Assembly (NCBI GenBank): GCA_020850355.1
Contig: JADZEX010000091.1
Span: 35,755-99,754, forward strand
Length of the DNA stretch: 64,000 nt
From: Fimbriimonadaceae bacterium
GTDB lineage: Bacteria > Armatimonadota > UBA10988
Direction: 5' to 3'
Position 1 is the stretch's first letter. The number at the start of each line of letters is the position of its first letter. The position numbers and the translations under genes are program-made. Positions 1 to 64,000 of the stretch are shown piece after piece. Under the pieces are notes generated by a model. That model searched no databases. It was not told the origin of the DNA and worked only from the letters and a program-made list of their open reading frames with translations.

Positions 1-919
1 GCCGGACGCCGGCGCAGATGGCGTTGGTGACGGCCCGGCGGTCGACCGGCAGGCCCAGCGCGCGGATCTGCTTTTCGAGGCTGGCCGCCCGCTCGTCGGA
101 CCAGGGGTGCGTCTGAAAGGCGCCGAGCTCGACGGGCTGCGGGCGGCTGCGGTAGAGGCGGTAGAGCCGCTCGAAACAGGTGATCAGCCCGACCGGGTTG
201 AAGCCGGCGCGGTAGGCGTAGAAGCAGCCGGCCCAGTCGGCCTGGGCCTCGGCGTCGACCGAGTGGCCGTTGAGCAGGGCGAGGTGGACGTACTGCACCA
301 TGCCGGCGACATGCGAGACGTCCAGCCCCATGAAAGCGGCGGCGATTAGGGCCAGCAGTTGCTGAGTGTTGTAGCGCTGAATCCGCTGCACCTGCTCCCG
401 CAGGTGGTGGTAGGTGCTGTGGGCCACCTCGTGCGCCAGGATCCCCGCCAACTCGTCATCGCTCTGACAGAACTCGATCATCCCGCGGGTCACGAAGAGG
501 TTGCCGCCCCAGGCACTGAAGGCGTTGATCTCGTCGGTGTCGAGCAGCCGGAACGTGAAGCCCAGCTCCTCGGGCGGGCCGGTGGGCTGGTCCAACCGGA
601 TCTGCCGCGGCCCGACCAGGCGGGCCGCCGTGATGATCCGGTGGGCCATCGCCTCGACCCGCTTCTGCTGTAGCGGGTTCTCCCAGGCGGGCACTTCCTT
701 GGTGTAGAAGGCCACCACCTGCTGGCCCTGACGCAACTCCTCGGCCAGGTCGTAGCGCCGCTCGCCCAGATCGACCTCCAGCGACCGATCGGGCAACTCG
801 GCGTCGGGCCGCAGCAGCGTCGGCACGATCGGCTCGCCGTCGGACCAGCCGGGCAGCCCGGCGCCGAGGACAGCCAGCAGGCAGAGCACGAGGCGGCGGC
901 CAGCCCGGATCGACAACAC
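1..919 (-). CDS. M48-family zinc metallopeptidase, 3' end truncated by window start
   Basis: Own translation of the third minus frame (not in the ORF track because it runs off the window): GTG start at 919 preceded by AGGAG, signal-peptide-like N-terminus (RRLVLCLLAVLGAGLPGW), HEXXH motif HEVAHS. Confidence 0.65.
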   Translation of the reverse strand, partial: MLSIRAGRRLVLCLLAVLGAGLPGWSDGEPIVPTLLRPDAELPDRSLEVDLGERRYDLAEELRQGQQVVAFYTKEVPAWENPLQQKRVEAMAHRIITAARLVGPRQIRLDQPTGPPEELGFTFRLLDTDEINAFSAWGGNLFVTRGMIEFCQSDDELAGILAHEVAHSTYHHLREQVQRIQRYNTQQLLALIAAAFMGLDVSHVAGMVQYVHLALLNGHSVDAEAQADWAGCFYAYRAGFNPVGLITCFERLYRLYRSRPQPVELGAFQTHPWSDERAASLEKQIRALGLPVDRRAVTNAICAGVR

Positions 920-979
920 GCAACTCCTATTCGGGGAGACGCACCCCGGCGGGATTCGTTCCCCGCGACCGCTGCCACG

Positions 980-1831
980 CTACGCGCGGCGCGGCTGTCC
1001 GACCTCCTGCAGCAGCGCCCGCAAAGTCTCTTCCGGCAGGCTCGAGGCGTGGCGTTCGGTCGGGAAGAGCCCGGCGCGGACCTCGTCCTGGTAGTCGGTC
1101 AGGGCCCCCTCGATGGTCTCCGCGAGGCGGGCATACTGCTTGGCGTGACGCGGCACGAAGTCGGCGTAGAGGCCCAGCAGGTCGTGCCACACCTGGACCT
1201 GGCCGTCGGTGTCAGGCCCCGAGCCGATGCCGATGGTCGGCACCGCCAGCTCGCTGGTGACCATCCGCGCCAAGGCCGCGGGAACGCACTCCAGGACCAC
1301 CGCAAAGGCTCCGGCATCGGCCAGGCGGCGCGCCTCGTCGCGGATGGCGTGGGCCTGCTCGCGCGTTTTCCCGCGGACGATCTGCTTGCCGAACTGGTAG
1401 GCCGACTGCGGTGTGTAGCCAAGATGCCCCATCACCGGGATGCCGTGCTCGACAATCGCGGCGACCACCTCGGCCATCTTGCCGCCGCCTTCCAGCTTGA
1501 CGGCCTGCACGCGCCCTTCCTGAAACAGGCGCGCCGCCGATTCCAGGCCCTGCGCCGCGTCGCGATAGCTCATGAAAGGCAGATCGCCCACGACCATCGC
1601 GCGCTGGCTGCCGCGGACTACCATCCGGCTGTGGTAGACGATGTCCTGCAGCGTCACCGGAATCGTCGAGTCGTGGCCCTGCACCACCGTGCCCAGGCTG
1701 TCGCCCACCAGAATCAGCGGCAAGCCGGCGCGGTCGACCAGTTGGGCACTGGTGTAATCGTACGCGGTGACCATCGCGAACTTCTCGTCGCGACGCTTGT
1801 AGTCGGCCAAGTCCTGCACCGTCACGCGCAT
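980..1831 (-). CDS. panB: 3-methyl-2-oxobutanoate hydroxymethyltransferase (ketopantoate hydroxymethyltransferase)
   Basis: Track ORF; translation has classic PanB motifs (MVTAYDY, LVGDSLG, GHLGYTPQS, PTIGIGSG). Confidence 0.9.
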   Translation of the reverse strand: MRVTVQDLADYKRRDEKFAMVTAYDYTSAQLVDRAGLPLILVGDSLGTVVQGHDSTIPVTLQDIVYHSRMVVRGSQRAMVVGDLPFMSYRDAAQGLESAARLFQEGRVQAVKLEGGGKMAEVVAAIVEHGIPVMGHLGYTPQSAYQFGKQIVRGKTREQAHAIRDEARRLADAGAFAVVLECVPAALARMVTSELAVPTIGIGSGPDTDGQVQVWHDLLGLYADFVPRHAKQYARLAETIEGALTDYQDEVRAGLFPTERHASSLPEETLRALLQEVGQPRRA

Positions 1832-1842
1832 CGGGGTCTCCG

Positions 1843-2229
1843 TCAGACCAGCTCGGGGCTCAGCACCGCGGGCTCCTCGATTCGGGTCACGCGGTTGTCG
1901 GCATCGACCTGCACCAACCGCGGCCGGAACTCGGTCAGCTCTTGCTCGGTCAGCCAGCCGTAGGCAATCACAATCGCCAGGTCACCGGCCGCACCCAGGC
2001 GGGCTGCGGCGCCGTTGAGGCAAATCGTCCCGCCGCCGCGCGCGCCGGGAATCAGGTAGGTCTCCAGCCGCGCGCCGGTGTTGATATTGACCACCTGGAC
2101 CTGCTCGTACGGCAGCAAGCCGGCGGCGTCCAAGAGGTCCAAGTCCACCGTCAAGCTGCCAACGTAGTTCAGGTTGGCGTCGGTGATCGTCACCCGGTGC
2201 AGCTTGGCTCGACAGAAAGCCCTCAACAT
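1843..2229 (-). CDS. panD: aspartate 1-decarboxylase
   Basis: Internal ATG at 2229 of track ORF 1843..2496 gives a 128-aa protein (MLRAFCRAKLHRVTITDANLNYVGS...) typical of PanD; GAGGA upstream; the longer N-terminal extension is low-complexity. Confidence 0.85.
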   Translation of the reverse strand: MLRAFCRAKLHRVTITDANLNYVGSLTVDLDLLDAAGLLPYEQVQVVNINTGARLETYLIPGARGGGTICLNGAAARLGAAGDLAIVIAYGWLTEQELTEFRPRLVQVDADNRVTRIEEPAVLSPELV

Positions 2230-2237
2230 CGCCGTCC

Positions 2238-2675
2238 TCACAGGTCCCGTGACAGGAACACCACCGACGGGTCCTCGTTGCCCGGCAAGTAGCGGTCGTT
2301 GAACCCGCAGATGCGGAACCCGCTCTGCAGGTAGAACTCGATCAAGGGCCCGCCCTGCGGCTCGAAGTCCATCAGCACCAGCGCGCCACGCAACTTGGCG
2401 GCGCCCAGCAGGGCCTCCAGCAACAGGCGGCCCTGGCCATGGCCGCGACGGTCGCGGCGGATCGTCAGGTCCATCACCCAGGCCACCTGGTTCCATTGCC
2501 AGAGCTGGCAGCCGCCGACGCCGATCACCTCGTGGTCGGCACTCTCCAAGACCACCCAGGCCTCTTTGCCCGACTCGAAAGCCACCAGGAAGTCGTCGGC
2601 ATTGCGCCCGGTCGCCGTGATCGAGGCGCAGGTTGCGGCGTCGTCGGCGCAGGCCGGGCGAGTGCTACTTGGCAC
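2238..2675 (-). CDS. GNAT-family N-acetyltransferase
   Basis: Track ORF; acetyl-CoA binding-type motif RRGHGQGRLLLEAL; stop lies 9 nt upstream of panD start. Start codon uncertain. Confidence 0.65.
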   Translation of the reverse strand: MPSSTRPACADDAATCASITATGRNADDFLVAFESGKEAWVVLESADHEVIGVGGCQLWQWNQVAWVMDLTIRRDRRGHGQGRLLLEALLGAAKLRGALVLMDFEPQGGPLIEFYLQSGFRICGFNDRYLPGNEDPSVVFLSRDL

Positions 2676-3039
2676 GGTAACTCCGTCCCTGGCCGAGTTC
2701 GGTCAGCTCGGCGGCATACTGCCGATAGGCCGCCGCCTTGCTGTCGTCGACCGCCGGCCGTTGCGACGGCGGCCGCTGCCGGCGACCCTCACCCAGGCGG
2801 TCCAACTCGGCCGCGTACTCCCGCACCGCCCCGCGCTTCAACGACTCCGGCGCCGCGACGCTCGGGCGACCGTGCAGCGCGTCCCGCACACCGGCCGCGC
2901 GGACCACGTCGCGCTCGTCCCAGACTCGCCAGTTGCGCCAGTCCCGCGAAACATCCGGGAGCCGACCCTCGGCGATCCAGCGCAGCAGCGTGTTCTTCGA
3001 CACGCCAATCTGCTCCGCCACCTCAGCCGTGCTGTACAC
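2665..3039 (-). CDS. helix-turn-helix DNA-binding protein (MerR/excisionase-type HTH)
   Basis: GTG start at 3039 preceded by GGAGGA; N-terminal HTH (YSTAEVAEQIGVSKNTLLRWIAEGRLP); C-terminal duplicated EYAAEL..LG.G segments; 3' end overlaps GNAT start by 11 nt. Confidence 0.5.
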   Translation of the reverse strand: MYSTAEVAEQIGVSKNTLLRWIAEGRLPDVSRDWRNWRVWDERDVVRAAGVRDALHGRPSVAAPESLKRGAVREYAAELDRLGEGRRQRPPSQRPAVDDSKAAAYRQYAAELTELGQGRSYRAK

Positions 3040-3070
3040 CAGCGTCCTCCAAGCCGTCCGCTGTCCCTGT

Positions 3071-3084
3071 CCAGGTATACCTGG
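3071..3084. promoter_or_regulatory. perfect 14-bp palindrome CCAGGTATACCTGG in divergent promoter region (candidate operator)
   Basis: Seen directly; lies about 32 bp upstream of the HTH gene start and about 145 bp upstream of the methyltransferase start, flanked by GTACAC/GTGTAC inverted repeats. Confidence 0.3.
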
Positions 3085-3227
3085 TGTACTCACACGGTAG
3101 CGCGTCGAACGCCGGCTGTCAAGGCGGCCCTGCTGCCGGGCGTCCCGCGGCCGCGCCTGCTGGGCTGGCCGGTGGGCTGTCAGAGCTGCGGCGGCGGCGC
3201 AGACTGATCGGTCGGCAGGAGCTGCTT

Positions 3228-3896
3228 GTGAGTTGGCTGACCCGGACTCTGAAGACGGCGGTGTTGCGCTGCGGCTGGGAGATCCAGCGCCGGCCGGATC
3301 TGCTGCAGATCCGCCGGGTGGGCGATCGCGCGGTGCGCGTGCCCGCGGCGCAGTTCCGCGGCGCCAGCGGCCTGCGACTGAATCTCGGCTGCGGCTTCGC
3401 CCCACTCGAGGGGTACGTCAACATCGATGTCCGCGACCTGCCCGAGGCCGACTTCATCGCGCCGGTCACCGACCTGGGTGCTTTCCCTGATGGCTGCGCC
3501 AGCGAGGTGCGGATGGACGCGGTCTACGAGCACCTCTACCACTTCGAGAGACCGCCGGCGCTGGCCGAGTGGTACCGCGTGCTGGCGCCGGGTGGCGAAC
3601 TGCACCTGAACTGGATTCCCGACTTCGAGCTGACGATCCAGCACTACCTGAACCGGCCGCCAGGCCTGACGGGCGAGTGGTTCGACCTGGCGCACGCCGC
3701 CAATCTGCTGTCCGGTCTGTACACCGCGACCGACGTGCCCGAGATGCTCCACAAGGGTCTCTTCACAAAGGCCTCGGTGCAAGCCGAGCTGGAGTCGGCC
3801 GGGTTTGTGGTCGACGCGGTCACCAACCCCTGCTACACCAACGAGCCCTACCCCGTCGCGATGTGTGCCCAGGCCCACCGACCGACCAGCCCCTGA
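3228..3896 (+). CDS. class I SAM-dependent methyltransferase
   Basis: GTG start at 3228 with AGGAG upstream, in frame with track ORF 2439..3896; motif I LNLGCGFAPLEGYVNID and Methyltransf_11-like core. Confidence 0.7.
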   Translation: MSWLTRTLKTAVLRCGWEIQRRPDLLQIRRVGDRAVRVPAAQFRGASGLRLNLGCGFAPLEGYVNIDVRDLPEADFIAPVTDLGAFPDGCASEVRMDAVYEHLYHFERPPALAEWYRVLAPGGELHLNWIPDFELTIQHYLNRPPGLTGEWFDLAHAANLLSGLYTATDVPEMLHKGLFTKASVQAELESAGFVVDAVTNPCYTNEPYPVAMCAQAHRPTSP

Positions 3897-3903
3897 GCGC
3901 CCC

Positions 3904-4014
3904 GTTTCACGTGAAACAGGCCGGGCCGACCATCACGGCGCGAGGCGGTTTCACGTGAAACAGGCCGGACCAGCCGCCACGGCGCGACGGCCGGGGTGGT
4001 GTTTCACGTGAAAC
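3904..4014. repeat. array of 3 palindromic repeats (core GTTTCACGTGAAAC) at 3904, 3948, 4001
   Basis: Seen in sequence; spacing 44 and 53 bp; first two units share extended similarity (..AGGCCGGnCC..CACGGCGCGA..). Confidence 0.9.
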
Positions 4015-4048
4015 GGCCACCTGCCATCGCGCAGGGAGGCGGTCGGGC

Positions 4049-5566
4049 GTGTCGAACCCGGCGGCCATGGGCAAGGTGTCCGAGCAACCCGTCCCCGTCG
4101 CGCCGCGCCGCGGCTGGCTCGTCGCGGCACTCCTGATGCACTTCAGTCTGGGCGGCTACTACCTGGCCCGCCTGCCGCTGTGGGGTGCGGTACCGGACGA
4201 GCCGTTGCATTACAGCACCATCAAGTACGACGCCGAGTTCTTGCGGCAGCCGGTGATCACCAACCCTCGCCCTTGGGCCGAGCCCCTGGCGGTCTACTGC
4301 TTCACCGCCGACCCCGTTGGCGCCGGTGGCCACGGGCCGCTCTACTACTGGACCTGCGTGCCGGTCTTCTGGTTGACCCGCGGGCTGACCGTCGCCGCCC
4401 AGCAGCTGGTGCTGCGCGGCTGGACGTTGTTGCTGAGCAGTCTGCTGCTCTGGTTCGCCTGGCGCGGGCTGCAGCTCGCCTGTCGCGACGACCTGCGTCC
4501 GGTCGGCCCGGCGCTCCTGGTGATCGCGTGTTGGCCGCACCGCTTGATGCTCAGCGCGGTGATTTACAACGACATCGCCGTCGCGACGATGGGGGCGCTC
4601 GCGGTCTGGCTGCTCTGGCGCGCTGCGCCGCTGGCTGGCCGGCGGCCCTGGCTGCTGGCCGGCGCGGCCTTCGGGCTGGCGTTCTTGGGCAAACGCAGCG
4701 GGCTCGTCTTGCTGCCGGGTTGTCTGCTGCTGCCCTGGCTCTGGCCCCGCCAGGAAGGCCGGCGCTGGCGGGCGGCGTGCCGCCAGAACGGTGCCTGGCT
4801 GCTGGGTGCCGCGCTGGTCGGCGGCTGGTGGCTGTGGCGCGACCTGTGGATCTACGGGCGGCTGTTTCCCACCGAGCCGGGGTTTGAGGAGCACTACACC
4901 AACGCGCTGTGGCTCTGGTTCGCACATCCGGAGATCTTCTGGTTCAAGGTCCGTCTGGCGCTCCCGGGCCTCTGGCTGAGCCTCTGGAGCCAGGTCGGCT
5001 GGGTGCCGCTGGACGTCGCCGCGTGGCGTCCCATCGCGCTGGCCCTGTACGGCAGCCTGGCGGTCGCCAGCGGCCTGACCGTGGTCGGCCTGGTCGGAGC
5101 CTGTTGCAGCCGCCGTCGCCGCTTGACGGGCGAGCCGCGCGCACTGCTCGGCAGCGCGGCGGTGATGGTGCTCGGCATGGTCTACGGGGCGCTGCACTGG
5201 GTGGTGCAGTACAGCCTGCACAACCACCAGGAGACCGGCAAGCACGCCCTGGTGGTGCTGCTGCCGCTGCTGCTGCTGGTCGTCACCGCCGGCCGCTGGC
5301 TGGCCGGCCCCGACCGCGTGGCGCCCCTCCTGGTGGCGCTGGCCGTGCTCCTGCTCAGCTTCAACGTCGCCAGCATCGTGCGGCTCGAGGGCTACCTCAT
5401 TCCGACCTGGCGCCCCCCGACGCCAAACCTCGCGGGCGAACGGGTCCGCGACCTGCCGTCCGGGGTGGCGCCGGGCATCTGGCACCGTTACCGCGTGCCG
5501 GGGACCATTCAACGCGGCGGTGCGGTGCCGCCGCCGCCGGCACCGGGGGAGGGTTGGCATGGCTGA
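4049..5566 (+). CDS. polytopic membrane protein, GT-C-type glycosyltransferase candidate (ArnT/PMT-like)
   Basis: Track ORF; many hydrophobic segments, Trp-rich, N-terminal loop with DEP motif; GGGAGG upstream. Confidence 0.45.
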   Translation: MSNPAAMGKVSEQPVPVAPRRGWLVAALLMHFSLGGYYLARLPLWGAVPDEPLHYSTIKYDAEFLRQPVITNPRPWAEPLAVYCFTADPVGAGGHGPLYYWTCVPVFWLTRGLTVAAQQLVLRGWTLLLSSLLLWFAWRGLQLACRDDLRPVGPALLVIACWPHRLMLSAVIYNDIAVATMGALAVWLLWRAAPLAGRRPWLLAGAAFGLAFLGKRSGLVLLPGCLLLPWLWPRQEGRRWRAACRQNGAWLLGAALVGGWWLWRDLWIYGRLFPTEPGFEEHYTNALWLWFAHPEIFWFKVRLALPGLWLSLWSQVGWVPLDVAAWRPIALALYGSLAVASGLTVVGLVGACCSRRRRLTGEPRALLGSAAVMVLGMVYGALHWVVQYSLHNHQETGKHALVVLLPLLLLVVTAGRWLAGPDRVAPLLVALAVLLLSFNVASIVRLEGYLIPTWRPPTPNLAGERVRDLPSGVAPGIWHRYRVPGTIQRGGAVPPPPAPGEGWHG

Positions 5567-7046
5567 GCCCGCACCGCCCTGGCCACGCCTCGTCACCTGG
5601 GCCGTGGGGCTGACGGCGCTGCTGGTGCTGCTGACCTCCACGGTGGTGCCTTTGCGCGTCGGCGATGTCTACATCTACCTGCGAGTCGCCGTGCCACTGC
5701 TGCCGCGGCTGCTGCTGCCGGCGGCGGGGTGTCTGGGTTTGCTGGCCTGGGTGCGCTGGGCGGCCCACGGCACGCGCCGGCGCGTCACGGTGGTCGTGGT
5801 GATGCTGGGGTGGTGGCTGCTGGTCGGGGTGATGGTGGCCCCGCCCGCGGGGCCGGCGGCACCCGTCACGGTGATGTATGCCGACGGCAGCAACAGCTAC
5901 CTGGCCACTGCCCACGAGGTCGGCAACGTCTTCAGTTTCGTCCGCGACTACCAACGCAGCATGCCCAGCCTGCGACTGCACGCTCAAACTCAAGCCCCGG
6001 GCGCGACGCTCGTGCATTGGCTGCCACTCCAGGCGTTGCGGCAGTCCGCGCTGTTTCAAGGGCTGCTCGAGCTCCTCGCAGCCCGGTTCGGGCGCGGCTA
6101 CACGGTGCCAGATTACGCCGTGGCCCAACTTTGGCTCAACCAGGTGCGGTTGACGCCGCCGGAGGCGGCGGCGGGGTTCTGGATCGCCGTGCTCTGGGCC
6201 GGGGCGATCGCCCTGACGGCAGGCGTGTTGCACCGCTGGGCGCTCCACCTGTCGACGCCACGAGCAGCCGCCCTGGCGACGGCGCTCTGGCTCACCGCGC
6301 CAGCCGTCTGGTGCTACACGCCGACCGTCGACGGCCTCTGGGCGCTTGGCTATGTGGTGTTCACGGCCCTCTGTTGGCGGGCCTCGTCGGTCGACTGTCG
6401 ACCGCAGCCCCTGGCCTGGCTGGGTCTCGGCGTCTTGGCTGGGTTCGGGTTGTTCTTCAACCTCGGCTATGTCCTGTTGCCGGTCTGGGCGGCTGGTCTC
6501 CTGCTAAGCCTAGGTGCGCCCGGCAGTCGCCGCTGGAGGTGCCTCGTTGCGCTGGTCGCCGGTTGGCTGCTGGCCTTGCTACTGCTCCACCTGCTGCTCG
6601 GGTACCAGGCCCTGGCGGTCGGCCTGGAGGCTGGCCGGCTGCGGGCGCACTGGTGGGGCCGCGGCCACCTGCTCTTCGCCTGCCTCAACCTCCCTGAGTT
6701 CTGGCTCGGCCTGGGAGTGCCGACGGCCGTTGTGGCCCTCGTTGCCGCCGTCCGCGGCGGGGACGCGGCAACTCGCACCATGCTGCTGCTGCTGCTGGCC
6801 CTGCAGGCCATTCTCAGCATCGCCGGCCTGGTCCGAGGTGAGACAGCTCGGATGTGGCTGTTCGCCATGCCGGTCAACTGCCTGGCCGCCACGGACTACC
6901 TCGACCGCCGCTGGCCAGACCGGACGCTGGCCGCGGACGTCCTGCTCCTGGCCGCTCAGCTCACCGCGGCTTGGGCCATGCTGCTGAACTGGTGTCCCTG
7001 GGGGACCTTTGCGCAGCCGCTCTATGAGGCCAGATTCTGGTTCTAG
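5559..7046 (+). CDS. polytopic membrane protein (second GT-C-like candidate)
   Basis: ATG at 5559 (MAEPAPPWPRL...) preceded by GGGAGGG, overlapping the upstream gene by 8 nt; multiple predicted TM helices. Confidence 0.45.
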   Translation: MAEPAPPWPRLVTWAVGLTALLVLLTSTVVPLRVGDVYIYLRVAVPLLPRLLLPAAGCLGLLAWVRWAAHGTRRRVTVVVVMLGWWLLVGVMVAPPAGPAAPVTVMYADGSNSYLATAHEVGNVFSFVRDYQRSMPSLRLHAQTQAPGATLVHWLPLQALRQSALFQGLLELLAARFGRGYTVPDYAVAQLWLNQVRLTPPEAAAGFWIAVLWAGAIALTAGVLHRWALHLSTPRAAALATALWLTAPAVWCYTPTVDGLWALGYVVFTALCWRASSVDCRPQPLAWLGLGVLAGFGLFFNLGYVLLPVWAAGLLLSLGAPGSRRWRCLVALVAGWLLALLLLHLLLGYQALAVGLEAGRLRAHWWGRGHLLFACLNLPEFWLGLGVPTAVVALVAAVRGGDAATRTMLLLLLALQAILSIAGLVRGETARMWLFAMPVNCLAATDYLDRRWPDRTLAADVLLLAAQLTAAWAMLLNWCPWGTFAQPLYEARFWF

Positions 7047-7112
7047 CCAGCCGTCGGCTCGTGCTAACATGAACCTCACGGAACCGCTGCGGCGGTTCTT
7101 GGAGCAACGGAC

Positions 7113-8420
7113 GTGCGCCAGGTTGTCGCTGCGTTGGTAGGTGGGCTGCTGGTGGCGGGGGCGAGCTGCTCGGCGGCTGCGCCGAAGAACATCATCATGC
7201 TGATCGGCGATGGTTGCGGCCAGCACCACTTCGCCGCCGGTTCGATCTACCGCTTTGGCGCTCCGGGCCGGGCGGCCCACGACCGCTTCCCAGTCAAGCT
7301 GTTCGCCTCCACCTACTCGTCCGAGAGCGGTGGCTACGATCCGGCGACGGTCTGGACCTCGCTGGCCGCGATGCAGGCCAAACCGACCGACTCCGCCGCC
7401 GCCGCCACCGCGCTGGCGACGGGCGTCAAGACCTACAACGCCGCCATCGGTGTCGGTCCGGACAAGCAGCCGCTGCCGAACATCGTCGAACGCGCCGAAG
7501 CCCGCGGCAAGGCCACGGGGGTGGTCAGCACGGTGCCCCTCTCGCACGCCACGCCAGCCGGCTTCGTGGCCCACCAGCCGAGTCGCAGTTCGTATGCGGC
7601 GATCGCCAGCGAGATGATCCTGCGGAGCGCCGTGGACGTGATCATCGGCGGCGGCCATCCGGACTTCGACGCCGCCGGCCGACCCGCGGCGAAGGCCGAC
7701 CCGAACTACGTCGGCGGGGCTGAGACCTGGGCCCAGGTCCAAGCTGGCCGGGCTGGCGCCGATGCCGACCGCGACGGCCGGCCGGATCCCTTCACGCTGG
7801 TCACTGCCCGCTCGGCCGTCGTCAAGTTGGCCAGCGGCCGCACGCCGCGCCGCCTTCTGGTGGTACCACCGGTGCGAGAGTCCTGGCAGGCCGGTCGGCC
7901 GCAGGGCAAGCCGCGCCGGCCGTTCGATGACCCGCTCCTGGCCGCCGTCCCGACCCTCGCCGAAGCCACCGCCGCGGCGCTCAATGTGCTCGACGACGAC
8001 CCCGACGGCCTGTTCCTGATGGTGGAGGGCGGCGCCATCGACTGGGCCTCGCACAACAACGACGCCATCCGCATGGTCGAGGAAGTGATCGACTTCCAGC
8101 AGGCCATCGAGCAGGTGATCGCCTGGGTCGAACAGCGCAGCTCGTGGGAAGAGACGCTGGTGATCGTCACCGCCGACCACGAGACCGGCTGCCTGACCGC
8201 CCCCGATGGCCAGTTGGCGACGGCCCTGCGCGGCCACCGCGGCGAGCTGCCGGCGCTGCTCTGGAACAGCAAGGGCCACACCAACAGCCTGGTCCCGGTC
8301 TATGCCCGCGGCGCCGGCAGCGAGCGGCTGACCGCCGCGGCGACCCGCCGCGATCCGGTGCGGGGCGCCTACCTCGACAACACCGACCTCGCCAAGGCGA
8401 TGTTCGCCGCCTGGCGCTGA
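7113..8420 (+). CDS. alkaline phosphatase (PhoA family), secreted
   Basis: Track ORF; signal peptide; motifs DSAAAATALATGVKTYN and ADHETG typical of PhoA-type alkaline phosphatases. Confidence 0.8.
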   Translation: MRQVVAALVGGLLVAGASCSAAAPKNIIMLIGDGCGQHHFAAGSIYRFGAPGRAAHDRFPVKLFASTYSSESGGYDPATVWTSLAAMQAKPTDSAAAATALATGVKTYNAAIGVGPDKQPLPNIVERAEARGKATGVVSTVPLSHATPAGFVAHQPSRSSYAAIASEMILRSAVDVIIGGGHPDFDAAGRPAAKADPNYVGGAETWAQVQAGRAGADADRDGRPDPFTLVTARSAVVKLASGRTPRRLLVVPPVRESWQAGRPQGKPRRPFDDPLLAAVPTLAEATAAALNVLDDDPDGLFLMVEGGAIDWASHNNDAIRMVEEVIDFQQAIEQVIAWVEQRSSWEETLVIVTADHETGCLTAPDGQLATALRGHRGELPALLWNSKGHTNSLVPVYARGAGSERLTAAATRRDPVRGAYLDNTDLAKAMFAAWR

Positions 8421-8435
8421 GCGGGCGCGCCGGCG

Positions 8436-8544
8436 CTGTTTCACGTGAAACAGCGCTGCACTGGCCCCGCCTGCCCACCTGCTGTTTCACGTGAAACAGC
8501 TCCCGACGGAGCGCGCCACCGACGGTCTGTTTCACGTGAAACAG
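8436..8544. repeat. array of 3 palindromic repeats CTGTTTCACGTGAAACAG at 8436, 8482, 8527
   Basis: Seen in sequence; periodicity 45-46 bp; positions confirmed by CFT-stop/FHVKQ artefact ORFs in the track. Confidence 0.9.
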
Positions 8545-8635
8545 CCGGCCGAGGCGCGGCTTCCCACGGGTCCTGCGGCCGGCAGACTTGACAGCACCGC
8601 CCGCGGCGAGTATCCCTGCCGCGTGGAGTCTGCTG

Positions 8636-9799
8636 ATGCTGGGATGCTGGGCGGTCTTGGCGGTGAGTCTGGCAGCCACCCCGGTGGTGACGGTCCAGGA
8701 CGGCCAGCTCCGGCGCGATGGGCGGCCCTACCGGGCCTTTGGCCTCAACGTCCGCGATCTGGCCGACCGCGTGCTGGACGAAGGTCCGGCCGCGCAGGCC
8801 AGCTTCGACTGCCTGCGCTGGCTGGGCCAGCAGCAGGTCCCTTTCATCCGCTTCTGGGCCTCCTACTTCAACAACCGCGCGAAGTACCTGGCTAACCCGG
8901 CTCAGTACTGGGAGCGGATGGACCTGCTGGTGGCAGCTGCCGAACAGGCCAACGTCGGGCTCCTGCCAACGCTGTTCTGGTGCAACTGGGACGTCCCCTG
9001 GGACCACGGCGAGTCGCGTCTCGACTGGGGCCGCGCCGACTCGCAGACGCGCGCCTTCGCAGCGCGCTACACCCGCGAGTTCATCGAGCGCTACCGCGAC
9101 CGGCCGATCGTCTGGATCTACGAGTACGCCAACGAGAGCAACCTGGCCTGGGACTTGCCGAACTGGCAGCAGTTCCTGCCCGCAGAGCGCCGGATCGACG
9201 CCAACGCCGCCACCGCCGCGGTCGGCCAGGCGGCGCTGCAGTGGTTTGGCAGCGAGGTGCGGCGGCTGGATCCGCGACGGCCGATCTCGTCCGGCTGCAG
9301 CGCCCCGCGGCCGGCGCAGTGGCACATGGCCACTGCCGCTGAGCGGCAGCACAATCCGTGGACCGTCGACAGCCTCGACGAGCGGGTGATCGCCGCCGGC
9401 TGGACCGCCCCCGACCCGGTCGACCTGCTCAGCGTGCATCACTACGAGCCGCACACCGGCTACGATCCGGCCAAGACGCGCGCCAACGTCGCCGAGCTGA
9501 TGACTGTGGCCCAACGCCTGCGCAAGCCGCTCCTGATCGGCGAGTTTGGGGTGCTCGATGGGCATGGCAAGATCGGCCCCGAGTTCGACACCGCACCCTA
9601 TCAGGCCAACGCTCGCGACCTCTGCGAGGCGATCTACCAGGCCCAGGTGCCGCTGGCGGCCTGGTGGGTCTACGCCGTCGAGCCGTGGGGCTTCTGCATG
9701 GGGGCGCTGAATCCGCAGTATGGCAAGTTCGACGGCATCGCCGCGCTGCTCCGCGAGTACAACGCCAAGATCGCCAGCGACCTGGCCAGGGAGGGCTAG
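8636..9799 (+). CDS. glycoside hydrolase, GH5-like (clan GH-A) secreted
   Basis: ATG at 8636 gives signal peptide MLGCWAVLAVSLAA; candidate acid/base in IYEYANESN and nucleophile in LLIGEFGV. Confidence 0.55.
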   Translation: MLGCWAVLAVSLAATPVVTVQDGQLRRDGRPYRAFGLNVRDLADRVLDEGPAAQASFDCLRWLGQQQVPFIRFWASYFNNRAKYLANPAQYWERMDLLVAAAEQANVGLLPTLFWCNWDVPWDHGESRLDWGRADSQTRAFAARYTREFIERYRDRPIVWIYEYANESNLAWDLPNWQQFLPAERRIDANAATAAVGQAALQWFGSEVRRLDPRRPISSGCSAPRPAQWHMATAAERQHNPWTVDSLDERVIAAGWTAPDPVDLLSVHHYEPHTGYDPAKTRANVAELMTVAQRLRKPLLIGEFGVLDGHGKIGPEFDTAPYQANARDLCEAIYQAQVPLAAWWVYAVEPWGFCMGALNPQYGKFDGIAALLREYNAKIASDLAREG

Positions 9800-9802
9800 G
9801 CG

Positions 9803-10981
9803 ATGCTCTGGAGCGCCGCCCTGGCCGGCCTCTTGCTGGCCGCGCCGCCGCAGTATCTGGTACTGAACACCGCCGCGCCACCCACGGCGCAGCTCTTTGA
9901 TCAGGTCCGCGCCGGCTGCGGAACGGGATCGCCGGCGCGCCGGATCGGGGTCGCGGCGATCTTCTCGTACTTGCATCACCCCCGCGAGCGGGTGCTGGCC
10001 GACCTGCGGGAGTTCCTGCGGTTGGCCGCGGTCACCGACACCCCGGTGGTGGTGCAGCTCGACGGCGAGAACTGGTGGGGCGGCCGACCCGACCTGTGGA
10101 ACTGGTGGGACCCGGCCCAACCGGGCTACGACCCGGCCAACCGGCAGAACGTCGAGTGGACCGGCTGGGGGCCGCAGCACGCCATCCAGATCGCCTGGCG
10201 CAACTGGGGCCGGCAGATCCGCGTCCTGCCGCCGCCGAATCTGCTCAGCCCGCGCTACCGGGCGGCTTGCCACGCCGAACTGGCGGTGCTGGTGCCAGAG
10301 ATCCTGAGCTGGTGGCGGCAACTGCCCGCCCAGCAGCAGGACCTGCTGATTGGCATCAAGGTCGGCTGGGAGAGCTCGCTGGGCGTCAACGCCTGGTACT
10401 ACCCGGACGGCAACGCCCTGCTGGCGCGGCCCGCCGCGGACGACCCGCAGACGGGGCTGCGTCCGGCGGAGCCGCCCAGCCGAGGCGTCGTGACCATCGG
10501 CTACGCCGCGGCCAGCACCGGCGGTCTGCGGCTCAGCGGCGAGCTGACCGAGGCCGACCAGGCCGCGGTGGTGCGGCGCCACCTGGCCGACCTCTGCGCC
10601 GTCCACGCGCGGCTGGGCGTGCCCCGCGACCGGCTGTTCACGCATGTCGCTGGCTGGCGCGAGGGCGAGCTGCTCTACGCTGCCGGCCTCAACCCGCACG
10701 CCTGCCCCGGCTGGAGCTTCTACCGCTACGCCAGCGACCCACGGCGCGACGCCGGCGTGCAGCAGGCCCTGACGCAGAGCGACGCCCCGGCCTGGGCCGC
10801 GGTCGAGTGGTGGCTCGGGTCCCGCGACCAGGCCGCCTGGTCGGCCGCCTTGGCCGTCACCCTGGCCGATCCCCGGTGCCGCTACCTGGCGGTCTACAAC
10901 TGGCAGAGCATCTGCGACCAGCCGGCGGTCCTGCAAGCCATCCGCGACGCTTGCCGGCCGGCCGCCGGCCCCCCGCCCTGA
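9803..10981 (+). CDS. hypothetical secreted protein, possible glycoside-hydrolase-like TIM barrel
   Basis: Track ORF with GGGAGGG upstream; N-terminal signal-like segment; Trp-rich; no confident family assignment. Confidence 0.45.
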   Translation: MLWSAALAGLLLAAPPQYLVLNTAAPPTAQLFDQVRAGCGTGSPARRIGVAAIFSYLHHPRERVLADLREFLRLAAVTDTPVVVQLDGENWWGGRPDLWNWWDPAQPGYDPANRQNVEWTGWGPQHAIQIAWRNWGRQIRVLPPPNLLSPRYRAACHAELAVLVPEILSWWRQLPAQQQDLLIGIKVGWESSLGVNAWYYPDGNALLARPAADDPQTGLRPAEPPSRGVVTIGYAAASTGGLRLSGELTEADQAAVVRRHLADLCAVHARLGVPRDRLFTHVAGWREGELLYAAGLNPHACPGWSFYRYASDPRRDAGVQQALTQSDAPAWAAVEWWLGSRDQAAWSAALAVTLADPRCRYLAVYNWQSICDQPAVLQAIRDACRPAAGPPP

Positions 10982-11040
10982 GCACCAACTCGCGAGTCCG
11001 GCGCCCGGCGACGGTGTTGCGTCGTGCGCAACAACCGCGC

Positions 11041-11070
11041 TTGACAGTGAGTTGCCGACCAGCGTACGCT
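11041..11070 (+). promoter_or_regulatory. candidate sigma70-type promoter (-35 TTGACA, -10 TACGCT, 18-bp spacer)
   Basis: Seen in sequence upstream of lipoprotein gene; preceded by inverted repeat GTTGCGtcgtgCGCAAC at 11016..11032. Confidence 0.35.
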
Positions 11071-11183
11071 TCGCAGCGACGGTTCGGTGGATGCCTTCGG
11101 GGGGCCTGAGTTGGGCTGCGCGGCAGCGCCTGGTGGTGCTGCCTGAGCTCCAGGGGAGGAGCACGCTCAGGAAGGGGCTCGTG

Positions 11184-13103
11184 ATGATCACGCGCCGACG
11201 GCTCGGCACGTTGACGGCCGGTCTGACCCTGGCACTCTTGGCGTTCGGCTGCGGCGGGGGCAGCACGCCAGTCACCCCCGGCGCTGGCGACGACTACGGC
11301 AGCGGCACCTTCAAGCGCCTGGGCAGTGCCACGCTGAAGTGGGTCGCTGGCGAACTCGGCAGCACGGCCATCGGCGGCGCCGCCGGGATTGGCATGGACG
11401 CCGCCCTCGAAGCGATCTTCGGCAACGACACCGAGCGCATCGAGGAGGGCATGGACGAGTGCAACCAGAAGCTCGACCAGGTCCTGGACCGACTCGACGC
11501 CATCTCGACCCAGCTCGACGACGCCCTCGACGCCATCGAAGAGTCCCGTGACGACATCGAGGCGCTGAACCAAGAGCTGGCCATCAAGGAACCGATCGAC
11601 ATCATCCAGTCGGACTACCGCAACCTGGAACAGCTCTCGCGCTGGGCGTCGGACGACGATGATGGCAACGACCCCACCTCCGACGACGCCGAGGAGCTGG
11701 CCGACACCATCCGCAGCACCTCGAAGCACGACATCCCCCTGCAACTCGACCGGATGCACTCCGGCATCGTCGGCGGCACTGGCAGTGGCAAGGGCGCGCT
11801 GAAGGAGTGGACCGACCAGATCCTCAACGGCATCCACAACGGCGACGACCTCTACGACGCCTACCAGACCTTGGAGAGCTACTTCGGCGAGCTGCTGACC
11901 ATCCAGACCAAAGGCATGTTGCTGATTGCCAATGCCTACGAAATGGACGACGACGACAGCCGCTACGTCGGCACGGCCCAGAGCTACCGCGACGAGGTCT
12001 TCTACCCGCACGTTGAAGAGCAGCTCGAGAAGTTCCTCCAGTTGGCGGAGAGCTTGGTGGCTGACCAGTGTCGGCCGAACCGCGGCACCTTCCTGATGCA
12101 CGGCAGCAGCGGCGAGATCTACAGCCGGATGGACTGGATCGCGGCGCAGTGCGCCGAGGAGTGGACCGCCGAGCACAACGGGCCGAAGTACCAGTACGGG
12201 CTGCACGTCCACATCTGGACCGATGACAACAAGGTCCGCCCGGCCGGTTCGGGGTTCAGTTCCGACATGCCCTGCGAGGTCTACTACGGCCCGACCGCCG
12301 ACCATGACCAGCTCGCTTTCGACGAGGCCTGGGGAGGCGCGACGGCGCGTCGCTACGCCACGCAGCGGTACGTCGACCTGATGCTGCTGGACGATGACCC
12401 CCGGGTCGCCGCCTTCGACTGGGCTGAGAAGGTGCGCGTCTACACCTACGGCCGCAACCCGTTCGAGTCGAAGACCCTGCACATCCTGCAAGACCTGGTG
12501 GCCGGCGTCGACTGGACCCGCGATGCCACCCTGCGTTACTACGACCGGGACTACAACCAGGTTGAGGCCGGGACCGCAGGCGCCCAGCCGCATTGCACGA
12601 TTGTGGTCGATTACCGGATCCAGGAAGTGCCGCTGATCTGGGACGTCAACGAGGCGGAGACCGACACCAGCGCCACCGGTTGGACCGTCGAGCGGCTAAG
12701 GCCGGGCAGTTCGGCGGTCACCGAGCACTGGTGTGGCCTGCGCGGCACACCGGCCAAGAAGTCGTCGCAGCAGACGGGGTTCTCGATGCGGTTGGACTGC
12801 CGCAACGATTGGATCACCTCGCAGTCCGACAAAGACGTGATCGCCGCCTTTGAGGGGCGCATCGCGGTCTCCCGGAACTGCCGCCAGCAAGACAACCCGC
12901 GGTTCTGGCAGAAGTACGGCTGGGCCGTCCAGGTGACTTCCAGCTCCTGGACCGGCTACGAGCAGCGGATCAACGGCATCAAGAAGAACGAGCGCTTCAA
13001 GCCGGGCCTCAAGGTCGGCATCAACACGACCGGTGGCAGCAACAACGCCACCACCTGCGAGTACGAGCTGCGCGTGCGGAAGGTGCGGCTCTATGCGCCG
13101 TGA
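11184..13103 (+). CDS. acidic secreted lipoprotein of unknown function
   Basis: ATG at 11184; lipobox LLAFGC; N-terminal helical region with repeating LDxxLDxIxxxLD pattern; unusually Asp/Glu/Lys-rich compared with neighbours. Confidence 0.55.
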   Translation: MITRRRLGTLTAGLTLALLAFGCGGGSTPVTPGAGDDYGSGTFKRLGSATLKWVAGELGSTAIGGAAGIGMDAALEAIFGNDTERIEEGMDECNQKLDQVLDRLDAISTQLDDALDAIEESRDDIEALNQELAIKEPIDIIQSDYRNLEQLSRWASDDDDGNDPTSDDAEELADTIRSTSKHDIPLQLDRMHSGIVGGTGSGKGALKEWTDQILNGIHNGDDLYDAYQTLESYFGELLTIQTKGMLLIANAYEMDDDDSRYVGTAQSYRDEVFYPHVEEQLEKFLQLAESLVADQCRPNRGTFLMHGSSGEIYSRMDWIAAQCAEEWTAEHNGPKYQYGLHVHIWTDDNKVRPAGSGFSSDMPCEVYYGPTADHDQLAFDEAWGGATARRYATQRYVDLMLLDDDPRVAAFDWAEKVRVYTYGRNPFESKTLHILQDLVAGVDWTRDATLRYYDRDYNQVEAGTAGAQPHCTIVVDYRIQEVPLIWDVNEAETDTSATGWTVERLRPGSSAVTEHWCGLRGTPAKKSSQQTGFSMRLDCRNDWITSQSDKDVIAAFEGRIAVSRNCRQQDNPRFWQKYGWAVQVTSSSWTGYEQRINGIKKNERFKPGLKVGINTTGGSNNATTCEYELRVRKVRLYAP

Positions 13104-13158
13104 CCTTCGCCGGCCGGGCGGGCGCCAACGGGGCCGATCGCCGGGTGAGGAGCGAGCC

Positions 13159-13389
13159 ATGCAACCACTACGACGTCGCTGGGGGCAGACACTTCCCGAG
13201 TACGCCCTGCTGCTCTGCCTGCTGGCAGTGGCCGCAATCGCCATTCTGGCGGTGCTCGGCCGCAAGAACCGCGACACCTACACCAGCACCAATGACAGCC
13301 TGGTGACCACCAACGCCGATGTCAAGAGCGGCAAAGGTGGTGGTGGCGGTGGTGGCGATGGACCGGCGCCGGTGGGCGGACACTGGTAG
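13159..13389 (+). CDS. Flp/Fap-type pilin-like small protein
   Basis: ATG at 13159 with GAGGAG upstream; short basic leader then G-x4-EY motif (WGQTLPEYALLL) and hydrophobic helix; Gly-rich C-terminus. Confidence 0.45.
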   Translation: MQPLRRRWGQTLPEYALLLCLLAVAAIAILAVLGRKNRDTYTSTNDSLVTTNADVKSGKGGGGGGGDGPAPVGGHW

Positions 13390-13416
13390 CGAGTGGGCTG
13401 ACGAACGGGGGTCTCG

Positions 13417-15423
13417 ATGACCACGCGACGAAGCGGATACCTGCTGACCGGGTTGGTGCTGCTGACCTTGCTGGCGGCCTGCGGCGGCGGGCTGGGGCTG
13501 TTCCAGGAGCCGTCCCCGGGCAACGTGCCGCCCGACCGCCTGGCCCTGATCAGCGGCGGCGGCGGGCAGTACCTGGTGCCGGTCCGGATCGGCAACCAGA
13601 CCTTCCGCCTGCTGCTCGACACCGGCTTCCAAGCGGTGTTGGTGTTCGCAGACCTGGTGCGGGCCGACAACACCGAGGTCGTCCGGACCGGCGAACGGGC
13701 CAACCTGCAGTTCGGCTCCGGGCCGCGCCGCGGCGAAATCGCCAGTGCCCCGATCGCCGTCGGCCAGCGCAGCGGCACCGCGCGGCTGCTGCTGGTGGAC
13801 AACCCCACCTCCAGTGATGATCCCTCCCTGACCTGGAAGGGCGCCGACGGGATCCTCGGCCTGCGCTTCCAGCCGGGCGCGACCGACCTCGGTAGCGCGC
13901 GCCTGGATCCGCCGCTGCTGGCCCTGGCGCCACGGATCCGGTCGATGGAGTTCGACCTGCAGCCCGGCGGCGCGACCTTGGTGCTCGGTGGCACGCCGGT
14001 CCTCGGCTCGGCCAACCCGGCCGCCGTGTTCACCGCGCAGACCACCACCGAGCTCCGCAACGACCGGATCCGCGAGAACTACGCCGACCTCGAGGTGCCC
14101 TTCCAGATCAGCTCCAGCCGCGGCGTCGCCAACGCGGAGGACCTCGACATCCTGCTCGACACCGGCGCCGCCAGCCTGCTGGTGCTCGACGAACCGCTGG
14201 CCGCGCAACTGGGCTACGACCGCGGCTCGCAGAGCTGGACCATCCCGGCCGACGAGCTGCTCGACCTGCGACTGCTGGGTCTGGCCGGTCAGATGCCGAT
14301 CACGCCGCCCTTCCAGGTCCGCGATGTGCGCGTGGCCGACCTCGGCAACACCACCTTCGACGCGGTCCTCGGGCTCGACCGGTGGCAGCAGTATGTCGTG
14401 GCCTTCGACTTCATCGACTTCTCGTTGGGCGGACCCGAGGGTACCTTCCGGTTCCTGCGCCACGACCAGATCGGCGCCGCCACCGGGGGGTGCCAGCGGC
14501 CTGACCGCCACTTCGTGGCCCTGCGCGGGCTCAACTCCTCGGGTGAGGATGGCTCGCCGGCCCTCAGCGCCGACGGTCGGGTGATCGTCTTCGAGACCGA
14601 TCGCCACGGCGGACGCGGTCTGCGGGACATCGCCTGCTACGACCGACAGGCCCAGGCATTGGTGGACATCGGGTCGATCAACTCGGAAAGCAACGACGAG
14701 ACTCCCGCGGTCTCGGGCGACGGCAACCTGATCGCCTTCACCTCCGACCGGCCGGGCGGCCAGGGCGACTTCGACATCTACCTCTTCGACGTCGCCGCCG
14801 GGTCGTTCATCGATCTGCCCGGCCTAAACACCACGGCCTTGGAGCGCTCGCCCGGCCTCAGCGCCGACGGACGCTTCGTCTCGTTCCGCTCCGAACGCGA
14901 CGCCTCAGACTCGCCGTCGGACGTCTACCTCTACGACCGCCAGACCGCCGCGCTGGTGGCGACGCCTGGACTCAACAGCGCCGCCGACGAGTTCACCAGC
15001 GCCCTTAGCCGGCACGGCGAGCGGCTGGTTTTCGAGGCGCTCAACCGGCCCGGCGACGCCGGTGGGGTCGACGTACACCTGTACGACGTCACCGCGGGCG
15101 CCCTGGTCCCGCTCTCGGCCGCGGTCAACAGCAACCGCTTCGACGCCTTCGTCAACCTCAGTGCCAACGGGCGCTGGATGACCTGCTTCAGCGAGCGGGC
15201 CGCAGCCACGCCCGGCGCTGCCGGTCGGGACATCCTGCTGGTGGACCTTGGCCGCAACGGCACTGATGGCCGGCCGGGAGTGCTGGTGGACCTGCCGGGC
15301 CTGAACTCGGCCTACGAGGAGTCGTCCTCGTCGCTGAACGACGATGGCACGCTGATCGCCTTCGCGTCGAGCCGTTGCGGCGGCTCGGGTGGCTTGGACA
15401 TCTACCTCTACCAGCGCGACTGA
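13417..15423 (+). CDS. lipoprotein with retropepsin-like aspartyl protease domain fused to TolB-like PD40 beta-propeller repeats
   Basis: Track ORF; lipobox LLAAC; two DTG motifs (LLLDTGFQAV, ILLDTGAASLLVLD); repeated PD40-like units (SPALSADGRVIVFETDR, TPAVSGDGNLIAFTSDR, SPGLSADGRFVSFRSER). Confidence 0.65.
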   Translation: MTTRRSGYLLTGLVLLTLLAACGGGLGLFQEPSPGNVPPDRLALISGGGGQYLVPVRIGNQTFRLLLDTGFQAVLVFADLVRADNTEVVRTGERANLQFGSGPRRGEIASAPIAVGQRSGTARLLLVDNPTSSDDPSLTWKGADGILGLRFQPGATDLGSARLDPPLLALAPRIRSMEFDLQPGGATLVLGGTPVLGSANPAAVFTAQTTTELRNDRIRENYADLEVPFQISSSRGVANAEDLDILLDTGAASLLVLDEPLAAQLGYDRGSQSWTIPADELLDLRLLGLAGQMPITPPFQVRDVRVADLGNTTFDAVLGLDRWQQYVVAFDFIDFSLGGPEGTFRFLRHDQIGAATGGCQRPDRHFVALRGLNSSGEDGSPALSADGRVIVFETDRHGGRGLRDIACYDRQAQALVDIGSINSESNDETPAVSGDGNLIAFTSDRPGGQGDFDIYLFDVAAGSFIDLPGLNTTALERSPGLSADGRFVSFRSERDASDSPSDVYLYDRQTAALVATPGLNSAADEFTSALSRHGERLVFEALNRPGDAGGVDVHLYDVTAGALVPLSAAVNSNRFDAFVNLSANGRWMTCFSERAAATPGAAGRDILLVDLGRNGTDGRPGVLVDLPGLNSAYEESSSSLNDDGTLIAFASSRCGGSGGLDIYLYQRD

Positions 15424-15427
15424 CGCC

Positions 15428-15850
15428 TCAGCGCAGGTGCTTGCGGAAGCTGTGGCTCATCCGCTCGTAGCCGAGATGCTGCTCGTAGAAGCGGTGCGCG
15501 GCGAGGCGCTGCACGCCCGAAGTGAGGGCGATCTGCTGGCAGCCTGCGCCCCGCCCGAGCTCCTCGACCGCGCCCAGCAGCAGGCGGCCGTAGCCCTGCG
15601 ACCGCGCCGTCGCGGTGGTCACCAGGTCGTACACATAGACGTGCCGGCCGTGGTAGAGGTTGGTCAGAATGACGAACCCCGCGACCGCCACAATCTGCCC
15701 GGCCACCCGTACCACCAGTTGGCGGTAGCCTTCGGCGCGCATCGCCTCCAGGAGCGCCAGGTAGGCACTCAGGTCGAGCTGCGTGCGCAACTCGGCGAGC
15801 ACCGCCCAGGCCTCCTGGAACTCGCTGGCGGTGGTCAACTCCGCGACCAC
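15428..15850 (-). CDS. GNAT-family N-acetyltransferase
   Basis: Motif RSQGYGRLLLGAVEEL; start taken at GTG 15850 because longer starts overlap the upstream gene (alternative TTG at 15871 overlaps its stop). Confidence 0.6.
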   Translation of the reverse strand: MVAELTTASEFQEAWAVLAELRTQLDLSAYLALLEAMRAEGYRQLVVRVAGQIVAVAGFVILTNLYHGRHVYVYDLVTTATARSQGYGRLLLGAVEELGRGAGCQQIALTSGVQRLAAHRFYEQHLGYERMSHSFRKHLR

Positions 15851-15867
15851 CGGCTGGGCCGGGCCGT

Positions 15868-17181
15868 TCAAGGCTGCACCGCCGGCAAGGTCGGCAGGAC
15901 GACCCCGCTGAGGTCGCTCCGGGAGACCGCCGCGATGGCCCGCCACCAGGCCACTTGCGAGGCGGGAGTCCGCTCGCAGTGCGGGCTGAAGACAATCACC
16001 CGACCTGCGCCGTACTGCCCCAACGCGACGGCCGCCCTGGTGTTGGTGCGAGTCTTGTCGGAAACATCGGCACCGTAGGTGGCCAAGGTCCGGAACGGGG
16101 GCAACGCGGCCACGCCGGCCGGCTCCATCGCCAGCGGGCCGCCGTGGTAGGTGGTGTCGTGGCGGCCGGCGCAGCCGAGCACCTGCTCGCCGTCGGCGGT
16201 GAACCGCAACGGCACCACCGCACCGCCGCTGCCGACGGGCATCTTGGCGTTGATCACGCCGAGAAACGACTCGCGGTTGCAGGAGGCCAGGAACGCGCCG
16301 GCGCAGACCCCCACCAGGCCGCCCCCGCCGCGCACGTAGTCACGGACCCGCTGCAGACCGGCCGCGCCAAGGGCCTTGGCCTGCTCGCTGGCCAGGCCGC
16401 CGCCGAAGATCACCGCATCAAACTGCGACAGCGCCCCGGCCTGCAGATCCTCGGGCCCGCACAAGTGCAGCTCCAGCCAGGGCAGGTGGCTCACCGAGCG
16501 GGTCAGCCAGTAAGGGTCCCGGCCGATCGAGCTGCTCGCGCCGGGGCCATCGTAGATCGCGCCAAGGGCCCGCTGGCGGCGCTGGGCCGGGTCGGTCGGC
16601 AGGCACTGCTCCGGGCTGGCCGTCGCGGCCAGCACGCCGAGCCGGGAGAGCAGCCCGTAGACGGCGTGGCGGAACTGCCGGACGCGCCAGTAGATCCGGT
16701 TGTCGGGGTCGCGCGTGGCGGCCGTGGTCACCACCAGCACCGCGGCGCCGCCGGCTGCCGCCCGCAGCCGTTCGCGCTCGCCGGCCGCCAGCGCGCCGAC
16801 CTGCCACCGCCGTTCGGGCTGCGGCACCAGGCGGTTCAGATCGCTCGCCACGTCGCGCAGCAAGGCCTGTTGAGCAGGGTCCGACCCTTCCAGCGTGGCA
16901 CCGCTGGCGGCCGGGATGTGGCTCCGCCACTCGAAGGACTCCCGCAGCACCACCACCAGCGCGGCGGCCGCACTGCCGGCAGCGCGCGGCTGCCACGGGT
17001 CAGGCTGCACTTCCAGCCGCCCACCCGCGCCGGGCCAGGTGGCGATCTGGCGGGCCGCCAGGGCCGCCGCGGGGCCATCGCTTAGCGGGTCGACCAGCAC
17101 CCGCACCAGCGGCGCAGCCGGCAGGGCCGGGCTGAGCAGGCAGCACAACAGGATCGACAGATACTGGCGGTAGCGCCCCAT
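15868..17181 (-). CDS. secreted protein with class I glutamine amidotransferase-like (BPL_N/ThuA-like) domain
   Basis: ATG at 17181 with GGAG upstream; signal peptide MGRYRQYLSILLCCLLSPALPAAP; motif FGGGLASEQAKALGAAGLQRVRDYVRGGGGLVGVCAGAF. Confidence 0.4.
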   Translation of the reverse strand: MGRYRQYLSILLCCLLSPALPAAPLVRVLVDPLSDGPAAALAARQIATWPGAGGRLEVQPDPWQPRAAGSAAAALVVVLRESFEWRSHIPAASGATLEGSDPAQQALLRDVASDLNRLVPQPERRWQVGALAAGERERLRAAAGGAAVLVVTTAATRDPDNRIYWRVRQFRHAVYGLLSRLGVLAATASPEQCLPTDPAQRRQRALGAIYDGPGASSSIGRDPYWLTRSVSHLPWLELHLCGPEDLQAGALSQFDAVIFGGGLASEQAKALGAAGLQRVRDYVRGGGGLVGVCAGAFLASCNRESFLGVINAKMPVGSGGAVVPLRFTADGEQVLGCAGRHDTTYHGGPLAMEPAGVAALPPFRTLATYGADVSDKTRTNTRAAVALGQYGAGRVIVFSPHCERTPASQVAWWRAIAAVSRSDLSGVVLPTLPAVQP

Positions 17182-17338
17182 CCAACAGCTCCGATCGGCG
17201 GTCTGCGATGTGCCCATTGTAGCGCCACTGGCGGCGTCCAGGACCATTGGAGTCCTGCGGCGCTTGCCGCAAGCGGCCTGCAGGTGGCAAACTGTTACAC
17301 AGTGGGGAGGTGCCAGGCTGGTTTTGGGGAGGGCCACG

Positions 17339-19252
17339 TTGGCGAGGTGCTTTCCGGGGGAGCTGCCACAGAGTGTGCGGACGCTGCCGGGCCGGGCGGC
17401 CGAGATCGCCCTGTTCGACCGGCTCCAGGCGCTGCCCGAGCCGTTCCAGGTGTTCTACAGCGTGCGCTGGCAAGGATCTGGCACGCGGGGCAGCCCGCGC
17501 GACGGCGAGGCCGACTTCGTGGTCGCGCACCCCGAGCATGGCATCCTGGTGCTTGAGGTGAAGGGCGGGCAGGTCGCCTACCAGGGTAACTCCGCGGGTT
17601 GGGTCAGTCTCACGCCGTTAGGGCAGGCCCGCCGTGGCTCGCGCGATCCGCTCCGCCAGGCCAGTGAGTCGCGCCACGTGCTGCTGGCGCACCTCTCCAC
17701 GAGCAAGGGCTGGCGACAGGGCCGCTTCACGATGGCCTACGCCGTGGCGTTGCCGGACATCGTCCTGCCGCCAGGTCTTGGCTTGCCGCCGAGTGCGCGG
17801 CCAGAGGTGATGTTGGACAGCGTCGCCCTGGCCGATCCGCAGGCAGCCCTGGAACGTGTCTGGCAGTTCTGGCGCAACCCGGCCACCGACCAGCCGCTGG
17901 GCGCGGACCGCCTGCAGCGTCTGGTCGAGCTGCTGGAAGGGCAAGTGCGGTTGCCGCTCGCTCCCGGGCGGCGGGCCTTCGACCGGCGGCTGGTGGAGCA
18001 CGTCTTGGCGTTCGTCGCGGAGCACCGCTCCGGCGCCGCGGCGGTGCGGGCGGTGGGCGCCATGCTGGGTCTGCTCGGTGTGCTGCTGGCCGGGGCCGTC
18101 GAACTCCGCACCGACCCACTGAAGCAGCATCCCAGCCTGGCCGCTCTCGACCTGCCGCCGGGCACGCGCCTGCTGATCACCGCCCGCCGCCACGGGCAGC
18201 AGCAGTTGGCCTGGATCCGCCCCGACGGCCGTGACTTCCGGACGCTCCGCCGAGCGGCCGCAGGACACTATCTGGGCGGCGCGGCCCTGGAGCCCGGCGG
18301 CCCGCGCCTGGTGTGCTGCGAGGTCCGCGAAGACAACCAGAGCGGCGCCCTGCTGGTGCTGGATCTGGCCAGCGGGAGCGCAAGCCGCCACGCCCCCAGC
18401 AAGGTGCCCAGCGAGACCTGTTGGCTGCCGGGCGGGCGAGCGGTCTACTTCACCGCAACGCCGCACCCCCTCAACACGGTGAAGCTGGACCTGCGCACCG
18501 GGCGTGAGACCGCGGTCACCGCGGTCTGGCAGAGCAACGGCCCGACGCTCTCACCGGATGGGCAGTGGCTGCTCCGCCAGCAGGGCGGGCGCGAAGACGA
18601 CCGCCTGTGGGTCGGTCCGGCCGACGGCCCGGAGTCGCGGCCCTTGCTCAACCTGACCCGCGCCTACGCCCCAGCGTGGAGCCCCGACGGTTCGCAGATC
18701 GCGTTCGTCGCCAGCCCCACCGGCAGCTCGGTCAACCGGCTCTACATCGCCAACGCCGACGGCTCCGAGCCGCGCCAGTTGACGGCTTGGACCGGCTCCG
18801 ACAGCCATCCTGCGTGGTCGCCGGACGGGCGCTGGATCGCCTTCTCCGCCGACCATCAAGACGACGGTGAGATCTACCTGGTTCGCCCCGACGGCAGCGC
18901 GCTGCGGCGGCTGACGTTCAACCGCGAGCTGGACGGTCAGCCGCGCTGGTGGCCGGCGGCGCCGTGGCGGCCAGTGGTCACGACGGTGCAGATCGCAGCC
19001 GATGCCGACCGAATCCGGCCCGGGCAGGTGGTGCACCTGTGGGCCACGGCGTGCGGCCGCGCCGGTGCGGTGCTGACCTGGCCGCGCTTCGCTTGGCGCG
19101 CCGTCAACGGTGGCGGCGTGCTGCGGGTCACTGGCCCGCGCACCGCGGAGTTTGTGCCGGGCAACGCGCCGCTGGACTACGACCCGCAGATCGCCGCGAT
19201 CAACGTCCGGTCGGCCACCATCCGCCTGCCCTGGGCCCGCCGCGGCCACTAG
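17339..19252 (+). CDS. NERD-domain protein with predicted TM segment and C-terminal PD40 beta-propeller repeats
   Basis: NERD signature GEADFVVAHPEHGILVLEVKGG; hydrophobic segment AVGAMLGLLGVLLAGAV; PD40-like repeats (PAWSPDGSQIAFVASP, PAWSPDGRWIAFSADHQDDGEIYLV). Start uncertain: TTG 17339 after GGGGAGGG, or ATG 17210. Confidence 0.55.
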   Translation: MARCFPGELPQSVRTLPGRAAEIALFDRLQALPEPFQVFYSVRWQGSGTRGSPRDGEADFVVAHPEHGILVLEVKGGQVAYQGNSAGWVSLTPLGQARRGSRDPLRQASESRHVLLAHLSTSKGWRQGRFTMAYAVALPDIVLPPGLGLPPSARPEVMLDSVALADPQAALERVWQFWRNPATDQPLGADRLQRLVELLEGQVRLPLAPGRRAFDRRLVEHVLAFVAEHRSGAAAVRAVGAMLGLLGVLLAGAVELRTDPLKQHPSLAALDLPPGTRLLITARRHGQQQLAWIRPDGRDFRTLRRAAAGHYLGGAALEPGGPRLVCCEVREDNQSGALLVLDLASGSASRHAPSKVPSETCWLPGGRAVYFTATPHPLNTVKLDLRTGRETAVTAVWQSNGPTLSPDGQWLLRQQGGREDDRLWVGPADGPESRPLLNLTRAYAPAWSPDGSQIAFVASPTGSSVNRLYIANADGSEPRQLTAWTGSDSHPAWSPDGRWIAFSADHQDDGEIYLVRPDGSALRRLTFNRELDGQPRWWPAAPWRPVVTTVQIAADADRIRPGQVVHLWATACGRAGAVLTWPRFAWRAVNGGGVLRVTGPRTAEFVPGNAPLDYDPQIAAINVRSATIRLPWARRGH

Positions 19253-19303
19253 CCCTGCGGCAGGCGTGCTCGGACCGCGCCTCCGAGCGGCTGTGCAGCG
19301 GCG

Positions 19304-19427
19304 CTGTTTCACGTGAAACTCGCGCCGGGCCCCGCCGCCCCCGCGCTGTTTCACGTGAAACAGACAGCCGCCGCGATGGCCCGCAGCGATCCAGCAGCCG
19401 GGCTGTCGCCCGTTTCACGTGAAACAG
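19304..19427. repeat. array of 3 palindromic repeats at 19304, 19346, 19412
   Basis: Seen in sequence between the NERD gene and the homocysteine methyltransferase gene. Confidence 0.9.
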
Positions 19428-19472
19428 GCGGTCCGGAGGACAGTGCTATAATCGCCGCTCTGAGGTGATTCG

Positions 19473-21377
19473 ATGGCGGACTCGCGGCTGATGCAGGCCC
19501 TGACCGAGCGCGTGCTGGTGGGCGACGGCGCGATGGGGACGCAGCTCGTCGCGCGCGGCGCGGCCTGGTCCAGCACGCTGGACCAGCTCAACCTGACGCA
19601 GCCGGACCTGGTGCTGGCCGTCCACCGTGAGTACCGTGCCGCGGGCGCCGAAGTCTTGGAGACCAACACTTTCGGCGCCAATCGGTTGCGGTTGGAGCGG
19701 GCCGGGCTCGGCGAGCAGGTGGCAGCGATCTGCGTCGCCGGCGTGCGACTGGCTCGCGAGGCGGCGGGGAGCGACGGGTTTGTGCTCGGCAGCCTCGGGC
19801 CGGTCGGCCGCGACCTGCCGCGGGGCGAAGCGCCGCTGAGCAACGAGGATCTCGCTGGCGCCTTCCGCGAGCAGGCCGTGGCGCTGGTCGAGGCGGGCGT
19901 CGATGGGTTGGTGCTGGAGACCTTCGTCGCGATGGACGAGCTGGCGCTGGCCGTGATCGCCGCGCGTGAAGTGGCCGAGGTGCCGATCCTGGCCCAGTTC
20001 AGTATGCCCGACCGCCTCAGCGGCTCCGAGATCGACCGGGTGCTGCGGACGATGGTCAGCCTGCGCGAGGCCGGCGCGACCGTCCTCGGCGCCAACTGCG
20101 GCTTCGGCCCGCTGCATCTGGTGCAGGCCGTCGAACGCCTCTGCGGCGCCACCGACGCCCCGGTCTCGGCCTTCCCGAACGCCAGCTTCCCGCAGGTCCA
20201 GGGCGGGCGATACGTCTTCAGCGACCAGGTCGAGTACTTCGTCGCCGCTGCCGAGCGGCTGACCGCGGCCGGCGTGACGCTGCTGGGCGGCTGTTGCGGA
20301 ACCACGCCGGAGCACATCGCCGCCGTGGCGGCCCGCGTTGCCGGGCGCCCGGTGGCCGCTCGCCCGACACCCGTACTGCTGCCGCCGCCGCCCGAACCAC
20401 GGCAGCCGGTGGCGGCTCCGCCCGCGGTGCCGGCGTTGTTGGAGCCGCTTGGGCGGGAGCCGGTGGTGGTGGTGGAGCTGGACCCGCCGCGCGGTCTGGA
20501 CTACGAGAAGGTCCTCTTCGGGGCGCAGGAACTGGCGGCCGCGGGCTGCCACGCCATCAGCATCGCCGAGAACCCGTTGGCCAGCATCCGGATGAGCAGC
20601 ATCGCGCTCAGCTACCTGGTGCAGCGCGAGGTCGGCATCCCGGCGGTCTGCCACCTGACCTGCCGCGATCGCAACCTGCTGGGGCAGCAGTCGGCGCTAA
20701 TGGGAGCGAGCGCGCTGGGGGTCGACACGATCCTGGCTCTCACCGGTGACCCCATCAACCTGGCCGGCCACAACGAGGCGAAGGGCGTCTTCGACACCAA
20801 CAGCTTCGGCCTGGTGCGCATGCTCAACGACCTCAACGCCGGCCGCAACGCGCTCGGGGCGGCGCTCGAGCGGCGCACGCGCTTCACCGTGGGGGTGGCC
20901 TTCGACCCCAACGCGGCGCGGCTCGAGGCGGCCGTGCGGCGGCTCGAAAAGAAGATCGCCCTGCACTGCGACTTCGCGATGTCGCAGATGGTCTACGAGC
21001 CGACCCGGATCGCCGCGATGTACGCCGCCACGGCCCACCTGGCGTTGCCGATCTTCGTCGGTCTGATGCCGCTGGTCTCGGCCCGTAACGCGCGCTACCT
21101 GCACAACGAAGTGCCCGGGATGCGGATCCCCGACGAGCTGCAACAGCGCCTGGCCGCGGTCGACGGTGACCGGGCCGCCAGTCAGGCCGTCGGTCAGGCG
21201 ATCTGCTCCGAGCAGATCGACCTGGCGCTGGCCGCCGGGGCGCCGGGCATCTACCTGGTCACGCCGTTCGGCCGCGTCGGCCTGTTGGTCGAGCTGGTGC
21301 AGCACCTCCGGCAGCGCGTGCGCGAGGGTCTCTGGCAGCCCCGCGGCGGCTGGACTACCGCCGTGGCGCCAGCTTAG
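19473..21377 (+). CDS. bifunctional homocysteine S-methyltransferase / 5,10-methylenetetrahydrofolate reductase (YitJ-like fusion)
   Basis: Track ORF; N-terminal Hcy-binding domain ending in zinc motif GGCCGTTPEHI, C-terminal MetF-like domain. Confidence 0.85.
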   Translation: MADSRLMQALTERVLVGDGAMGTQLVARGAAWSSTLDQLNLTQPDLVLAVHREYRAAGAEVLETNTFGANRLRLERAGLGEQVAAICVAGVRLAREAAGSDGFVLGSLGPVGRDLPRGEAPLSNEDLAGAFREQAVALVEAGVDGLVLETFVAMDELALAVIAAREVAEVPILAQFSMPDRLSGSEIDRVLRTMVSLREAGATVLGANCGFGPLHLVQAVERLCGATDAPVSAFPNASFPQVQGGRYVFSDQVEYFVAAAERLTAAGVTLLGGCCGTTPEHIAAVAARVAGRPVAARPTPVLLPPPPEPRQPVAAPPAVPALLEPLGREPVVVVELDPPRGLDYEKVLFGAQELAAAGCHAISIAENPLASIRMSSIALSYLVQREVGIPAVCHLTCRDRNLLGQQSALMGASALGVDTILALTGDPINLAGHNEAKGVFDTNSFGLVRMLNDLNAGRNALGAALERRTRFTVGVAFDPNAARLEAAVRRLEKKIALHCDFAMSQMVYEPTRIAAMYAATAHLALPIFVGLMPLVSARNARYLHNEVPGMRIPDELQQRLAAVDGDRAASQAVGQAICSEQIDLALAAGAPGIYLVTPFGRVGLLVELVQHLRQRVREGLWQPRGGWTTAVAPA

Positions 21378-22612
21378 TCGAGCACCATGCCCTTCGGGAC
21401 GACAACGATGCCGGTCTCGGTGACGGTGAACCGCCGCCGGTCGTGCTCGGGGTCGACGCCGATCTGGTAGCCCTCCGGCACCCGCACATGCTTGTCGACG
21501 ATGGCGCGCCGAATCGTGGCATGGCGCCCGATGTCGACATTGCCGAAGAGGATACTGTCGGTGACTTCGCTGAAGCTGTTGACCCGCACGTGCGGCGACA
21601 GCAGCGAGCGTTGCACCCGCCCGCCCGAGACGATGCAGCCGGGCGCCAGCAGCGACTCGACCGCCATCCCGATGCGGCGCGTCTCCTCGACCGCATGGAC
21701 GGTGCGGGCCGGCGGCGCCGACCAGATGCGGGTGTGGATCGGCCAGTCCGGATCGTACAGATTGAACGGCGGGACCACCTGCAAGAGGTCCATGTTGGCG
21801 TCGAAGTAGCTGTCGAGCGTGCCGATATCGCGCCAGTAGCCGGTCTCGTTGGTCAGCGGGTCGCGGAACCGGAAGGCTTGCACCGGCATCTCACGCTGCA
21901 CCATCGTGGGGATGATGTTCTTGCCGAAGTCGTGCGCCGAGTCGGTGCGGGCGTCGTCCGACAGCATCCGCACCAGGTCGCGGGTGTTGAAAATGTAGAC
22001 GCCCATCGAGGCCAGGGCGATGTCCGGGTTACCGGGCACCGGCTTCGGGTGGGCAGGCTTCTCGTCGAACCCGATGATGCGGTCGGCCTCGTTGACGGTC
22101 ATCACCCCGAGCCGCGTGGCTTCGGCAATCGGGACCTCCATGCAGGCGATCGTCAGCGCGGCCCCCTGGTCGATGTGCGCCTGCAGCATCTGGCCGTAGT
22201 CCATGCGGTAGATGTGGTCGCCCGAGAGGATCAGCACAAACTCCGGCCGCTCCTGCTCGAGCAGGTAGATGTTCTGGAAGATCGCGTCGGCGGTGCCGCG
22301 GTACCAGTCGCCGACGACCCGCTGCTGCGGCGGGATCAGCTCGACGTACTCGCCGCGGATCAGGTTGAACAGCGGCCCCCACGCTTCGCGGACGTGGCGG
22401 TGTAGCGAGAACGAGCGGTACTGCGTCAGGACGTTGATCCGGAAAACGCCCGAGTTGAGGCAGTTGGAGAGCGTGAAGTCGATGATCCGGTAGAGCGCGC
22501 CGAAGGGCACGGCTGGCTTGGCCCGGTCGCGAGTCAGGGGGTAGAGGCGATTGCCGACTCCGCCGGCCATCAGCATCGCGACGGTCCGCTGCAACGGCGA
22601 CGAGGTGCTCAT
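21374..22612 (-). CDS. glgC: glucose-1-phosphate adenylyltransferase
   Basis: Track ORF; motifs LAGGVGNRLYPLT, LILSGDHIYRMDY; start ATG overlaps the stop of the upstream response regulator (ATGA). Confidence 0.9.
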   Translation of the reverse strand: MSTSSPLQRTVAMLMAGGVGNRLYPLTRDRAKPAVPFGALYRIIDFTLSNCLNSGVFRINVLTQYRSFSLHRHVREAWGPLFNLIRGEYVELIPPQQRVVGDWYRGTADAIFQNIYLLEQERPEFVLILSGDHIYRMDYGQMLQAHIDQGAALTIACMEVPIAEATRLGVMTVNEADRIIGFDEKPAHPKPVPGNPDIALASMGVYIFNTRDLVRMLSDDARTDSAHDFGKNIIPTMVQREMPVQAFRFRDPLTNETGYWRDIGTLDSYFDANMDLLQVVPPFNLYDPDWPIHTRIWSAPPARTVHAVEETRRIGMAVESLLAPGCIVSGGRVQRSLLSPHVRVNSFSEVTDSILFGNVDIGRHATIRRAIVDKHVRVPEGYQIGVDPEHDRRRFTVTETGIVVVPKGMVLD

Positions 22613-22974
22613 GCGGCGCCCCCACGGAGCACGTTCTGGACGGTGTCGATCAACTCGGCCGGGTCCGAGGATTTGACCACATAAGCCGCGGCCGACCAGC
22701 TCATGAAGTTGTCCTGGTAAGCCGAGTAGGCGGTGTTCAAGACCACTGGCAGCTTGTTGTCGATGTCCATCACCTCGCGCAGCAGATCGAGGCCGTCTTT
22801 GCCGGGCATGTTGATGTCCAGCACGACGACATCCGGCCGCCTCTCGCGAATCGCCTGCAGCGCCGCCTCGGCGTCGGCTGCCACCCGCACCTCGTAGCCG
22901 CGCGCGGTGAACACGTCCTCGTACAAGATGCGCTCGCTGTCGTCGTCCTCGACGATCAGGATTTCACTGGCCAT
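22609..22974 (-). CDS. single-domain response regulator (CheY-like receiver)
   Basis: ATG at 22974 (MASEILIVEDD...) with GAGGAG upstream; phospho-acceptor context VVVLDINMPGKDG; overlaps the 3' end of the kinase gene. Confidence 0.8.
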   Translation of the reverse strand: MASEILIVEDDDSERILYEDVFTARGYEVRVAADAEAALQAIRERRPDVVVLDINMPGKDGLDLLREVMDIDNKLPVVLNTAYSAYQDNFMSWSAAAYVVKSSDPAELIDTVQNVLRGGAA

Positions 22975-25900
22975 TGGTGCTCTCCTCAGCTTCGGCCGCC
23001 GACTCACCGTGCTCGGGGAGCGGCAGTTGGATGATGAACGTCGCGCCGTCGCCGGCGCGGCTCTCGGCGATCAGATTGCCGCCATGGTCGTTGACGATTT
23101 TCCGGCTCACCGCCAGGCCGAGCCCGGTGCCATCGGCCTTGTTGGTGAAGAACGGGTTGAAGATCTCCTCCAGCCGGTCGGGCGGGATTCCCGGCCCGCT
23201 GTCGCCAACGCGGATCTCGAGGCTCTTGCCATCGCGGCTCGGCCCGGTGTGGACCGTCAGTTGCCCGCCCGGCGCCATCGCCTGCACCGCGTTGCGGACT
23301 AGATTCAGGACCACCTGCTTGATCTTCCCACCGTCCACCTCCACCTGCGGGAGGTCATCGGCCAAGGTGACGCCGACCGTCGTTTGTGTATCCTCGAAGA
23401 CCGGCTGCTGCAGGCTGATCACGTCGCGCACGAGGTCATTGATCGACAACCAGGCCAGCTCCGGCTTGCCCGGCGCAGTGAAGTCGGCGACGTTGCGCAG
23501 GATCTGCTCCAGCCGCTTGACCTCCTTGACAATGATCGCCGAGCGGCTGCGCACGTAGGCCGGTTGGTCGGCACGTTCGCCCACCATCCGCGCGAACCCG
23601 CCGATGCTCACCAGCGGGTTGCGAATCTCGTGCGCCACATGCGCCGCGACCTGGCCGATGCCCGCCAGCCGCTCGGCCTGGGCCAGCTTGTTCTGCGTCC
23701 GGGTCAGCTCGTCGATCGAGGTTTCCAGCTTCTCGAAGGCCTGGGCATTGGCCAGCGCCACCCCGGCCTGGTTGGCGAAGGTCGAGAGCATCCGAATGCT
23801 GTCCCGGCTGATCGGGTCGCGGGTGAACAGGTTGTCGGCGACAATCAGCCCGAGCACCGACTCCTGCGACACCAGCGGCACCACCAGCAGCTCGGCCGCG
23901 CCGCTGAAGCGCCGCAGCTCGGCGCCCAGGGCGAGGTCTTCCTCATCGCCCTCGCGCAGCAGAATCGGGGCCCGCCAGCGGCGCAGGTGGTCATCTTCGG
24001 CGGCTACCGGCACCACCACGCGCGCTTCCTCGCGGGCGGGCCGCCGCGCGCCGCGGGTGCGGTCGTACTCGCGCAGAAACTCGCGCAGCGACTTCTTGTG
24101 GCCGAGCTGGTGCCAGATCTCACCCGCCTCGGCCGGCGAACTCGGCCCGACCCGGAGGCTCTCGACCAGCCGGTCGCGTTCACGGTCGTAGAGGAACAGG
24201 GTGGCGCGGTTGAAGCCGAAGCCCGGCCCCGCGGTGACGCAGGTCAGGATGGCCTGCAGCAGCCGCTCGCTGTCCAGCGTGCGTTGCATCTCCTCGCCGA
24301 TGTCCTGCAACATCGAGAGCTGGTAGAGCCGCTTCAGCCGCAGCGTGGCGTCGTGGAGCATCACGATCACGCTGGTCTCGTACTCCCGCACGATGCGGAG
24401 CCGCACATCGGCGTAGCGCTCGGCGCCCGCGAAGTCGAAGTAGCGCACCTCGCGCTGGTCGATCGGCCGCTGCGTCTCCTGCAGGCGGGTGACCAGCTCG
24501 AAGAACCGGCTCTCCTCCAGCAACGACGCCGGGAACACCTCGCTGGCGTGGCGGTGCATGATCTCGTTGACGCTCTGCCCAAAAAACTCGCAGTAGCGGC
24601 GGTTGACGAACTTCACGCGCAGGTCGTCGTCCAGCAGGATCAACGCTGACGGCACCGCCTCCATGATGTTGTGGCGCATCGCCTGCAGCATCTTGGTCTG
24701 CCGCAGGCTCTCGTCAGCCTCCATGCAGCGCGCCAGCAGGCCAGCCAGCGCCTCCATCGCGGCGCGGTCCAGGCGGTCAAAGCGGTTCGGCCGCTGGCTC
24801 TCGACGTCCAGCACCCCGAAGACCTGGGGCCCCAGGCGGATCGGCACGCACAGCTCGCTACGGACGTTGCGGTGAACCGGGGAGGGGTCGAAATAGTGCG
24901 GGTCCAGCAGCACGTCGTTGGCGACGTAGCTGGTCTGCGTGCGCAGCACCTCGCCGAACACGCCGACCGCCAACGGCTGCTCGAAGGACTCGCCGAGGGC
25001 GCCGCGGCGGTGCCCGGCCTGGGCCCGCAGACGGAAGACCTGGGCCTCCTCAGCGACCTCGTAGACCGCCACGTCGTAGTAGCCGAAGTCGGTCTGGATC
25101 GTGTCGACGACACTCTTCATCAACCGCTTGGCGTCCCCGATGTTGGCGATCGCCGCGGCGCCGACGCGGCTGATCAGCTCGAACTGCGCCGACCGCTTGC
25201 GCTCTTCTTCGTACCGGCGGGCGTTGTCCAGAATCACCGCGAAGTGGCTGGCCAGGTGGTCAAGCTGCAACCGGTCGGCCTCGTCGTACGCCTCCGGCCG
25301 GCGGTGCAGCAGCATCAGCGAGCCCATCGCCTCGGCGTTGTAGACCAGCGGGCTGATCAGCGCCGAGCGGAACCCGAGGTCGGCCAGTCGGATATCATCC
25401 GGGCCGGGGTTGCCGAGGGTCGTCAGGTCGCCGATGCGGAGCGAGCGGTGGGCCGCCAGCGCGCGGCCGTGGAGCGTCGCATCGCGGTCGATCAACCGCT
25501 CGCTGCCGACCACCAGCCCGGCATCGCCCAGTAGCACGCGACAGCGCAGCCGCTCGGCCTCGGCTTCGGGCAGACAGACGGTCATCGCATCCAGCGGCAG
25601 CAGGCCCTCGATCTGCGAGGCGATGGTCCGGAAGGTCTGGTCGCGGTCGATGATCCGACTGGTGGCGGCCAGGATCCGGTTCATCGTCTCCAGTTGCCGG
25701 GTCTTGCGCGCCGCTTCGCGCTCCAGGCGTTTCTTCTCACTGATGTCGCGGACCACCGCCGAAGTGCCCAGGCGCTTGCCGGTGTGCGGATCGAAGATCG
25801 CGGTGCGGGTCACCTCGACGTCGATCCGGCGGCCGTCCTTGGTCAGCCGGACGGACTCGAAGTTGCGCACGAAACCTCGTTCGTTGACCAGGCGGGTGAG

Positions 25901-26923
25901 CCGCTCGAGCTCGCCGGACTCGATCACCTCGGGCGGCATCAAGACATCGGCCGGCCGGTTGAGGATCTCGTCGGCGGTGTAACCGAAGACCTCGCGCGCG
26001 CCCTTGTTCCAGGAGCGCAGCCGGTTGTCGGTGTCGATCGTCATCACGGCTTCGGCCGTCTCGGTGACCGCGGCGCGCAGGTAGGCCGCTTCGCGCTCGG
26101 TCTCGGCCAGCGCCAGCGACTCTTGACTGGTGTCTCGCACGCTGACCTGGGCGACCTGCTGCTCCTCGTGCGGGACCATCGTGAGCTGCAGCATGACCTT
26201 GTGGATCTGCCCGTCGACGCCCTGGATCAGGACTTCGTCGAAGCGGCGCGAGCCCGCCACGGCGACCCGCCGCAGCGCTTCGCCGACCTCATCGCGCCGC
26301 GGCCCGACGACGAGGTCGGTGAACCGCGTGATGGCCAGTTGCTGCTGCGACAGGCCGGTCAGCTCGACCGCCTGGGCGTTGCAGAGCACGACGCAGCCGC
26401 TGCGCAGCTCGACCAGGTAGACCGCGTCGTAGGTGTTGTTGAGCAGGAAGCGGGTGAGCGCCTCGCTGTCGCGCAGCTTGCGCTCGTGGAAGGTGTAGTA
26501 GAACGAGTTGACGAGCACCCGGCTCTCGTCGATTTGCTCTTCGAGCAGATCGCAGACCGCGGCCCGGGGCTGGGTCTCGGGCAGTTGCTGCAGCGCGGCG
26601 CGGATCAGCAGCCGCTTGAGGATCCGCAGGCCCTTGCTGAGCAGCGCGTAGGGCACGCGCGCGTGATAGGCCTCTTCGGCGGCGATCGAAAGCTGCACCT
26701 CGGCCGCGGCGCGACCCGGACCTTCCAGGAGCTCCGGCAGCCGCGGCAGGAAGCCCATCAGGCCCTCGACCAGCCCGGCGCGGGCGACGCTGCCGAGCTC
26801 GGCCCCGAGCGTTTCGAGCGACGCGCGCCAGGTCGGTTCGAGTTGCTCCAAGACCCGGCTGACGCAGCCGGCGGCGGCCGCCCGGACCTCGTCTGTGTAG
26901 TGGCCGACACCCTCCTCGGTCAT
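22964..26923 (-). CDS. large multi-sensor (PAS/GAF) histidine kinase
   Basis: Track ORF, 1319 aa; H-box HVAHEIRNPLVSI, G-box GTGLGLAVSRKIVNDHGG; multiple PAS/GAF-like segments upstream. Confidence 0.85.
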   Translation of the reverse strand: MTEEGVGHYTDEVRAAAAGCVSRVLEQLEPTWRASLETLGAELGSVARAGLVEGLMGFLPRLPELLEGPGRAAAEVQLSIAAEEAYHARVPYALLSKGLRILKRLLIRAALQQLPETQPRAAVCDLLEEQIDESRVLVNSFYYTFHERKLRDSEALTRFLLNNTYDAVYLVELRSGCVVLCNAQAVELTGLSQQQLAITRFTDLVVGPRRDEVGEALRRVAVAGSRRFDEVLIQGVDGQIHKVMLQLTMVPHEEQQVAQVSVRDTSQESLALAETEREAAYLRAAVTETAEAVMTIDTDNRLRSWNKGAREVFGYTADEILNRPADVLMPPEVIESGELERLTRLVNERGFVRNFESVRLTKDGRRIDVEVTRTAIFDPHTGKRLGTSAVVRDISEKKRLEREAARKTRQLETMNRILAATSRIIDRDQTFRTIASQIEGLLPLDAMTVCLPEAEAERLRCRVLLGDAGLVVGSERLIDRDATLHGRALAAHRSLRIGDLTTLGNPGPDDIRLADLGFRSALISPLVYNAEAMGSLMLLHRRPEAYDEADRLQLDHLASHFAVILDNARRYEEERKRSAQFELISRVGAAAIANIGDAKRLMKSVVDTIQTDFGYYDVAVYEVAEEAQVFRLRAQAGHRRGALGESFEQPLAVGVFGEVLRTQTSYVANDVLLDPHYFDPSPVHRNVRSELCVPIRLGPQVFGVLDVESQRPNRFDRLDRAAMEALAGLLARCMEADESLRQTKMLQAMRHNIMEAVPSALILLDDDLRVKFVNRRYCEFFGQSVNEIMHRHASEVFPASLLEESRFFELVTRLQETQRPIDQREVRYFDFAGAERYADVRLRIVREYETSVIVMLHDATLRLKRLYQLSMLQDIGEEMQRTLDSERLLQAILTCVTAGPGFGFNRATLFLYDRERDRLVESLRVGPSSPAEAGEIWHQLGHKKSLREFLREYDRTRGARRPAREEARVVVPVAAEDDHLRRWRAPILLREGDEEDLALGAELRRFSGAAELLVVPLVSQESVLGLIVADNLFTRDPISRDSIRMLSTFANQAGVALANAQAFEKLETSIDELTRTQNKLAQAERLAGIGQVAAHVAHEIRNPLVSIGGFARMVGERADQPAYVRSRSAIIVKEVKRLEQILRNVADFTAPGKPELAWLSINDLVRDVISLQQPVFEDTQTTVGVTLADDLPQVEVDGGKIKQVVLNLVRNAVQAMAPGGQLTVHTGPSRDGKSLEIRVGDSGPGIPPDRLEEIFNPFFTNKADGTGLGLAVSRKIVNDHGGNLIAESRAGDGATFIIQLPLPEHGESAAEAEESTNGQ

Positions 26924-26968
26924 CGCTCGATCCTGCCGCCGCGCTTCGCCAAGGGGCGCGGCAACCCT

Positions 26969-27994
26969 TCAGCTCGCCTGGCGCAGAAAGGCCGCGGCCT
27001 CCTCGGGCGCCACCGGGTTGATGTGGAAGCCAGTGCCCCACTCGAAGCCGGCCGTGCCGGTGACTCGGGGTAGAATCTCGAGGTGCCAGCGCCAGTCGTG
27101 GGCCAGCGTGCCCCAGTAGTCCGGCCGGCCCGGCCGAGCACTGGTCGAGGGGGCGTTGAAGAGCATGTAGTTGTAGGCTGGATCGCCCAGCGCCGCGCGC
27201 ACGCGGCGTAGCACGCCGACCAGCACCGCGGCCAGGTCGGCCCGCTCGGCGTCGGTCAGCAGCGTGAAGTCATGACACTGCCGCAGGGGGTAGACCACCA
27301 GCTCGAAGGGCGACCGCGACGCGTAGGGCGCCAGCACCAGGTGATGCGCCGACTCCAGCACGACCCGGCTGCCATCGCGCCGCTCCTGGTCGATCAGGTC
27401 GGCGAAGAGGCAGCGTTCCTTGCGCCGAAAGTGCTCCCGCGCGGCCGCCAGCTTGGCCTTCGGCAGCGCCGGGATGATCGGTGTGGCGATCAACTGCGAG
27501 TGCGGGTGCCGCAGGGTCGCCCCGGCGGCTGCGCCGCGGTTGCGGAAGACGCAGTGGTAGCGGAGCCGCAGGTCGCGGCGCAAGTCGCGAATCCGCTCGG
27601 TGTAGGCGGTCAGTACCTTCTCGACGTGGCCGGGCGGCAGGTCGGACAGGTCGACATCATGGCGCGGCGTCTCGATGATCACCTCGTGCGCGCCGACCCC
27701 GTTCATGGCGTCGAACAGCCCGACCGCCCGCGGGTCGACCTGCCCCTCGACCTGCAGCGCCGGGAACCGGTTCGGGACCACCCGGACATCCCAGACCGGG
27801 CCATTGGCGGGGCTACCGGGTGGCCGCACGGCGAACACCTCGGCCGGGGTCTTGTCCTCGTTGCCGGCGGTGAACGGTCCGTTTGGCATCAGCGGCAGCT
27901 CGGCCTCGCCCGAGGGGGGCAGCGGGCGGTGGCCGCGCTCGGCCGCGATGATCACCCAACGGTCCAGGATCGGGTCCTTGCGCAGTTCGGGCAT
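26969..27994 (-). CDS. GalT-family (HIT-like) nucleotidyltransferase/phosphorylase; galactose-1-phosphate uridylyltransferase homologue
   Basis: ATG at 27994 (MPELRKDPILDRWVIIA) with GGAGAGG upstream; active-site motif HPHSQ. Confidence 0.75.
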   Translation of the reverse strand: MPELRKDPILDRWVIIAAERGHRPLPPSGEAELPLMPNGPFTAGNEDKTPAEVFAVRPPGSPANGPVWDVRVVPNRFPALQVEGQVDPRAVGLFDAMNGVGAHEVIIETPRHDVDLSDLPPGHVEKVLTAYTERIRDLRRDLRLRYHCVFRNRGAAAGATLRHPHSQLIATPIIPALPKAKLAAAREHFRRKERCLFADLIDQERRDGSRVVLESAHHLVLAPYASRSPFELVVYPLRQCHDFTLLTDAERADLAAVLVGVLRRVRAALGDPAYNYMLFNAPSTSARPGRPDYWGTLAHDWRWHLEILPRVTGTAGFEWGTGFHINPVAPEEAAAFLRQAS

Positions 27995-28011
27995 CGCACC
28001 TCTCCGGCCAG

Positions 28012-30177
28012 CTAGACCAACCAGTTCCGCAAGTCGTCGTCGGCCGCGGGCAGGGCCACCCGGTAGGTTCCGCGCCCCGGCCAGCGGTCGGCCAGCTCGG
28101 CGGCCTGGCCCAGCGCCACGCTCAACTCGAAGTGACCAGCAACCGCGGGCACCGCCGCCAGGGGGATGGCCAGCTCGACGAACCGGTCGACGGCGACCAG
28201 CGCGGTGCCCCCGCGACTCAGCGCGACATGCCGCGGCAGGGCGCGCTGCGTCGGGCTCGGCAGCCGCAGCTCCAGCTCCGTGGGGCCGGCAGTCAGTTGC
28301 AGCAGCAGACTCCAGGTCCCCGACGGAAGGCCTCGGGCGAGGTCGATCGCCAGGTAGAGGTGGGTGCTGTCGAAGCCGTAGCGCACCGCCTCGATGCTGG
28401 CGCCTTCGGCCTGCCGGCTCATCGCCCCGGCCGGCCCGCGACCCTCCAACCGCCCGGCCGCCCGCCACTCGTAGAACCAGGTCTCACGGCCGTCGACCTG
28501 GGGAGTCAGCGGCCCGACCGGCGGGGTCAACGGCGTGCTCGCGGCCAGCCCGGCGATCGGCTCGGCCAGGGCACCTGGCGCCGCCCGGCCGAGCAGCTCC
28601 CAGACCCGGGTCAGGTGATCCCGGAAGAGCGCGTCGAAGGCCGCGTCGTCAGCGCTGGAGTGGTCGTCGCCGTACCAACAGAACCAGTCGCTCCCCTCGG
28701 CAATCGAGAGGTGCTCCCAAGCCTGCTCGAGCACTTCCGGCGGCAGGCCGTCGGCGGCCTCAACCAGCGCGGCGCGAGTCAGGTGGAGCAGCTCCCAGGC
28801 GCGCTGGTCTTCGCGGTGGCCGGCCCAGATGTAGAAGTCGTGGTTGATCCAGGAGCCCGGGAAGACCCACTCCAGGGCCGGCGGTTGCGGCGCCCGGGCG
28901 AGATGCTCGCTGAAGGTCAGCGGTTCCAACCAGGGATGCGCTTCGAGCTCCTGGTAGAGCCGGCGCAGGAAGTCGTAGCCGTTGCGGGGGTAGTACTCCC
29001 AGCAGTTCTCGCCGTCCAGGATCACCGCCACCACCGGGCGCTCCAACGCGCCCGCCTGTCCGGCGGTTCGCTCCAACAGCCGAATCAGATCGGCGACGGC
29101 GTCCTCGGGTCGCCACGAGGCGTAGTCGAAGCCGATCTTGTCGCTGGCGCGGTGATGGCGGAAGAACAGGTTGAGGCCCTCGAACTGCCACGGCTGCAGG
29201 AAGTCGACGGCCTCGGGACGGCGTCCGGGCCGCCCACTGGGGTCGCCCTGCCGCAGCAGGCTGTGGCTCAGAATCTGCTCGTCGGTGGCCGCCCAGCGGA
29301 AGCCGGCGGCGGCGGCAAGCTGCAGCGCGCGCGTCGAGACCGAGCCCTCCGACGGCCAGAGACCCGCCGGCGCGAAGCCGAGCAACTGCTCGCAGAGCTG
29401 CCGGCCGCGCTGCAGTTGCCGCGCGGCGTCGTCCGGCAGATCGACCACGCCGGGCGGCATCGCCACGCCCGGCATCGCCGTCTGCACGTCCGGGTAGTGG
29501 CACAGTAGCGGCAGAATCGGATGGTAGTAAGGCGTCGTCGAGAGCTCGACGTGGCCGGCCTGGGCCGCCGCCACATAGCGCGGGATCACCTCGCCGACTG
29601 CCGCGTCGAGAGTGGCGTGCAGCGCCTGCTGATCGGCCTCACTGTAGCCGCGGCCCTGGGCCACCAGGCTGGCCACCAGTGGATCACGGGAGCGCAGGTG
29701 GTGCCCGCACCAGGCCAACTGAAACCAGACCTGCAGATCGCGCCAGTCCTGCGTCGTGAAGCGCTGAATCGTCTCGTCGACGACCGCCGGCAGGAGGTGG
29801 CGGCCACGCAGCTCCAGCAGCTCGGCGTAGCGCGGCACCGGCTCGATCATCTGGGGCCAGTGGCACTTGAAGCCGTTCTCCAGCAGCCAGCGGCAGTCGT
29901 CGGCGCTGAGGTCGTCGGCCGGGATGGCGGTGATCCGGCGGGCGGCGTCGGTGGTCGTGCCAGCGGCGTAGCGCTGCACCTGGTCCAGCAGCGAGGGCAC
30001 CAGGTTGAAGGTCAGGTGGCAGCCGGGAAACTCGGCGGCCACGGCGATCATGTCGAGGTAGTCTTTGAGGGCGTGGAGGCGGGTCCAGGGCAGCACCATC
30101 TCCCCGCTGCGCGGGTCGCCATACCAGGGCTGGTGCATGTGCCAGAGGAACGTGACTGAGGTTGGCCGGCCGCTCAT
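28012..30177 (-). CDS. glycoside hydrolase family 57 protein (alpha-glucan-active; branching enzyme, amylase or glucanotransferase)
   Basis: ATG at 30177; GH57 N-terminal signature FLWHMHQPWY. Confidence 0.8.
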   Translation of the reverse strand: MSGRPTSVTFLWHMHQPWYGDPRSGEMVLPWTRLHALKDYLDMIAVAAEFPGCHLTFNLVPSLLDQVQRYAAGTTTDAARRITAIPADDLSADDCRWLLENGFKCHWPQMIEPVPRYAELLELRGRHLLPAVVDETIQRFTTQDWRDLQVWFQLAWCGHHLRSRDPLVASLVAQGRGYSEADQQALHATLDAAVGEVIPRYVAAAQAGHVELSTTPYYHPILPLLCHYPDVQTAMPGVAMPPGVVDLPDDAARQLQRGRQLCEQLLGFAPAGLWPSEGSVSTRALQLAAAAGFRWAATDEQILSHSLLRQGDPSGRPGRRPEAVDFLQPWQFEGLNLFFRHHRASDKIGFDYASWRPEDAVADLIRLLERTAGQAGALERPVVAVILDGENCWEYYPRNGYDFLRRLYQELEAHPWLEPLTFSEHLARAPQPPALEWVFPGSWINHDFYIWAGHREDQRAWELLHLTRAALVEAADGLPPEVLEQAWEHLSIAEGSDWFCWYGDDHSSADDAAFDALFRDHLTRVWELLGRAAPGALAEPIAGLAASTPLTPPVGPLTPQVDGRETWFYEWRAAGRLEGRGPAGAMSRQAEGASIEAVRYGFDSTHLYLAIDLARGLPSGTWSLLLQLTAGPTELELRLPSPTQRALPRHVALSRGGTALVAVDRFVELAIPLAAVPAVAGHFELSVALGQAAELADRWPGRGTYRVALPAADDDLRNWLV

Positions 30178-30308
30178 AGCCCTCAGGGCGCCGCGGCGGG
30201 CAGAACGGGCAGGCCGCGTCACCCCAGGAGCCGAGTATGCTCCCGCCGGGGCCAGGAGTCAACGTGGCAGACGCCTCCCGAACACCGGCCGCAGCAGCTT
30301 GCAGGCCG

Positions 30309-30423
30309 GTGTTTCACGTGAAACACCGGCCCCGCCGGAGCCCAGCCGGCTGCGCCCGGGCCTCCGTTTCACGTGAAACAGCGTTTGGCGCCGGGCCGGT
30401 GCGAGCTGTTTCACGTGAAACAG
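30309..30423. repeat. array of 3 palindromic repeats at 30309, 30366, 30406 (first extends to 24-bp perfect palindrome CCGGTGTTTCACGTGAAACACCGG)
   Basis: Seen in sequence between two minus-strand genes. Confidence 0.9.
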
Positions 30424-30441
30424 CGGTCCGCGCAGCGGCGG

Positions 30442-33400
30442 TCAGGGGCCGCTGCGCCGCAGCTTCACCGCGACATCGCCGCGAATCCTTGGCAACTCCA
30501 CCGTCGTCGCGCTGGCGGTCACGGTGACCGGCAGCCGGCTGGTCGCGACGCCCTGGGTGGTGTCCCAGAACTCGGCCTCCCAGCGGCCGTTGGTCAGACC
30601 GTCGACGCTGACCCGGCCGCCCTCGACCGCCTGCAGCGGCTCTTGCTGCATCACCTGGCGGTACCAGGTCGCGCGCCGGTCTTGGACCCACAGGAAGGCC
30701 TGCGTCGGGCCGCGCATCGCCCAGCAGCGGAGCTGCGCGGGGCTCACCGCCGGCGTCAGCGGCTGCAGCCCCAGCGTCGTCAGAGGCTCACCTGCCAGGT
30801 ACCGCGCCAGGGCCCGCAGGTGGTGGTGTTGCTCGAACTTGGTGACCAGGTACGACAGCCACTCCGTGCCGCCGCCGGCGAAGCCCTGGTGGAAGCTGGC
30901 CCAGAGCTGGTTGTGCAGATGCACCATGTTGGGACTGCGGGCGGCGAACGCCTCGGCCGACTGGCCGAGGCCGGGACCGATTTCGCAGAGTCCGCCCTCG
31001 GAACTGAAGACCGGCTTGCCGACGCCCAGCAGCGGCTCGATCTGGGCCGCGGTCAGCGCGGCGAGGTCGGTGCCGAGGCCGTCGGGGATGTCGCGCGAGG
31101 GAACGTACCAGCCACCGAGATCGACGAGGTCGCTGCCGCGCCCTTGCCACGCGCCGCCCTCGCCGATGATGGTCGGGTGCTCGTAGACGTCGGCCTGCCG
31201 GAAGGTCGCGACCAGCTCGCTGATCCAGCCCGCCAGTAGCGGCTCGGGCTGGCGGAACGAGACCTCGTCGCCGTAGCCGTAGTAGAGGAGTTGCGGGCTG
31301 GCGGCGTAGCGTGCGGCGATCAGCTCCACCAGGTTGCGGCACATCGCCCGCGCCCGGCCGTTGGTATAGACGCTGTCGGGTGTCTCGCACGGTCCCCCGG
31401 CGCCGCGGTAGAAGGCCTTGTCCTCGAACGGCCCGCGGCGCAGCTCGTCGTCAAAGACCTGCAAGTAGATGCCGTGCCGTGTCGCGCTGTCCAGTATCTG
31501 GTCCAGGCGGTGCAGCGCGAACTGCGAGTAGACGTCGGGCCAGGTCCGCAGCTCGCCCCACTGGAAGGTCGGCAGGAAGGCGTAGTTCTGCTGGAACGAA
31601 GCCTGCAGGGCAAACTGCGCGTCGATCGCCGCGAGGCTCTGCGGCAGCCAGCCGGAGACTCCCAGGATGAAGAACGGCTGGCCGTTGTCGTGCTCCAGGT
31701 AGCGCGGGTCGCGCCGGCTGACGCGCACGAAGCCGGGGCTCTCGGAGGCCGTGCAGGTGAACTGCCGCTCTCCGGACCGGACCAGCCCCTGGCCGTCGTC
31801 GAGGGCGACCTGCCAGCGGTAGAGCCCGGTCTCGCGCGGCGTGTAGCGGATCTGCCAGGCCGCCCCGGCCTGCGGTTCGAGGGCGCCGGACGGCTGCAAC
31901 GTCGTGAAGTCCTGGCGGAAGAAGCCGGCCACGCGGTCGATGCGACCCGCCGGTGTGGTGAACCAGGCGGTCAGACTGACGTCGTCCGAGTCGTACGGGT
32001 TGGCGTAGTCGGCCTGCAGATCGACCTCAATGGCCAGCGGCTGGTAACGCGGCACGCTGCCGGCGGCCAGGCCGTGGCAGTCGTCGCTGGCGTAGCGGGT
32101 CAGGTCGTAGCTGCGAACGCGGATCCAACTGACGCTGTCCGCGATGTTGCGGACGCTGATGCGGTGCCGGCCCGCGCTCACCGGCACGGCGAAGCGTTGG
32201 TTGTAGGTACAGGTATCGATGTTCCAGCGGTCGTCGTGGCGCGAGCCGGGCTGTCCGGCCGCGGGCAGCTCGAAGACCGTCGGCTGGTCGTCGACCTGAA
32301 TCTGCAGCCGCGCGTCGACGCCGATCTGCTCGACGAACACCCCGAACTCGCCAGCGGCGGCGTAGTCGACCAGAAAGATCGGCGGCGGGCCGTGTTGCTG
32401 GCGCGCCTGCCCATGCAGATGCGTCCCGAGCTGCCGCAGATCGGGCGGCGTGGCGGCGGTCAAGTCAAACTCGGCCGGGTCCTGGTCCGACCGTTGGAAC
32501 GGCCCGCGCGGCAGCAGCGTGACGTCGAACGGCCCGCCGGCCGCGAAGCGCGGTCGGATCCGCCGGAGCTGTGGCCGGGGTGAGCGCTGCGCGAACGGCG
32601 CCACCGCCGCGATCTCAAGCGGCCGCGCGCCAGCGTTGACCGCGCTCGGCAGGGCGTCGGCCGGCAGGACCACGACCGGCGAGTGGCGATTCAACAGGTG
32701 TCGCGGCAACGGCAGAGCGGCCAGTTCGGCGGCGCTGAAGGCAGTCTGGTCACCGCGCGCCAGCAGCCGCAGGCTGAAGCCCTTGGCCGCCAGCCAGGCA
32801 TCGTTGTGCCAACCCAGCAGCAGCCCGTAGCGGCCCGCCGGAGCGGGCTGCGGCAGCACCGCGAACCCGCGCTGGGCGTCGACCGGCAGGCCGGCGGTGA
32901 GCAGCGTCGGGGCCTGCCAGATCCCGCCCCAGGCCGGCCCCCAGACCCGCACGGTCAGCAGGTTCGGCGCGCCGTACTGCAGGTGGTCGGTGAGGTTCAG
33001 GCGACCGACCCCGGCGCTGCCGCCGGCCACGGCGCAGGCGCCCTCCTCGGCGGCGTTCCAGGTGGTCCGGACCAGCGCGCCGTTGACCCAGATCCAGCCG
33101 TACTGCTCGATCCGCCCGAGGTGCAGCTCGATCTGCCGGCCCCGCCAGGTCTCCGGGATGGTCAGCCAGCGGCGGTACCAGACGAAGCCGGCGTGGTTGG
33201 TGAGACCCTGCGAGGCCCAGCTCCCGACCAGTTGACCCGGTCGCCAGTCGTCGTCGGTGATCCCGGCGGTGTGCCAACCGGACTCTTCCCCGGTGGCCTG
33301 CGGATCGGCCCGCAGCCGCCAGCCCGGGCCCGCCAGGTCGACCACTCCCGCGGCGGGGTCAATCGTCAGCGCCGCGCCGGGCGGCTGGGCTGCCGGCAGC

Positions 33401-33957
33401 TCCAGCAGGGCAGGCGTCGCCCCCACGGCGGCGTCGCAGCGGGCCGGGCCGGGCGTCACCCAGAACCCATCGAGCAGGGCCTGATGCCGCCAGATCCGCA
33501 ACGTCGGCCGCAACTCCAAGACGTGCGCGCCGGCGGCCAGGGCCCCGAGCGGTGTCCTGACGAGACCCCAGCGGGGATCGCCCTGGTGCTCCAGCTCCTG
33601 GGTCGGCAACAGCACGATCGGCTGCCAGGGACCGCCGTCGAGGCGCACGTGCCAGACCTTCAGCAGCCGGCCCAGCTTGAAGTACGGTGCGTAGGGACTC
33701 GCCGCGTAGCGCAGCAGCAGCGTCGCCGCGGCGAACGGCGTGGGCAGCTCCAGACGGCAGACCAGCGGGTCGAGCCCCGCCCCGCCGAGCGAGACGGCGC
33801 GGTCGCCGGAGGCCGCGGCCGCCGGCAGCACCTGCGCGCCTGCGGCCGGCGCCTGAGGGTCCCACAGCGCTTCGGCCTCCACCCAGCGCGAGGCGGGCGC
33901 CGCGAGCGTGGGACCGAGCAAACTCAGACCGAGCAGCAACAGCGCCAGGCGGGACAT
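30442..33957 (-). CDS. large secreted multidomain glycoside hydrolase (GH2-type sugar-binding jelly-roll plus TIM-barrel GH5-like region)
   Basis: ATG at 33957 with GGGAG upstream; signal peptide MSRLALLLLGLSLLG; beta-galactosidase-like segment FVWYRRWLTIPETWRGRQIELHLGRIEQYGWIWVNG. Confidence 0.55.
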   Translation of the reverse strand: MSRLALLLLGLSLLGPTLAAPASRWVEAEALWDPQAPAAGAQVLPAAAASGDRAVSLGGAGLDPLVCRLELPTPFAAATLLLRYAASPYAPYFKLGRLLKVWHVRLDGGPWQPIVLLPTQELEHQGDPRWGLVRTPLGALAAGAHVLELRPTLRIWRHQALLDGFWVTPGPARCDAAVGATPALLELPAAQPPGAALTIDPAAGVVDLAGPGWRLRADPQATGEESGWHTAGITDDDWRPGQLVGSWASQGLTNHAGFVWYRRWLTIPETWRGRQIELHLGRIEQYGWIWVNGALVRTTWNAAEEGACAVAGGSAGVGRLNLTDHLQYGAPNLLTVRVWGPAWGGIWQAPTLLTAGLPVDAQRGFAVLPQPAPAGRYGLLLGWHNDAWLAAKGFSLRLLARGDQTAFSAAELAALPLPRHLLNRHSPVVVLPADALPSAVNAGARPLEIAAVAPFAQRSPRPQLRRIRPRFAAGGPFDVTLLPRGPFQRSDQDPAEFDLTAATPPDLRQLGTHLHGQARQQHGPPPIFLVDYAAAGEFGVFVEQIGVDARLQIQVDDQPTVFELPAAGQPGSRHDDRWNIDTCTYNQRFAVPVSAGRHRISVRNIADSVSWIRVRSYDLTRYASDDCHGLAAGSVPRYQPLAIEVDLQADYANPYDSDDVSLTAWFTTPAGRIDRVAGFFRQDFTTLQPSGALEPQAGAAWQIRYTPRETGLYRWQVALDDGQGLVRSGERQFTCTASESPGFVRVSRRDPRYLEHDNGQPFFILGVSGWLPQSLAAIDAQFALQASFQQNYAFLPTFQWGELRTWPDVYSQFALHRLDQILDSATRHGIYLQVFDDELRRGPFEDKAFYRGAGGPCETPDSVYTNGRARAMCRNLVELIAARYAASPQLLYYGYGDEVSFRQPEPLLAGWISELVATFRQADVYEHPTIIGEGGAWQGRGSDLVDLGGWYVPSRDIPDGLGTDLAALTAAQIEPLLGVGKPVFSSEGGLCEIGPGLGQSAEAFAARSPNMVHLHNQLWASFHQGFAGGGTEWLSYLVTKFEQHHHLRALARYLAGEPLTTLGLQPLTPAVSPAQLRCWAMRGPTQAFLWVQDRRATWYRQVMQQEPLQAVEGGRVSVDGLTNGRWEAEFWDTTQGVATSRLPVTVTASATTVELPRIRGDVAVKLRRSGP

Positions 33958-34064
33958 CGGGGCAACTCCCAGATTCGGTGGCGCGGCCATTCGCCCGCCG
34001 CGGCCCGCACTCCTGCGGCAGGAACCCGGCCAGCGGTGCCGCAATCCGTCGCACGGAGATCGCC

Positions 34065-36473
34065 ATGCCGCGGTTCACGCTGCTGCTGACCCTCAGTCTG
34101 ACTGCCGCCCACGGCGCGCTGACGCTCGATCAGCGGCCCGCCGTGGAGGGCGAGTGGGGCTATCGCCCGGCGCCGGGTGCCCGCTGCGAGGTCAACCCGC
34201 CGGGCTTCAGTTGGCGCCCGACCAGCGGCACGGCCAGCTACGAGCTGCAGGTCGGCCGCGGCGGCGACTTCGCGACGGTGGCCTACCAGGCCGGCGGCAT
34301 CCGCTACAACGTCCATTGCCCCCCGCAGGCGCTGCCGGCGGGCGACTACGTCTGGCGCGACCGCGCGCTGGACACCGCCGGCGCGGCCAGCGAGTGGAGC
34401 GAGGCGCGCGCCTTCACGCTGCCGGCGACCGCGGTGGCGCTGCCGCTGCCGGCGAAGGCCGACCTGCTGGCGCGGGTGCCGGCCGGTCATCCGCGGCTGT
34501 TCGTGCGGCCGGAGCAGATGGACCGCCTGCGGCAGTTGGCCGCGGGCGACCTCAAGCCGGCCTACGACGACCTCCGCAAACGCTGCGACGACCTCCTCGT
34601 GAAGCCGCCCCCGACCGCCGAACCACCGCGCTATCCCGAGGGCATGGTGCGGAGCAGTGAGGAATGGCTGAAGATCTGGTGGGGCAACCGCACCTACACC
34701 GTCGCCGCACTCGACAGCGCCGCCACCTTGGCCTTCACCTGGCGGCTCAGCGGTCACGAACCGTACGGTCAACTGGCCCGCCGGTTGCTCCTCGACTGCG
34801 CCAGGTGGGACCCCCTCGGCGCCACCGGCTTCCGGTACAACGACGAGGCCGGGATGCCCTACAACTGGGGCTTCGCGCGGACCTACACCTTCCTCTGGGA
34901 CCTGCTGAGCCCGGCCGAACGCGCCGAGTGCCAGCGGGTCATGAAGATCCGCGGCGACGAGATGTTCAAGTTCCTCTGCCCGCGCCACTTCTGGCAGCCG
35001 TACAACAGCCACAACAACCGCGCCTGGCACAAACTCGGGGAGATCGGGCTGGCCTTCCTGGGCGAAGTCGAAGGCGCCGACGAGTGGGTCTGGTTCGCGA
35101 TGAACGTCTTCTGCTGCACCTACCCCGTGTGGTCGGACGATGACGGTGGCTGGCACGAGGGGTCGTCCTATTGGTACAGCTACCTCGACCGCTTCACCTG
35201 GTGGGCCGACATCATGCGCGCCGCGTTCAACATCGACGCCTACGACCAGCCCTACTTCGCGAAGATCGGCTACTACCCGCTCTACCTGATGCCCCCCGGC
35301 GCCGCCTGGGGCGGCTTCGGCGACCTGACGCCCGACCGCAAGGCGTCCGGCAATGTGCCGTTGGTCAGCAACCTGGCAGCGCAGGCTGGCAACGGGCATT
35401 GGCAGTGGTATGTCGAGCAGATGGGCGGTCCGACCGCCAAGAGCGGCTACGTCGGCTACATCCGCGGCGCGCTACCGCCAGTCAAGGCGACCGCGCCCAA
35501 CGACCTGCCGACCTCGCGCCTGTTCCGCGGCACCGGGCAGGCCTGCCTCAACAGCACGCTTAGCAGCGCTGCCGACAACGTCCAGGTGGTCTTCAAGTCG
35601 AGTCCCTTCGGCACCCAGTCGCACGGCTACGAGGCCAACAACTCGTTCATCCTGTCAGCCTTCGGCAAGCCGCTGCTAATCCAGACCGGCCGCCGCGACA
35701 CTTACGGCAGCGAACACCACCGCGACTGGATGTGGTCGACCCGCTCCGTCAACAACATCCTGGTCAATGGCCGCGGGCAGGTGGCGCACTCCGCGACGGC
35801 GCACGGCGAGGTGGTCGGCTTCGCCACGTCACCCGGCATCGACGCCGTGGTCGGCGAGGCGGCCGGCTCCTACCGCGTCGACCCGACCGCTGAGCAGAAG
35901 GCCGCGGGCGCCCAGCCGCAGCGGCCGCTGGAGAGCTTCCGGCGGGCGGTGATCCTGGTCAAGCCCGACCTCGTGATCGTCTGGGACCGTCTCCGGGCGA
36001 AGGAGCCGGCGACCTTCGACTACTGGCTGCACGCGCCGCAGCGCTTCGCCGGCGACAGCCCGGCCGCCTGGCGGGTCACCAACGGCGAGGTCAGCGCCGA
36101 CCTGGAGCTGCATACCCCAACGCCGCTGACCTGGCGGCAGACCGACCAGTACGACCCCAACCCCCGCGACCGCGTCAAGGTCCGCGAGTGGCACCTCACT
36201 GCCAGCACCAGCGACCCGCGCCGCGAGTTGCCCTTCCTGCTGCTCGCCCGGCCCACCCGCCCCGGCGCCCCACCCCTGCCGCCGGCCGCGGTGCAGCACC
36301 TGCCGGCGGGCTATCTCGTCCGCCAGCCCCTGGCCGCGGGTGAGGTGGTGGCCCTGCTCCCGACCGGCGCCGCCCCGCTGAGCGGCCACGGCCTGACCAC
36401 CCAGGGCGAACTGCTGATCGAGCGGCGGCAGCCCGGCCAGCCCCCGCAGACCCTGCGGCTGCCGGCGGGGTAG
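34065..36473 (+). CDS. heparinase II/III-like polysaccharide lyase family protein, secreted
   Basis: ATG at 34065 with GGAG upstream; signal peptide; alpha/alpha-toroid-like N-terminal half and beta-rich C-terminal half; assignment by overall resemblance only. Confidence 0.5.
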   Translation: MPRFTLLLTLSLTAAHGALTLDQRPAVEGEWGYRPAPGARCEVNPPGFSWRPTSGTASYELQVGRGGDFATVAYQAGGIRYNVHCPPQALPAGDYVWRDRALDTAGAASEWSEARAFTLPATAVALPLPAKADLLARVPAGHPRLFVRPEQMDRLRQLAAGDLKPAYDDLRKRCDDLLVKPPPTAEPPRYPEGMVRSSEEWLKIWWGNRTYTVAALDSAATLAFTWRLSGHEPYGQLARRLLLDCARWDPLGATGFRYNDEAGMPYNWGFARTYTFLWDLLSPAERAECQRVMKIRGDEMFKFLCPRHFWQPYNSHNNRAWHKLGEIGLAFLGEVEGADEWVWFAMNVFCCTYPVWSDDDGGWHEGSSYWYSYLDRFTWWADIMRAAFNIDAYDQPYFAKIGYYPLYLMPPGAAWGGFGDLTPDRKASGNVPLVSNLAAQAGNGHWQWYVEQMGGPTAKSGYVGYIRGALPPVKATAPNDLPTSRLFRGTGQACLNSTLSSAADNVQVVFKSSPFGTQSHGYEANNSFILSAFGKPLLIQTGRRDTYGSEHHRDWMWSTRSVNNILVNGRGQVAHSATAHGEVVGFATSPGIDAVVGEAAGSYRVDPTAEQKAAGAQPQRPLESFRRAVILVKPDLVIVWDRLRAKEPATFDYWLHAPQRFAGDSPAAWRVTNGEVSADLELHTPTPLTWRQTDQYDPNPRDRVKVREWHLTASTSDPRRELPFLLLARPTRPGAPPLPPAAVQHLPAGYLVRQPLAAGEVVALLPTGAAPLSGHGLTTQGELLIERRQPGQPPQTLRLPAG

Positions 36474-36552
36474 GTCGGGCCTTTGCGGGTTTGTTAGGAG
36501 TGGTGCAGGTAGCGTACTTCCCAGCCGGGCAGTCGGCTGGGAGGTACGGGCG

Positions 36553-39363
36553 ATGGTGCTGGTCCGCAGCGGACGAACCCAGCTCTGCCGGGGCCTGTCC
36601 TGCGCCGCCGCCAGACTCGGTAGCGGCCTGGCCGTGGCACTGGTGTCGGGCTGCCTCCTTGAGCCAGCGGAGCCGCCCGCGCGGGCGGTGGAGTCTGTCC
36701 AGCCGCGAGGATCGCTGCGGGTGACGGTGAGTTGGGAGTTGCCTCCCGAGGTCAGCCCGCAGCTACAGCCAGTGCGAGTTGAGGTGCGGCTGACTGGCGA
36801 ACTGGCCAACCTGGAGGCCGAGCCGCTGGTGGAGCTGCCGGCAGGCCGTGGCCGCAGCGTGCGCGAACTGGGCGACCTGCCCGTTGGCTGCTACCATCTG
36901 GGTCTGACCGCCCACGGGCCGGCGGGCGCACTGGTCGCAGTGCACCGCGAGGTGTGGCTCAGCGCGGCGCGGCCCGTCGAGTTGGCCGCCACCCTCAGCT
37001 TCGGCGATCAGCGGCGGCCAACGGTGGCGCTGCTGCTGCCGGCGACGGTCCGTGTGGGGGAGTTGCTGGCCCTGACCGGCGCGGCCTGGCGGGACGGCCG
37101 GCCGTTGCCAGAGCTGCGCTGGCAGTGCAGCTCGGCCCAGCCGCCCTGGCCCTGCCCCACCGCCGTCGTGCCGGGGCACTGCTTCGAAGCTGCCGGCACG
37201 CCAGAAGTCCGGCTGTCGGCCGGCGGTCGCGCGGCCCGCACGAGTTGTGGCCTGCCGCTGGAGGTCGTTCCCGAGCACGTGCGGCTGGCCGGCTTCTCTG
37301 ACGCTGCCGGGCGCTGGCGGCCAACCGGGAATGTGTTTGGGGCCACCCGCCTCGCCGCGACCGCCGCCGGCGCGGTGCCGCCCGTACAGGTCGACTGCTA
37401 CCTCGACGGGCTTTGGCTGGGGCGGGCGACCACCCCCCAGGAGGGCCGCTACGACTGGCCCTACCAGGCGCCACCCAGCGGCGCTGGTGCGCACCACTTG
37501 CGGCTGCAGGCGACCTGCGCTGACGGCTCGGTGCTGTCCCACGAGGGCGGCTTCAGCGTCAGACCGACGGCGACCGCGCCGCCGGCCGCGCTGCAGGTGA
37601 GTCCCGCCAGGGTGTTGTTGCGGCCAGGGCAGCGCTGCCAGTTGCGCGCCAACCAGGCCGTGAACTGGCGCCTGATCGGCCCGGCGCCGGGCGGTGCGGT
37701 CACGCCACTGGGCGTCCTGGTGGCCCCAGCCATGCCTGGCGAGTACCGCGTCGAGGCACGGACGGCACCGGAACTGGCCGCCGCCGGTGATGGAGCGGAG
37801 ATGCGGCTGGTGCCAGCCGGGCCGTTCACCATGGGCAGTCCGACCGGGACCAGCGCAACCGACGAGAGTCCGTCGCGGCGGATCCAGCTCGCGGCCTATC
37901 GGATCCACCGCTACGAAGTCAGCAACCGCCAGTACGCGACCTTCCTGAACTCGCGCCGGCCGACGCAGCCAGAGCTGCAGCGCTGGATCGACCTGGGAGA
38001 GGGCGAGCAGACCCGGATCCAGCGGTTGGCGGGGCGGTACACGGTGGTCTCAGGATGGGAGCAGCACCCAGTGGTGCGTGTCTCTTGGTATGGCGCGCAA
38101 GCCTACGCAGAGCATTTCGGCCTACGGCTGCCGACTGAGGCGCAGTGGGAGAAGGCCGCCCGCGGGACCGCCGACCAGCGCACCTACCCTTGGGGTGACG
38201 ACCCGGCCGACGGTGAGTCGACGGCGGCCGACGGCGACTCGGGCGGATTGGACCTCACGACCACGCCAGTCGGCAGCCTGGCCCACGAGGTTAGCCCGTT
38301 GGGCGTGTGCGACATGGCCGGGAACGTCAGTGAGTGGTGTGCTGACTGGTATGCACCTGGGTGGTACCATCGCTTGCCCAGCCACGATCCACTGAACCGC
38401 CAACCGGGGCCCTACCGAGTTCACCGTGGTGGCACCTGGAAGCACCTGCAGCGGCAGCAGCGGATCACGCGCCGGAACGCCCGGACGGCCGGTTGCCAGG
38501 ACAGCACGCTGGGCTTCCGCTGTGTCGGCGATCCGATCGCGCCGCGCACGGCGGTGGTCCGAGTCGTCGTGGCCAGCCGGGCAGCGGTGCTACCGGCTGG
38601 CGCGGGCGACGGGGCGACGATGCTGCTGGTGCCGGCCGGGCCGTTCACGATGGGCAGCCCGCCCGGGGTCGGCGCGGCCGATGAGCGTCCCGCACGGCGC
38701 ATCAACCTGGCCGCCTTCCGGATCCACCGCCACGAAGTGACCACCGGGCAGTATGCGGCGTTCCTCAACCAGCGCCGGCCCACCGAGGGGGAGCTGCGGC
38801 GCTGGATCGACACCGCTGATCCCGACTTTCAGCGGGTCCATCGGTCCGGCGCGGCCTACCACGTGGCGGCCGGGTTCGAGAACCACCCGATGACTTTGGT
38901 CACCTGGTACGGCGCGCAGGCCTATGCCGAGCACTACGGCTTGCAGCTTCCGACCGAGGCCCAGTGGGAGAAGGCGGCGCGTGGCAGCAACGATGCCAGA
39001 CTGTACCCGTGGGGCAACCAGTGGGACCCCCAGCGTGCGAACAGCGCTGGCGTCGTCGGTGCCGACCAGTGGCCTGCCGCCGCCCCGGTGACCGCGTTCG
39101 CGGCCGGGGCGAGTCCTTACGGGGTACTCAACCTGGCGGGCAATGTCTGGGAGTGGTGCCGCGACCGGTACTGGAGTGGCTGGTACCGCCAGATGCCGAG
39201 CAACTCGCCAGTCAACGAATCGATCGGTCACTGCTTCGTGGCGCGCGGCGGTTCGTGGTTGTACGCGGCCGGACACCAGCGGGTCGCCGCCCGAATCCGC
39301 CGGATGCCGGACTGTCGGGACTACACCCTTGGGTTCCGATGCGTGGCGCCACCTGCAAGCTGA
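36553..39363 (+). CDS. lipoprotein with two tandem FGE-sulfatase (SUMF1/EgtB/PvdO-type) domains
   Basis: Track ORF; lipobox LVSGC; two copies of the FGE pattern (LVPAGPFTMGSP...LRLPTEAQWEKAARG...YPWG...GNVSEW / ...GNVWEW...RGGSW). Confidence 0.75.
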   Translation: MVLVRSGRTQLCRGLSCAAARLGSGLAVALVSGCLLEPAEPPARAVESVQPRGSLRVTVSWELPPEVSPQLQPVRVEVRLTGELANLEAEPLVELPAGRGRSVRELGDLPVGCYHLGLTAHGPAGALVAVHREVWLSAARPVELAATLSFGDQRRPTVALLLPATVRVGELLALTGAAWRDGRPLPELRWQCSSAQPPWPCPTAVVPGHCFEAAGTPEVRLSAGGRAARTSCGLPLEVVPEHVRLAGFSDAAGRWRPTGNVFGATRLAATAAGAVPPVQVDCYLDGLWLGRATTPQEGRYDWPYQAPPSGAGAHHLRLQATCADGSVLSHEGGFSVRPTATAPPAALQVSPARVLLRPGQRCQLRANQAVNWRLIGPAPGGAVTPLGVLVAPAMPGEYRVEARTAPELAAAGDGAEMRLVPAGPFTMGSPTGTSATDESPSRRIQLAAYRIHRYEVSNRQYATFLNSRRPTQPELQRWIDLGEGEQTRIQRLAGRYTVVSGWEQHPVVRVSWYGAQAYAEHFGLRLPTEAQWEKAARGTADQRTYPWGDDPADGESTAADGDSGGLDLTTTPVGSLAHEVSPLGVCDMAGNVSEWCADWYAPGWYHRLPSHDPLNRQPGPYRVHRGGTWKHLQRQQRITRRNARTAGCQDSTLGFRCVGDPIAPRTAVVRVVVASRAAVLPAGAGDGATMLLVPAGPFTMGSPPGVGAADERPARRINLAAFRIHRHEVTTGQYAAFLNQRRPTEGELRRWIDTADPDFQRVHRSGAAYHVAAGFENHPMTLVTWYGAQAYAEHYGLQLPTEAQWEKAARGSNDARLYPWGNQWDPQRANSAGVVGADQWPAAAPVTAFAAGASPYGVLNLAGNVWEWCRDRYWSGWYRQMPSNSPVNESIGHCFVARGGSWLYAAGHQRVAARIRRMPDCRDYTLGFRCVAPPAS

Positions 39364-39397
39364 CCTTGAAGCCTGTGACGGGGGGCGCCACCGCCCC

Positions 39398-40099
39398 TCA
39401 CCAGCAGTTGGCGCCCCAGCCCGGGACGGGTAGCTGGTGGTTGAGGGCGGCAAGGGGCGACCAGGAGACGTGGCCGTCCAGGTAGACGGAGTTGGCACCA
39501 ACGTCGTGGTGGGCGGGGGCGTGGCGGGCAGCGGTCTGGTAGACCCAGTCGTTGACCAGCACCACCGCGGCCGGGGGCCGGGAGTCGTCGCGACCGAGCG
39601 GGCCGCTGGCAGGGTCGGTCGCGGCGGTGCCCGGCGGGCAGTGGCCGGCCCAGAAGGCGTAGCCGGTGAAGTAGCGGCCGAGGCTGTCCGGCATCAGCGC
39701 AATCGCCTTGGAGTCCGATCCCGACTGCGAGAACTCAGCATGGCTGGTGACCCAGACGTTGGGGCAGTGCCAGGCCTGGCGGTCGCGGAGGTAGGGGTGC
39801 AAGACGCCGTAATACCAGCGCGGGCTGATGGTGTTGGGTGCCTCGGGTCCGCCGCCGTGGGCGACGTCTTCGGCGTTGCGTGGAAAGCGCTGGTCATAGT
39901 CGGCGGCGTACAGCAGGAGGGCGCGGCCGAGCTGGCCGAGGCGGACGGCGCAGACGGCGCGGCGGGCGTCTTCGTCAGGCGCCCGACCGTTGTGGCGCCA
40001 GAGCAGCCAGGTGCCCAGGAGCACCGGCAGCAGCAGCAGGGCCGTTGGCAGCAGGGAGACCTGGTGGGTGCGGCGAGGCTGCTCATGAGGTGGCTGCAT
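39398..40099 (-). CDS. H-X9-DG (DUF1559-like) protein
   Basis: Track ORF; C-terminal motif HHDVGANSVYLDGHV matches H-X9-DG; N-terminal hydrophobic segment but no canonical prepilin cleavage motif. Confidence 0.55.
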   Translation of the reverse strand: MQPPHEQPRRTHQVSLLPTALLLLPVLLGTWLLWRHNGRAPDEDARRAVCAVRLGQLGRALLLYAADYDQRFPRNAEDVAHGGGPEAPNTISPRWYYGVLHPYLRDRQAWHCPNVWVTSHAEFSQSGSDSKAIALMPDSLGRYFTGYAFWAGHCPPGTAATDPASGPLGRDDSRPPAAVVLVNDWVYQTAARHAPAHHDVGANSVYLDGHVSWSPLAALNHQLPVPGWGANCW

Positions 40100-40169
40100 C
40101 GGGGGCTGCTCCCTGCGCCCAACGGACTGGTCGATGTGCTAGGGTGACGCCTGGGAGGGGTGGCGGCCG

Positions 40170-43100
40170 ATGCGGTGGGAGTTCCAGTTACTCGGGGGCC
40201 TCGCGGCGCGCTGCGGCGAGCGGGAGGTGGCGGAGTTCCGGAGCAGCAAGGGGCGCGGCGTCCTGGCTCGGTTGCTGCTGCAAACCGGCGAGCGCCTGCG
40301 GCGGGCGGTGGTGGCCGCGGAGTTCTGGCCCGAGTCCGAAGCTCGCAGCGCCCTCAACTCGCTGACCACCGAACTCTCGAAACTCCGGCAGGCGCTGCAC
40401 TGCGACGCGGTTGAAGACCGGCGGCTGCTGCCGCCGGGGCAGCGCGAGATCTGGATCGACGCGGGCCTGGTCCGCACCGACCTGCAGGCGTTTGAGCAGA
40501 CGGTGGCCGAGTTCGACGCGTTGGGACGGCGGGGCGAGCCCGCCGAGCTGACCTTGGCACGGTTGCGGTTGTGCGGCGGAGAGCTGCTGCCAGAGCTCGA
40601 GGGTACCTGGCTGACCAGCCGCCGGACCGCTGTGCGGCAGGCCTGGCTGCGGCTGGCGGCCGGCGCGGCCGAAGGTCTGCGGAGCGCCGGACGGATGTCC
40701 GCCGCGGCGGCGTTGGCGCACCAGGCGGTGCAGTACTACCCGCTCGACGAACCGGCGCTGCGCTTCGCGATGCGGTTGCTCGCCGATCTGGGTGAGACGG
40801 CTGCCGCGTTGCGACAGTACGAAGCCCTGCGAGCCCGGCTGCACACGGGCTATGGCCTGGCTCCGGCGGCCGAGACCAGCGACCTGGCAGCCGACCTCGG
40901 CGCCGACCTGGCAGCCGGAGCCGACCAGCGCGCCGAGGAGCTGGCCGCGGCGGCGACTCAGCAGATCGCGCACGGCCGACTCCGAGCGGCCGAGCTGGGG
41001 CTCCGGCGGGCTCTCGTCACGGGTCTCCGAGGCCCGGCGGCAGCACAGGTACAGCGGCAACTGCGTGCCGTGTCGCGGGCGCTCCCGCCGGTGGTCTGGG
41101 AGCGCGCCACCGGGCGAACCGTGGTGGACGGTGTGGTGCGTCGCGACGGCGCGGTGCTGCTGTGCCACCCGGCCGGGAGGTGGTCGTGCTGGCGGACCGG
41201 GCAGGCAACACCAGTGGTCGAGGGCCAGTGTGGCGACGGCCTGGTCCTGGGGTCCTGGCTGGGCCGGTCCGCCGAGCTGGTGTTGGCGGCGGCCACCGGT
41301 GAGTTGCACTGGCAGTCGTTGGCGGCGTCGCGGCCCCGGGCCACGGCGCATGTCCCAGGGCCACCGCTGGCGCTGACCACCTCGCCGGACCGGCGCTGGG
41401 CGGCAGTCGGCCTGGAGCGCCACGGCGTAGTGCTGTGGGACCTGGCGCACGACGAGCTGTACGAACTGCCGGCGATCACACGAGCAGACTGCCTCGCCTT
41501 TGCGCCGAACGGGGCCCGACTGGCGGCCGGAGCCCGCAGCGGTGAGCTGACCGTCTGGGAGCTGGCGACCGGGCAGGCGGTGTGGCAGACCCAGCAGCCG
41601 GGCGCTGTGCGCGGGCTGGCCTGGTCGCCAGACGGGTTGTTGCTGGCCACGGCGGGCGGCGATCATCGGGCGCGGATCTGGCAGTGGGACGGCCGTGGTG
41701 GGGCCATGCAGGAGCTGCCACATGGGGACCGGGCAGTGCACGCCGTGGCCTGGCTGGCGCGCGGCGAGCGACTGGTCAGCGTAGCCGGCGACGGTCGTCT
41801 GCGGAGCTGGCCTGGGGCCACCGCGGCGGGCCAGGCGACGGTGGTCAGCCTGGGCGGCGACCTGACGCGGCTCTGGGGCCATCCAGATGGGCACCACGTG
41901 TTGGCGTTGACCGCGCATGGTGTCGCCCACCTGGTGGACCTGGCCGCGGAGCCGGCGGCGGACCTCGAGGCCGTGGGAGAGGGGCTCGCGGCAGTCGGCT
42001 TTGTCGGCACGCGGGGCGATCTGCTGTTGGTTGAGGCGGCCGGCAGTCTCCGACAACTCGACCTGATGGCCGCCGGACCGGACCGGGCGCTGCTGCATGC
42101 ATCCGGCTGCCACGTGGCGCGCGCCGTATGGTCGCCGGACGAGCAACGCCTGGTGACCGCCGGCACCGACGGCGGCGTGCGAGTCTGGAGCGCCGCCGGT
42201 CGACTGGAGCAGAGTTGGCAACTGGCCGAAGTGGTGCGCGAGGTGGTCTGGGACCAGTCCGGGGGCCTGCTGGCGCTGACCGCTGAGGGAGAGCTGGTGG
42301 CGCTGGCCCGGGACGGCCTGGCCCGCCGTGACCACCTGCCTGGAGCGCCGATGCGGCACCTCGAGCTGCGTCCGGCCGAAGGCCTGTTGCTGGCCGCCAG
42401 TGGCACTGCGGTGCGCTGGTGGAGCTGGCCGACCTTTCGCCTCCAAGGTGGCTTCGAGGTCGCCGGCCACTGCCGCGCGGTCGCCCTGTCGCCAGACGCC
42501 CGGGTGGTCTACGTGGCGGAACTGGGTGGCCGCGTGACCGCCCGGCGCCGGACGGGCGAGCTGCTGTGGGAGCGGGCGCTGGACCGGGCGCCGTGGCGCC
42601 TGGTGGTGACCGCGTCAGGTCTGCTCGTGGCCGGCACCTCGCCGGCGGTGCTGCTGGCAGCGGCCGACGGCGAACCGGTCGGGGCGGGCTGGCCGCATCC
42701 GGGCGAGTGCCACCAGGTCGCCCTTGACCCAGCCCAGAAACGTGTGGCGCTGACGACCAGCGCAGGGCCGGTCTTGGTGGTCGATCCGGCCCGGCCACAG
42801 CAGGCAGCGGTGGTGCTGGAACGCCGCCGATGGGGTCTGTGGAGCGAGTTCACGGCAGCCGGCACGCTGCTGGCCGCCGGCGACGATGGCGAGGTCCGGG
42901 AGTTCTGTACTGCCAGTGGCCGGCTCTTGGTCCCGCCCCGCCCGGTTCCGGCGCTGGTCCCCTTTCTGAGCCAGCGCCAGGCCGACGGCCAGATCACCGC
43001 CACCTGCGGCGATGGTCGCGTCTACTTCTGGCACGCTGCCGCCCACGGCCAGGCGGCGCCCGCGGCGGCGCCTGCGGCGACTCCCGTCGCACGCGCCGTT

Positions 43101-43796
43101 TGGCACGAGCGGCAGGCTGCCAACTGCGCCCAGGCCGGGTTGCCGGCTGGCGCGTGGTGGCATCTGCAGCGCGCGCTGCGAGCGCAGCCCACGGAGGCCT
43201 GGAACTGCTGGCAAGCCGCCCTGGCCGCCTGGGAGGTGGGCCGCCCGGATCGGACCGCAGCCCTGCTGCGCCGCGCCAGTGCCCTCACCAGCGATCCGCG
43301 CCCCGCGGCTGATGCGCTGCTGTTGGCTGCCTGGCGCGACGGTGCTGGGGCGGTCGCTCCCGCGGCCGAGCGGCTGCTCGCAACCGTGACAGCGCTGGGC
43401 CGCAGTCCGCTCGCCTGGCAGGCGCTCCGCCGCTGGCTGGTGATTGCCGAGTGGGCTGACCTGGTACGAGCACTGCCGGCAGACCTGCTGGAGAGCGCAC
43501 CGCACCTCGCTTCGGCGGCCCGGTTGGAGGTGCTGGCGGCCTGGCACCTGCGCTGTCAGCGGAATGTCCTGGCTGCCGCCACCATCGACCGGTGCTGGTC
43601 TGCCGCCCGCCATCAGCGCTCGCTCTGGGCGTCCGCGGTACGGGCCTTGGCGCTACAGCGCCTGGGCCGCTGCGAAGGTGGGCTAGCTGCCGAGCATGCC
43701 CGGGCCCTGGCCGTTGCGACCGCCAGCGATCCCGTCTGGCCGCACCGCATCGAGGCTGCCTGTTGGCAGCGCGAGCTGACGCTGGCCGGCGGCTGA
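40170..43796 (+). CDS. SARP-family (OmpR-type wHTH plus BTAD) regulator fused to WD40 repeats and C-terminal TPR-like region
   Basis: Track ORF, 1208 aa; GGGAGGGG upstream; N-terminal MRWEFQLLGGLAA...ALRFAMRLLADLGETAAALRQYEALRARL (BTAD); WD40 units (LATAGGDHRARIWQW, VTAGTDGGVRVWSA); no P-loop seen. Confidence 0.65.
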   Translation: MRWEFQLLGGLAARCGEREVAEFRSSKGRGVLARLLLQTGERLRRAVVAAEFWPESEARSALNSLTTELSKLRQALHCDAVEDRRLLPPGQREIWIDAGLVRTDLQAFEQTVAEFDALGRRGEPAELTLARLRLCGGELLPELEGTWLTSRRTAVRQAWLRLAAGAAEGLRSAGRMSAAAALAHQAVQYYPLDEPALRFAMRLLADLGETAAALRQYEALRARLHTGYGLAPAAETSDLAADLGADLAAGADQRAEELAAAATQQIAHGRLRAAELGLRRALVTGLRGPAAAQVQRQLRAVSRALPPVVWERATGRTVVDGVVRRDGAVLLCHPAGRWSCWRTGQATPVVEGQCGDGLVLGSWLGRSAELVLAAATGELHWQSLAASRPRATAHVPGPPLALTTSPDRRWAAVGLERHGVVLWDLAHDELYELPAITRADCLAFAPNGARLAAGARSGELTVWELATGQAVWQTQQPGAVRGLAWSPDGLLLATAGGDHRARIWQWDGRGGAMQELPHGDRAVHAVAWLARGERLVSVAGDGRLRSWPGATAAGQATVVSLGGDLTRLWGHPDGHHVLALTAHGVAHLVDLAAEPAADLEAVGEGLAAVGFVGTRGDLLLVEAAGSLRQLDLMAAGPDRALLHASGCHVARAVWSPDEQRLVTAGTDGGVRVWSAAGRLEQSWQLAEVVREVVWDQSGGLLALTAEGELVALARDGLARRDHLPGAPMRHLELRPAEGLLLAASGTAVRWWSWPTFRLQGGFEVAGHCRAVALSPDARVVYVAELGGRVTARRRTGELLWERALDRAPWRLVVTASGLLVAGTSPAVLLAAADGEPVGAGWPHPGECHQVALDPAQKRVALTTSAGPVLVVDPARPQQAAVVLERRRWGLWSEFTAAGTLLAAGDDGEVREFCTASGRLLVPPRPVPALVPFLSQRQADGQITATCGDGRVYFWHAAAHGQAAPAAAPAATPVARAVWHERQAANCAQAGLPAGAWWHLQRALRAQPTEAWNCWQAALAAWEVGRPDRTAALLRRASALTSDPRPAADALLLAAWRDGAGAVAPAAERLLATVTALGRSPLAWQALRRWLVIAEWADLVRALPADLLESAPHLASAARLEVLAAWHLRCQRNVLAAATIDRCWSAARHQRSLWASAVRALALQRLGRCEGGLAAEHARALAVATASDPVWPHRIEAACWQRELTLAGG

Positions 43797-43834
43797 GCCG
43801 GCTGGACCGTCGCCACGTCAGCGCCCGCCGCGCC

Positions 43835-43850
43835 GTTTCACGTGAAACAG
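43835..43850. repeat. single palindromic repeat GTTTCACGTGAAACAG between convergent genes
   Basis: Seen in sequence. Confidence 0.9.
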
Positions 43851-43857
43851 CCGATGC

Positions 43858-45753
43858 TCAGCCCGCCGGGCCGAAGTCCAGGGTCAGCCGCCGGGCGTCC
43901 TTTTGGATCTGCACCGTGGCGGCCCCGAAGTCGGCGCTCAGGAACGGGCTGTCGAAGGCCTTGGACGGGCGAAAGTCGACCGGCTGGCCGTCCACGCTGG
44001 GGGGCTGGCGCCAGGTGGTGTCGAGGGTGAGCGTGGTTTGGTGCAGGCGGCTGGTGTAGCGCAGCAGGCCGTCCGTCAGGTCCCACGGGTTGCCCACCAC
44101 GCTGGCCTGGAAGGCCGCCAGGTCGGCGCACTGCTCGCGGCGGGCGACCTCCAGGATCACCGGGCTGAACTCGTCGCCGCAGGCCAGCCAGTCGCCGAGG
44201 TCGAGGGCGGCGTCCGCTTCGTGGTGCTGCGCTTGAGAGTCCGGTTCCCAGGTGGTCGGCCCGCGCACCACCCGCACCGCGGCGTAGGCGCGCGGGGCGG
44301 TGACAAAGACCCAGCCGTCGCGCTCGACCCGCGGCAACGCGCGATCGAACCAGACGCGCCAGCCCTTGGCATTGCTCTCGCGGAGCCGTTGGGTCAGCAT
44401 CACGCCGCGGTGGACGACCGACCAGCTGGCGTTGTAGACGCTGCCCTTGGCCGGGCGCAGCGGCTGCGGGAAGATCCGGGCGGTGGGGTGGCCGGCGAAG
44501 ATCACCCCGTCCCAGCGGTTCTGGCTCGAGATGTTGGTCCAGCTTGCGGCGGGCTGTGCCGGCAGCAGACTCGCGCCGAGGAGGTAGTCGGGCGTGACGT
44601 AGCTGACGCGCCGGAGGCCGGCCGCGGGGTCCAGGGCGTAGACGCCCTGCGGGCTGTGGAACGGGTGGCCCGGTGGGGCGTAGTTCGGCAACGGCGCGTC
44701 GGCCGCGTGGGTCGCGGCCAGGCCGAGGCGGCGGCTGGTCGAGGTGTAGACGCCGCGGCCGGCCGGGTCGAGGGCCAGGTCTACCACCACCGGGTCGGGT
44801 CGCCAGAAGGTCGTGGCGCCGCACCAGTGGCCAGGGTGCTTGCTCTTGGCGGCGCCGAGGCCGAAGTGGTACCAGGGCAGGCCGTCGATGGAGCTGAGGG
44901 CGGTGGAGTTGCGGCCAGGGTAGCAGCGGTGGCGGCTGCCGCCGCGTTGGCCGTCGAACTGCTCGGTTGCCCAGTCGGCCCAGAAGAGGTTCAGGAGTTG
45001 GGCAAACTGCAGCCGCAGCCGCGGATCGGGCGCGAAGTCGGCCAGGTTGTACCAGCCGCCGAGGGTGTACTTGCCATAGTCGGAGTTGCACTCGACCAGC
45101 AACCCACCCGTGGCGCGGTGGCGGGCGAAGCGCAGGAAGTAGGCATCGAAGGCCGCCGCCATCGCCGCCGGGGTGGTGCCGTCGTCGTAGCGCCGGTCGC
45201 GGTAGGCCGGGCTGGCCGCGAACAGGTGGGCGGCGCCCCAGAAGCTGGACCAGGCCTGGGCGTGGTGGTTCTCGCTGCCCCAGACCCAGAGGTCGCGCTC
45301 CGGCAAGGTCATTTCGAGCCGACACCGCGGCGCTGCCCAGGTCCAGAGCAGCTCCAGGATCAGCGCCTCGGCGGTCGGACTGAGACGACCGGCGTAGTGC
45401 GGGCTGTCGCGGCCGAACAGGAAGACGAGCCGTTCCAAGAGGTAGGCGTGCCAGTGGAAGCCGCTCTCGCCGGTGCCGGCCATCGCGGGCAGCAGCTCAG
45501 CGCGGACCGCCTGCAGCCCGGCCTCGGCCTCGGCGGTGCGCTGGTTGAGCCAGTAGGCCGCCAGCGCAAAGCCCTCGTGCCGCCAGGCCCCGCTGCTGGG
45601 ATAGGGACTGGCCAACAGCGCGGTCAAGAGGGCCTGCCGCCGCTCCTGGGCGCCGGCGATCACGCGCTGCACCGCGGCGTCGTCGACCGCCAGGGCCGGT
45701 CCCGCCAGCAGCACCGCCAGCCAACCTACCCGGCGCAGGCATTCGCCAGCCAT
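43858..45753 (-). CDS. hypothetical secreted protein, possible polysaccharide-degrading enzyme
   Basis: ATG at 45753 with GGAGAG upstream; signal peptide MAGECLRRVGWLAVLLAGPALA; no confident family assignment. Confidence 0.45.
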   Translation of the reverse strand: MAGECLRRVGWLAVLLAGPALAVDDAAVQRVIAGAQERRQALLTALLASPYPSSGAWRHEGFALAAYWLNQRTAEAEAGLQAVRAELLPAMAGTGESGFHWHAYLLERLVFLFGRDSPHYAGRLSPTAEALILELLWTWAAPRCRLEMTLPERDLWVWGSENHHAQAWSSFWGAAHLFAASPAYRDRRYDDGTTPAAMAAAFDAYFLRFARHRATGGLLVECNSDYGKYTLGGWYNLADFAPDPRLRLQFAQLLNLFWADWATEQFDGQRGGSRHRCYPGRNSTALSSIDGLPWYHFGLGAAKSKHPGHWCGATTFWRPDPVVVDLALDPAGRGVYTSTSRRLGLAATHAADAPLPNYAPPGHPFHSPQGVYALDPAAGLRRVSYVTPDYLLGASLLPAQPAASWTNISSQNRWDGVIFAGHPTARIFPQPLRPAKGSVYNASWSVVHRGVMLTQRLRESNAKGWRVWFDRALPRVERDGWVFVTAPRAYAAVRVVRGPTTWEPDSQAQHHEADAALDLGDWLACGDEFSPVILEVARREQCADLAAFQASVVGNPWDLTDGLLRYTSRLHQTTLTLDTTWRQPPSVDGQPVDFRPSKAFDSPFLSADFGAATVQIQKDARRLTLDFGPAG

Positions 45754-45827
45754 CGCCGCTCTCCGCGCACCGCGTTCGCGTCCGCCCGGCCAGTCCCTCC
45801 CGGCGGTGCGCGCCGCGCCCGCGCGCG

Positions 45828-45944
45828 GTGTTTCACGTGAAACAGCGGTCCGCGTGGTCGGCCGGCTCGCGATGCTGCGGGGTGTTTCACGTGAAACAGT
45901 GCGCCCCACGCCGGCCGCGGTGCCGCGTGTTTCACGTGAAACAG
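45828..45944. repeat. array of 3 palindromic repeats GTGTTTCACGTGAAACAG at 45828, 45882, 45927
   Basis: Seen in sequence in divergent intergenic region. Confidence 0.9.
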
Positions 45945-45992
45945 CAGGGATCCCAGCCGCGCGGCCGAAGCAGCGGGCACTGGAGGACCGCC

Positions 45993-47975
45993 ATGCTGCG
46001 GCTACTCGTCGTGCTCGCCCTCACTGGTTGCTGTGCCACTGCCGCGGTCGACCAGGCTGCCATCGACGATGTCCTGGCAGGCCGGCGTAAGGAAGCCAAG
46101 GCCTCCTGGTGGGGCTTCGACGCGGCCGACTCGACCAAGGCCTTGCAGGCCGCGATCTCCAGCGGTGTGCCGAAGCTGGTGGTCGACAAGGTCGGTGCGA
46201 CCTGGTTCACCGAGCCGCTGCAACTGGTCAGCAACCAGGAGATCACCTTCGAGCCGGGAGTGGTGGTGCAAGCCAAGCGCGGCAGCTTCCAGGGCACCGG
46301 CGACTCCCTCCTGACGGCGGTGCGCTGCGAGAACGTCAGCCTGAAGGGTCCCGGGGCGACGCTCAAGATGTGGCGCAGCGACTACGCCGCCGCGCCCTAC
46401 AAGAAGGCCGAGTGGCGCCACGTGGTGTTCCTCCGAAGCTGCCGCAACATCTGGATCGAGGGCCTCACGCTGGCCGAGTCCGGCGGCGATGGGATCTACC
46501 TCGGCACGACCGGCGACGGCACCTGGAACAAGGACATCACGATTCGGCAGGTGATCTGCGACCGCAACTACCGTCAGGGGATCAGCGTGATCTGCTCTGA
46601 AAACCTGCTGATCGAGGACACCATCCTCCGCGACACCGCCGGCACCGCGCCGCAAGCTGGGATCGACTTCGAGCCGAACCACGCCAACGAGCCCCTGATC
46701 AACTGCGTCATGCGGCGCTGCACCACCCAGGGCAACCGCGGCGGCGGGTACGCCGCCTACCTCAACAACCAGACGGCCGCCACCCCGCCGCTGGGACTGC
46801 GCCTGGAGGACTGCCGCTCGATCGACGATGCCACCTATGGCTTCTTCTACAGCGCGGGCGGCACGCCGGCCAGCTCCGTGCGCGGCGGCTTCGAGCTGAT
46901 CCGCTGCACCTTCGAACGACCAGGCGGCTCCGCGATCCTGATCACCAACAAGCCCGCCGCCGCTGGCGCCGCGCGGCTGGTCGGGTGTCGAGTGGTCCAA
47001 CCCGCGGCCGGCCACCCCGAACTGCCGCCGGTGTTGCTCTCCGCCGGCGCCGACTCGGGCGAGCCCCACGGCAACATCGACTTCGGCGAGCTGACCATCG
47101 AAGATGACGTCGACCGGCAGCCGATCCGGTTCAACGACTCCTCGGGCGATGCCAGTCTGGTCGACCTCCGGGGCACGTTCATCGTCGTCCGCGGCGGCCA
47201 GACGCAGCGCTTCCCGCTGACCAAGGAGCAGGTCACCGCCTGGATGCCGGTCTTCGAGATTCGCCAGTTGCCGCGCCTCAATCTGGCGCAACTGCGCCTG
47301 GAGCCGACCGGTCCCGCGCCCGTCCCGGCCGCCGGCGCCCTGCAATATGCCCGCCAGCGGCGCGTCGGGCGCTGGCTGCTCTGGGCTGCCGCGGGCGAAA
47401 CCGTCCGGCTGGCGCTGCACTACCTGCAGGTGGGCAGCTACGACGGGCCGGCCACGCCGCTGCAGGTGCTGGGACCCGACGGCAAGCCGGTCCACCAGAC
47501 CTCCGCGGCCTTCAAAGCGGTCACCGAGACCAGCTTCACGGCCGTGGCCAGCGGCCTCTACCAGGTGCAGTTCGACGCCGCAGGCAACCAGGCCGCGCTC
47601 GCTTCGAGCACCCACCGCCTGTTCCTCAACGCCGATGGCACGGCCGTCTGGCTGATCGGCAGCACCGGGGAGTTGTGGTTCTGGGTGCCCCAGGGCACCC
47701 GGCAGTTCGACCTGCGGGTCCGCGGCTCCGGGCCCCGCGAGGCCGTCCGGGCCCTGCTCTACAACAGCGCCGGCAACCTGGTCAAGGAGTACGACGACAT
47801 CACCACGGTCGCCCAGTTTGAGGTGGACCTCCCCGCACCGTCGGCCGGCGAGGCCTGGCGAGTCGTGCTCCAGAAGCCGAGCCACAGCTCGATGGAGGAC
47901 TTCTACCTGGAGCTCCGCGGGATCCCGTCGCTGTTTGGTGCCACCCGCGAGGCCCTGCTCCGTCCGGCCCGCTAA
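45993..47975 (+). CDS. secreted right-handed parallel beta-helix protein (pectate-lyase-like fold)
   Basis: ATG at 45993 preceded by GGAGGA; signal peptide; repeated segments such as IWIEGLTLAESGGDGIYLG and LIEDTILRDTAG. Confidence 0.6.
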   Translation: MLRLLVVLALTGCCATAAVDQAAIDDVLAGRRKEAKASWWGFDAADSTKALQAAISSGVPKLVVDKVGATWFTEPLQLVSNQEITFEPGVVVQAKRGSFQGTGDSLLTAVRCENVSLKGPGATLKMWRSDYAAAPYKKAEWRHVVFLRSCRNIWIEGLTLAESGGDGIYLGTTGDGTWNKDITIRQVICDRNYRQGISVICSENLLIEDTILRDTAGTAPQAGIDFEPNHANEPLINCVMRRCTTQGNRGGGYAAYLNNQTAATPPLGLRLEDCRSIDDATYGFFYSAGGTPASSVRGGFELIRCTFERPGGSAILITNKPAAAGAARLVGCRVVQPAAGHPELPPVLLSAGADSGEPHGNIDFGELTIEDDVDRQPIRFNDSSGDASLVDLRGTFIVVRGGQTQRFPLTKEQVTAWMPVFEIRQLPRLNLAQLRLEPTGPAPVPAAGALQYARQRRVGRWLLWAAAGETVRLALHYLQVGSYDGPATPLQVLGPDGKPVHQTSAAFKAVTETSFTAVASGLYQVQFDAAGNQAALASSTHRLFLNADGTAVWLIGSTGELWFWVPQGTRQFDLRVRGSGPREAVRALLYNSAGNLVKEYDDITTVAQFEVDLPAPSAGEAWRVVLQKPSHSSMEDFYLELRGIPSLFGATREALLRPAR

Positions 47976-47981
47976 AGCGGC

Positions 47982-48010
47982 TTGACGACCGCCACCGTGG
48001 CAAGTAACAT
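47982..48010 (+). promoter_or_regulatory. candidate sigma70-type promoter (-35 TTGACG, 17-bp spacer, -10 TAACAT) upstream of cbiM
   Basis: Seen in sequence 31 bp upstream of the cbiM ATG. Confidence 0.4.
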
Positions 48011-48040
48011 GCTTCTGGCGAAGCGTGCCACGAGGCGAGA

Positions 48041-48994
48041 ATGCATCTGCCCGACGGGTTCCTCAGTGCGCCGGTCAGCACGGTGCTGGCGGCTGCCAGC
48101 TTTGGTGGCCTGGGCGCCGCGGTGCGCCGCAGCCGGCCGGCGGTCGACGCGCCCGTGGTGACGCCGCTGCTGGGGGTGGCGGCGGCGTTCGTGTTTTGCG
48201 CCCAGATGTTCAACTTCCCGATTTCCGGCGGCACCACCGGCCACCTGCTCGGCGCGGCGCTGGTCACCGCGCTGCTGGGACCCTGGCGAGCGATGCTGGT
48301 GATGGCCAGCGTGCTGCTGGTGCAGGCGCTGATCTTCGCCGACGGCGGGGTCGTGGCGCTGGGGGCCAACCTCTTCAACATGGCGGTGGCGGCGCCGCTG
48401 CTGGCGGGGCTGGTGCAGGGTCTGGTGCAGCGTGCCGGCCGGCAGGCCCGCTGGACCCGGGAGGTCGGCCTGGCGGTCTCGGCGTGGCTGACGGTGCAAC
48501 TGGCGGCGGCCTGCTGCGCCGTGGAGATCGCGTTTTCGGGCACTGCGCCGCTGGCCGTGGTGCTCCCGGCGATGCTGGCCGTGCACGCCGTGATCGGACT
48601 CGGCGAGGCGCTGCTCAGCGTGGCGGCCTATCGTGTGGTGGTCGGAGCCCGGCCCGAGTTGGCGGGGCACGAGCGGCCGGTCGCCGAGCTGGCGACGATG
48701 GAACTGTGGCGGCTGGCGGCGATGCTGGCGCTCGGCCTGCTGGTGGTCGCTTTGGCCTTCCCTTACCCGGATGGCCTGGAGTGGGTGGCCGAGCAGCAGC
48801 AGTTTGGCCACCACGCCCGCGACGGCTTCGCGGCGGCGCCGCTGCGCGACTACGCCGTGCCTGGCCGCCCGGTTGGGAGCGGCTTCGATTGGTTCGGCAG
48901 CTACCTCTCGGCGATCCTCGGCGCCGCGTTGTGCGGCGGGCTGATGCGGTGGCTCGGCCGAGCCGGCCGCCAGGCTCCGGATGACGCCTCGTGA
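48041..48994 (+). CDS. cbiM: ECF transporter substrate-specific component CbiM (cobalt/nickel), possibly with fused CbiN-like C-terminus
   Basis: Track ORF; characteristic N-terminus MHLPDGFLS; polytopic membrane protein. Confidence 0.75.
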   Translation: MHLPDGFLSAPVSTVLAAASFGGLGAAVRRSRPAVDAPVVTPLLGVAAAFVFCAQMFNFPISGGTTGHLLGAALVTALLGPWRAMLVMASVLLVQALIFADGGVVALGANLFNMAVAAPLLAGLVQGLVQRAGRQARWTREVGLAVSAWLTVQLAAACCAVEIAFSGTAPLAVVLPAMLAVHAVIGLGEALLSVAAYRVVVGARPELAGHERPVAELATMELWRLAAMLALGLLVVALAFPYPDGLEWVAEQQQFGHHARDGFAAAPLRDYAVPGRPVGSGFDWFGSYLSAILGAALCGGLMRWLGRAGRQAPDDAS

Positions 48995-49788
48995 GCTGGC
49001 CGCTGTGGGCCCAACTGCTGGCCATCGCCGCCTGCGGTGCGGCAGGACTGACCCTCACCCGGAGCCTCTTCGCGGCCGACGCGACCCGTGCCCAGCTCGG
49101 GTTGGAGGTCAGCCGCGGCGACTCCCTGCTGCACCGCACGCCCGCGGTCTGCAAGTTGCTCGGCCTGCTGGCCCTGGCGGTCAGCGCGGCGCTGTTGCCC
49201 CCGGCCGGGCTGAGCGTCCCTGGCGCGCTGGTGCTGCTGCTGCTGGTCGCGGCGCGGTTGCCGCTGCGGGCGGTGGCCGCGCGGGCCGCCGAACTGCTGC
49301 CCTTGGCGCTGATCGTCGCCGTCGGGGCTCTGCTGCGCGGCGACCCGGTCTTGTTCGTGGCGACGCTGGGCCGGGCGCTGATCACGGTCGCCGCGGTGGT
49401 CGCGCTGACTCTGAGCACGCCCCAGCCGGAGATTCTGCGGGCCGCCCGCCGGCTCGGGTTGCCGGCGCCGCTGGTCGAAATCATCGCGCTGCTGCTGCGC
49501 TACCTGGTGGTGGTGCTGGACGAGGCCAACCGGCTGGCGCTGGGGTTCAGCCTGCGGGCGGTCGGGCCGCGTGACTTGCGGCTCGCGCGACCGCTGGGAC
49601 GGGTGATCGGCGCCCTGGCGGTGCGCAGCCTCGAGCGCGGCGAGCGCGTGCATCAGGCGATGCTGGCGCGCGGCTACGACGGCACCTGGCCAGCGCTGCA
49701 GCGGGCGCCCGCACCGTCGGTCGCGGCGTGGCTGGGCTGCGGGCTGTTCCTGTCGCCGTTGCTGGCGGCGCTAAGCTACTGGCGATGA
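48991..49788 (+). CDS. cbiQ: ECF transporter transmembrane (T) component CbiQ
   Basis: Track ORF; GTG start overlaps cbiM stop (GTGA); polytopic, EcfT-like. Confidence 0.7.
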   Translation: MSWPLWAQLLAIAACGAAGLTLTRSLFAADATRAQLGLEVSRGDSLLHRTPAVCKLLGLLALAVSAALLPPAGLSVPGALVLLLLVAARLPLRAVAARAAELLPLALIVAVGALLRGDPVLFVATLGRALITVAAVVALTLSTPQPEILRAARRLGLPAPLVEIIALLLRYLVVVLDEANRLALGFSLRAVGPRDLRLARPLGRVIGALAVRSLERGERVHQAMLARGYDGTWPALQRAPAPSVAAWLGCGLFLSPLLAALSYWR

Positions 49789-50510
49789 GCGATCCGGCGC
49801 TGGCCTTCAGGCAACTCAGCTACGCCTACCCCGACGGCACCGCGGCGCTGCGGTCGGTCTCGTTCGCGCTGGCTCCCGGCGAGCGAGTCGGGCTGGTCGG
49901 GCCGAACGGCGCCGGCAAGTCAACTCTGCTGCTGCACGCCGTTGGGCTGCTCCCGGCCCGGGGCGCCGTGCTGGTCGGCGGTCTCGACCCGGACCGCGTC
50001 CCGCGGGAGGTGCGGCAGCAGGTCGGGCTGCTGTTCCAGAATCCCGACGACCAGTTGTTTCTGCCGACGGTCGCTGAGGATGTCGCCTTCGGGCCGCTCA
50101 ACCTCGGACTGTCCGCCGCAGACGTCGAGCAGCGCGTGGCCACCGCCCTGGCGCAGGTTGGGCTGACCGGCCTGGGCGCCAAGCTGCCGCAGCATCTCTC
50201 GTTGGGGCAGCGCCGCCGCGCGGCGTTGGCGACGGTCCTGGCGATGGGCTGCCAGACGCTGGTGCTGGATGAGCCGACCGCCAACCTGGACCCCGGCGGG
50301 CGACGGCAACTGCTGGCGCTGCTGACGCAGTTGCCCGGCGCGCTGCTGCTGGCGACCCACGACCTGGAAGCCGTGCTGCAGCTCTGCCCGCGGGTGGTCG
50401 TGCTGCGCGCTGGCGAGGTCGTGGCCGATGGCGAGACCGCCGCGCTCTTGGCTGATCCCGAGCTGATGCAGCGCTGCGAGCTGGAAGTGCCTTGGCCGCT
50501 GCGCCGTTGA
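49785..50510 (+). CDS. cbiO: ECF transporter ATP-binding component CbiO (ABC ATPase)
   Basis: ATG at 49785 overlapping cbiQ stop (ATGA); Walker A GPNGAGKST, signature LSLGQRRR, Walker B LVLDEPTANLD. Confidence 0.85.
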   Translation: MSDPALAFRQLSYAYPDGTAALRSVSFALAPGERVGLVGPNGAGKSTLLLHAVGLLPARGAVLVGGLDPDRVPREVRQQVGLLFQNPDDQLFLPTVAEDVAFGPLNLGLSAADVEQRVATALAQVGLTGLGAKLPQHLSLGQRRRAALATVLAMGCQTLVLDEPTANLDPGGRRQLLALLTQLPGALLLATHDLEAVLQLCPRVVVLRAGEVVADGETAALLADPELMQRCELEVPWPLRR

Positions 50511-50529
50511 CGGCACGGCGCGGCGGCGG

Positions 50530-51579
50530 CTAACGCGGGCCGGCGGCCCGACACTCGCGCAGGATGGTGGTGTAGGTCTCTTCCCAGCGGTGCTCCGGGA
50601 CGTCTTCGGTGACGCCCACGATGAACCCGCGGCCGTCGCCGGACTCGCGGATCATCTGCCGCGTGACCGCAGCGACCGTCGCGGCATCGGCCAGGTGCAG
50701 CGAGCTCGGGAAGTTGATCCAGAGCGCCTTGTCCGGCCAGACCTGGCGGGCCTCGGCGACGGTTAAGTCGCAGTCCGGCGAGGGCGTCAGGGCTTCGATG
50801 TAGTCCAGCGAACTGCGCGCCACGAGGTCGGCCCACAGGCGGTTGTTGTCGTCGAGGTGTGAGCCGACCAGCTTGCCGCCGCGGTGCAGAATCGCGCAGG
50901 CCTCTTCGATCGGCCCCAGGACGAACTCCTCGAAGTTGGCCCGGCCCAGGATACTGGGGCTGTGGTTGCCGCCAAGGTTGACGGTCCACGCCGGCGAGTC
51001 GGCGATCAGCTCGCAGATCTCCCGGAAGCTGCGGTGCAGCGCGGCGATCAGGGCGAGGCACTCGGCGCGGTGGTCCATCCACTCGTAGCCGAAGGTCAAC
51101 GAGCCCATGTAGTGGCTGATCAGCGTCTGGATCGGGATGTTGCTGGTGCCCACCCGTTGGTGCGCGTCCTCGCCCCAGCGGCGGCCGGCGGCCAGGAACG
51201 GCTCCGGAGCGGGCTGCCAGGTCTCGGCCTCGATCATCGCCAGCAGCGGCTCGAAGTCGGCGACCGACTTGTAGAGATGCTCGTGGGTCCAGGTGGTGTA
51301 CCCGAGCGGCTCAACGACGGTGGTCAGCTCGCCGGCCGCGGTGGTGAAGATCCGCCGCTCCAGGCGCCGACCGTCGCGCACGAACGATTCGCTGCGCCAG
51401 CTCACCCCGCGCGGCCCGCCGCCGAAGACCCCAGCGCGGCGATCGACGATGCACAGCCCGTCGTTGCGCAACTGCCGCTCCACCGCCGAGGTCGGCAGCT
51501 TGCTCTCGTAGACGGTGAACGGGATCCAGTCGACCGGTTCCCAGCGCAGCGCGGCGGCGACACGTTCGCGAGGGCTCAT
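50530..51579 (-). CDS. uroporphyrinogen decarboxylase (URO-D) family protein, not canonical HemE (MtaA/CmuA-like)
   Basis: Track ORF; overall URO-D-like length and composition; lacks the HemE N-terminal RQAGR motif. Confidence 0.55.
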   Translation of the reverse strand: MSPRERVAAALRWEPVDWIPFTVYESKLPTSAVERQLRNDGLCIVDRRAGVFGGGPRGVSWRSESFVRDGRRLERRIFTTAAGELTTVVEPLGYTTWTHEHLYKSVADFEPLLAMIEAETWQPAPEPFLAAGRRWGEDAHQRVGTSNIPIQTLISHYMGSLTFGYEWMDHRAECLALIAALHRSFREICELIADSPAWTVNLGGNHSPSILGRANFEEFVLGPIEEACAILHRGGKLVGSHLDDNNRLWADLVARSSLDYIEALTPSPDCDLTVAEARQVWPDKALWINFPSSLHLADAATVAAVTRQMIRESGDGRGFIVGVTEDVPEHRWEETYTTILRECRAAGPR

Positions 51580-51628
51580 CGCGGCGGCTCCCGGTGAGCT
51601 GTTGGCTGCCTCGCCGCGCGGTCCTGCC

Positions 51629-51673
51629 TTGACCAGCTCGTAACGCTGCCGTTACAGCCGCCCGCTGTAACAG
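51629..51673. promoter_or_regulatory. overlapping inverted repeats (GTAACGctgcCGTTAC; GTTACAGccgcccgCTGTAAC) in divergent promoter region, with TTGACC -35-like hexamer
   Basis: Seen in sequence between the URO-D-like gene and the DUF1549/DUF1553 operon. Confidence 0.3.
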
Positions 51674-51769
51674 TTCGGACAACCGCCTAAGTCGTCCGCA
51701 AGATGAGTGGTGAGCCGATCCATGCGGCTACCGGGAGCGCGCGCCTCCCGGATTGGGAGGTCTCCGGCG

Positions 51770-53962
51770 ATGCGTTCGGTCCGCGCCACAACCTGGGCAG
51801 TGCTGGCGGTGCTCGCGGCCGGAGTCCGGGTCCACGGCCAGGGCGCCAGTCGGCCGGTCTACTTCGTGCGCGACGTCGCGCCGATCTTCGACCGCGAGTC
51901 GTGCAGCTCGTCGCCCTGCCACGGCAAGTTCGGCGGCGGCCAGGGCCGGCTGCAGCTCTCCCTGATGACGCTCTCCCCGGAGGCCGACTTCGCTGGGCTG
52001 GAGCCGCTGATCGATCTCCAGAACCCCGCCAACAGCGTGCTGTTGCAGAAGCCCAGCGGCAAGTCGCCACACGCTGGTGGGCGGCGCTTCCGGGAGAATG
52101 CCAAGGAGTACCAGACGATTCTGCGCTGGATCCAGGAAGGCTGCCGCAACCCGACTCGCGAGCCGCTGCCGGTGCGGCTGCGGGTGACTCCGGAGCGCTT
52201 CAACTTCACGCCCGACAAGAACCAGGGCCGGATTCAGGTCACCGCCGAGTTCGCCGATGGGTCGGCCGAGGACGTCACGGACCGCACCCGGTTCATCAGC
52301 CCGGACGAGGAACAGGTCGAAGTGACTCCGGCGGGCTACGTCACGATGCAGCGCTGGGGCCTGACCAACGTCGTCTGCCGCTACGTTGGGCTGACCAAGG
52401 CGGTGTTCATCTCGCTGCCGCGCCCCAAGACCGCTGCCGACCCGGCCCCGCCGAAGGTGGCCGCGGGCAACCTGGTCGACGCGCTGGTCCACAAGAACCT
52501 CGAGTGGCTGAACATCAACCCGGCTCCGCGCTGCGACGACTACACCTTCCTGCGGCGGATCTACCTTGACCTGGTCGGGGCCCTGCCCGATCCGGCGACG
52601 ATTCGGGCGTTTGTGAAGGACCCCGATCCGAGCAAGCGGGCGAAGCTGGTGGACCAGTTGCTGGACGACCCGCGGTTCGTCGCGATGCGCACGCTGCGGC
52701 TCGGGGACATGCTGCGGATCAACCCGCGCAAGCTGGCCAATGGTCCGTTGCAGGCCCGCGCGGCGATGATCTTCGACGACTGGCTGCGCCGCAGCGTGCG
52801 CGACAACAAGCCGTTCAACAAGCTGACCCACGAGCTGGTCAACGCCCGCGGCTCGACGATGCTCAACGGCCCGGCCAACTTCTACCGCGTCGAGCGCTCG
52901 CCAGAGAACCGCGCCGAGACGATCGGGCAGGCTTTTCTGGGCGTGCGCCTGAGCTGCGCACGCTGCCATAACCATCCCTTCGACCGCTGGAACACCGACG
53001 ACTACTGGGAGTTCGCGGCGTTTCTGGCAAAGATCCGCGAGCGCGGCGCCGAGCTGTTTGACGACCGCGAGCTGTACGTCGACAACAAGGCCCAGCTTCG
53101 CAACCAGGCGGTGACCAGCAAGAAGAAGGGCCAGGTGGCGGTGCCGACCTTCCTCGGCGGACCGAGCCTGCCGCAGGAGCAGTTCCAGGGCGACTACCTG
53201 CAGGCGCTGGCCGACTGGATCACCAACGACGACAACCCGTACTACGGCAAGGCCACCGTGAACCGCGTCTGGTCGCACTTCCTGGGCCGCGGGGTGGTGA
53301 CGCCGGTCGACGACATTCGCGAGACCAGCGTCGCCGCGGTGCCGGCGTTGTTGACGCTGTTGGCGCAGGAGTTCCGCCGCACCGGCTACGACACGAAGCA
53401 GTTGATCCGCCTGATCGTGACCAGCGAGACCTACCAGCGGTCCAGCAGCAGCGACACCACCAACGAGCTGGACAACCGCTTCTTCAGCCACTTCCAGCCG
53501 AAGCAGATGCTGGCGCAAGTGTTGCTGGACGCCATCAACACGGCCTGCGGCACCTGGGACCAGTACGCCAGCTTCCCACGAGGGACCACCGCGGTGGAGC
53601 TGCCGCTGATGGTCAACAACGACTTCCTGGACCGCTTCGGACGCAGCAACCGGGAGTTTCTGGCGACGCTCGACCCGCACGCCGAGCCGACCATGCCGCA
53701 GACGCTGCATCTGATCAACTCCGGGTACATCAACGGCAAGATCACCTCGCGCGAGGGAACCGTGGCGACCCTCGAACCGCAGCTTCGGGACGACCGCGTG
53801 CTGGTCGAAGAGCTCTACCTGCGGACCCTCTGCCGCCCGCCGAGCGCTGGCGAGCTGGAGCAGGTCCTGGGATACCTTAAGAAGATCCCAAACCGCCGCG
53901 AGGCGTTCGAGGATCTCCTGTGGGCGCTGATCAGCTCGCGGGAGTTTGTGTTCATCAGTTAG
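51770..53962 (+). CDS. DUF1549/DUF1553 domain protein (Planctomycete PSD1-type), secreted
   Basis: ATG at 51770 after GGGAGG; signal peptide; motif SCARCHNHPFDRW typical of DUF1549; N-terminal Cys-rich segment. Confidence 0.7.
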   Translation: MRSVRATTWAVLAVLAAGVRVHGQGASRPVYFVRDVAPIFDRESCSSSPCHGKFGGGQGRLQLSLMTLSPEADFAGLEPLIDLQNPANSVLLQKPSGKSPHAGGRRFRENAKEYQTILRWIQEGCRNPTREPLPVRLRVTPERFNFTPDKNQGRIQVTAEFADGSAEDVTDRTRFISPDEEQVEVTPAGYVTMQRWGLTNVVCRYVGLTKAVFISLPRPKTAADPAPPKVAAGNLVDALVHKNLEWLNINPAPRCDDYTFLRRIYLDLVGALPDPATIRAFVKDPDPSKRAKLVDQLLDDPRFVAMRTLRLGDMLRINPRKLANGPLQARAAMIFDDWLRRSVRDNKPFNKLTHELVNARGSTMLNGPANFYRVERSPENRAETIGQAFLGVRLSCARCHNHPFDRWNTDDYWEFAAFLAKIRERGAELFDDRELYVDNKAQLRNQAVTSKKKGQVAVPTFLGGPSLPQEQFQGDYLQALADWITNDDNPYYGKATVNRVWSHFLGRGVVTPVDDIRETSVAAVPALLTLLAQEFRRTGYDTKQLIRLIVTSETYQRSSSSDTTNELDNRFFSHFQPKQMLAQVLLDAINTACGTWDQYASFPRGTTAVELPLMVNNDFLDRFGRSNREFLATLDPHAEPTMPQTLHLINSGYINGKITSREGTVATLEPQLRDDRVLVEELYLRTLCRPPSAGELEQVLGYLKKIPNRREAFEDLLWALISSREFVFIS

Positions 53963-53984
53963 GCCCGACCAAGGGAGCCCCACA

Positions 53985-55334
53985 ATGCCCATCGACGAGA
54001 CCGGGATCCATACCGACTACTGCGACGGCCACGCCCGGCGCGATGTGCTGAAGGCTGGCGTGCTGGGGATGTTCGGCCTCAGCCTGAGCGGCTTCCTGCA
54101 GGCCCAGGCGGCGCAGGCCCAGACCGCTGCGGCGGGCGAGGCCGCGGCTGCCACCGCGCCGCGCGGCAAAGCCGACGCCTGCATCTTGCTGTTCCTGGCC
54201 GGCGGCCCGTCGCACCTCGATAGCTGGGACCCCAAGCCGAGCGCGCCCGAGGAAGTGCGCGGCAGCTTCAAGACCGTCGCCACGAAGCTGCCGGGGGTGC
54301 AGTTTGGGGAGCACATGACGCGCTGCGCGCAGATCGCCGGGGACCTCACGGTGATCCGCTCGATGACCTCGAAGGAGGCCGACCACGAGCGCGGGACGCA
54401 CTACCTGATGACCGGCTATCCGCCGCTCCCCGGCTTCGGGGTGCCGGCGGTGGGCAGTGTCGTCTCGAAGCTGCTGCCGTCCCGCAGCGTGCTGCCGCCG
54501 TACATCGCGGTGCCCAGCCCGGTGCAGTACGGCGGCGCTGGCTTCCTGGGCGCCGCGCTGGACCCCTTCAGCCCTGGCGGCGACCCCAGCAATCCGGGCT
54601 TCCGGGTGCGCGACCTGGCGCCCGAAGGCGGGCTGAGCATCGAACGGGTGGACCGCCGACAGTCCTTGCGGCAGGCGGTTGATGCCAGCTTCGCGCGGCA
54701 CGAGAAGTCGTCCGACGCGGCGCGAGCGGTCGATGAGTTCTACAAGTCGGCCTACGGGCTGATTTCCTCCAGCGAGGCCCGTGCAGCCTTCGACGTCGCC
54801 AAAGAGCCAGACGCCATGAAGGACCTCTATGGGCGCAACAGCCTGGGGCAGTCGTGCCTCCTGGCGCGCCGCCTGGTGCAGGCGGGGGTGCGCTTCGTGA
54901 CGGTCCAGAACGGCGGCTGGGACACCCACAACAACGGCTTCCAGGCGCTTGCCGGCAAGCTGCCGCCGCTCGACCAGGCGGTCGCGGCGCTGGTCACCGA
55001 TCTGAAGCAGCAGGGCATGTTGGAGCGGACGATGGTGCTGGTGATGGGCGAGTTCGGGCGCACCCCGCGGGTCAACCCGCAGGGCGGCCGCGACCACTAC
55101 CCGCAGTGCTTCAGCGTGGTGGCGGCCGGCGGTGGCTGGCAGCGCGGGGCGGTGGTCGGCTCGTCCGACGCGACCGGCGCCAATGTTGCCGAGCGCGGCG
55201 TCAAGCCGGAGGACCTCACGGCGACCGTCTACACGCTGCTGGGAATCGATCCCGACAGCGACCTCCACTCGCCCGAGGGCATCCGAATCGTGCTCAGCCG
55301 CGGCGGCGTCGCCGTGCGGGAGGCGCTGGCGTGA
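53985..55334 (+). CDS. DUF1501 domain protein (sulfatase-like fold, Tat signal; PSD2-type)
   Basis: ATG at 53985 after AGGGAG; twin-arginine-like RRDVLKAGVLG; DUF1501-like motifs (DSWDPK, TVQNGGWDTH). Confidence 0.75.
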   Translation: MPIDETGIHTDYCDGHARRDVLKAGVLGMFGLSLSGFLQAQAAQAQTAAAGEAAAATAPRGKADACILLFLAGGPSHLDSWDPKPSAPEEVRGSFKTVATKLPGVQFGEHMTRCAQIAGDLTVIRSMTSKEADHERGTHYLMTGYPPLPGFGVPAVGSVVSKLLPSRSVLPPYIAVPSPVQYGGAGFLGAALDPFSPGGDPSNPGFRVRDLAPEGGLSIERVDRRQSLRQAVDASFARHEKSSDAARAVDEFYKSAYGLISSSEARAAFDVAKEPDAMKDLYGRNSLGQSCLLARRLVQAGVRFVTVQNGGWDTHNNGFQALAGKLPPLDQAVAALVTDLKQQGMLERTMVLVMGEFGRTPRVNPQGGRDHYPQCFSVVAAGGGWQRGAVVGSSDATGANVAERGVKPEDLTATVYTLLGIDPDSDLHSPEGIRIVLSRGGVAVREALA

Positions 55335-58219
55335 ACCGCTCACGGCGGAGCTGGCTGTGGCTCGTGCTGCTCTCGTCGGCGGCCCTGGCGCAGGGCCCGC
55401 CGCGGCTGCAGGCGGTCTTCCCGGCCGGCGGCCGGGCCGGCAGCACCGTCGACGTGGTCCTGCGCGGGGGCCTCTCGGGTGCCTCGCAGATGTTCATCTA
55501 CGGCGAGGGCGTGAGCGGCGAGCTGCAACGGCGCGAAGGCGCCAGCGATGCCAACGGCCGGCGGCTGTTCAACCAGAAGTGCGCCACCTGCCACGAGTTG
55601 CGCTCGCCGGCCAACCGCCAGATGGCGCCGCCGCAGTGGGAGGCGACGGTCGACCGGATGATCAACCAGCGCGGCGCCGACATCAACGCCGCCGACCGCA
55701 AGTTGATCGTGGACTTCCTGCGCGCCGAGGCCGCGGCCGGCGTGGTGCTCGGCAAGGTGACCATCGCCGCCGATGCCAAACCGGGCCTGCGCGAGATTCG
55801 CGTGCTCACCGCGGCGGGTGTCTCGACAGCCTTCCCGTTCTACGTCTCGGGGCTCCCCGAGACCGTCGAGCAGGAGCCGAACGACACGCTCGAGCAGGCC
55901 CGCGAGCTGAGCCTGCCGGCGGTGGTCAACGGCTGCTGCGAGCGGCCGGGCGACCGCGACTACGTCCGCTTCAGCGCCAGGCGTGGCCAACGGCTGCTGC
56001 TGCGCGCGACGGCCTACCGCCTCAACCAGGACTCCCAGAGCTACTTCTCGGCCTGCCTCTACCTGTACAACGCCGCCAAGCAGGAGATCGCCGCCAACCT
56101 GGGTTTCGAGGACCTCGACCCGTTGATCGACTTCACCGTGCCCGACGACGGGGTGTACACCCTGGAGTGCCGCGACCTGCTGTACCGCGGCGGCGCCGCC
56201 AATGTCTACCGGCTGGAAGTCGGCGAGCTGGGCTACCGGCAGAGCATCTATCCGCTCGGCGGTCAACGCGGTGCGGCGCTGCAGGCGCTGGTGACCAGCG
56301 AGAACCAGCCCCACCGCGAGTGGCAGACCACCCTGGCGGCCGACCAGCCGCTCGGGCTGCAGGAGTTCGACACGCCGTTCGGCCTCTTTCGTTTCCACGT
56401 CAGCGCCTACCCCGACATCTTGGACAGCGGTGAGAGTAAGCCGCAGAACGTGCGGCTGCCGTGCGTGATCAACGGCTGGCTGGGCCGGCCGGGTGAGGCC
56501 GACCGGTACGTGCTGAGCGTGCCGGACAGCGAGCCGCAGGTGGTGCGACGCTGGATGGTGGTCGGGCCGTTCGACGGGCAGGACATCGGCGGCCTGGAGC
56601 GCGCGTTTGACCCCGAGCGCGAAATCCTCGGTGGCCGCTTCGACCCGGCGCGGCAGTTCAGCGCCAAGGGCGGGCAGGAGGGTTGGGAGGCCAAGGACGC
56701 CGACGCCACGACCGGCGTGGTCGGCCTGCCGGCGGGCACCAACGAGGTCTGGTACGGCCTCTACTCGTTCGAGTCCCGGCAAGAGGCCTACGGCCTGCTC
56801 TCGATTGGCAGCGACGATGGCTGCAAGGTCTGGCTGAACGGCAGCGTCGTCCACAGCTTCAAGGGCAACCGGCCGGCGCGGCTGGCGACCGACCTGGTGC
56901 CAGTGCGGTTCCGCCGCGGGCCGAACATCGTACTGCTGAAGGTCTTCAACGCCTCGGGGCCGGGTGGCCTGGGCCTGGCCTCGGGCGCGCAGAAGATCGA
57001 TGTCTTCGCCCGCCGGCTGGGCTCCCCGCTGAAGCCGGTGCTGAAGCTGGGCTTCGGCACGCGCTGGCTGTTCCAGTCGACCAACGACTACGACTTCCCG
57101 CAGCGACCGGGCGGCGATGTGCGTTGCGACTGGAGCTTTGCGCAGGGCGGCGAGTACGGGCTGCAGCTCGAGGACGCCGACGGCGCGGGTGGTGAGCGGT
57201 ACGCCTACCGCATCGAGATCGGGCCGGCGCAGCCGAGCGCCACGCTAAAGGTCTTTCCGGCCAACCCGAGTCTGCCCCCGGGCGGCGCGGTGCCGCTGGT
57301 GGTCGAACGCAGCAGCCTGAGCGGCTACGCGGGCGACCTGCGGCTGGTCTTCGAAGGTCTCCCGGCGGGCGTGACGGTGGACGACGCGGTGCTGCCGGCC
57401 GATGTCCCGTCGACCGTCGTGGTGCTCCGGGCGGCAGCGGCCGCCAAGCCCGCGGCGACGGCGCTGCGGGTGTACGGTGAGGTGCCCAGCCTGAGCGGAC
57501 CGCAGCGCTTCGAGGCGACGCCGCAGGACTTCTACCGGATTCAGAACAACGCCTTCCCGATCAGCCGGCGCGGCCTGGTGGCCGCCGTGACCGAGGAAGC
57601 GGCCCCCTACACCTTGACCGCCAGCCCGGCCAGTGTGCCGGTCCGACCGGGGCAGAAGGCCGAGCTGACCGTCACGGTGGACCGCCGGCCGGGGTTCAAC
57701 CAGGACATCAACCTGATCCTGATGGGCCTGCCGCCGAATGTCAGCGGCACCTCGACGGTGATCCGCGCCGACCGGCGCAGCGCCACGCTGGAGCTGAACT
57801 TCAGCGGCAACCTCCGCAACAGCGCCTTCGGGCAGTCGCGGGTGGCGGACGCCTATCGCGTGGTGGCGGTCGGACTGAACGGCGGCGACGGCCTCAGCGG
57901 CGGGACGATGTACTGCAGCCAGCCGATTGTCCTGGAGCCCTACGACCCGACCCGCGAGCCGCGCCAGGCCACCCCACCAGCGACCGCTGGTGGCGCCCGA
58001 CCAGCCCCGAATGCAGGCGAAGCGGCCGGCCGGATGCTGCTCGAGCGGCGCTGCGTGGGCTGCCACGCGCTGTACGATCCCGAGGAAACCAAGAAGTCGC
58101 TGGCCGACTGGACCGCCACGGTCGACCGCATGATCCAAAAGGGCGCCCGCGTCTCGAACGCGGAGCGGGACCAGATTCTGACCTACCTCCGGGCGGTGAC
58201 TGCCCGCCAGACACGCTGA
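55331..58219 (+). CDS. large secreted protein with N- and C-terminal c-type cytochrome domains (CxxCH x2) and internal pre-peptidase-C-terminal-like domains
   Basis: GTG start overlapping upstream stop (GTGA); haem-binding motifs CATCHE and CVGCHA; signal peptide WLWLVLLSSAALA. Confidence 0.7.
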   Translation: MNRSRRSWLWLVLLSSAALAQGPPRLQAVFPAGGRAGSTVDVVLRGGLSGASQMFIYGEGVSGELQRREGASDANGRRLFNQKCATCHELRSPANRQMAPPQWEATVDRMINQRGADINAADRKLIVDFLRAEAAAGVVLGKVTIAADAKPGLREIRVLTAAGVSTAFPFYVSGLPETVEQEPNDTLEQARELSLPAVVNGCCERPGDRDYVRFSARRGQRLLLRATAYRLNQDSQSYFSACLYLYNAAKQEIAANLGFEDLDPLIDFTVPDDGVYTLECRDLLYRGGAANVYRLEVGELGYRQSIYPLGGQRGAALQALVTSENQPHREWQTTLAADQPLGLQEFDTPFGLFRFHVSAYPDILDSGESKPQNVRLPCVINGWLGRPGEADRYVLSVPDSEPQVVRRWMVVGPFDGQDIGGLERAFDPEREILGGRFDPARQFSAKGGQEGWEAKDADATTGVVGLPAGTNEVWYGLYSFESRQEAYGLLSIGSDDGCKVWLNGSVVHSFKGNRPARLATDLVPVRFRRGPNIVLLKVFNASGPGGLGLASGAQKIDVFARRLGSPLKPVLKLGFGTRWLFQSTNDYDFPQRPGGDVRCDWSFAQGGEYGLQLEDADGAGGERYAYRIEIGPAQPSATLKVFPANPSLPPGGAVPLVVERSSLSGYAGDLRLVFEGLPAGVTVDDAVLPADVPSTVVVLRAAAAAKPAATALRVYGEVPSLSGPQRFEATPQDFYRIQNNAFPISRRGLVAAVTEEAAPYTLTASPASVPVRPGQKAELTVTVDRRPGFNQDINLILMGLPPNVSGTSTVIRADRRSATLELNFSGNLRNSAFGQSRVADAYRVVAVGLNGGDGLSGGTMYCSQPIVLEPYDPTREPRQATPPATAGGARPAPNAGEAAGRMLLERRCVGCHALYDPEETKKSLADWTATVDRMIQKGARVSNAERDQILTYLRAVTARQTR

Positions 58220-58232
58220 CCACCGCCGCCGG

Positions 58233-58368
58233 CTGTTTCACGTGAAACAGCACCAGACCCCGGCCGCCAAGGTGGCGCTGCCGCGGCGGCGGGGCCAATC
58301 CGGTGAACCCCGGCGCTCCGGGCGCCGTGTTTCACGTGAAACAGCGCGAGGTGTTTCACGTGAAACAG
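58233..58368. repeat. array of 3 palindromic repeats at 58233, 58327, 58351 (last two only 24 bp apart)
   Basis: Seen in sequence between convergent genes. Confidence 0.9.
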
Positions 58369-58400
58369 CGCCCCACTCCGGTCGCCGTCAGCGATCCGTG

Positions 58401-59066
58401 CTACGGCTTGTCGGTGCGCAGGATCGTGATCAGCGTCTGGTTCGCGACGCGGGCGATGCTGACCGTGAACTGCACCTTGGGATGTACCTTGATCAACGTC
58501 GCGGTCCGCCCGGCGGCGGTGGTGCGGCTGGAGTTGGCCAGCAGCGGCTGACCCAGGGCCTGCTCATAGAAGGCGTGGGCCTCGGCGACGCTGGCGCTGG
58601 TGCTGAGCTGGACGATGGTGGTGCGCCCGCTGGCGGTGGTGCTGACGGTGGCGAGGCCCTGCTTGGCGCGCGGGAACAGGCGCAGCCCGAGGCTGGCGTC
58701 GGTGACGGTGGTGCGGCCGGGCACCTGCGGCGCCGCTTTCCCCGGCCGGGTCGCGGCCGGCGGGGCCGCTGCGGCGGGCCGGGTCGTCGTCGCGTTGGCG
58801 GCGGGAGCTGGCCGGCCGGGCGGCGCGTCGCGGTCGGACGGCGGCGGCGCTGGCGCGGCTGAGGAGTTGGGCAAGGCGGTCTCGGCCGCTGCCGGCGGGG
58901 CCTCGGCGGCGCTGGTCGGGGGCGCCGCGGCCGCCGTGGGCGGAGTCGCCGGCGGAGCCGCCCCGGCAGGCCGCTCCGTGGTCTGCGTCGCATCGCGAGG
59001 CACGCAGGCGGTCAGCAGGAGCATGGTGCACCCGGCCGCCGACCACCACCGAGTGAGTCTAAGCAT
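58401..59066 (-). CDS. lipoprotein with Pro/Ala-rich linker and small C-terminal domain
   Basis: ATG at 59066; lipobox LLLTAC; long PA-rich low-complexity linker. Start could instead be at 59102. Confidence 0.45.
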   Translation of the reverse strand: MLRLTRWWSAAGCTMLLLTACVPRDATQTTERPAGAAPPATPPTAAAAPPTSAAEAPPAAAETALPNSSAAPAPPPSDRDAPPGRPAPAANATTTRPAAAAPPAATRPGKAAPQVPGRTTVTDASLGLRLFPRAKQGLATVSTTASGRTTIVQLSTSASVAEAHAFYEQALGQPLLANSSRTTAAGRTATLIKVHPKVQFTVSIARVANQTLITILRTDKP

Positions 59067-59098
59067 ACTCGGCAGCGTGCCACCGGGCGCGGCTGCCG

Positions 59099-59653
59099 TC
59101 AAGCTGGCGGCGACCGCAGGACCACCCGCGCGCGTCGCAGTGGCTGGCCCGTGGCCCGCTGCCAGTAGCCGGGCGTCAGCTCCGCGGCCACGCTTTCGGC
59201 GCTGCAGGCGGGGTCGCGGCGGCGTTCGACCACCTCGTGCCGGCGCGGGTCGTAGGGCTCGCCGAGGGAGGTAAAGGCCTCGACGTCCTGCTCGGCCAGG
59301 AGCTGGCGAAGCTGCTCGCGCGGCAGCTCCAGCGAGCTCAGCCGCGCCAGCAACTCGGTCGGGTCGCTGCTGGGCTGGGCCGCCTGCAGGCTGTCGAGGC
59401 GGTCGAGGACGTCGAGCAGGCCGCGGGCCAAGGTGGCGAAACGGCGTTCCGAGGTCTCCTCGATCCGCCGCACGACATCCAAGAAGGCCTGCGCCGAGGT
59501 GGCCAGGCGCGCGTCGAGGACGTCGTCGATCGCCGCGCGGGTGGCCTGGACGACGGCCGTCAGCTGCGCCAGTTCGGCGGCGGTCGCCTGGTGGTCGCGC
59601 CAGGTCGATTCACGCAGCCCAATCAGGGCGGCGGCCAGGTCGGCGGTGCTCAT
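59099..59653 (-). CDS. GrpE-like nucleotide exchange factor homologue
   Basis: Track ORF; C-terminal region GEPYDPRRHEVV...PGYWQRATGQPLRRARVVL resembles GrpE; helical N-terminal half. Confidence 0.45.
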   Translation of the reverse strand: MSTADLAAALIGLRESTWRDHQATAAELAQLTAVVQATRAAIDDVLDARLATSAQAFLDVVRRIEETSERRFATLARGLLDVLDRLDSLQAAQPSSDPTELLARLSSLELPREQLRQLLAEQDVEAFTSLGEPYDPRRHEVVERRRDPACSAESVAAELTPGYWQRATGQPLRRARVVLRSPPA

Positions 59654-60096
59654 GGGAGGTCCTCCCAGGGATCGATCAGGGCCAGGGCCAGGTGCGCCAG
59701 CAGCCAGGCCTCGAGGGCGTCGTCGGAGGGCAGGGGCGGCGCCGGCTCGGCGGTGATCTCGGCCGCGGTCAGCTCCTCGGCGGTCGGGACTGGCACGACG
59801 GCCAGCGGATCGGAGTCGGGCCAGGGCAGCAGCGTCGCCACGAGGTCAGCCTGCTCCGGCCAGGCCTGGTCTGGTTCGAGGACCAGCCAGTAGCTATCGG
59901 CTGCGGCTAGCGCCGCGGCATCCGGGTCGCGCAGCACCGCCAGGGCGTCGTTCAGAGCCTGCTGCCGGGCCTCGGCGAAGGGCCCTCGGCGGGCCGCCTT
60001 GTAGCACCGCGCAAACGCCGCCTCGACCTCGGCGAGGCTGGCCCGACGGGCCACGTTGAGGCGCGCCGCGGGGCTGTCGAGGGGTTCAGGGAGCAT
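59650..60096 (-). CDS. small hypothetical protein, degenerate J-domain-like N-terminus (no HPD)
   Basis: ATG at 60096 preceded by GGAGGTG; overlaps the upstream TPR gene by 11 nt and the downstream GrpE-like gene by 4 nt. Confidence 0.35.
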   Translation of the reverse strand: MLPEPLDSPAARLNVARRASLAEVEAAFARCYKAARRGPFAEARQQALNDALAVLRDPDAAALAAADSYWLVLEPDQAWPEQADLVATLLPWPDSDPLAVVPVPTAEELTAAEITAEPAPPLPSDDALEAWLLAHLALALIDPWEDLP

Positions 60097-63000
60097 CACC
60101 CACCTCCGGGGCGGCGAGCGCTGCCGCCCGTTCGCGCAAGCGGCGGGCGGCCTCCTGGCGATCCGCCGCCTGCGCCGCCAGGCGCGGGTCGAGGCTGACG
60201 GCCCGCCCGATGAGCTGCTGCAACCGCTCGAACGTCCCGACCATCTGCACTGCCTGGTGGGATCGCGCGGCGCCCGCCGGCGCGGCGGCGAGGGCCTGCA
60301 ACTCGGCCAGCCGGGTGCGGCCCAGCTCGTCGGCCTGGCTGAGGAGCGCAGGCGCGAGCCGCTCGGCGACTTCGCGGCGGAGCTGCCGCGCACTCGCCAC
60401 CAGCTCCGCCGGCAGCTCCAGCGCCAGCGCCTCGTCACAGCGGGCCAGCGCCTGGTCCAGCCGGGCGACGGCCTCGCCCTCGCGGGCCAGGTTGCCGAGG
60501 GAGGTGACCTGATGCAGCCAGGCCTGGGCGAGCGGCACCGGCTCCAGCGCGACCTTGGCAGCGTCGCGCGCGGCGGCGAAGAGGCCCAGCCAGTCGCCGG
60601 CGACACGCCGTTCGCGGCAGGCGTCCAGCAGGCGCTGCTGCAGGATCAGCCGCTGCTCCCGGACCGCCACGGCACGGTCGGGCTGGCGGAGCTCCAGGCC
60701 GGCCAGAAACCCGCCCGCGGCGGCGGCGCCGTGCGCCGTGGCCAGCACCGCGGCATGGTCCAGTTGCACGGCCAGGTCGTCGCCGGCCTGGCGCAGCAGC
60801 AGTTCGGACCGCTGCACCGCCTCCTCGCCGCGGCCGAGGTCGAGCAACGGCTGCAGGCTGGCGCGCAGCGCCTCGTGGTGGTCCGGCCGCAGCAGCAGCA
60901 GGGCCTCCAGATGAGCAACCTCGGGCGCCGGCTGGCCGAGCCGCCGGTAGAGCCGCGCCAGCCGATCGTGGGCGGCCGCGCGGACGGCCACCGGCTCGCC
61001 GGCCGACAGCGCCAGCTCCCGCGCCGCGGCGGCGGCCGCCAGGTCACCGCTGCGCTCCGCCACGATGGCGCGGTTGTGCCAGACGGCCGGTGAGGCGGGC
61101 AGGGCCTCCAAGGTCGCGGCGGCGGCGGCCCCGTCGCCGGCCGCCAACTGGGCAGCGGCCCGCAGGTTGCTGGCGGCAGCGCTCTGGTGTGCGGCGAGCG
61201 CGGCCGCGGCCGCGGCGACCTGGCCCTCGCGCAAGTGCGCGCCGGCAGCGGCCTGCGCCAGCGGTTCGAGCGCCGTCGGCAGGGCGGTCAGCGGGCCGCT
61301 CAAGACGGCCTCGACGGCCGCCAGCGCCGGCTCGTGGGGACCTCCCCGCAGGGGGCCGGCTGCCAGGGCAAAGCGGCTGGCGTCGCCCTGGCGGGCCGCC
61401 AGGCCGGCCCAAGCGAGCTGCAAGGCGGCGTGCTCACGGCAGCGTCGCAGCGCCTGCGGCACGGCCACCGCGGCCGTGTGCGGACGCGCGGGCAGCAGCG
61501 CCAGGACGGCCGCCGGGTTCAGCCGTAGGGCCTCTGGCAGCGCGGCCCAGGCCGCCGGGTCGTCGCCGGGCAGGCTCCAGAACCGCACCCAGGCTGCCGC
61601 CTCGGCGTACCGCGCCGTGACCTCCAGCGCGCCGACGGGCTCGCCACGCCGGCACCGCTGGCAGGCGGCCGTCAGCGCCAGCAGGCCGCGCAGGTCGTCC
61701 GCCAGGGCGGTGTCTAGCGCTGGCGCCAGGGCCTCGAGCAGCGTGCTGGCCGCCGGGTCGTCGGTGTCGAGGGCGGCCGCCACCCGGCGCAGCTCGAGCC
61801 GCCGCCGCTGGTCGCGCGTGAGCTGCGGATGCCACGGCCGGAGCTCCTCCGGCGGCGCCGTGCGGACCGCCAGCTCCAGCCAGGCTGCCCGCCAGCCGGG
61901 CACGTCGGCCGGGCTTGGGGAGTCGCTCGCCAGCAGCCGCCACGGCGTGGCGCTCTGCGCCAGCCGGTGGGCCGCGGGCAGCGCGTCGGCGGTGGCCGCG
62001 GCCAGCGGCGCCAGCGCCAGGCGCTGGCGAGCGGGCGACAACAGGTGGTCGAGCCCCGCGGCCAGCGCTGGCGACGTCCCGCTGCCCTGCGACGACCGCC
62101 AGAGTGCCTGCAGCGCGGTCAAGGTCGGGTGATCCCCCGCTGGCGGCGGCTGGTCGCGCTGCCCGGCCTGCCAGGCGACCAAGAAGAGGCGGGCCGCGAC
62201 CATCGGGTCGGCCGGTTGGCGGGCCTGCAGTTCGCGCAGCAGCGGCAGAGCGCGCGGCCGGTCGTGCTGCCAGGCATGCCGGGCCAGACAAGCCAGTAGC
62301 GGTGCCTGCTGCTCCGCCGGGGCGAGCTGCCAGAGCCGGTCGTCGAGCCGGGGTGCCCACTCGCCGGCCAGCACAGCCGCCGCCAGCCGGGCATGGTTGG
62401 CGGCGTCGCCGGAGTCGAGCTGCAACACCCGCCAGGCCGCCTGTTCGGCGACCGCGCCGCCGCAGCCAAGCAGGTACCGTGGCCAGCGCGGTTCGTCGGG
62501 CTGGGCGGTGGAGGCGGCCGCGACGACCGCCGCTCCCGCTGGCGTCGGTGGCTGTGCGGCGACCCAGGTGGCGGCTCGCAGCAGGAGCTGCTCGCGCTGA
62601 AGTCCGAGCGGCCGCAGCTCGGCGTCGCTGGCGCGGCTGGCAGACCACCAGAGCGCGGCGGCCACCGCCCGGTCGACGGCGGCGTCGCCGCGCACCGTGG
62701 CGGCGGCGAGGAGTAGGGCGCCGCTGTTGTCGCCGGCCTTCCAGGCGGCCTGGTAGGCTGGCAGCGCGGCGGCGCGATAGCGGCCGGTGCGGGCGTCGCA
62801 GCGGGCCACGCCGAGCTGGCCGCGGGAGGTCGCGCCCAGCGCGGCGAAGACCTCCCGGCTGACTTCGTCGTGGCGGCCAAGCAACTCCAGCTCGGCGGCC
62901 AGGCGCTCGACCACCACCGGCTGGCGGTCCTGGCCTTCCTGGAACCGGCGCAGCAGCAGCCGGAAGCCGTCGGCCGAGAGCTCGGGAAGCTGCCGCCAGG

Positions 63001-63493
63001 CGGGCACCAGCAGCCGCCAGAGCTCGTCGCGCGGGGCGGTGAGGTAGGCGCGCTCGACCCACGGCACACCCCACGCGGGCACCTCGCCGCGGCGGCGCCA
63101 GAGTTCGAGCAGACCGTGCTGCGGGCGCGGATCGTCGGGGTCGGCGACCATCGCCTGCCGCCACCACTCCTCGGCTGCAGCGTCCTGGCCGTCTCGTCCC
63201 GCCAGTTCGGCGAGCGCGCAGAGCGAGCCGACATCGCCGGGTGCCAGCTCGTGGGCCTGCCGCAGCCAGGCCGCCGCTTCGCGACGCGGGTCGCTGCCGC
63301 GCCGAGCCGGCAGGGCCAGCACCAGCTCGGCCGCCAGGCGCAGCAGTCCGAGGTCGCGCGGGCTGGCGGCCAGCAGGCGCCGGCAGCAGGTGAGGGCCGT
63401 GGCCTGGTCACCGGCCGCCAGGGCAGCTTGCAGCCTGGCCGTGTCGGCGCCCGGCCCGCTCTGGCTGCCACCGCGCCACCACCTCCGACCCAT
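60086..63493 (-). CDS. large Ala/Leu-rich TPR-like repeat protein
   Basis: Track ORF, 1135 aa; helical-repeat-like composition; no catalytic motif recognised. Low complexity makes boundaries less certain. Confidence 0.5.
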   Translation of the reverse strand: MGRRWWRGGSQSGPGADTARLQAALAAGDQATALTCCRRLLAASPRDLGLLRLAAELVLALPARRGSDPRREAAAWLRQAHELAPGDVGSLCALAELAGRDGQDAAAEEWWRQAMVADPDDPRPQHGLLELWRRRGEVPAWGVPWVERAYLTAPRDELWRLLVPAWRQLPELSADGFRLLLRRFQEGQDRQPVVVERLAAELELLGRHDEVSREVFAALGATSRGQLGVARCDARTGRYRAAALPAYQAAWKAGDNSGALLLAAATVRGDAAVDRAVAAALWWSASRASDAELRPLGLQREQLLLRAATWVAAQPPTPAGAAVVAAASTAQPDEPRWPRYLLGCGGAVAEQAAWRVLQLDSGDAANHARLAAAVLAGEWAPRLDDRLWQLAPAEQQAPLLACLARHAWQHDRPRALPLLRELQARQPADPMVAARLFLVAWQAGQRDQPPPAGDHPTLTALQALWRSSQGSGTSPALAAGLDHLLSPARQRLALAPLAAATADALPAAHRLAQSATPWRLLASDSPSPADVPGWRAAWLELAVRTAPPEELRPWHPQLTRDQRRRLELRRVAAALDTDDPAASTLLEALAPALDTALADDLRGLLALTAACQRCRRGEPVGALEVTARYAEAAAWVRFWSLPGDDPAAWAALPEALRLNPAAVLALLPARPHTAAVAVPQALRRCREHAALQLAWAGLAARQGDASRFALAAGPLRGGPHEPALAAVEAVLSGPLTALPTALEPLAQAAAGAHLREGQVAAAAAALAAHQSAAASNLRAAAQLAAGDGAAAAATLEALPASPAVWHNRAIVAERSGDLAAAAAARELALSAGEPVAVRAAAHDRLARLYRRLGQPAPEVAHLEALLLLRPDHHEALRASLQPLLDLGRGEEAVQRSELLLRQAGDDLAVQLDHAAVLATAHGAAAAGGFLAGLELRQPDRAVAVREQRLILQQRLLDACRERRVAGDWLGLFAAARDAAKVALEPVPLAQAWLHQVTSLGNLAREGEAVARLDQALARCDEALALELPAELVASARQLRREVAERLAPALLSQADELGRTRLAELQALAAAPAGAARSHQAVQMVGTFERLQQLIGRAVSLDPRLAAQAADRQEAARRLRERAAALAAPEVGDAP

Positions 63494-63549
63494 CGGCTGC
63501 CCTTCCGTGGGGATCCTAGCCGGCGGCTGCGGCGCCTGTCAAACGGGCC

Positions 63550-64000
63550 TCAGGCGCCCGCCGCGGCGTGCCACATCGTGGCATCGGGCAGGCGCCCGCT
63601 GCTGAAGTCGAGGCCGCACGCCTCGCAGGCCGGCTGGGCAGGGTCGTCCAGCGGGCTGCCACAGTGGCCACAGCAGGGCTGCTCGCGGTCGGCCACCGTG
63701 GCGAGGGTGACCCGTCCCAGCAGGTAGGGCCGGAAGACCAGGCCACAGAAGCTGCAGGCGGTGGCTCCATCGTTGAGACCGGCGCCGCACCAGGGGCAGC
63801 TCTTGAGGGTGCTCCAGCGGGCGGCCAGGTTCGCGAGCTCGTCGTCGGTGAGCTGCTCGCTGAAGTCGGGCTCCGGCTCGGGCGGTGGCGGGGGAAACTG
63901 CAGCTCGCGCTGGCAGCCCAGGCAGACCGTCGCTTCCCAGGCCAGCGGCCGCCCGCAGGCGCCACAGGCGGTGCTGGTCTGGCCGGCCGCCTCGACCTGC
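63550..64000 (-). CDS. zinc-ribbon domain protein with multiple CxxC pairs, 5' end truncated by window end
   Basis: Own translation of a minus frame running off the window: ...TACGACGRPLAWEATVCLGCQ...CPWCGAGL...CSFCGLVF...CCGHCGSPL...CEACGLDF; stop at 63550..63552. Confidence 0.45.
   Translation of the reverse strand, partial: QVEAAGQTSTACGACGRPLAWEATVCLGCQRELQFPPPPPEPEPDFSEQLTDDELANLAARWSTLKSCPWCGAGLNDGATACSFCGLVFRPYLLGRVTLATVADREQPCCGHCGSPLDDPAQPACEACGLDFSSGRLPDATMWHAAAGA

Follow-up and report, generated by a model that had tools for sequence, protein, structure and literature searches.

A probable haem-bearing variant of the conserved PSCyt/PSD1-DUF1501-PPC gene cluster in a member of the Armatimonadota

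A three-gene operon for exported proteins, consisting of g1, g2 and g3 on the plus strand (Table 1), lies within the 64,000-nucleotide stretch of DNA that was analysed here and is called the window throughout. Gene models and domain matches bear out the three genes proposed by a first-pass annotation, including the large g3, whose GTG start at 55331, preceded by GGGAGG at 55318-55323, overlaps the TGA stop of the DUF1501 gene g2 at 55332-55334 (GTGA), an arrangement that recurs in a related locus (L001). The translational coupling read into the operon as a whole can be upheld for this g2/g3 overlap only, g1 and g2 being separated by a gap of 22 nucleotides. According to the database source, the exact proteins of the locus belong to a Fimbriimonadaceae (Armatimonadota) MAG, and the original assignment to Planctomycetota has to be given up. 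The closest homologues of g1 and g2 reside on the same contigs as the homologues of g3; beyond these genes the neighbourhood shows no conservation and offers no hint as to a substrate. No cytochrome c maturation genes were identified within the window, and domain scans of the flanking genes found neither a gamma subunit like that of quinohaemoprotein amine dehydrogenase (QHNDH) nor maturation genes adjoining the operon. A divergent URO-D-like gene, considered as a haem-biosynthesis partner, was rejected on account of a weak and partial Pfam match and no NCBIfam match; nor is it conserved beside homologous operons.

Table 1. Coordinates of the features at the locus (positions in the window; aa, residues of the respective protein)
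Feature	Position	Strand	Description
Overlapping inverted repeats	51640..51671	.	Divergent intergenic region; candidate protein-binding sites
Inverted repeat GTAAC-N6-GTTAC	51640-51655	.	Overlaps GTTACAGC-N5-GCTGTAAC
Inverted repeat GTTACAGC-N5-GCTGTAAC	51651-51671	.	Perfect 8 bp, 5-nt spacer
g1	51770-53962	+	730 aa; ATG; GGGAGG before start; signal peptide MRSVRATTWAVLAVLAAG
g1, order of parts		+	Signal peptide, PSCyt1-like, Big_2-like Ig, PSCyt2/DUF1549, PSD1/DUF1553
g1 CX4CH motif	51902-51922	+	CSSSPCH; aa 45, in PSCyt1-like domain
g1 Big_2-like Ig domain	about 52208-52405	+	Stretch matches teneurin-like proteins (PDB sequence search)
g1 PSCyt2/DUF1549	52475-53038	+	Pfam PF07583, 2.4e-46, 158.8 bits vs cut-off 29.8
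g1 CARCH motif	52955-52969	+	aa 396, inside PSCyt2
g1 PSD1/DUF1553	53204-53875	+	Pfam PF07587, 1.8e-38, 132.8 bits vs cut-off 28.5
g2	53985-55334	+	449 aa; SD AAGGGAG; twin-arginine motif RRDVLK at 54036-54053
g3	55331-58219	+	962 aa; GTG start; signal peptide 55331-55396
g3 first Ig-like domain	aa 26-66 + 138-179	+	Split by haem domain 1
g3 haem domain 1	55547..55738	+	aa 73-136; CATCH 55580-55594; Met110; predicted three-helix class I cytochrome c
g3 PPC domain 1	55868..56224	+	aa 180-298; collagen-binding-type beta sandwich; EPND motif in front
g3 PPC domain 2	56444..57226	+	aa 372-397 + 560-632; interrupted by jelly roll
g3 jelly roll	56549-57007	+	aa 407-559; resembles GH2 N-terminal sugar-binding domain
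g3 C-terminal Ig-like domains	57242..57940	+	aa 638-870; AF2 model and weak fn3_5 match
g3 haem domain 2	58013..58213	+	aa 895-961; CVGCH 58052-58066; Met934; three predicted helices, C-terminal
Three palindrome copies (GC)TGTTTCACGTGAAACA(GC)	58232..58369	.	Directly 3' of g3 stop, convergent intergenic region; fold z-score -5.0

The inverted repeats reported upstream of the operon do exist, and it is their proposed role as an operator that has become doubtful. Could the 8-bp repeat be bound by a dedicated repressor of the operon, and possibly also of the divergent URO-D-like gene? It is perfect, relatively A/T-rich compared with the 70% G+C genome, present in one copy in the window, where it is one of only two A/T-containing repeats of its kind if one repeat family is set aside, and it lies 17 nucleotides downstream of a TTGACC hexamer (51629-51634), a plausible position for a repressor. 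However, perfect repeats of 8 bp whose spacer does not exceed 10 nucleotides arise in 5.7% of shuffles of the 190-nucleotide intergenic region, which makes the one observed only mildly unusual, it is absent ahead of the L001 and L002 operons, no regulator gene adjoins the operon, a scan for sigma-70-type promoters found none, and the fold of the leader RNA is ordinary (z -0.18), so that an operator seems unlikely. A gathering-threshold Rfam scan of the whole window gave 0 matches, so that neither a riboswitch nor any other known RNA is recognised in the leader, and terminator-like sites occur at chance level, one of them within the 3' end of g1. The palindromes that follow g3, by comparison, probably form a hairpin-forming, REP-like element marking the 3' end of the operon.

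The first protein, g1, combines the PSCyt2/DUF1549 and PSD1/DUF1553 domains with an N-terminal region that bears a resemblance to PSCyt1. This likeness was judged by eye: Pfam reports no PSCyt1 (PF07635) match within residues 26-237, and the motif there is CX4CH, not CxxCH. Together with the CARCH motif inside PSCyt2, it gives g1 two haem-type motifs that were missing from the first-pass annotation. The CX4CH motif is conserved as CSxxxCH in relatives; CARCH is kept in haem-bearing relatives and missing from the short PSD1 proteins of triads that carry no haem motifs. Searched against the PDB by sequence, g1 was matched in its Ig-like stretch only.

The second protein, g2, covers positions 2-388 of the 390 in the DUF1501 profile (PF07394; 2e-109, 366.8 bits versus a cut-off of 27); the label 'PSD2' previously attached to it does not apply, as PF07394 is not the Pfam 'PSD2' domain. 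Its RRDVLK motif is followed by a hydrophobic stretch, R18 and R19 are invariant in 32 and also in 8 DUF1501 homologues, and g2 is accordingly predicted to be a Tat-signal protein that is exported. It is the only one of the three subunits with an enzyme-like fold. Structure prediction, which had been suggested as a check on a sulfatase- or phosphatase-like metal site, was informative in part: the core alpha/beta fold of the alkaline phosphatase superfamily is present, but no three-dimensional mapping of the catalytic residues was possible, the model being moderate overall (pLDDT 70) and falling below 50 in the metal-site loops. DUF1501 proteins nevertheless share conserved clusters of Asp, His, Ser and Thr residues (S76, H77, D79, D82, T128, H134, D313, H315, E356, R359, H371). 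Relative to known members of the superfamily (NPP/ENPP, type I sulfatases, PafA/PhoK, phosphonate monoester hydrolases), g2 shows 10-18% identity and, unlike these hydrolases, bears a Tat signal. Its identification as a formylglycine sulfatase was rejected because neither a CxPxR nor an SxPxR motif is present; moreover, g2 has Glu-Phe at the position of the sulfatase Asp-His and scores 14.6 bits against Pfam Sulfatase, below the cut-off of 25. By sequence, g2 had no match in the PDB, and a profile built from the DUF1501 alignment gave only a marginal one, to the DHGR region of a sulfatase.

The third protein, g3, is confidently modelled by AF2 (pLDDT 90.5, pTM 0.85) as a chain of beta-sandwich domains, comprising two collagen-binding-type PPC domains, one GH2-like sugar-binding jelly roll and several Ig-like domains, with two monohaem cytochrome c domains near opposite ends of the chain. 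Structure matches connect the PPC domains with the collagen-binding domains of the clostridial collagenases ColG and ColH, the jelly roll with GH2 and the haem domains with the QHNDH alpha subunit; in contrast to the collagenases, g3 has no peptidase domain. Against Pfam PPC (PF04151) it scores 16.3 bits, short of the cut-off of 25.9, whereas the ColG/ColH fold match is strong and many g3 homologues carry a PPC annotation. At a threshold of E<=1e-30, the g3 family comprises 985 representatives.

Both CxxCH motifs claimed for g3 are confirmed, CATCH at 55580 and CVGCH at 58052, and as far as Pfam and NCBIfam matches, conserved ligands and the AF2 model can tell, both sit in three-helix class I cytochrome c domains. 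The first domain (residues 73-131) matches Dehyd-heme_bind (37.5 bits), Cytochrome_CBB3 (31.6) and Cytochrom_C (26.5), all above the Pfam cut-offs, and is thus predicted to be a class I c-type cytochrome with a haem site; the second, taken alone, falls slightly below the Dehyd-heme_bind cut-off of 25.2 (23.7 bits, 4.1e-5) and matches SorB at 6.3e-6. Scored in the nine relatives that retain each domain, the ligands C84, C87, H88 and M110 are invariant, and at least 90% of sequences retain C908, C911, H912 and M934. Probable c-type haem sites occur on two of the three proteins, g1 and g3. This does not make g3 the dihaem cytochrome c it was initially taken for: it is a binding scaffold of about 960 residues with two separate monohaem domains. 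Membership of the DHC family (PF09626) was rejected because g3 as a whole scores 16.2 bits and its C-terminal domain 14.0, both under the cut-off of 22.2, and so, for the same reason, were the SorB equivalog (NF052246; 52 bits versus the required 93) and QHNDH alpha (TIGR03908; 32.9 bits versus 274, haem domain only).

How far is this gene set a unit? The order g1-g2-g3 is kept in Armatimonadota-type loci (L001, L002/L010, L003/4, L009) and also in L085, where a WD40 gene is added, and the corresponding order PSD1-DUF1501-PPC, which is common to Armatimonadota- and Planctomycetota-type loci, persists in the haem-free loci L090-L092, with gaps of 4-61 nucleotides. Across 80 genome loci, DUF1501 lies upstream of g3 in 68, and a WD40 gene is found in 74 as well as in L005 and L085. 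In Ca. Poribacteria, where the module is near-universal among sampled genomes, the order is DUF1501-WD40-g3, with the g1 orthologue about 3 Mb away. The three genes are thus linked across phyla, and lack of conservation, which would have spoken against the original proposal, was not what was found. Haem motifs follow a pattern of their own. Six haem-bearing loci have CX4CH and CARCH in the PSD1 protein together with one or two CxxCH motifs in the PPC protein, and four haem-free loci have no haem motif in either, so that the motifs of g1 and g3 are gained or lost jointly, a new observation (6 versus 4 loci). Also new is the lineage-dependent position of the second g3 haem domain, C-terminal in the clade of the window and mid-protein in Poribacteria, which suggests selection for two haems. 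That the three genes are mere neighbours and the CxxCH motifs products of chance is hardly credible, given a linkage and order conserved across phyla and motifs that are conserved, are placed in recognised folds of cytochrome c and vary together across subunits. Conserved gene order and cytochrome c folds together support the prediction of an extracytoplasmic module with electron-transfer capacity. Redox chemistry, on the other hand, cannot be its core function, because haem-free triads with unchanged gene order exist (L007, L090-L092) and 212 of the 265 sampled g3-family proteins have no CxxCH.

The module has been described before as a conserved cluster of unknown function in PVC genomes, with the same general idea of a membrane-targeted role in electron transport (Kamneva et al. 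2012; PMC3542564). That DUF1501/PSCyt/PSD1/PPC/WD40 'four-gene cluster' likewise has a twin-arginine DUF1501 protein and a protein with a signal peptide whose PPC domains are weak and whose remaining conserved regions carry no annotation, the counterpart of the g3 family, while its PSCyt1/Big_2/PSCyt2/PSD1 protein corresponds to g1. The operon described here differs in having no PSCyt1/WD40 gene (the sole WD40 match in the window, at 23% identity, belongs to an unrelated BTAD/WD40 gene at 40170-43796), in a PSCyt1-like domain of g1 that carries CX4CH and goes unrecognised by the Pfam model, and in placing putative haems on the PPC protein itself, where they are of the SorB/QHNDH class I type and not PSCyt1. 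With a host among the Armatimonadota and a sister form that is frequent in Ca. Poribacteria, the module is not restricted to the PVC group. The operon is probably a haem-bearing variant of this conserved PSCyt/PSD1-DUF1501-PPC cluster, with exported products located in the periplasm.

Two electron-transfer systems offer further points of comparison. In SorAB sulfite dehydrogenase, a Tat-exported catalytic SorA is paired with a small c-type cytochrome, SorB, which both g3 haem domains resemble most closely (5.4e-14 against the NCBIfam model with the whole of g3); a marginal SorB match is also all that g3 retrieves from the PDB by sequence, and its alignment to 2blf_B sets the conserved Met of g3 under a Met of SorB. 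A Tat-signal subunit accompanied by a Sec-type cytochrome subunit is thus a feature of both systems. The locus, however, encodes no molybdenum-cofactor subunit, its Tat partner having an alkaline-phosphatase fold instead, and the g3 haem domains, at 52 and 26 bits far under the SorB cut-off of 93, are embedded in a 962-residue scaffold. With QHNDH alpha, g3 shares the haem-domain family (PF09098; 37.5 bits versus a cut-off of 25.2), but its two haems do not form one contiguous dihaem domain. The beta subunit of QHNDH is a propeller, and a WD40 beta-propeller protein is encoded alongside relatives of g3, though not in this operon. A literature search found no functional characterisation of DUF1501, DUF1549, DUF1553 or PSCyt.

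What, then, might the three proteins do? Haem sites on two of them point to electron transfer without revealing the chemistry. The explanation that we favour, with a probability of roughly 0.45, is an exported, haem-bearing three-protein module in which g1, g2 and g3 would form a complex. The scaffold g3 would bind a substrate that is polymeric or attached to a surface, most probably a glycan, and g2, at a metal centre that receives its metal ahead of Tat export, would act on a phospho- or sulfo-ester-like group of this substrate. The His/Met haems of g3 and the haem sites of g1 may then connect the subunits to one another and to the periplasmic redox pool as a path for electrons, thereby adding a redox step to a core that would be able to work haem-free; in this step the substrate or the product could be oxidised or reduced, or the redox state of the g2 metal centre controlled. 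Against this explanation stand the haem-free triads, the distant g1 orthologue of Poribacteria and the alkaline phosphatase superfamily, which to our knowledge includes no oxidoreductase.

It is also conceivable, if rather unlikely, that the complex is purely hydrolytic or binding and serves an extracytoplasmic polymer, its haem domains taking no part in catalysis and instead adjusting activity or localisation, either as sensors of redox state or of gases or as docking modules. Haem-free triads retain both the gene order and identical DUF1501 core residues, most family members have no haem, g2 resembles only hydrolases and transferases, and binding-type domains dominate g3, all of which would suit such a complex. 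It would account less readily for haem motifs gained on two subunits together, for a second g3 haem domain at two positions, which would fit an electron path with several centres better than one sensor, and for a domain type known from the electron-transfer subunits SorB and QHNDH alpha. Another conceivable function is that of a device mainly for electron transfer, in which g3 is anchored through its PPC domains and jelly roll to an insoluble or polymeric donor or acceptor, electrons cross its two haems, and DUF1501 and PSD1 are accessory. Its closest cytochrome domain types do come from dedicated electron-transfer subunits, and the haem domains do flank the chain of binding domains. Nevertheless, some 820 residues of sequence separate the haems, which could serve as a wire only if folding brought them together, DUF1501 and not a cytochrome is the partner conserved universally, and haem-free versions are in the majority, which leaves this device distinctly improbable. 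Somewhat less so, though still doubtful, is the bolder proposal that the haem-bearing triad represents an unrecognised type of periplasmic redox enzyme, with DUF1501 carrying out or gated by electron transfer and connected to the periplasmic redox pool by a chain of three or four c-type haems, these being distributed over PSCyt2/PSD1 and a QHNDH-alpha-like haem/beta-sandwich scaffold, and with the WD40 propeller of sister lineages as a fourth subunit.

Among families of unknown function, DUF1501 and PSCyt/PSD1, described between 2004 and 2012, are some of the most expanded in Planctomycetota and Verrucomicrobia. The presence of the module in Armatimonadota and Ca. Poribacteria weakens the link that has been proposed with PVC-type internal membranes, and the PPC scaffold emerges as a constant partner of DUF1501. 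Nature also provides a contrast between haem-free and haem-bearing forms of the triad, an experimental handle that could decide between redox and hydrolytic chemistry for these abundant proteins.

Three same-strand genes (Table) were called in the interval from listed ORFs, their third-position G+C and the context of their start codons; the window has ~70% G+C. This confirms the operon that the first-pass annotation had described as DUF1549/DUF1553, DUF1501 and dihaem cytochrome c genes, and its coordinates, the 962-aa length of g3, the CxxCH pair of that protein (55580, 58052) and the start/stop overlap were all right. Translational coupling by overlap holds for g2/g3, where GTG and TGA overlap as GTGA, but not for g1/g2, which do not overlap. 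The g1 product matches PSCyt2/DUF1549 and PSD1/DUF1553 in Pfam and, in addition to what had been reported, carries two haem-type motifs: CSSSPCH (a CX4CH motif) within a PSCyt1-like N-terminus and CARCH inside PSCyt2.

Table. Features of the operon and its flanks (window coordinates) and domains of g3 (residues of the AlphaFold2 model)
Feature	Position	Strand	Description
Inverted repeat GTTACAGC-N5-GCTGTAAC	51651-51671		overlapped by GTAAC-N6-GTTAC
g1	51770-53962	+	730 aa; GGGAGG before ATG; classical signal peptide
g2	53985-55334	+	449 aa; Shine-Dalgarno AAGGGAG; start 22 nt past g1 stop
g3	55331-58219	+	962 aa; GGGAGG 8 nt upstream of GTG start
g3 signal peptide			N-terminal end; first in domain order
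g3 Ig-like domain	26-66 + 138-179		hosts inserted cytochrome domain
g3 cytochrome domain 1	73-136		three-helix; inserted in Ig-like domain
g3 PPC domain 1	180-298		
g3 second Ig-like domain	305-364		
g3 PPC domain 2	372-397 + 560-632		split by jelly roll
g3 jelly roll	407-559		inserted in PPC domain 2
g3 three Ig-like domains	638-870		followed by low-confidence linker
g3 cytochrome domain 2	895-961		three-helix
TGTTTCACGTGAAACA sites	3903-4015, 8437-8543, 19305-19426, 30310-30422, 43834-43849, 45829-45943, 58234-58367		

The g2 product matches DUF1501 (Pfam, 2e-109); its earlier label, 'PSD2'-type, belongs in Pfam to another domain. It is an exported protein with an enzyme-like alkaline-phosphatase fold, whose EFGR aligns with the DHGR motif of sulfatases. 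A Ser/His/Asp/Glu/Arg set and the twin arginine are invariant in DUF1501 proteins, distant relatives included; the formylglycine motif CxPxR was not found in g2, so that the 936-aa product of 36553-39363 (+), in which two stretches are of FGE-sulfatase (formylglycine-generating-enzyme-like) type, has no evident tie to the operon.

In g3, Pfam cytochrome c models score above cut-off at residues 73-131, and the C-terminal domain alone reaches 4.1e-5 against the QHNDH haem-binding model (23.7 bits; cut-off 25.2) and 6.3e-6 against SorB. Among ten full-length relatives, C84, C87, H88 and Met110 are invariant and C908, C911, H912 and Met934 are kept in at least 90%; given their conservation and the alignment with SorB, the two methionines may well be the sixth haem ligands. 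From the domain order in a confident AlphaFold2 model built on 113 homologues (pLDDT 90.5, pTM 0.85), g3 is predicted to be a binding scaffold carrying two separate monohaem domains. Membership in the dihaem DHC family, in SorB or in QHNDH alpha was rejected, as g3 falls below all three cut-offs.

How widely is this gene set shared? Identical copies of all three proteins are listed under a Fimbriimonadaceae MAG, on a 178-kb contig. Their closest relatives lie in Armatimonadota MAGs as well, and the Planctomycetota framing of the first-pass annotation gives way to Armatimonadota (Fimbriimonadaceae), as judged by the depositor's label and the taxonomy of the best matches; the gene content of the window looks 'planctomycete-like', with DUF1501/PSD1, WD40/BTAD and PD40 proteins beside the large FGE-sulfatase protein. 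Armatimonadota-type loci that repeat the g1-g2-g3 order are L001, L002 (which is also L010), L003/L004 and L009 (g3 identity 41-59%), with the GTGA overlap kept in L001; the Chthonomonas locus L085 (40%) has the three genes, with g2 and g3 separated by a WD40 gene. At that junction L009 has ~290 G/C-rich nt (5714-6000), containing complementary runs (…ccctcccctgc…gggggagggc…), between the DUF1501 stop and the point where similarity to g3 sets in; the window has a 4-nt overlap there. A genome scan, one per species, gave 166 g3 relatives, and the best 80 of these, almost all from Ca. Poribacteria, have DUF1501 upstream on the same strand at 68 loci, a 346-aa WD40 propeller gene between the two at 66 and an adjoining PSD1 gene at only 3. 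In the Poribacteria arrangement (L013, 3208-8916, and ~66 other loci), DUF1501 is accompanied by a WD40 propeller with a signal peptide and by a g3-like protein. Poribacteria also possess orthologues of g1 over its full length (45-50% identity), unlinked and ~3 Mb off in the one genome checked (OY282374.1). Distant, shorter PPC proteins also follow PSD1-DUF1501 (gaps of 4-61 nt in L090-L092), and the wider g3 family counts 985 cluster representatives at E<=1e-30.

Haem-carrying PPC proteins are a minority branch of this family: of 265 sampled members, 212 lack CxxCH, 42 bear a single N-terminal motif and 11 bear two. Where the second haem domain sits depends on the lineage: at the C-terminus in the window's clade, but mid-protein, ~300 residues past the first, in Poribacteria, and it is missing from Chthonomonas-type proteins, which have the first only; this lineage-dependent placement argues for two separate additions. 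In the haem-bearing loci (window, L001, L002/L010, L009, L005), PSD1 proteins of 720-775 aa carry CX4CH and CARCH, alongside PPC proteins with 1-2 CxxCH, whereas in the haem-free L007, L090, L091 and L092 PSD1 proteins of 519-548 aa have neither motif and the PPC protein lacks CxxCH. The truncated PSD1 of L085, with only CARCH readable, agrees thus far with the former; no DUF1501 protein of the compared loci has such a motif. Co-variation between the two subunits is suggestive, short of proof, because the loci are few and not phylogenetically independent. A haem-free PPC protein in Verrucomicrobia (L006, 6025-10319) is encoded after a beta-propeller protein of 624 aa that has two CxxCH and a faint CCP_MauG match, with DUF1501 and PSD1 both absent nearby, which is another route to pairing the scaffold with haem.

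Upstream, the overlapping inverted repeats put forward as an operator are real; GTTACAGC-N5-GCTGTAAC has a single copy in the window, and its A/T content is relatively high for the genome. It was not found upstream of L001 or L002, its equal arose in 5.7% of intergenic-region shuffles, no regulator gene adjoins the operon, and scans detected neither a promoter nor a known RNA upstream, leaving an operator role rather improbable. A 349-aa gene divergent from g1 (50530-51579, -), whose sole match, to URO-D (uroporphyrinogen decarboxylase/methyltransferase-like), is weak and partial, is not kept beside homologous operons; a cobalt-uptake operon, CbiM(+PDGLE)/CbiQ/ABC-ATPase (48041-50510, +), converges on it. 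Directly 3' of the g3 stop lie three copies of the 16-bp perfect palindrome TGTTTCACGTGAAACA, probably marking the operon end, in a segment predicted to fold much more stably than its shuffled versions (z -5.0). With 19 copies in the window at <=1 mismatch (0.05 expected by chance), often lengthened to the 20-mer GCTGTTTCACGTGAAACAGC and mostly in intergenic triplets (24-94 nt start to start) with unrelated spacers and only the palindromes conserved, the family looks like a genome-specific REP-like element; of 88 related loci, 87 lack its exact 14-bp core GTTTCACGTGAAAC and L032 has one copy. Convergent with g3 lies a gene (58401-59102, -) whose 233-aa product is rich in Ala and Pro, resembles a lipoprotein at its N-terminus (…LLLTAC…) and matches nothing in Pfam or NCBIfam.

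The DUF1501 set is known from PVC genomes as a 'four-gene cluster' of a Tat-signal DUF1501 protein, a PPC protein, a PSCyt1/Big_2/PSCyt2/PSD1 protein and a PSCyt1/WD40 protein, proposed to serve membrane targeting and electron transport, function unknown (Kamneva et al. 2012, PMC3542564); literature searches found no later functional work on it. Three observations appear new: haem domains of SorB/QHNDH type, not PSCyt1, on the PPC protein, the shifting second haem domain, and haem co-variation.

What might the proteins do together? The three exported proteins stay linked across phyla, which leaves mere adjacency of the genes highly improbable. They would form a periplasmic complex in which g3, a subunit made of binding modules, would hold a polymeric substrate (probably a glycan) on which g2 would act at a metal centre. 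Haem c sites appear jointly on g1 and g3, the two non-enzymatic subunits, and in the haem-bearing variant would tie the complex to the redox pool of the periplasm. We give this whole reading a probability of about 0.45. A purely hydrolytic complex, its haems being sensors, would also accommodate the enzyme-like fold of g2 and is unlikely; a device mainly for electron transfer is more doubtful still. Because complete haem-free triads exist, redox chemistry is an add-on to the core function. The extracytoplasmic redox module suggested earlier is supported in part. The locus is a new form of a known, uncharacterised module in an unexpected phylum; it leaves the DUF1501/PSD1 problem unsolved, and the natural contrast of haem-bearing and haem-free versions offers a way in.

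Follow-up and report, generated by a model that had tools for sequence, protein, structure and literature searches.

A probable dedicated Hsp70 machine in Fimbriimonadaceae with a TPR-like giant, an HPD-less J-like protein, and a divergent GrpE as accessory subunits

The mitochondrial PAM import motor is composed of mtHsp70, Mge1/GrpE, Pam18, the HPD-less J-like protein Pam16, and the zinc-ribbon escort Tim15/Hep1. The eukaryotic TPR co-chaperones Hop and CHIP bind the C-terminal EEVD of Hsp70. In E. coli, HscC is a specialised Hsp70 with the membrane-anchored J proteins DjlB and DjlC, and the Sel1/TPR-like YbeQ and YbeT are found in its locus. HscC is thought to work without GrpE (PMC8215388), and R167, Q378, and L391 of Hsp70 are described as contacts of the HPD (Mayer, 2021; PMC8215388). 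In the locus analyzed here, a giant protein, an HPD-less J-like protein, and a divergent GrpE are, with good confidence, accessory to an Hsp70 machine that is dedicated rather than housekeeping and that was split by rearrangement.

Gene layout and coding evidence

The window, i.e., the whole stretch of DNA analyzed, comprises 64 kb of contig JADZEX010000091.1 from the Fimbriimonadaceae bacterium assembly GCA_020850355.1, where the module region spans positions 58401-63493. Four minus-strand ORFs (giant, J-like, GrpE-like, and lipoprotein-like) were present where an earlier, sequence-only reading had placed them. The features of the locus are as follows.

60086-63493, minus: giant TPR-like protein of 1135 aa, putatively all-alpha, encoded by the first operon gene
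59650-60096, minus: small J-like protein of 148 aa, same sequence as MCC7495599.1 in NCBI
59896-60072, minus: N-terminal J-fold domain of the J-like protein, residues 9-67 (AF2, Foldseek, and family profile)
59986-60003, minus: YKAARR motif at the HPD-loop position of the J domain, residues 32-37 (alignment and DNA reading)
59099-59653, minus: divergent GrpE-family protein, 184 aa, MCC7495598.1
58401-59066 from ATG (or 59102 from TTG), minus: lipoprotein-like ORF, 221 aa from ATG
63513-63542, minus: sigma-70-like promoter, TTGACA-18 nt-TAGGAT, 20 nt upstream of the giant ATG
58235-58366, no strand: three copies of the palindrome GTTTCACGTGAAAC, at the operon 3' boundary in a convergent intergenic region
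63549-64000, running past the window edge, minus: 3' end of an upstream multi-zinc-ribbon gene (Pfam)

The TGA of the giant gene (60086-60088) and the ATG of the small J-like gene (60096) lie within an 11-nt overlap, and the J-like and grpE-like genes share a 4-nt ATGA overlap at 59650-59653. GGAGG-type ribosome-binding sites precede the starts of both the J-like and the grpE-like genes, and these two genes and that of the giant are translationally coupled. All four ORFs carried a high-GC coding signature (GC3 of 0.88-0.91 and GC2 of 0.52-0.69; GC3 of 0.91 for both the giant and the lipoprotein-like ORF), which was not seen in their alternative frames. The site at 63513-63542 was the sole promoter-like match in positions 57800-64000, where shuffled sequences gave an expectation of 0.0.

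In the lipoprotein-like ORF, a lipobox (LLTAC) follows a hydrophobic segment, and MLRLTRWWSAAGCTMLLLTAC fits by eye a signal peptide followed by the pattern [LVI][ASTVI][GAS]C. No match to this ORF was found in Pfam, NCBIfam, or PADLOC. It is probably co-transcribed with the module, and it sits at the position where relatives encode hsp70. The four-gene operon proposed from the sequence was thus borne out for its ORFs, their strand, and the 11-nt and 4-nt overlaps, but not for the lipoprotein as a conserved member, since no homologue of its gene could be detected in the related loci.

The window ends (position 64000) just 507 bp upstream of the giant gene start. The upstream zinc-ribbon protein matched the Pfam families Zn_ribbon_3 (5e-8) and DZR (2.7e-7) and showed no similarity to the Zn-ribbon/TM proteins in the loci of relatives; it is not a conserved partner, and its association with the module is unproven. 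Genes around the operon in the window were unrelated metabolic and transport genes.

Family assignments of the three cytoplasmic proteins

Profile searches for GrpE and DnaJ supported the proposed GrpE directly and the proposed J domain through a family profile. The GrpE-like protein matched the Pfam GrpE family (PF01025) with an E-value of 1.9e-14 and 54.1 bits, above the gathering cutoff of 25.8 and over positions 11-162 of the 165 in the model. It fell far below all 18 NCBIfam GrpE equivalog models, with a best score of 33.8 bits against cutoffs of 137-266. In a MAFFT alignment with E. coli GrpE, the DPxxH and GY......R.A.V.V motifs of the beta-domain were retained after a long helical region. 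The protein shared 46-50% identity with its relatives and lacked the last five to eight residues, a stretch whose counterpart in relatives overlaps the start of hsp70.

The J-like protein of the window alone matched no Pfam family, including DnaJ (PF00226), at E<=1. Five of the seven members of its family matched Pfam DnaJ weakly (best E-value 0.0014), and the family profile (A2) matched J domains in the PDB, including 4j7z (2.7e-6) and E. coli DnaJ (1e-4). An AF2 model of the N-terminal domain (residues 9-67) consisted of four helices with a pLDDT of 84-94, and the top Foldseek matches of the model in the PDB were all J domains, with an rmsd of 1.3-1.8 A over 59 columns. The structure prediction therefore agreed with the J fold that had been proposed by eye, as well as with the proposed lack of an HPD: in a HMMER alignment, YKAARR stood opposite the YHPD of T. 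thermophilus DnaJ2, and all six members of the family in Armatimonadota carried it without variation. HPD was absent between helices II and III throughout the Armatimonadota family, and likewise in the J-like partners of Planctomycetota and high-GC taxa. The protein is therefore referred to as J-like rather than as a bona fide JDP. Its C-terminal region ends in a conserved DPW motif.

The giant of the window fell just under the Pfam cutoffs for TPR_17 (22.5 against 24.4) and TPR_8. A five-member family profile (A3) matched the consensus TPR 8bu0 with an E-value of 7.6e-8 and the OGT TPR with 6e-4, in agreement with the earlier call, and the giant appears to be TPR-like over parts of its length.

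Synteny and the partner Hsp70

In every Armatimonadota relative (at least nine loci; L001/L010, L002-L007, L008/L009, L011, L013, L014, L100/L101, and L102), the gene order was giant, J-like, GrpE-like, and a divergent Hsp70, with 8 nt shared by the end of the grpE-like gene and the start of hsp70 in all loci found. The three cytoplasmic genes of the window were thus conserved in the same order, which far exceeds chance. Giant homologues of 1302-1394 aa held the same position, and the giant of the window was about 200-250 aa shorter. In several lineages the Armatimonadota operons adjoined nadD-like and LytR genes, and this stable chromosomal position suggests vertical inheritance.

Genes for Hsp70, DnaJ, or a canonical GrpE were not found within the 64-kb window. 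The earlier remark that no dnaK is nearby was hence correct for the window, but an orthologous Hsp70 lies about a dozen genes beyond its edge by accession numbering. The source MAG encoded a single orthologue (P0018, MCC7495613.1; 596 aa), which was 56-60% identical to those of relatives. It comes from the same contig of 178 kb, with an accession 14 numbers past the J-like MCC7495599.1; its place and strand beyond the window edge rest on accession numbering and the matching contig of 178,184 bp. One GrpE-like and one J-like protein of these families were found from this contig, and no more. The apparent absence of an Hsp70 can be explained by a local rearrangement together with the window boundary.

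These observations bear on the sequence-only proposal of a repurposed module in which the GrpE-like and degenerate J-like proteins would work with the TPR scaffold only, independently of any Hsp70. Such a module would suit a 64-kb window with no Hsp70 gene and a J-like protein with no HPD. However, hsp70 is translationally coupled to the grpE-like gene in every relative, an orthologue has been retained on the source contig, and the Hsp70 lineage is altered exactly at the HPD contacts (see below), making the proposal very improbable and largely refuted by synteny. The presence of Hsp70 downstream in all relatives and of its orthologue on the source contig instead argues that the trio belongs to a dedicated Hsp70 machine.

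The trio may alternatively be viewed as a decaying remnant left after operon breakage, as the operon is disrupted in this genome only, the giant is shorter, and the C-terminal tail of the GrpE-like protein is missing. This is extremely unlikely, given that all ORFs are intact with a strong coding GC3, the overlaps and ribosome-binding sites are preserved, a promoter-like site is present, and the YKAARR, DPW, and GrpE motifs are retained, while the orthologous Hsp70 has its full length and every invariant of its clade. The trio could in principle have drifted functionally since its split from hsp70.

By sequence and structural model, the partner is assigned to the Hsp70 superfamily, with a predicted catalytic NBD, SBD-beta, and helical lid. 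The AF2 model of P0018 was a complete NBD+SBD Hsp70 (pLDDT 89) and matched full-length DnaK in Foldseek at 1e-46. The residues D8, T11, K70, E171, D194, T199, and D201 of the catalytic site were conserved in the clade. Its members were equidistant from E. coli DnaK, HscA, and HscC (30-33% identity to each), fell far short of both the NCBIfam DnaK cutoff (301 bits against 648) and that of HscA (254 against 709), and formed a separate superclade apart from the E. coli references in an NJ tree. Additionally, the VLLLD-type hydrophobic linker was changed, and the short lid of the Hsp70 ended in FFDYLL.

These properties also bear on whether the trio simply supplies the main DnaK system of the phylum with its housekeeping GrpE and with a DnaJ-like co-chaperone, as the NCBI annotations ("nucleotide exchange factor GrpE" and "Hsp70 family protein") and the classical grpE-dnaK gene order would imply. 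This is highly unlikely, as the GrpE-like protein scored at most 34 bits against the equivalog cutoffs, the Hsp70 fell under the 648-bit DnaK cutoff at about 30% identity to DnaK and lacked both the VLLLD linker and R167, and the operon included neither an HPD-bearing J protein nor, when looked for, a CIRCE element. Moreover, derived Hsp70 paralogues have been reported not to occur without a bona fide DnaK (PMC13580251).

The positions R167, Q378, and L391 were lost in all 21 superclade Hsp70s examined, where they were replaced by N/T/A167, V/A378, and Y/F391, in contrast to the other Hsp70s sampled, of which 31 of 31 retained R/K167 and L/I391. Changes located exactly at the HPD-contact residues indicate co-evolution of the Hsp70 with its J-like partner.

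A dedicated Hsp70 machine would have originated from an ancestral operon of the giant, J-like, GrpE-like, and Hsp70 genes. A rearrangement with its breakpoint at the grpE/hsp70 junction would then have shifted hsp70 (MCC7495613.1) by about a dozen genes on the same contig and placed the unrelated lipoprotein gene 3' of the grpE-like gene. In the machine itself, a GrpE-like dimer would serve as the nucleotide-exchange factor for the partner Hsp70, a role supported indirectly by the adjacent, translationally coupled genes of the two proteins in all relatives. The J-like protein may dock at the NBD/linker site of the Hsp70 through a rewired interface, with YKAARR in place of HPD on one side and R167->N, Q378->V, L391->Y, and E206->R on the other, and such an interface would insulate the pair from the housekeeping DnaJ/DnaK. 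The J-like protein may stimulate hydrolysis in a variant way, or it may be a regulator without stimulating activity, as Pam16 is. A role as scaffold or client adaptor is proposed for the TPR giant.

The same Hsp70 lineage was found outside Armatimonadota. The Planctomycetota loci L015, L023, and L025 encoded HPD-less J-like, GrpE-like, Hsp70, Zn-ribbon/TM, and TPR proteins, and the split Planctomycetota loci L020, L024, and L026 encoded only the Hsp70 and a Zn-ribbon/TM protein. High-GC loci also carried the lineage, and in the sister loci L030 and L040 of this group, Zn-ribbon/helical, HPD-less J-like, and Hsp70 genes were linked to vWA and Ser/Thr kinase genes. This linkage would fit a machine that serves conflict, defence, or signalling as the thresholding or regulatory core of such a system, and so would the GAP1-N2 systems, in which HSP70 and GrpE are reported together with proteins fused to DnaJ or TPR (Kaur et al., 2020; PMC7159879). 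Such a purpose is compatible with the chaperone mechanism. However, the Armatimonadota operons were not flanked by genes for a GTPase, FNIII, vWA, a kinase, or an effector and keep the stable position described above, which suggests vertical inheritance, and the neighbors in the window were unrelated metabolic and transport genes. Likewise, none of the four window proteins matched PADLOC-DB, where the Hsp70s of relatives had only a marginal match (PDC-M61B, E-value 0.0015). A conflict or signalling purpose is accordingly regarded as unlikely.

A broader interpretation, put forward tentatively and with somewhat less than even confidence, is that these Hsp70s of Armatimonadota, Planctomycetota, and high-GC actinobacteria-like taxa constitute a fourth, unclassified bacterial lineage, where both sides of a J-domain switch that is supposed to be universal have been rewired to give an orthogonal machine insulated from DnaK/DnaJ. 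The J-like partners would have lost the HPD and the Hsp70s the R167/Q378/L391 contacts and the canonical linker, while an active-looking ATPase was kept together with private GrpE, TPR, and zinc-ribbon partners. If true, substrate binding would be coupled to ATP hydrolysis in an alternative or J-independent way.

Comparison with known systems

The locus resembles DnaK-DnaJ-GrpE in its Hsp70, which has an NBD, SBD, lid, and intact catalytic residues, in the GrpE-family gene directly upstream of hsp70 (in relatives), and in the J-fold partner. Unlike that system, its Hsp70 is only about 30% identical, with changes at R167, Q378, L391, and the VLLLD linker and a short FFDYLL-ended lid; the J-like partner lacks the HPD, G/F region, zinc-finger domain, and client-binding domains; the GrpE-like protein is far below equivalog cutoffs; and a giant TPR-like protein is obligatory in the operon.

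Like HscC, the partner is a specialised, non-heat-shock Hsp70 about 560-600 aa long. An NBD lobe-I deletion and an insertion in the SBD-beta loop L1,2 are common to both, and genes for TPR-like repeat proteins and, in many members, for a membrane-anchored partner are linked to that of the Hsp70. In contrast, HscC retains R167, an (I/V)LTD linker, and HPD-bearing J partners, and HscC-type sequences form a different clade in the NJ tree.

The combination of an Hsp70, a GrpE-type exchange factor, and an HPD-less J-like protein, to which many bacterial members add a small zinc-ribbon protein and a membrane anchor, recalls the PAM motor by analogy only: Pam16 forms a heterodimer with the HPD-bearing Pam18, whereas these operons encode no HPD-bearing J protein, and mtHsp70 retains the canonical J interface. 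The invariant extreme C-terminal motif of the Hsp70 (FFDYLL or NYAYLL), which co-occurs with TPR proteins, is reminiscent of Hop and CHIP but, unlike the acidic EEVD, is hydrophobic. It directly follows the last lid helix in the P0018 AF2 model, at moderate confidence, and any binding of the motif by the TPR giant is purely conjectural.

The GAP1-N2 systems likewise include an extra Hsp70 with its own GrpE and DnaJ- or TPR-containing proteins, and zinc ribbons, vWA domains, and kinases are shared with some related loci. The GAP1-N2 GTPase and FNIII-repeat protein were absent from the window and, according to the Pfam tables, from beside the operons in related Armatimonadota and Planctomycetota loci, and neither HPD-less J-like partners nor a loss of R167 was described for these systems (Kaur et al., 2020; PMC7159879).

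The operon and its surroundings in the window

Four genes on the minus strand were identified in the 3' part of the window, which has a GC content of ~71% and belongs to a 178,184-bp contig of a MAG labelled 'Fimbriimonadaceae bacterium' (Armatimonadota). These genes and the other features located in the window were as follows.

58401-59066, minus: lipoprotein-like gene (ORF call)
59099-59653, minus: GrpE-like protein, 184 aa (MCC7495598.1)
59650-60096, minus: small J-like protein, 148 aa, identical to MCC7495599.1 (locus tag IT204_24830)
60086-63493, minus: giant TPR-like protein, ORF of 1135 aa
63549-64000, minus, running off the window: zinc-ribbon gene, directly upstream of the giant
48041-50510: CbiMQO-type cobalt ECF transporter
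3904-4014, 8438-8542, 19306-19425, 30311-30421, 43835-43848, 45830-45942 and 58235-58366: palindrome clusters, intergenic

The coordinates and overlaps read earlier from the sequence alone were verified: the giant and the small gene overlap by 11 nt, and the small gene and the grpE-like gene by 4 nt (ATGA). Both downstream starts, those of the small and grpE-like genes, are preceded by a GGAGG-type ribosome-binding site, and all four ORFs carry a high-GC coding signature (GC3 of 0.88-0.91) that is absent from the competing frames. A sigma-70-like promoter (TTGACA, 18 nt, TAGGAT) was located 20 nt upstream of the giant's ATG, as the sole match in a search over 6.2 kb where 0.0 were expected. 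A search for a CIRCE heat-shock operator found none. At its 3' end the operon adjoins a convergent intergenic region with three copies of a perfect 14-bp palindrome (58235-58366). This palindrome, GTTTCACGTGAAAC, often in the form TGTTTCACGTGAAACA, occurs 19 times in the window where 0 are expected, nearly always in clusters of three with a spacing of ~25-95 bp, in intergenic regions of every orientation, and its flanking sequences show no conservation. The palindrome may represent a REP-like element, or else a site recognized by a DNA-binding protein of high abundance.

The zinc-ribbon protein encoded upstream of the giant contains at least four CxxC pairs and matched the Pfam families Zn_ribbon_3 (5e-8) and DZR (2.7e-7). 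Zinc ribbons are recurrent in the Hsp70 system described below, both in the Zn-ribbon/TPR/TM proteins encoded downstream of hsp70 in relatives and at the N-termini of the large proteins of a high-GC sister group, and this neighbor might therefore be functionally linked to the trio of giant, small and GrpE-like proteins. It shares no sequence similarity with the Zn-ribbon proteins of the other loci, and the promoter-like site separates its gene from the operon. Genes elsewhere in the window, at 40170-43796 and 51707-58219, include those for a BTAD-WD40 protein of 1208 aa, a PSCyt2/PSD1 protein (DUF1549/DUF1553), and a cytochrome-c-domain protein of ~940 aa. Although found here in an Armatimonadota MAG, all three belong to families characteristic of Planctomycetota.

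Domain identity and conserved gene order

Profile and structure searches bore out the three domain calls of the sequence-only reading. The GrpE-like protein matched Pfam GrpE with 54 bits (cutoff 25.8, E=1.9e-14) over almost the entire model, and its alignment with E. coli GrpE indicated that the C-terminal GrpE motifs are retained. Against the NCBIfam GrpE equivalogs it fell far under the cutoff in 18 of 18 cases (at most 34 bits, where at least 137 are needed), and it is therefore a divergent paralogue and not the housekeeping GrpE. The small protein, described as J-like and lacking HPD, had no Pfam match when searched alone. A profile of seven family members matched almost exclusively J-domains in the PDB, including the J-domains of E. 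coli DnaJ (E=1e-4) and T. thermophilus DnaJ2 (2.7e-6), and the alignment covers J-domain residues 7-63 in register. An AlphaFold2 model with five homologues in the input predicted a four-helix N-terminal domain (residues 9-67, pLDDT 84-94), for which Foldseek returned J-domains from the PDB, including the DnaJ J-domain of 5NRO at an rmsd of 1.8 A. The YHPD position is occupied by YKAARR, which is invariant in the family. For the giant, the family profile matched consensus TPR proteins (E=7.6e-8) and the TPR region of OGT (6e-4), and the window protein itself was narrowly under the Pfam TPR cutoffs. Neither the giant nor the small protein nor the lipoprotein had a match in NCBIfam or PADLOC. 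The J-like family of the Armatimonadota type is rare, with six cluster representatives in a scan of 1.84 billion representative proteins.

A decaying remnant is an unlikely explanation of the trio, given its intact ORFs, gene coupling, promoter, and conserved motifs; the invariance of YKAARR likewise argues for a conserved alternative loop and against decay.

Homologues of the GrpE-like protein were confined to a few Armatimonadota MAGs and contigs from metagenomes. In every one of these relatives the order is giant (1302-1394 aa), small protein (149-152 aa), GrpE-like protein (189-202 aa), and Hsp70 (587-621 aa), as supported by the loci L001/L010, L002-L007, L008/L009, L011, L013, L014, L100/L101, and L102, and the grpE and hsp70 genes of the Armatimonadota relatives overlap by 8 nt. 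Of the four genes, the giant, small, and GrpE-like genes are conserved in relatives and the lipoprotein gene is not. In two of these loci (L001 4956-5447 and L011 4318-4785), the first ~160 residues of the giant form a separate ORF, which overlaps the start of the main ORF and corresponds by homology to residues ~20-155 of the giant in the window. This could reflect a genuine gene split, programmed frameshifting, or misassembly.

No Hsp70 gene was found within the 64-kb window. A search with the Hsp70 of a relative identified an orthologue in the source MAG (MCC7495613.1, or P0018; 596 aa, 56-60% identical), which lies on a contig equal in length to the one carrying the trio genes. Numbering from the GrpE-like (598), J-like (599), and Hsp70 (613) accessions, the giant should end in 600 and the zinc-ribbon gene in 601, which would place about 11 coding genes between the zinc-ribbon gene and the Hsp70, toward the side that runs off the window at 64000. 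A single GrpE-like and a single J-like protein of the trio families were found on the source contig, and the window trio is therefore the only partner set for P0018. The window's GrpE-like protein ends without the last 5-8 residues, whose codons in relatives overlap the start of hsp70, and the lipoprotein gene occupies the place of hsp70; both are consistent with a rearrangement that broke the operon between grpE and hsp70.

The sequence-only reading had suggested that this may be a repurposed co-chaperone-like module working with the TPR scaffold, as no dnaK was nearby and the J-like protein lacks HPD. A repurposed module independent of Hsp70 is contradicted by the adjoining Hsp70 in relatives and by the orthologue kept in the same MAG, and the case carries the lesson that a partner gene 'missing' at a window edge should be sought in relatives before repurposing is concluded. 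With high probability, the trio instead provides the accessory proteins of a dedicated non-canonical Hsp70 machine, and a local displacement has separated the hsp70 gene from it.

The partner Hsp70 and its proposed interface with the J-like protein

The partner Hsp70 is 30-33% identical to each of E. coli DnaK, HscA, and HscC, and it scored 301 bits against the DnaK equivalog (cutoff 648). In an NJ tree of 52 Hsp70s it was placed apart from the DnaK, HscA, and HscC-type groups, in a superclade with Armatimonadota, Planctomycetota, and high-GC subclades. Membership in HscC was rejected on the basis of the tree placement, R167 (DnaK numbering), and the linker. The AF2 model of P0018 (pLDDT 89) matched full-length DnaK structures with E ~1e-46, indicating a complete Hsp70, and the catalytic residues are kept. 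On sequence grounds, a housekeeping role for the trio and its Hsp70 appears contradicted by the equivalog scores, the ~30% identity of the Hsp70, the missing HPD, and the lack of a CIRCE match.

In DnaK, R167 and Q378 contact D35 of the J-domain HPD motif, and the linker residue L391 contacts H33 (Mayer 2021, PMC8215388). These positions are N/T/A167, V/A378, and Y/F391 in all 21 superclade Hsp70s; R/K167 and L/I391 are retained in all 31 other Hsp70s sampled. Additionally, E206, the acidic partner of the basic J-domain helix II, is replaced by Arg in the Armatimonadota and Planctomycetota clades, and the VLLLD linker is replaced by DYQVC or AYSVK; the proteins have an invariant C-terminal end, FFDYLL or NYAYLL. 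All three subclades thus combine a partner lacking HPD with an Hsp70 lacking the HPD contacts. This pattern is suggestive of co-evolution and not proof of it, because the NJ tree and the correlation carry no phylogenetic correction. The C-terminal FFDYLL directly follows the last lid helix in the AF2 model (pLDDT ~69), and its role as a free TPR-binding tail is a conjecture that this model neither favors nor disfavors.

The GrpE-like protein would act as the exchange factor of the partner Hsp70, and the J-like protein would dock at a rewired interface, where it may either trigger hydrolysis differently or, by analogy with Pam16, regulate without stimulating. Such rewiring would insulate the pair from DnaK/DnaJ, with the TPR giant as a putative scaffold or client adaptor. 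HPD and its Hsp70 contact residues are regarded as universal and essential to J-protein/Hsp70 coupling in every system tested (PMC8215388). Both sides of this interface appear to have been replaced in the lineage, and the GrpE partner and an intact ATPase appear to have been kept. The loss of HPD in the partner along with R167, Q378, and L391 in the Hsp70 is proposed as an unusual and testable feature within Hsp70 chaperone systems, and the module was not found described in open-literature searches. The lineage would offer a ready-made natural experiment for Hsp70 allostery, would exemplify how cells insulate the housekeeping network and a specialised chaperone from each other, and would provide a candidate orthogonal chaperone pair for engineering.

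Wider distribution and comparison with known systems

A metagenome scan with the Hsp70 alignment provided an outgroup sample and was also the source of the Planctomycetota and high-GC sister loci. As the pattern used, LINEPTAA, is generic, the matches listed were mostly canonical DnaK and HscC-type loci, with no close Armatimonadota relatives among them. In a Gemmataceae genome (L015), an HPD-less J-like protein, 27% identical to that of the window and sharing its C-terminal DPW motif, precedes a GrpE-like protein (Pfam E=1.8e-5) and an Hsp70 47% identical to those of Armatimonadota. Further on are a zinc-ribbon/TPR/TM tail-anchored protein and a canonical TPR protein of 516 aa. This arrangement is repeated in the metagenome loci L023 and L025, with a TPR protein before the J-like gene in L023. 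Three further loci (L020, L024, and L026) contain only Hsp70 and a zinc-ribbon/TM protein, and split arrangements therefore exist outside the window's genome too.

The high-GC sister group (L030, L040, and L043) encodes a large zinc-ribbon/helical protein along with an HPD-less J-like protein and an Hsp70 whose C-terminal end is HAYLL, and is linked to vWA and protein-kinase genes. In L030 and L040, hsp70 is separated from the J-like gene by genes for proteins of ~160-210 aa, for which a GrpE identity was not supported. The vWA-domain and Ser/Thr protein-kinase genes adjoin the unit at L030 5913-9161 and L040 5725-6333, and recall the TerY-P/vWA-kinase-phosphatase triads of predicted conflict systems. 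In view of these vWA and kinase links and of the HSP70+GrpE themes described by Kaur et al. (2020; PMC7159879), the Hsp70 module may yet have a role in signalling or conflict, but the stable position of the Armatimonadota operons beside nadD-like and LytR genes and the lack of PADLOC matches argue against a mobile defence island.

Among known systems, SglK/GrpS of Myxococcus was rejected as the same system, since SglK is DnaK-like, of the PRK00290 type, and complements a dnaK mutant of E. coli (PMC8265645). The E. coli K-12 hscC locus (L016, 675570-683393) encodes two Sel1/TPR-like repeat proteins, YbeQ and YbeT, as well as two DUF1266 proteins next to the J proteins DjlB and DjlC. Given YbeQ and YbeT, a link between specialised bacterial Hsp70s and TPR-like proteins may be a general theme.
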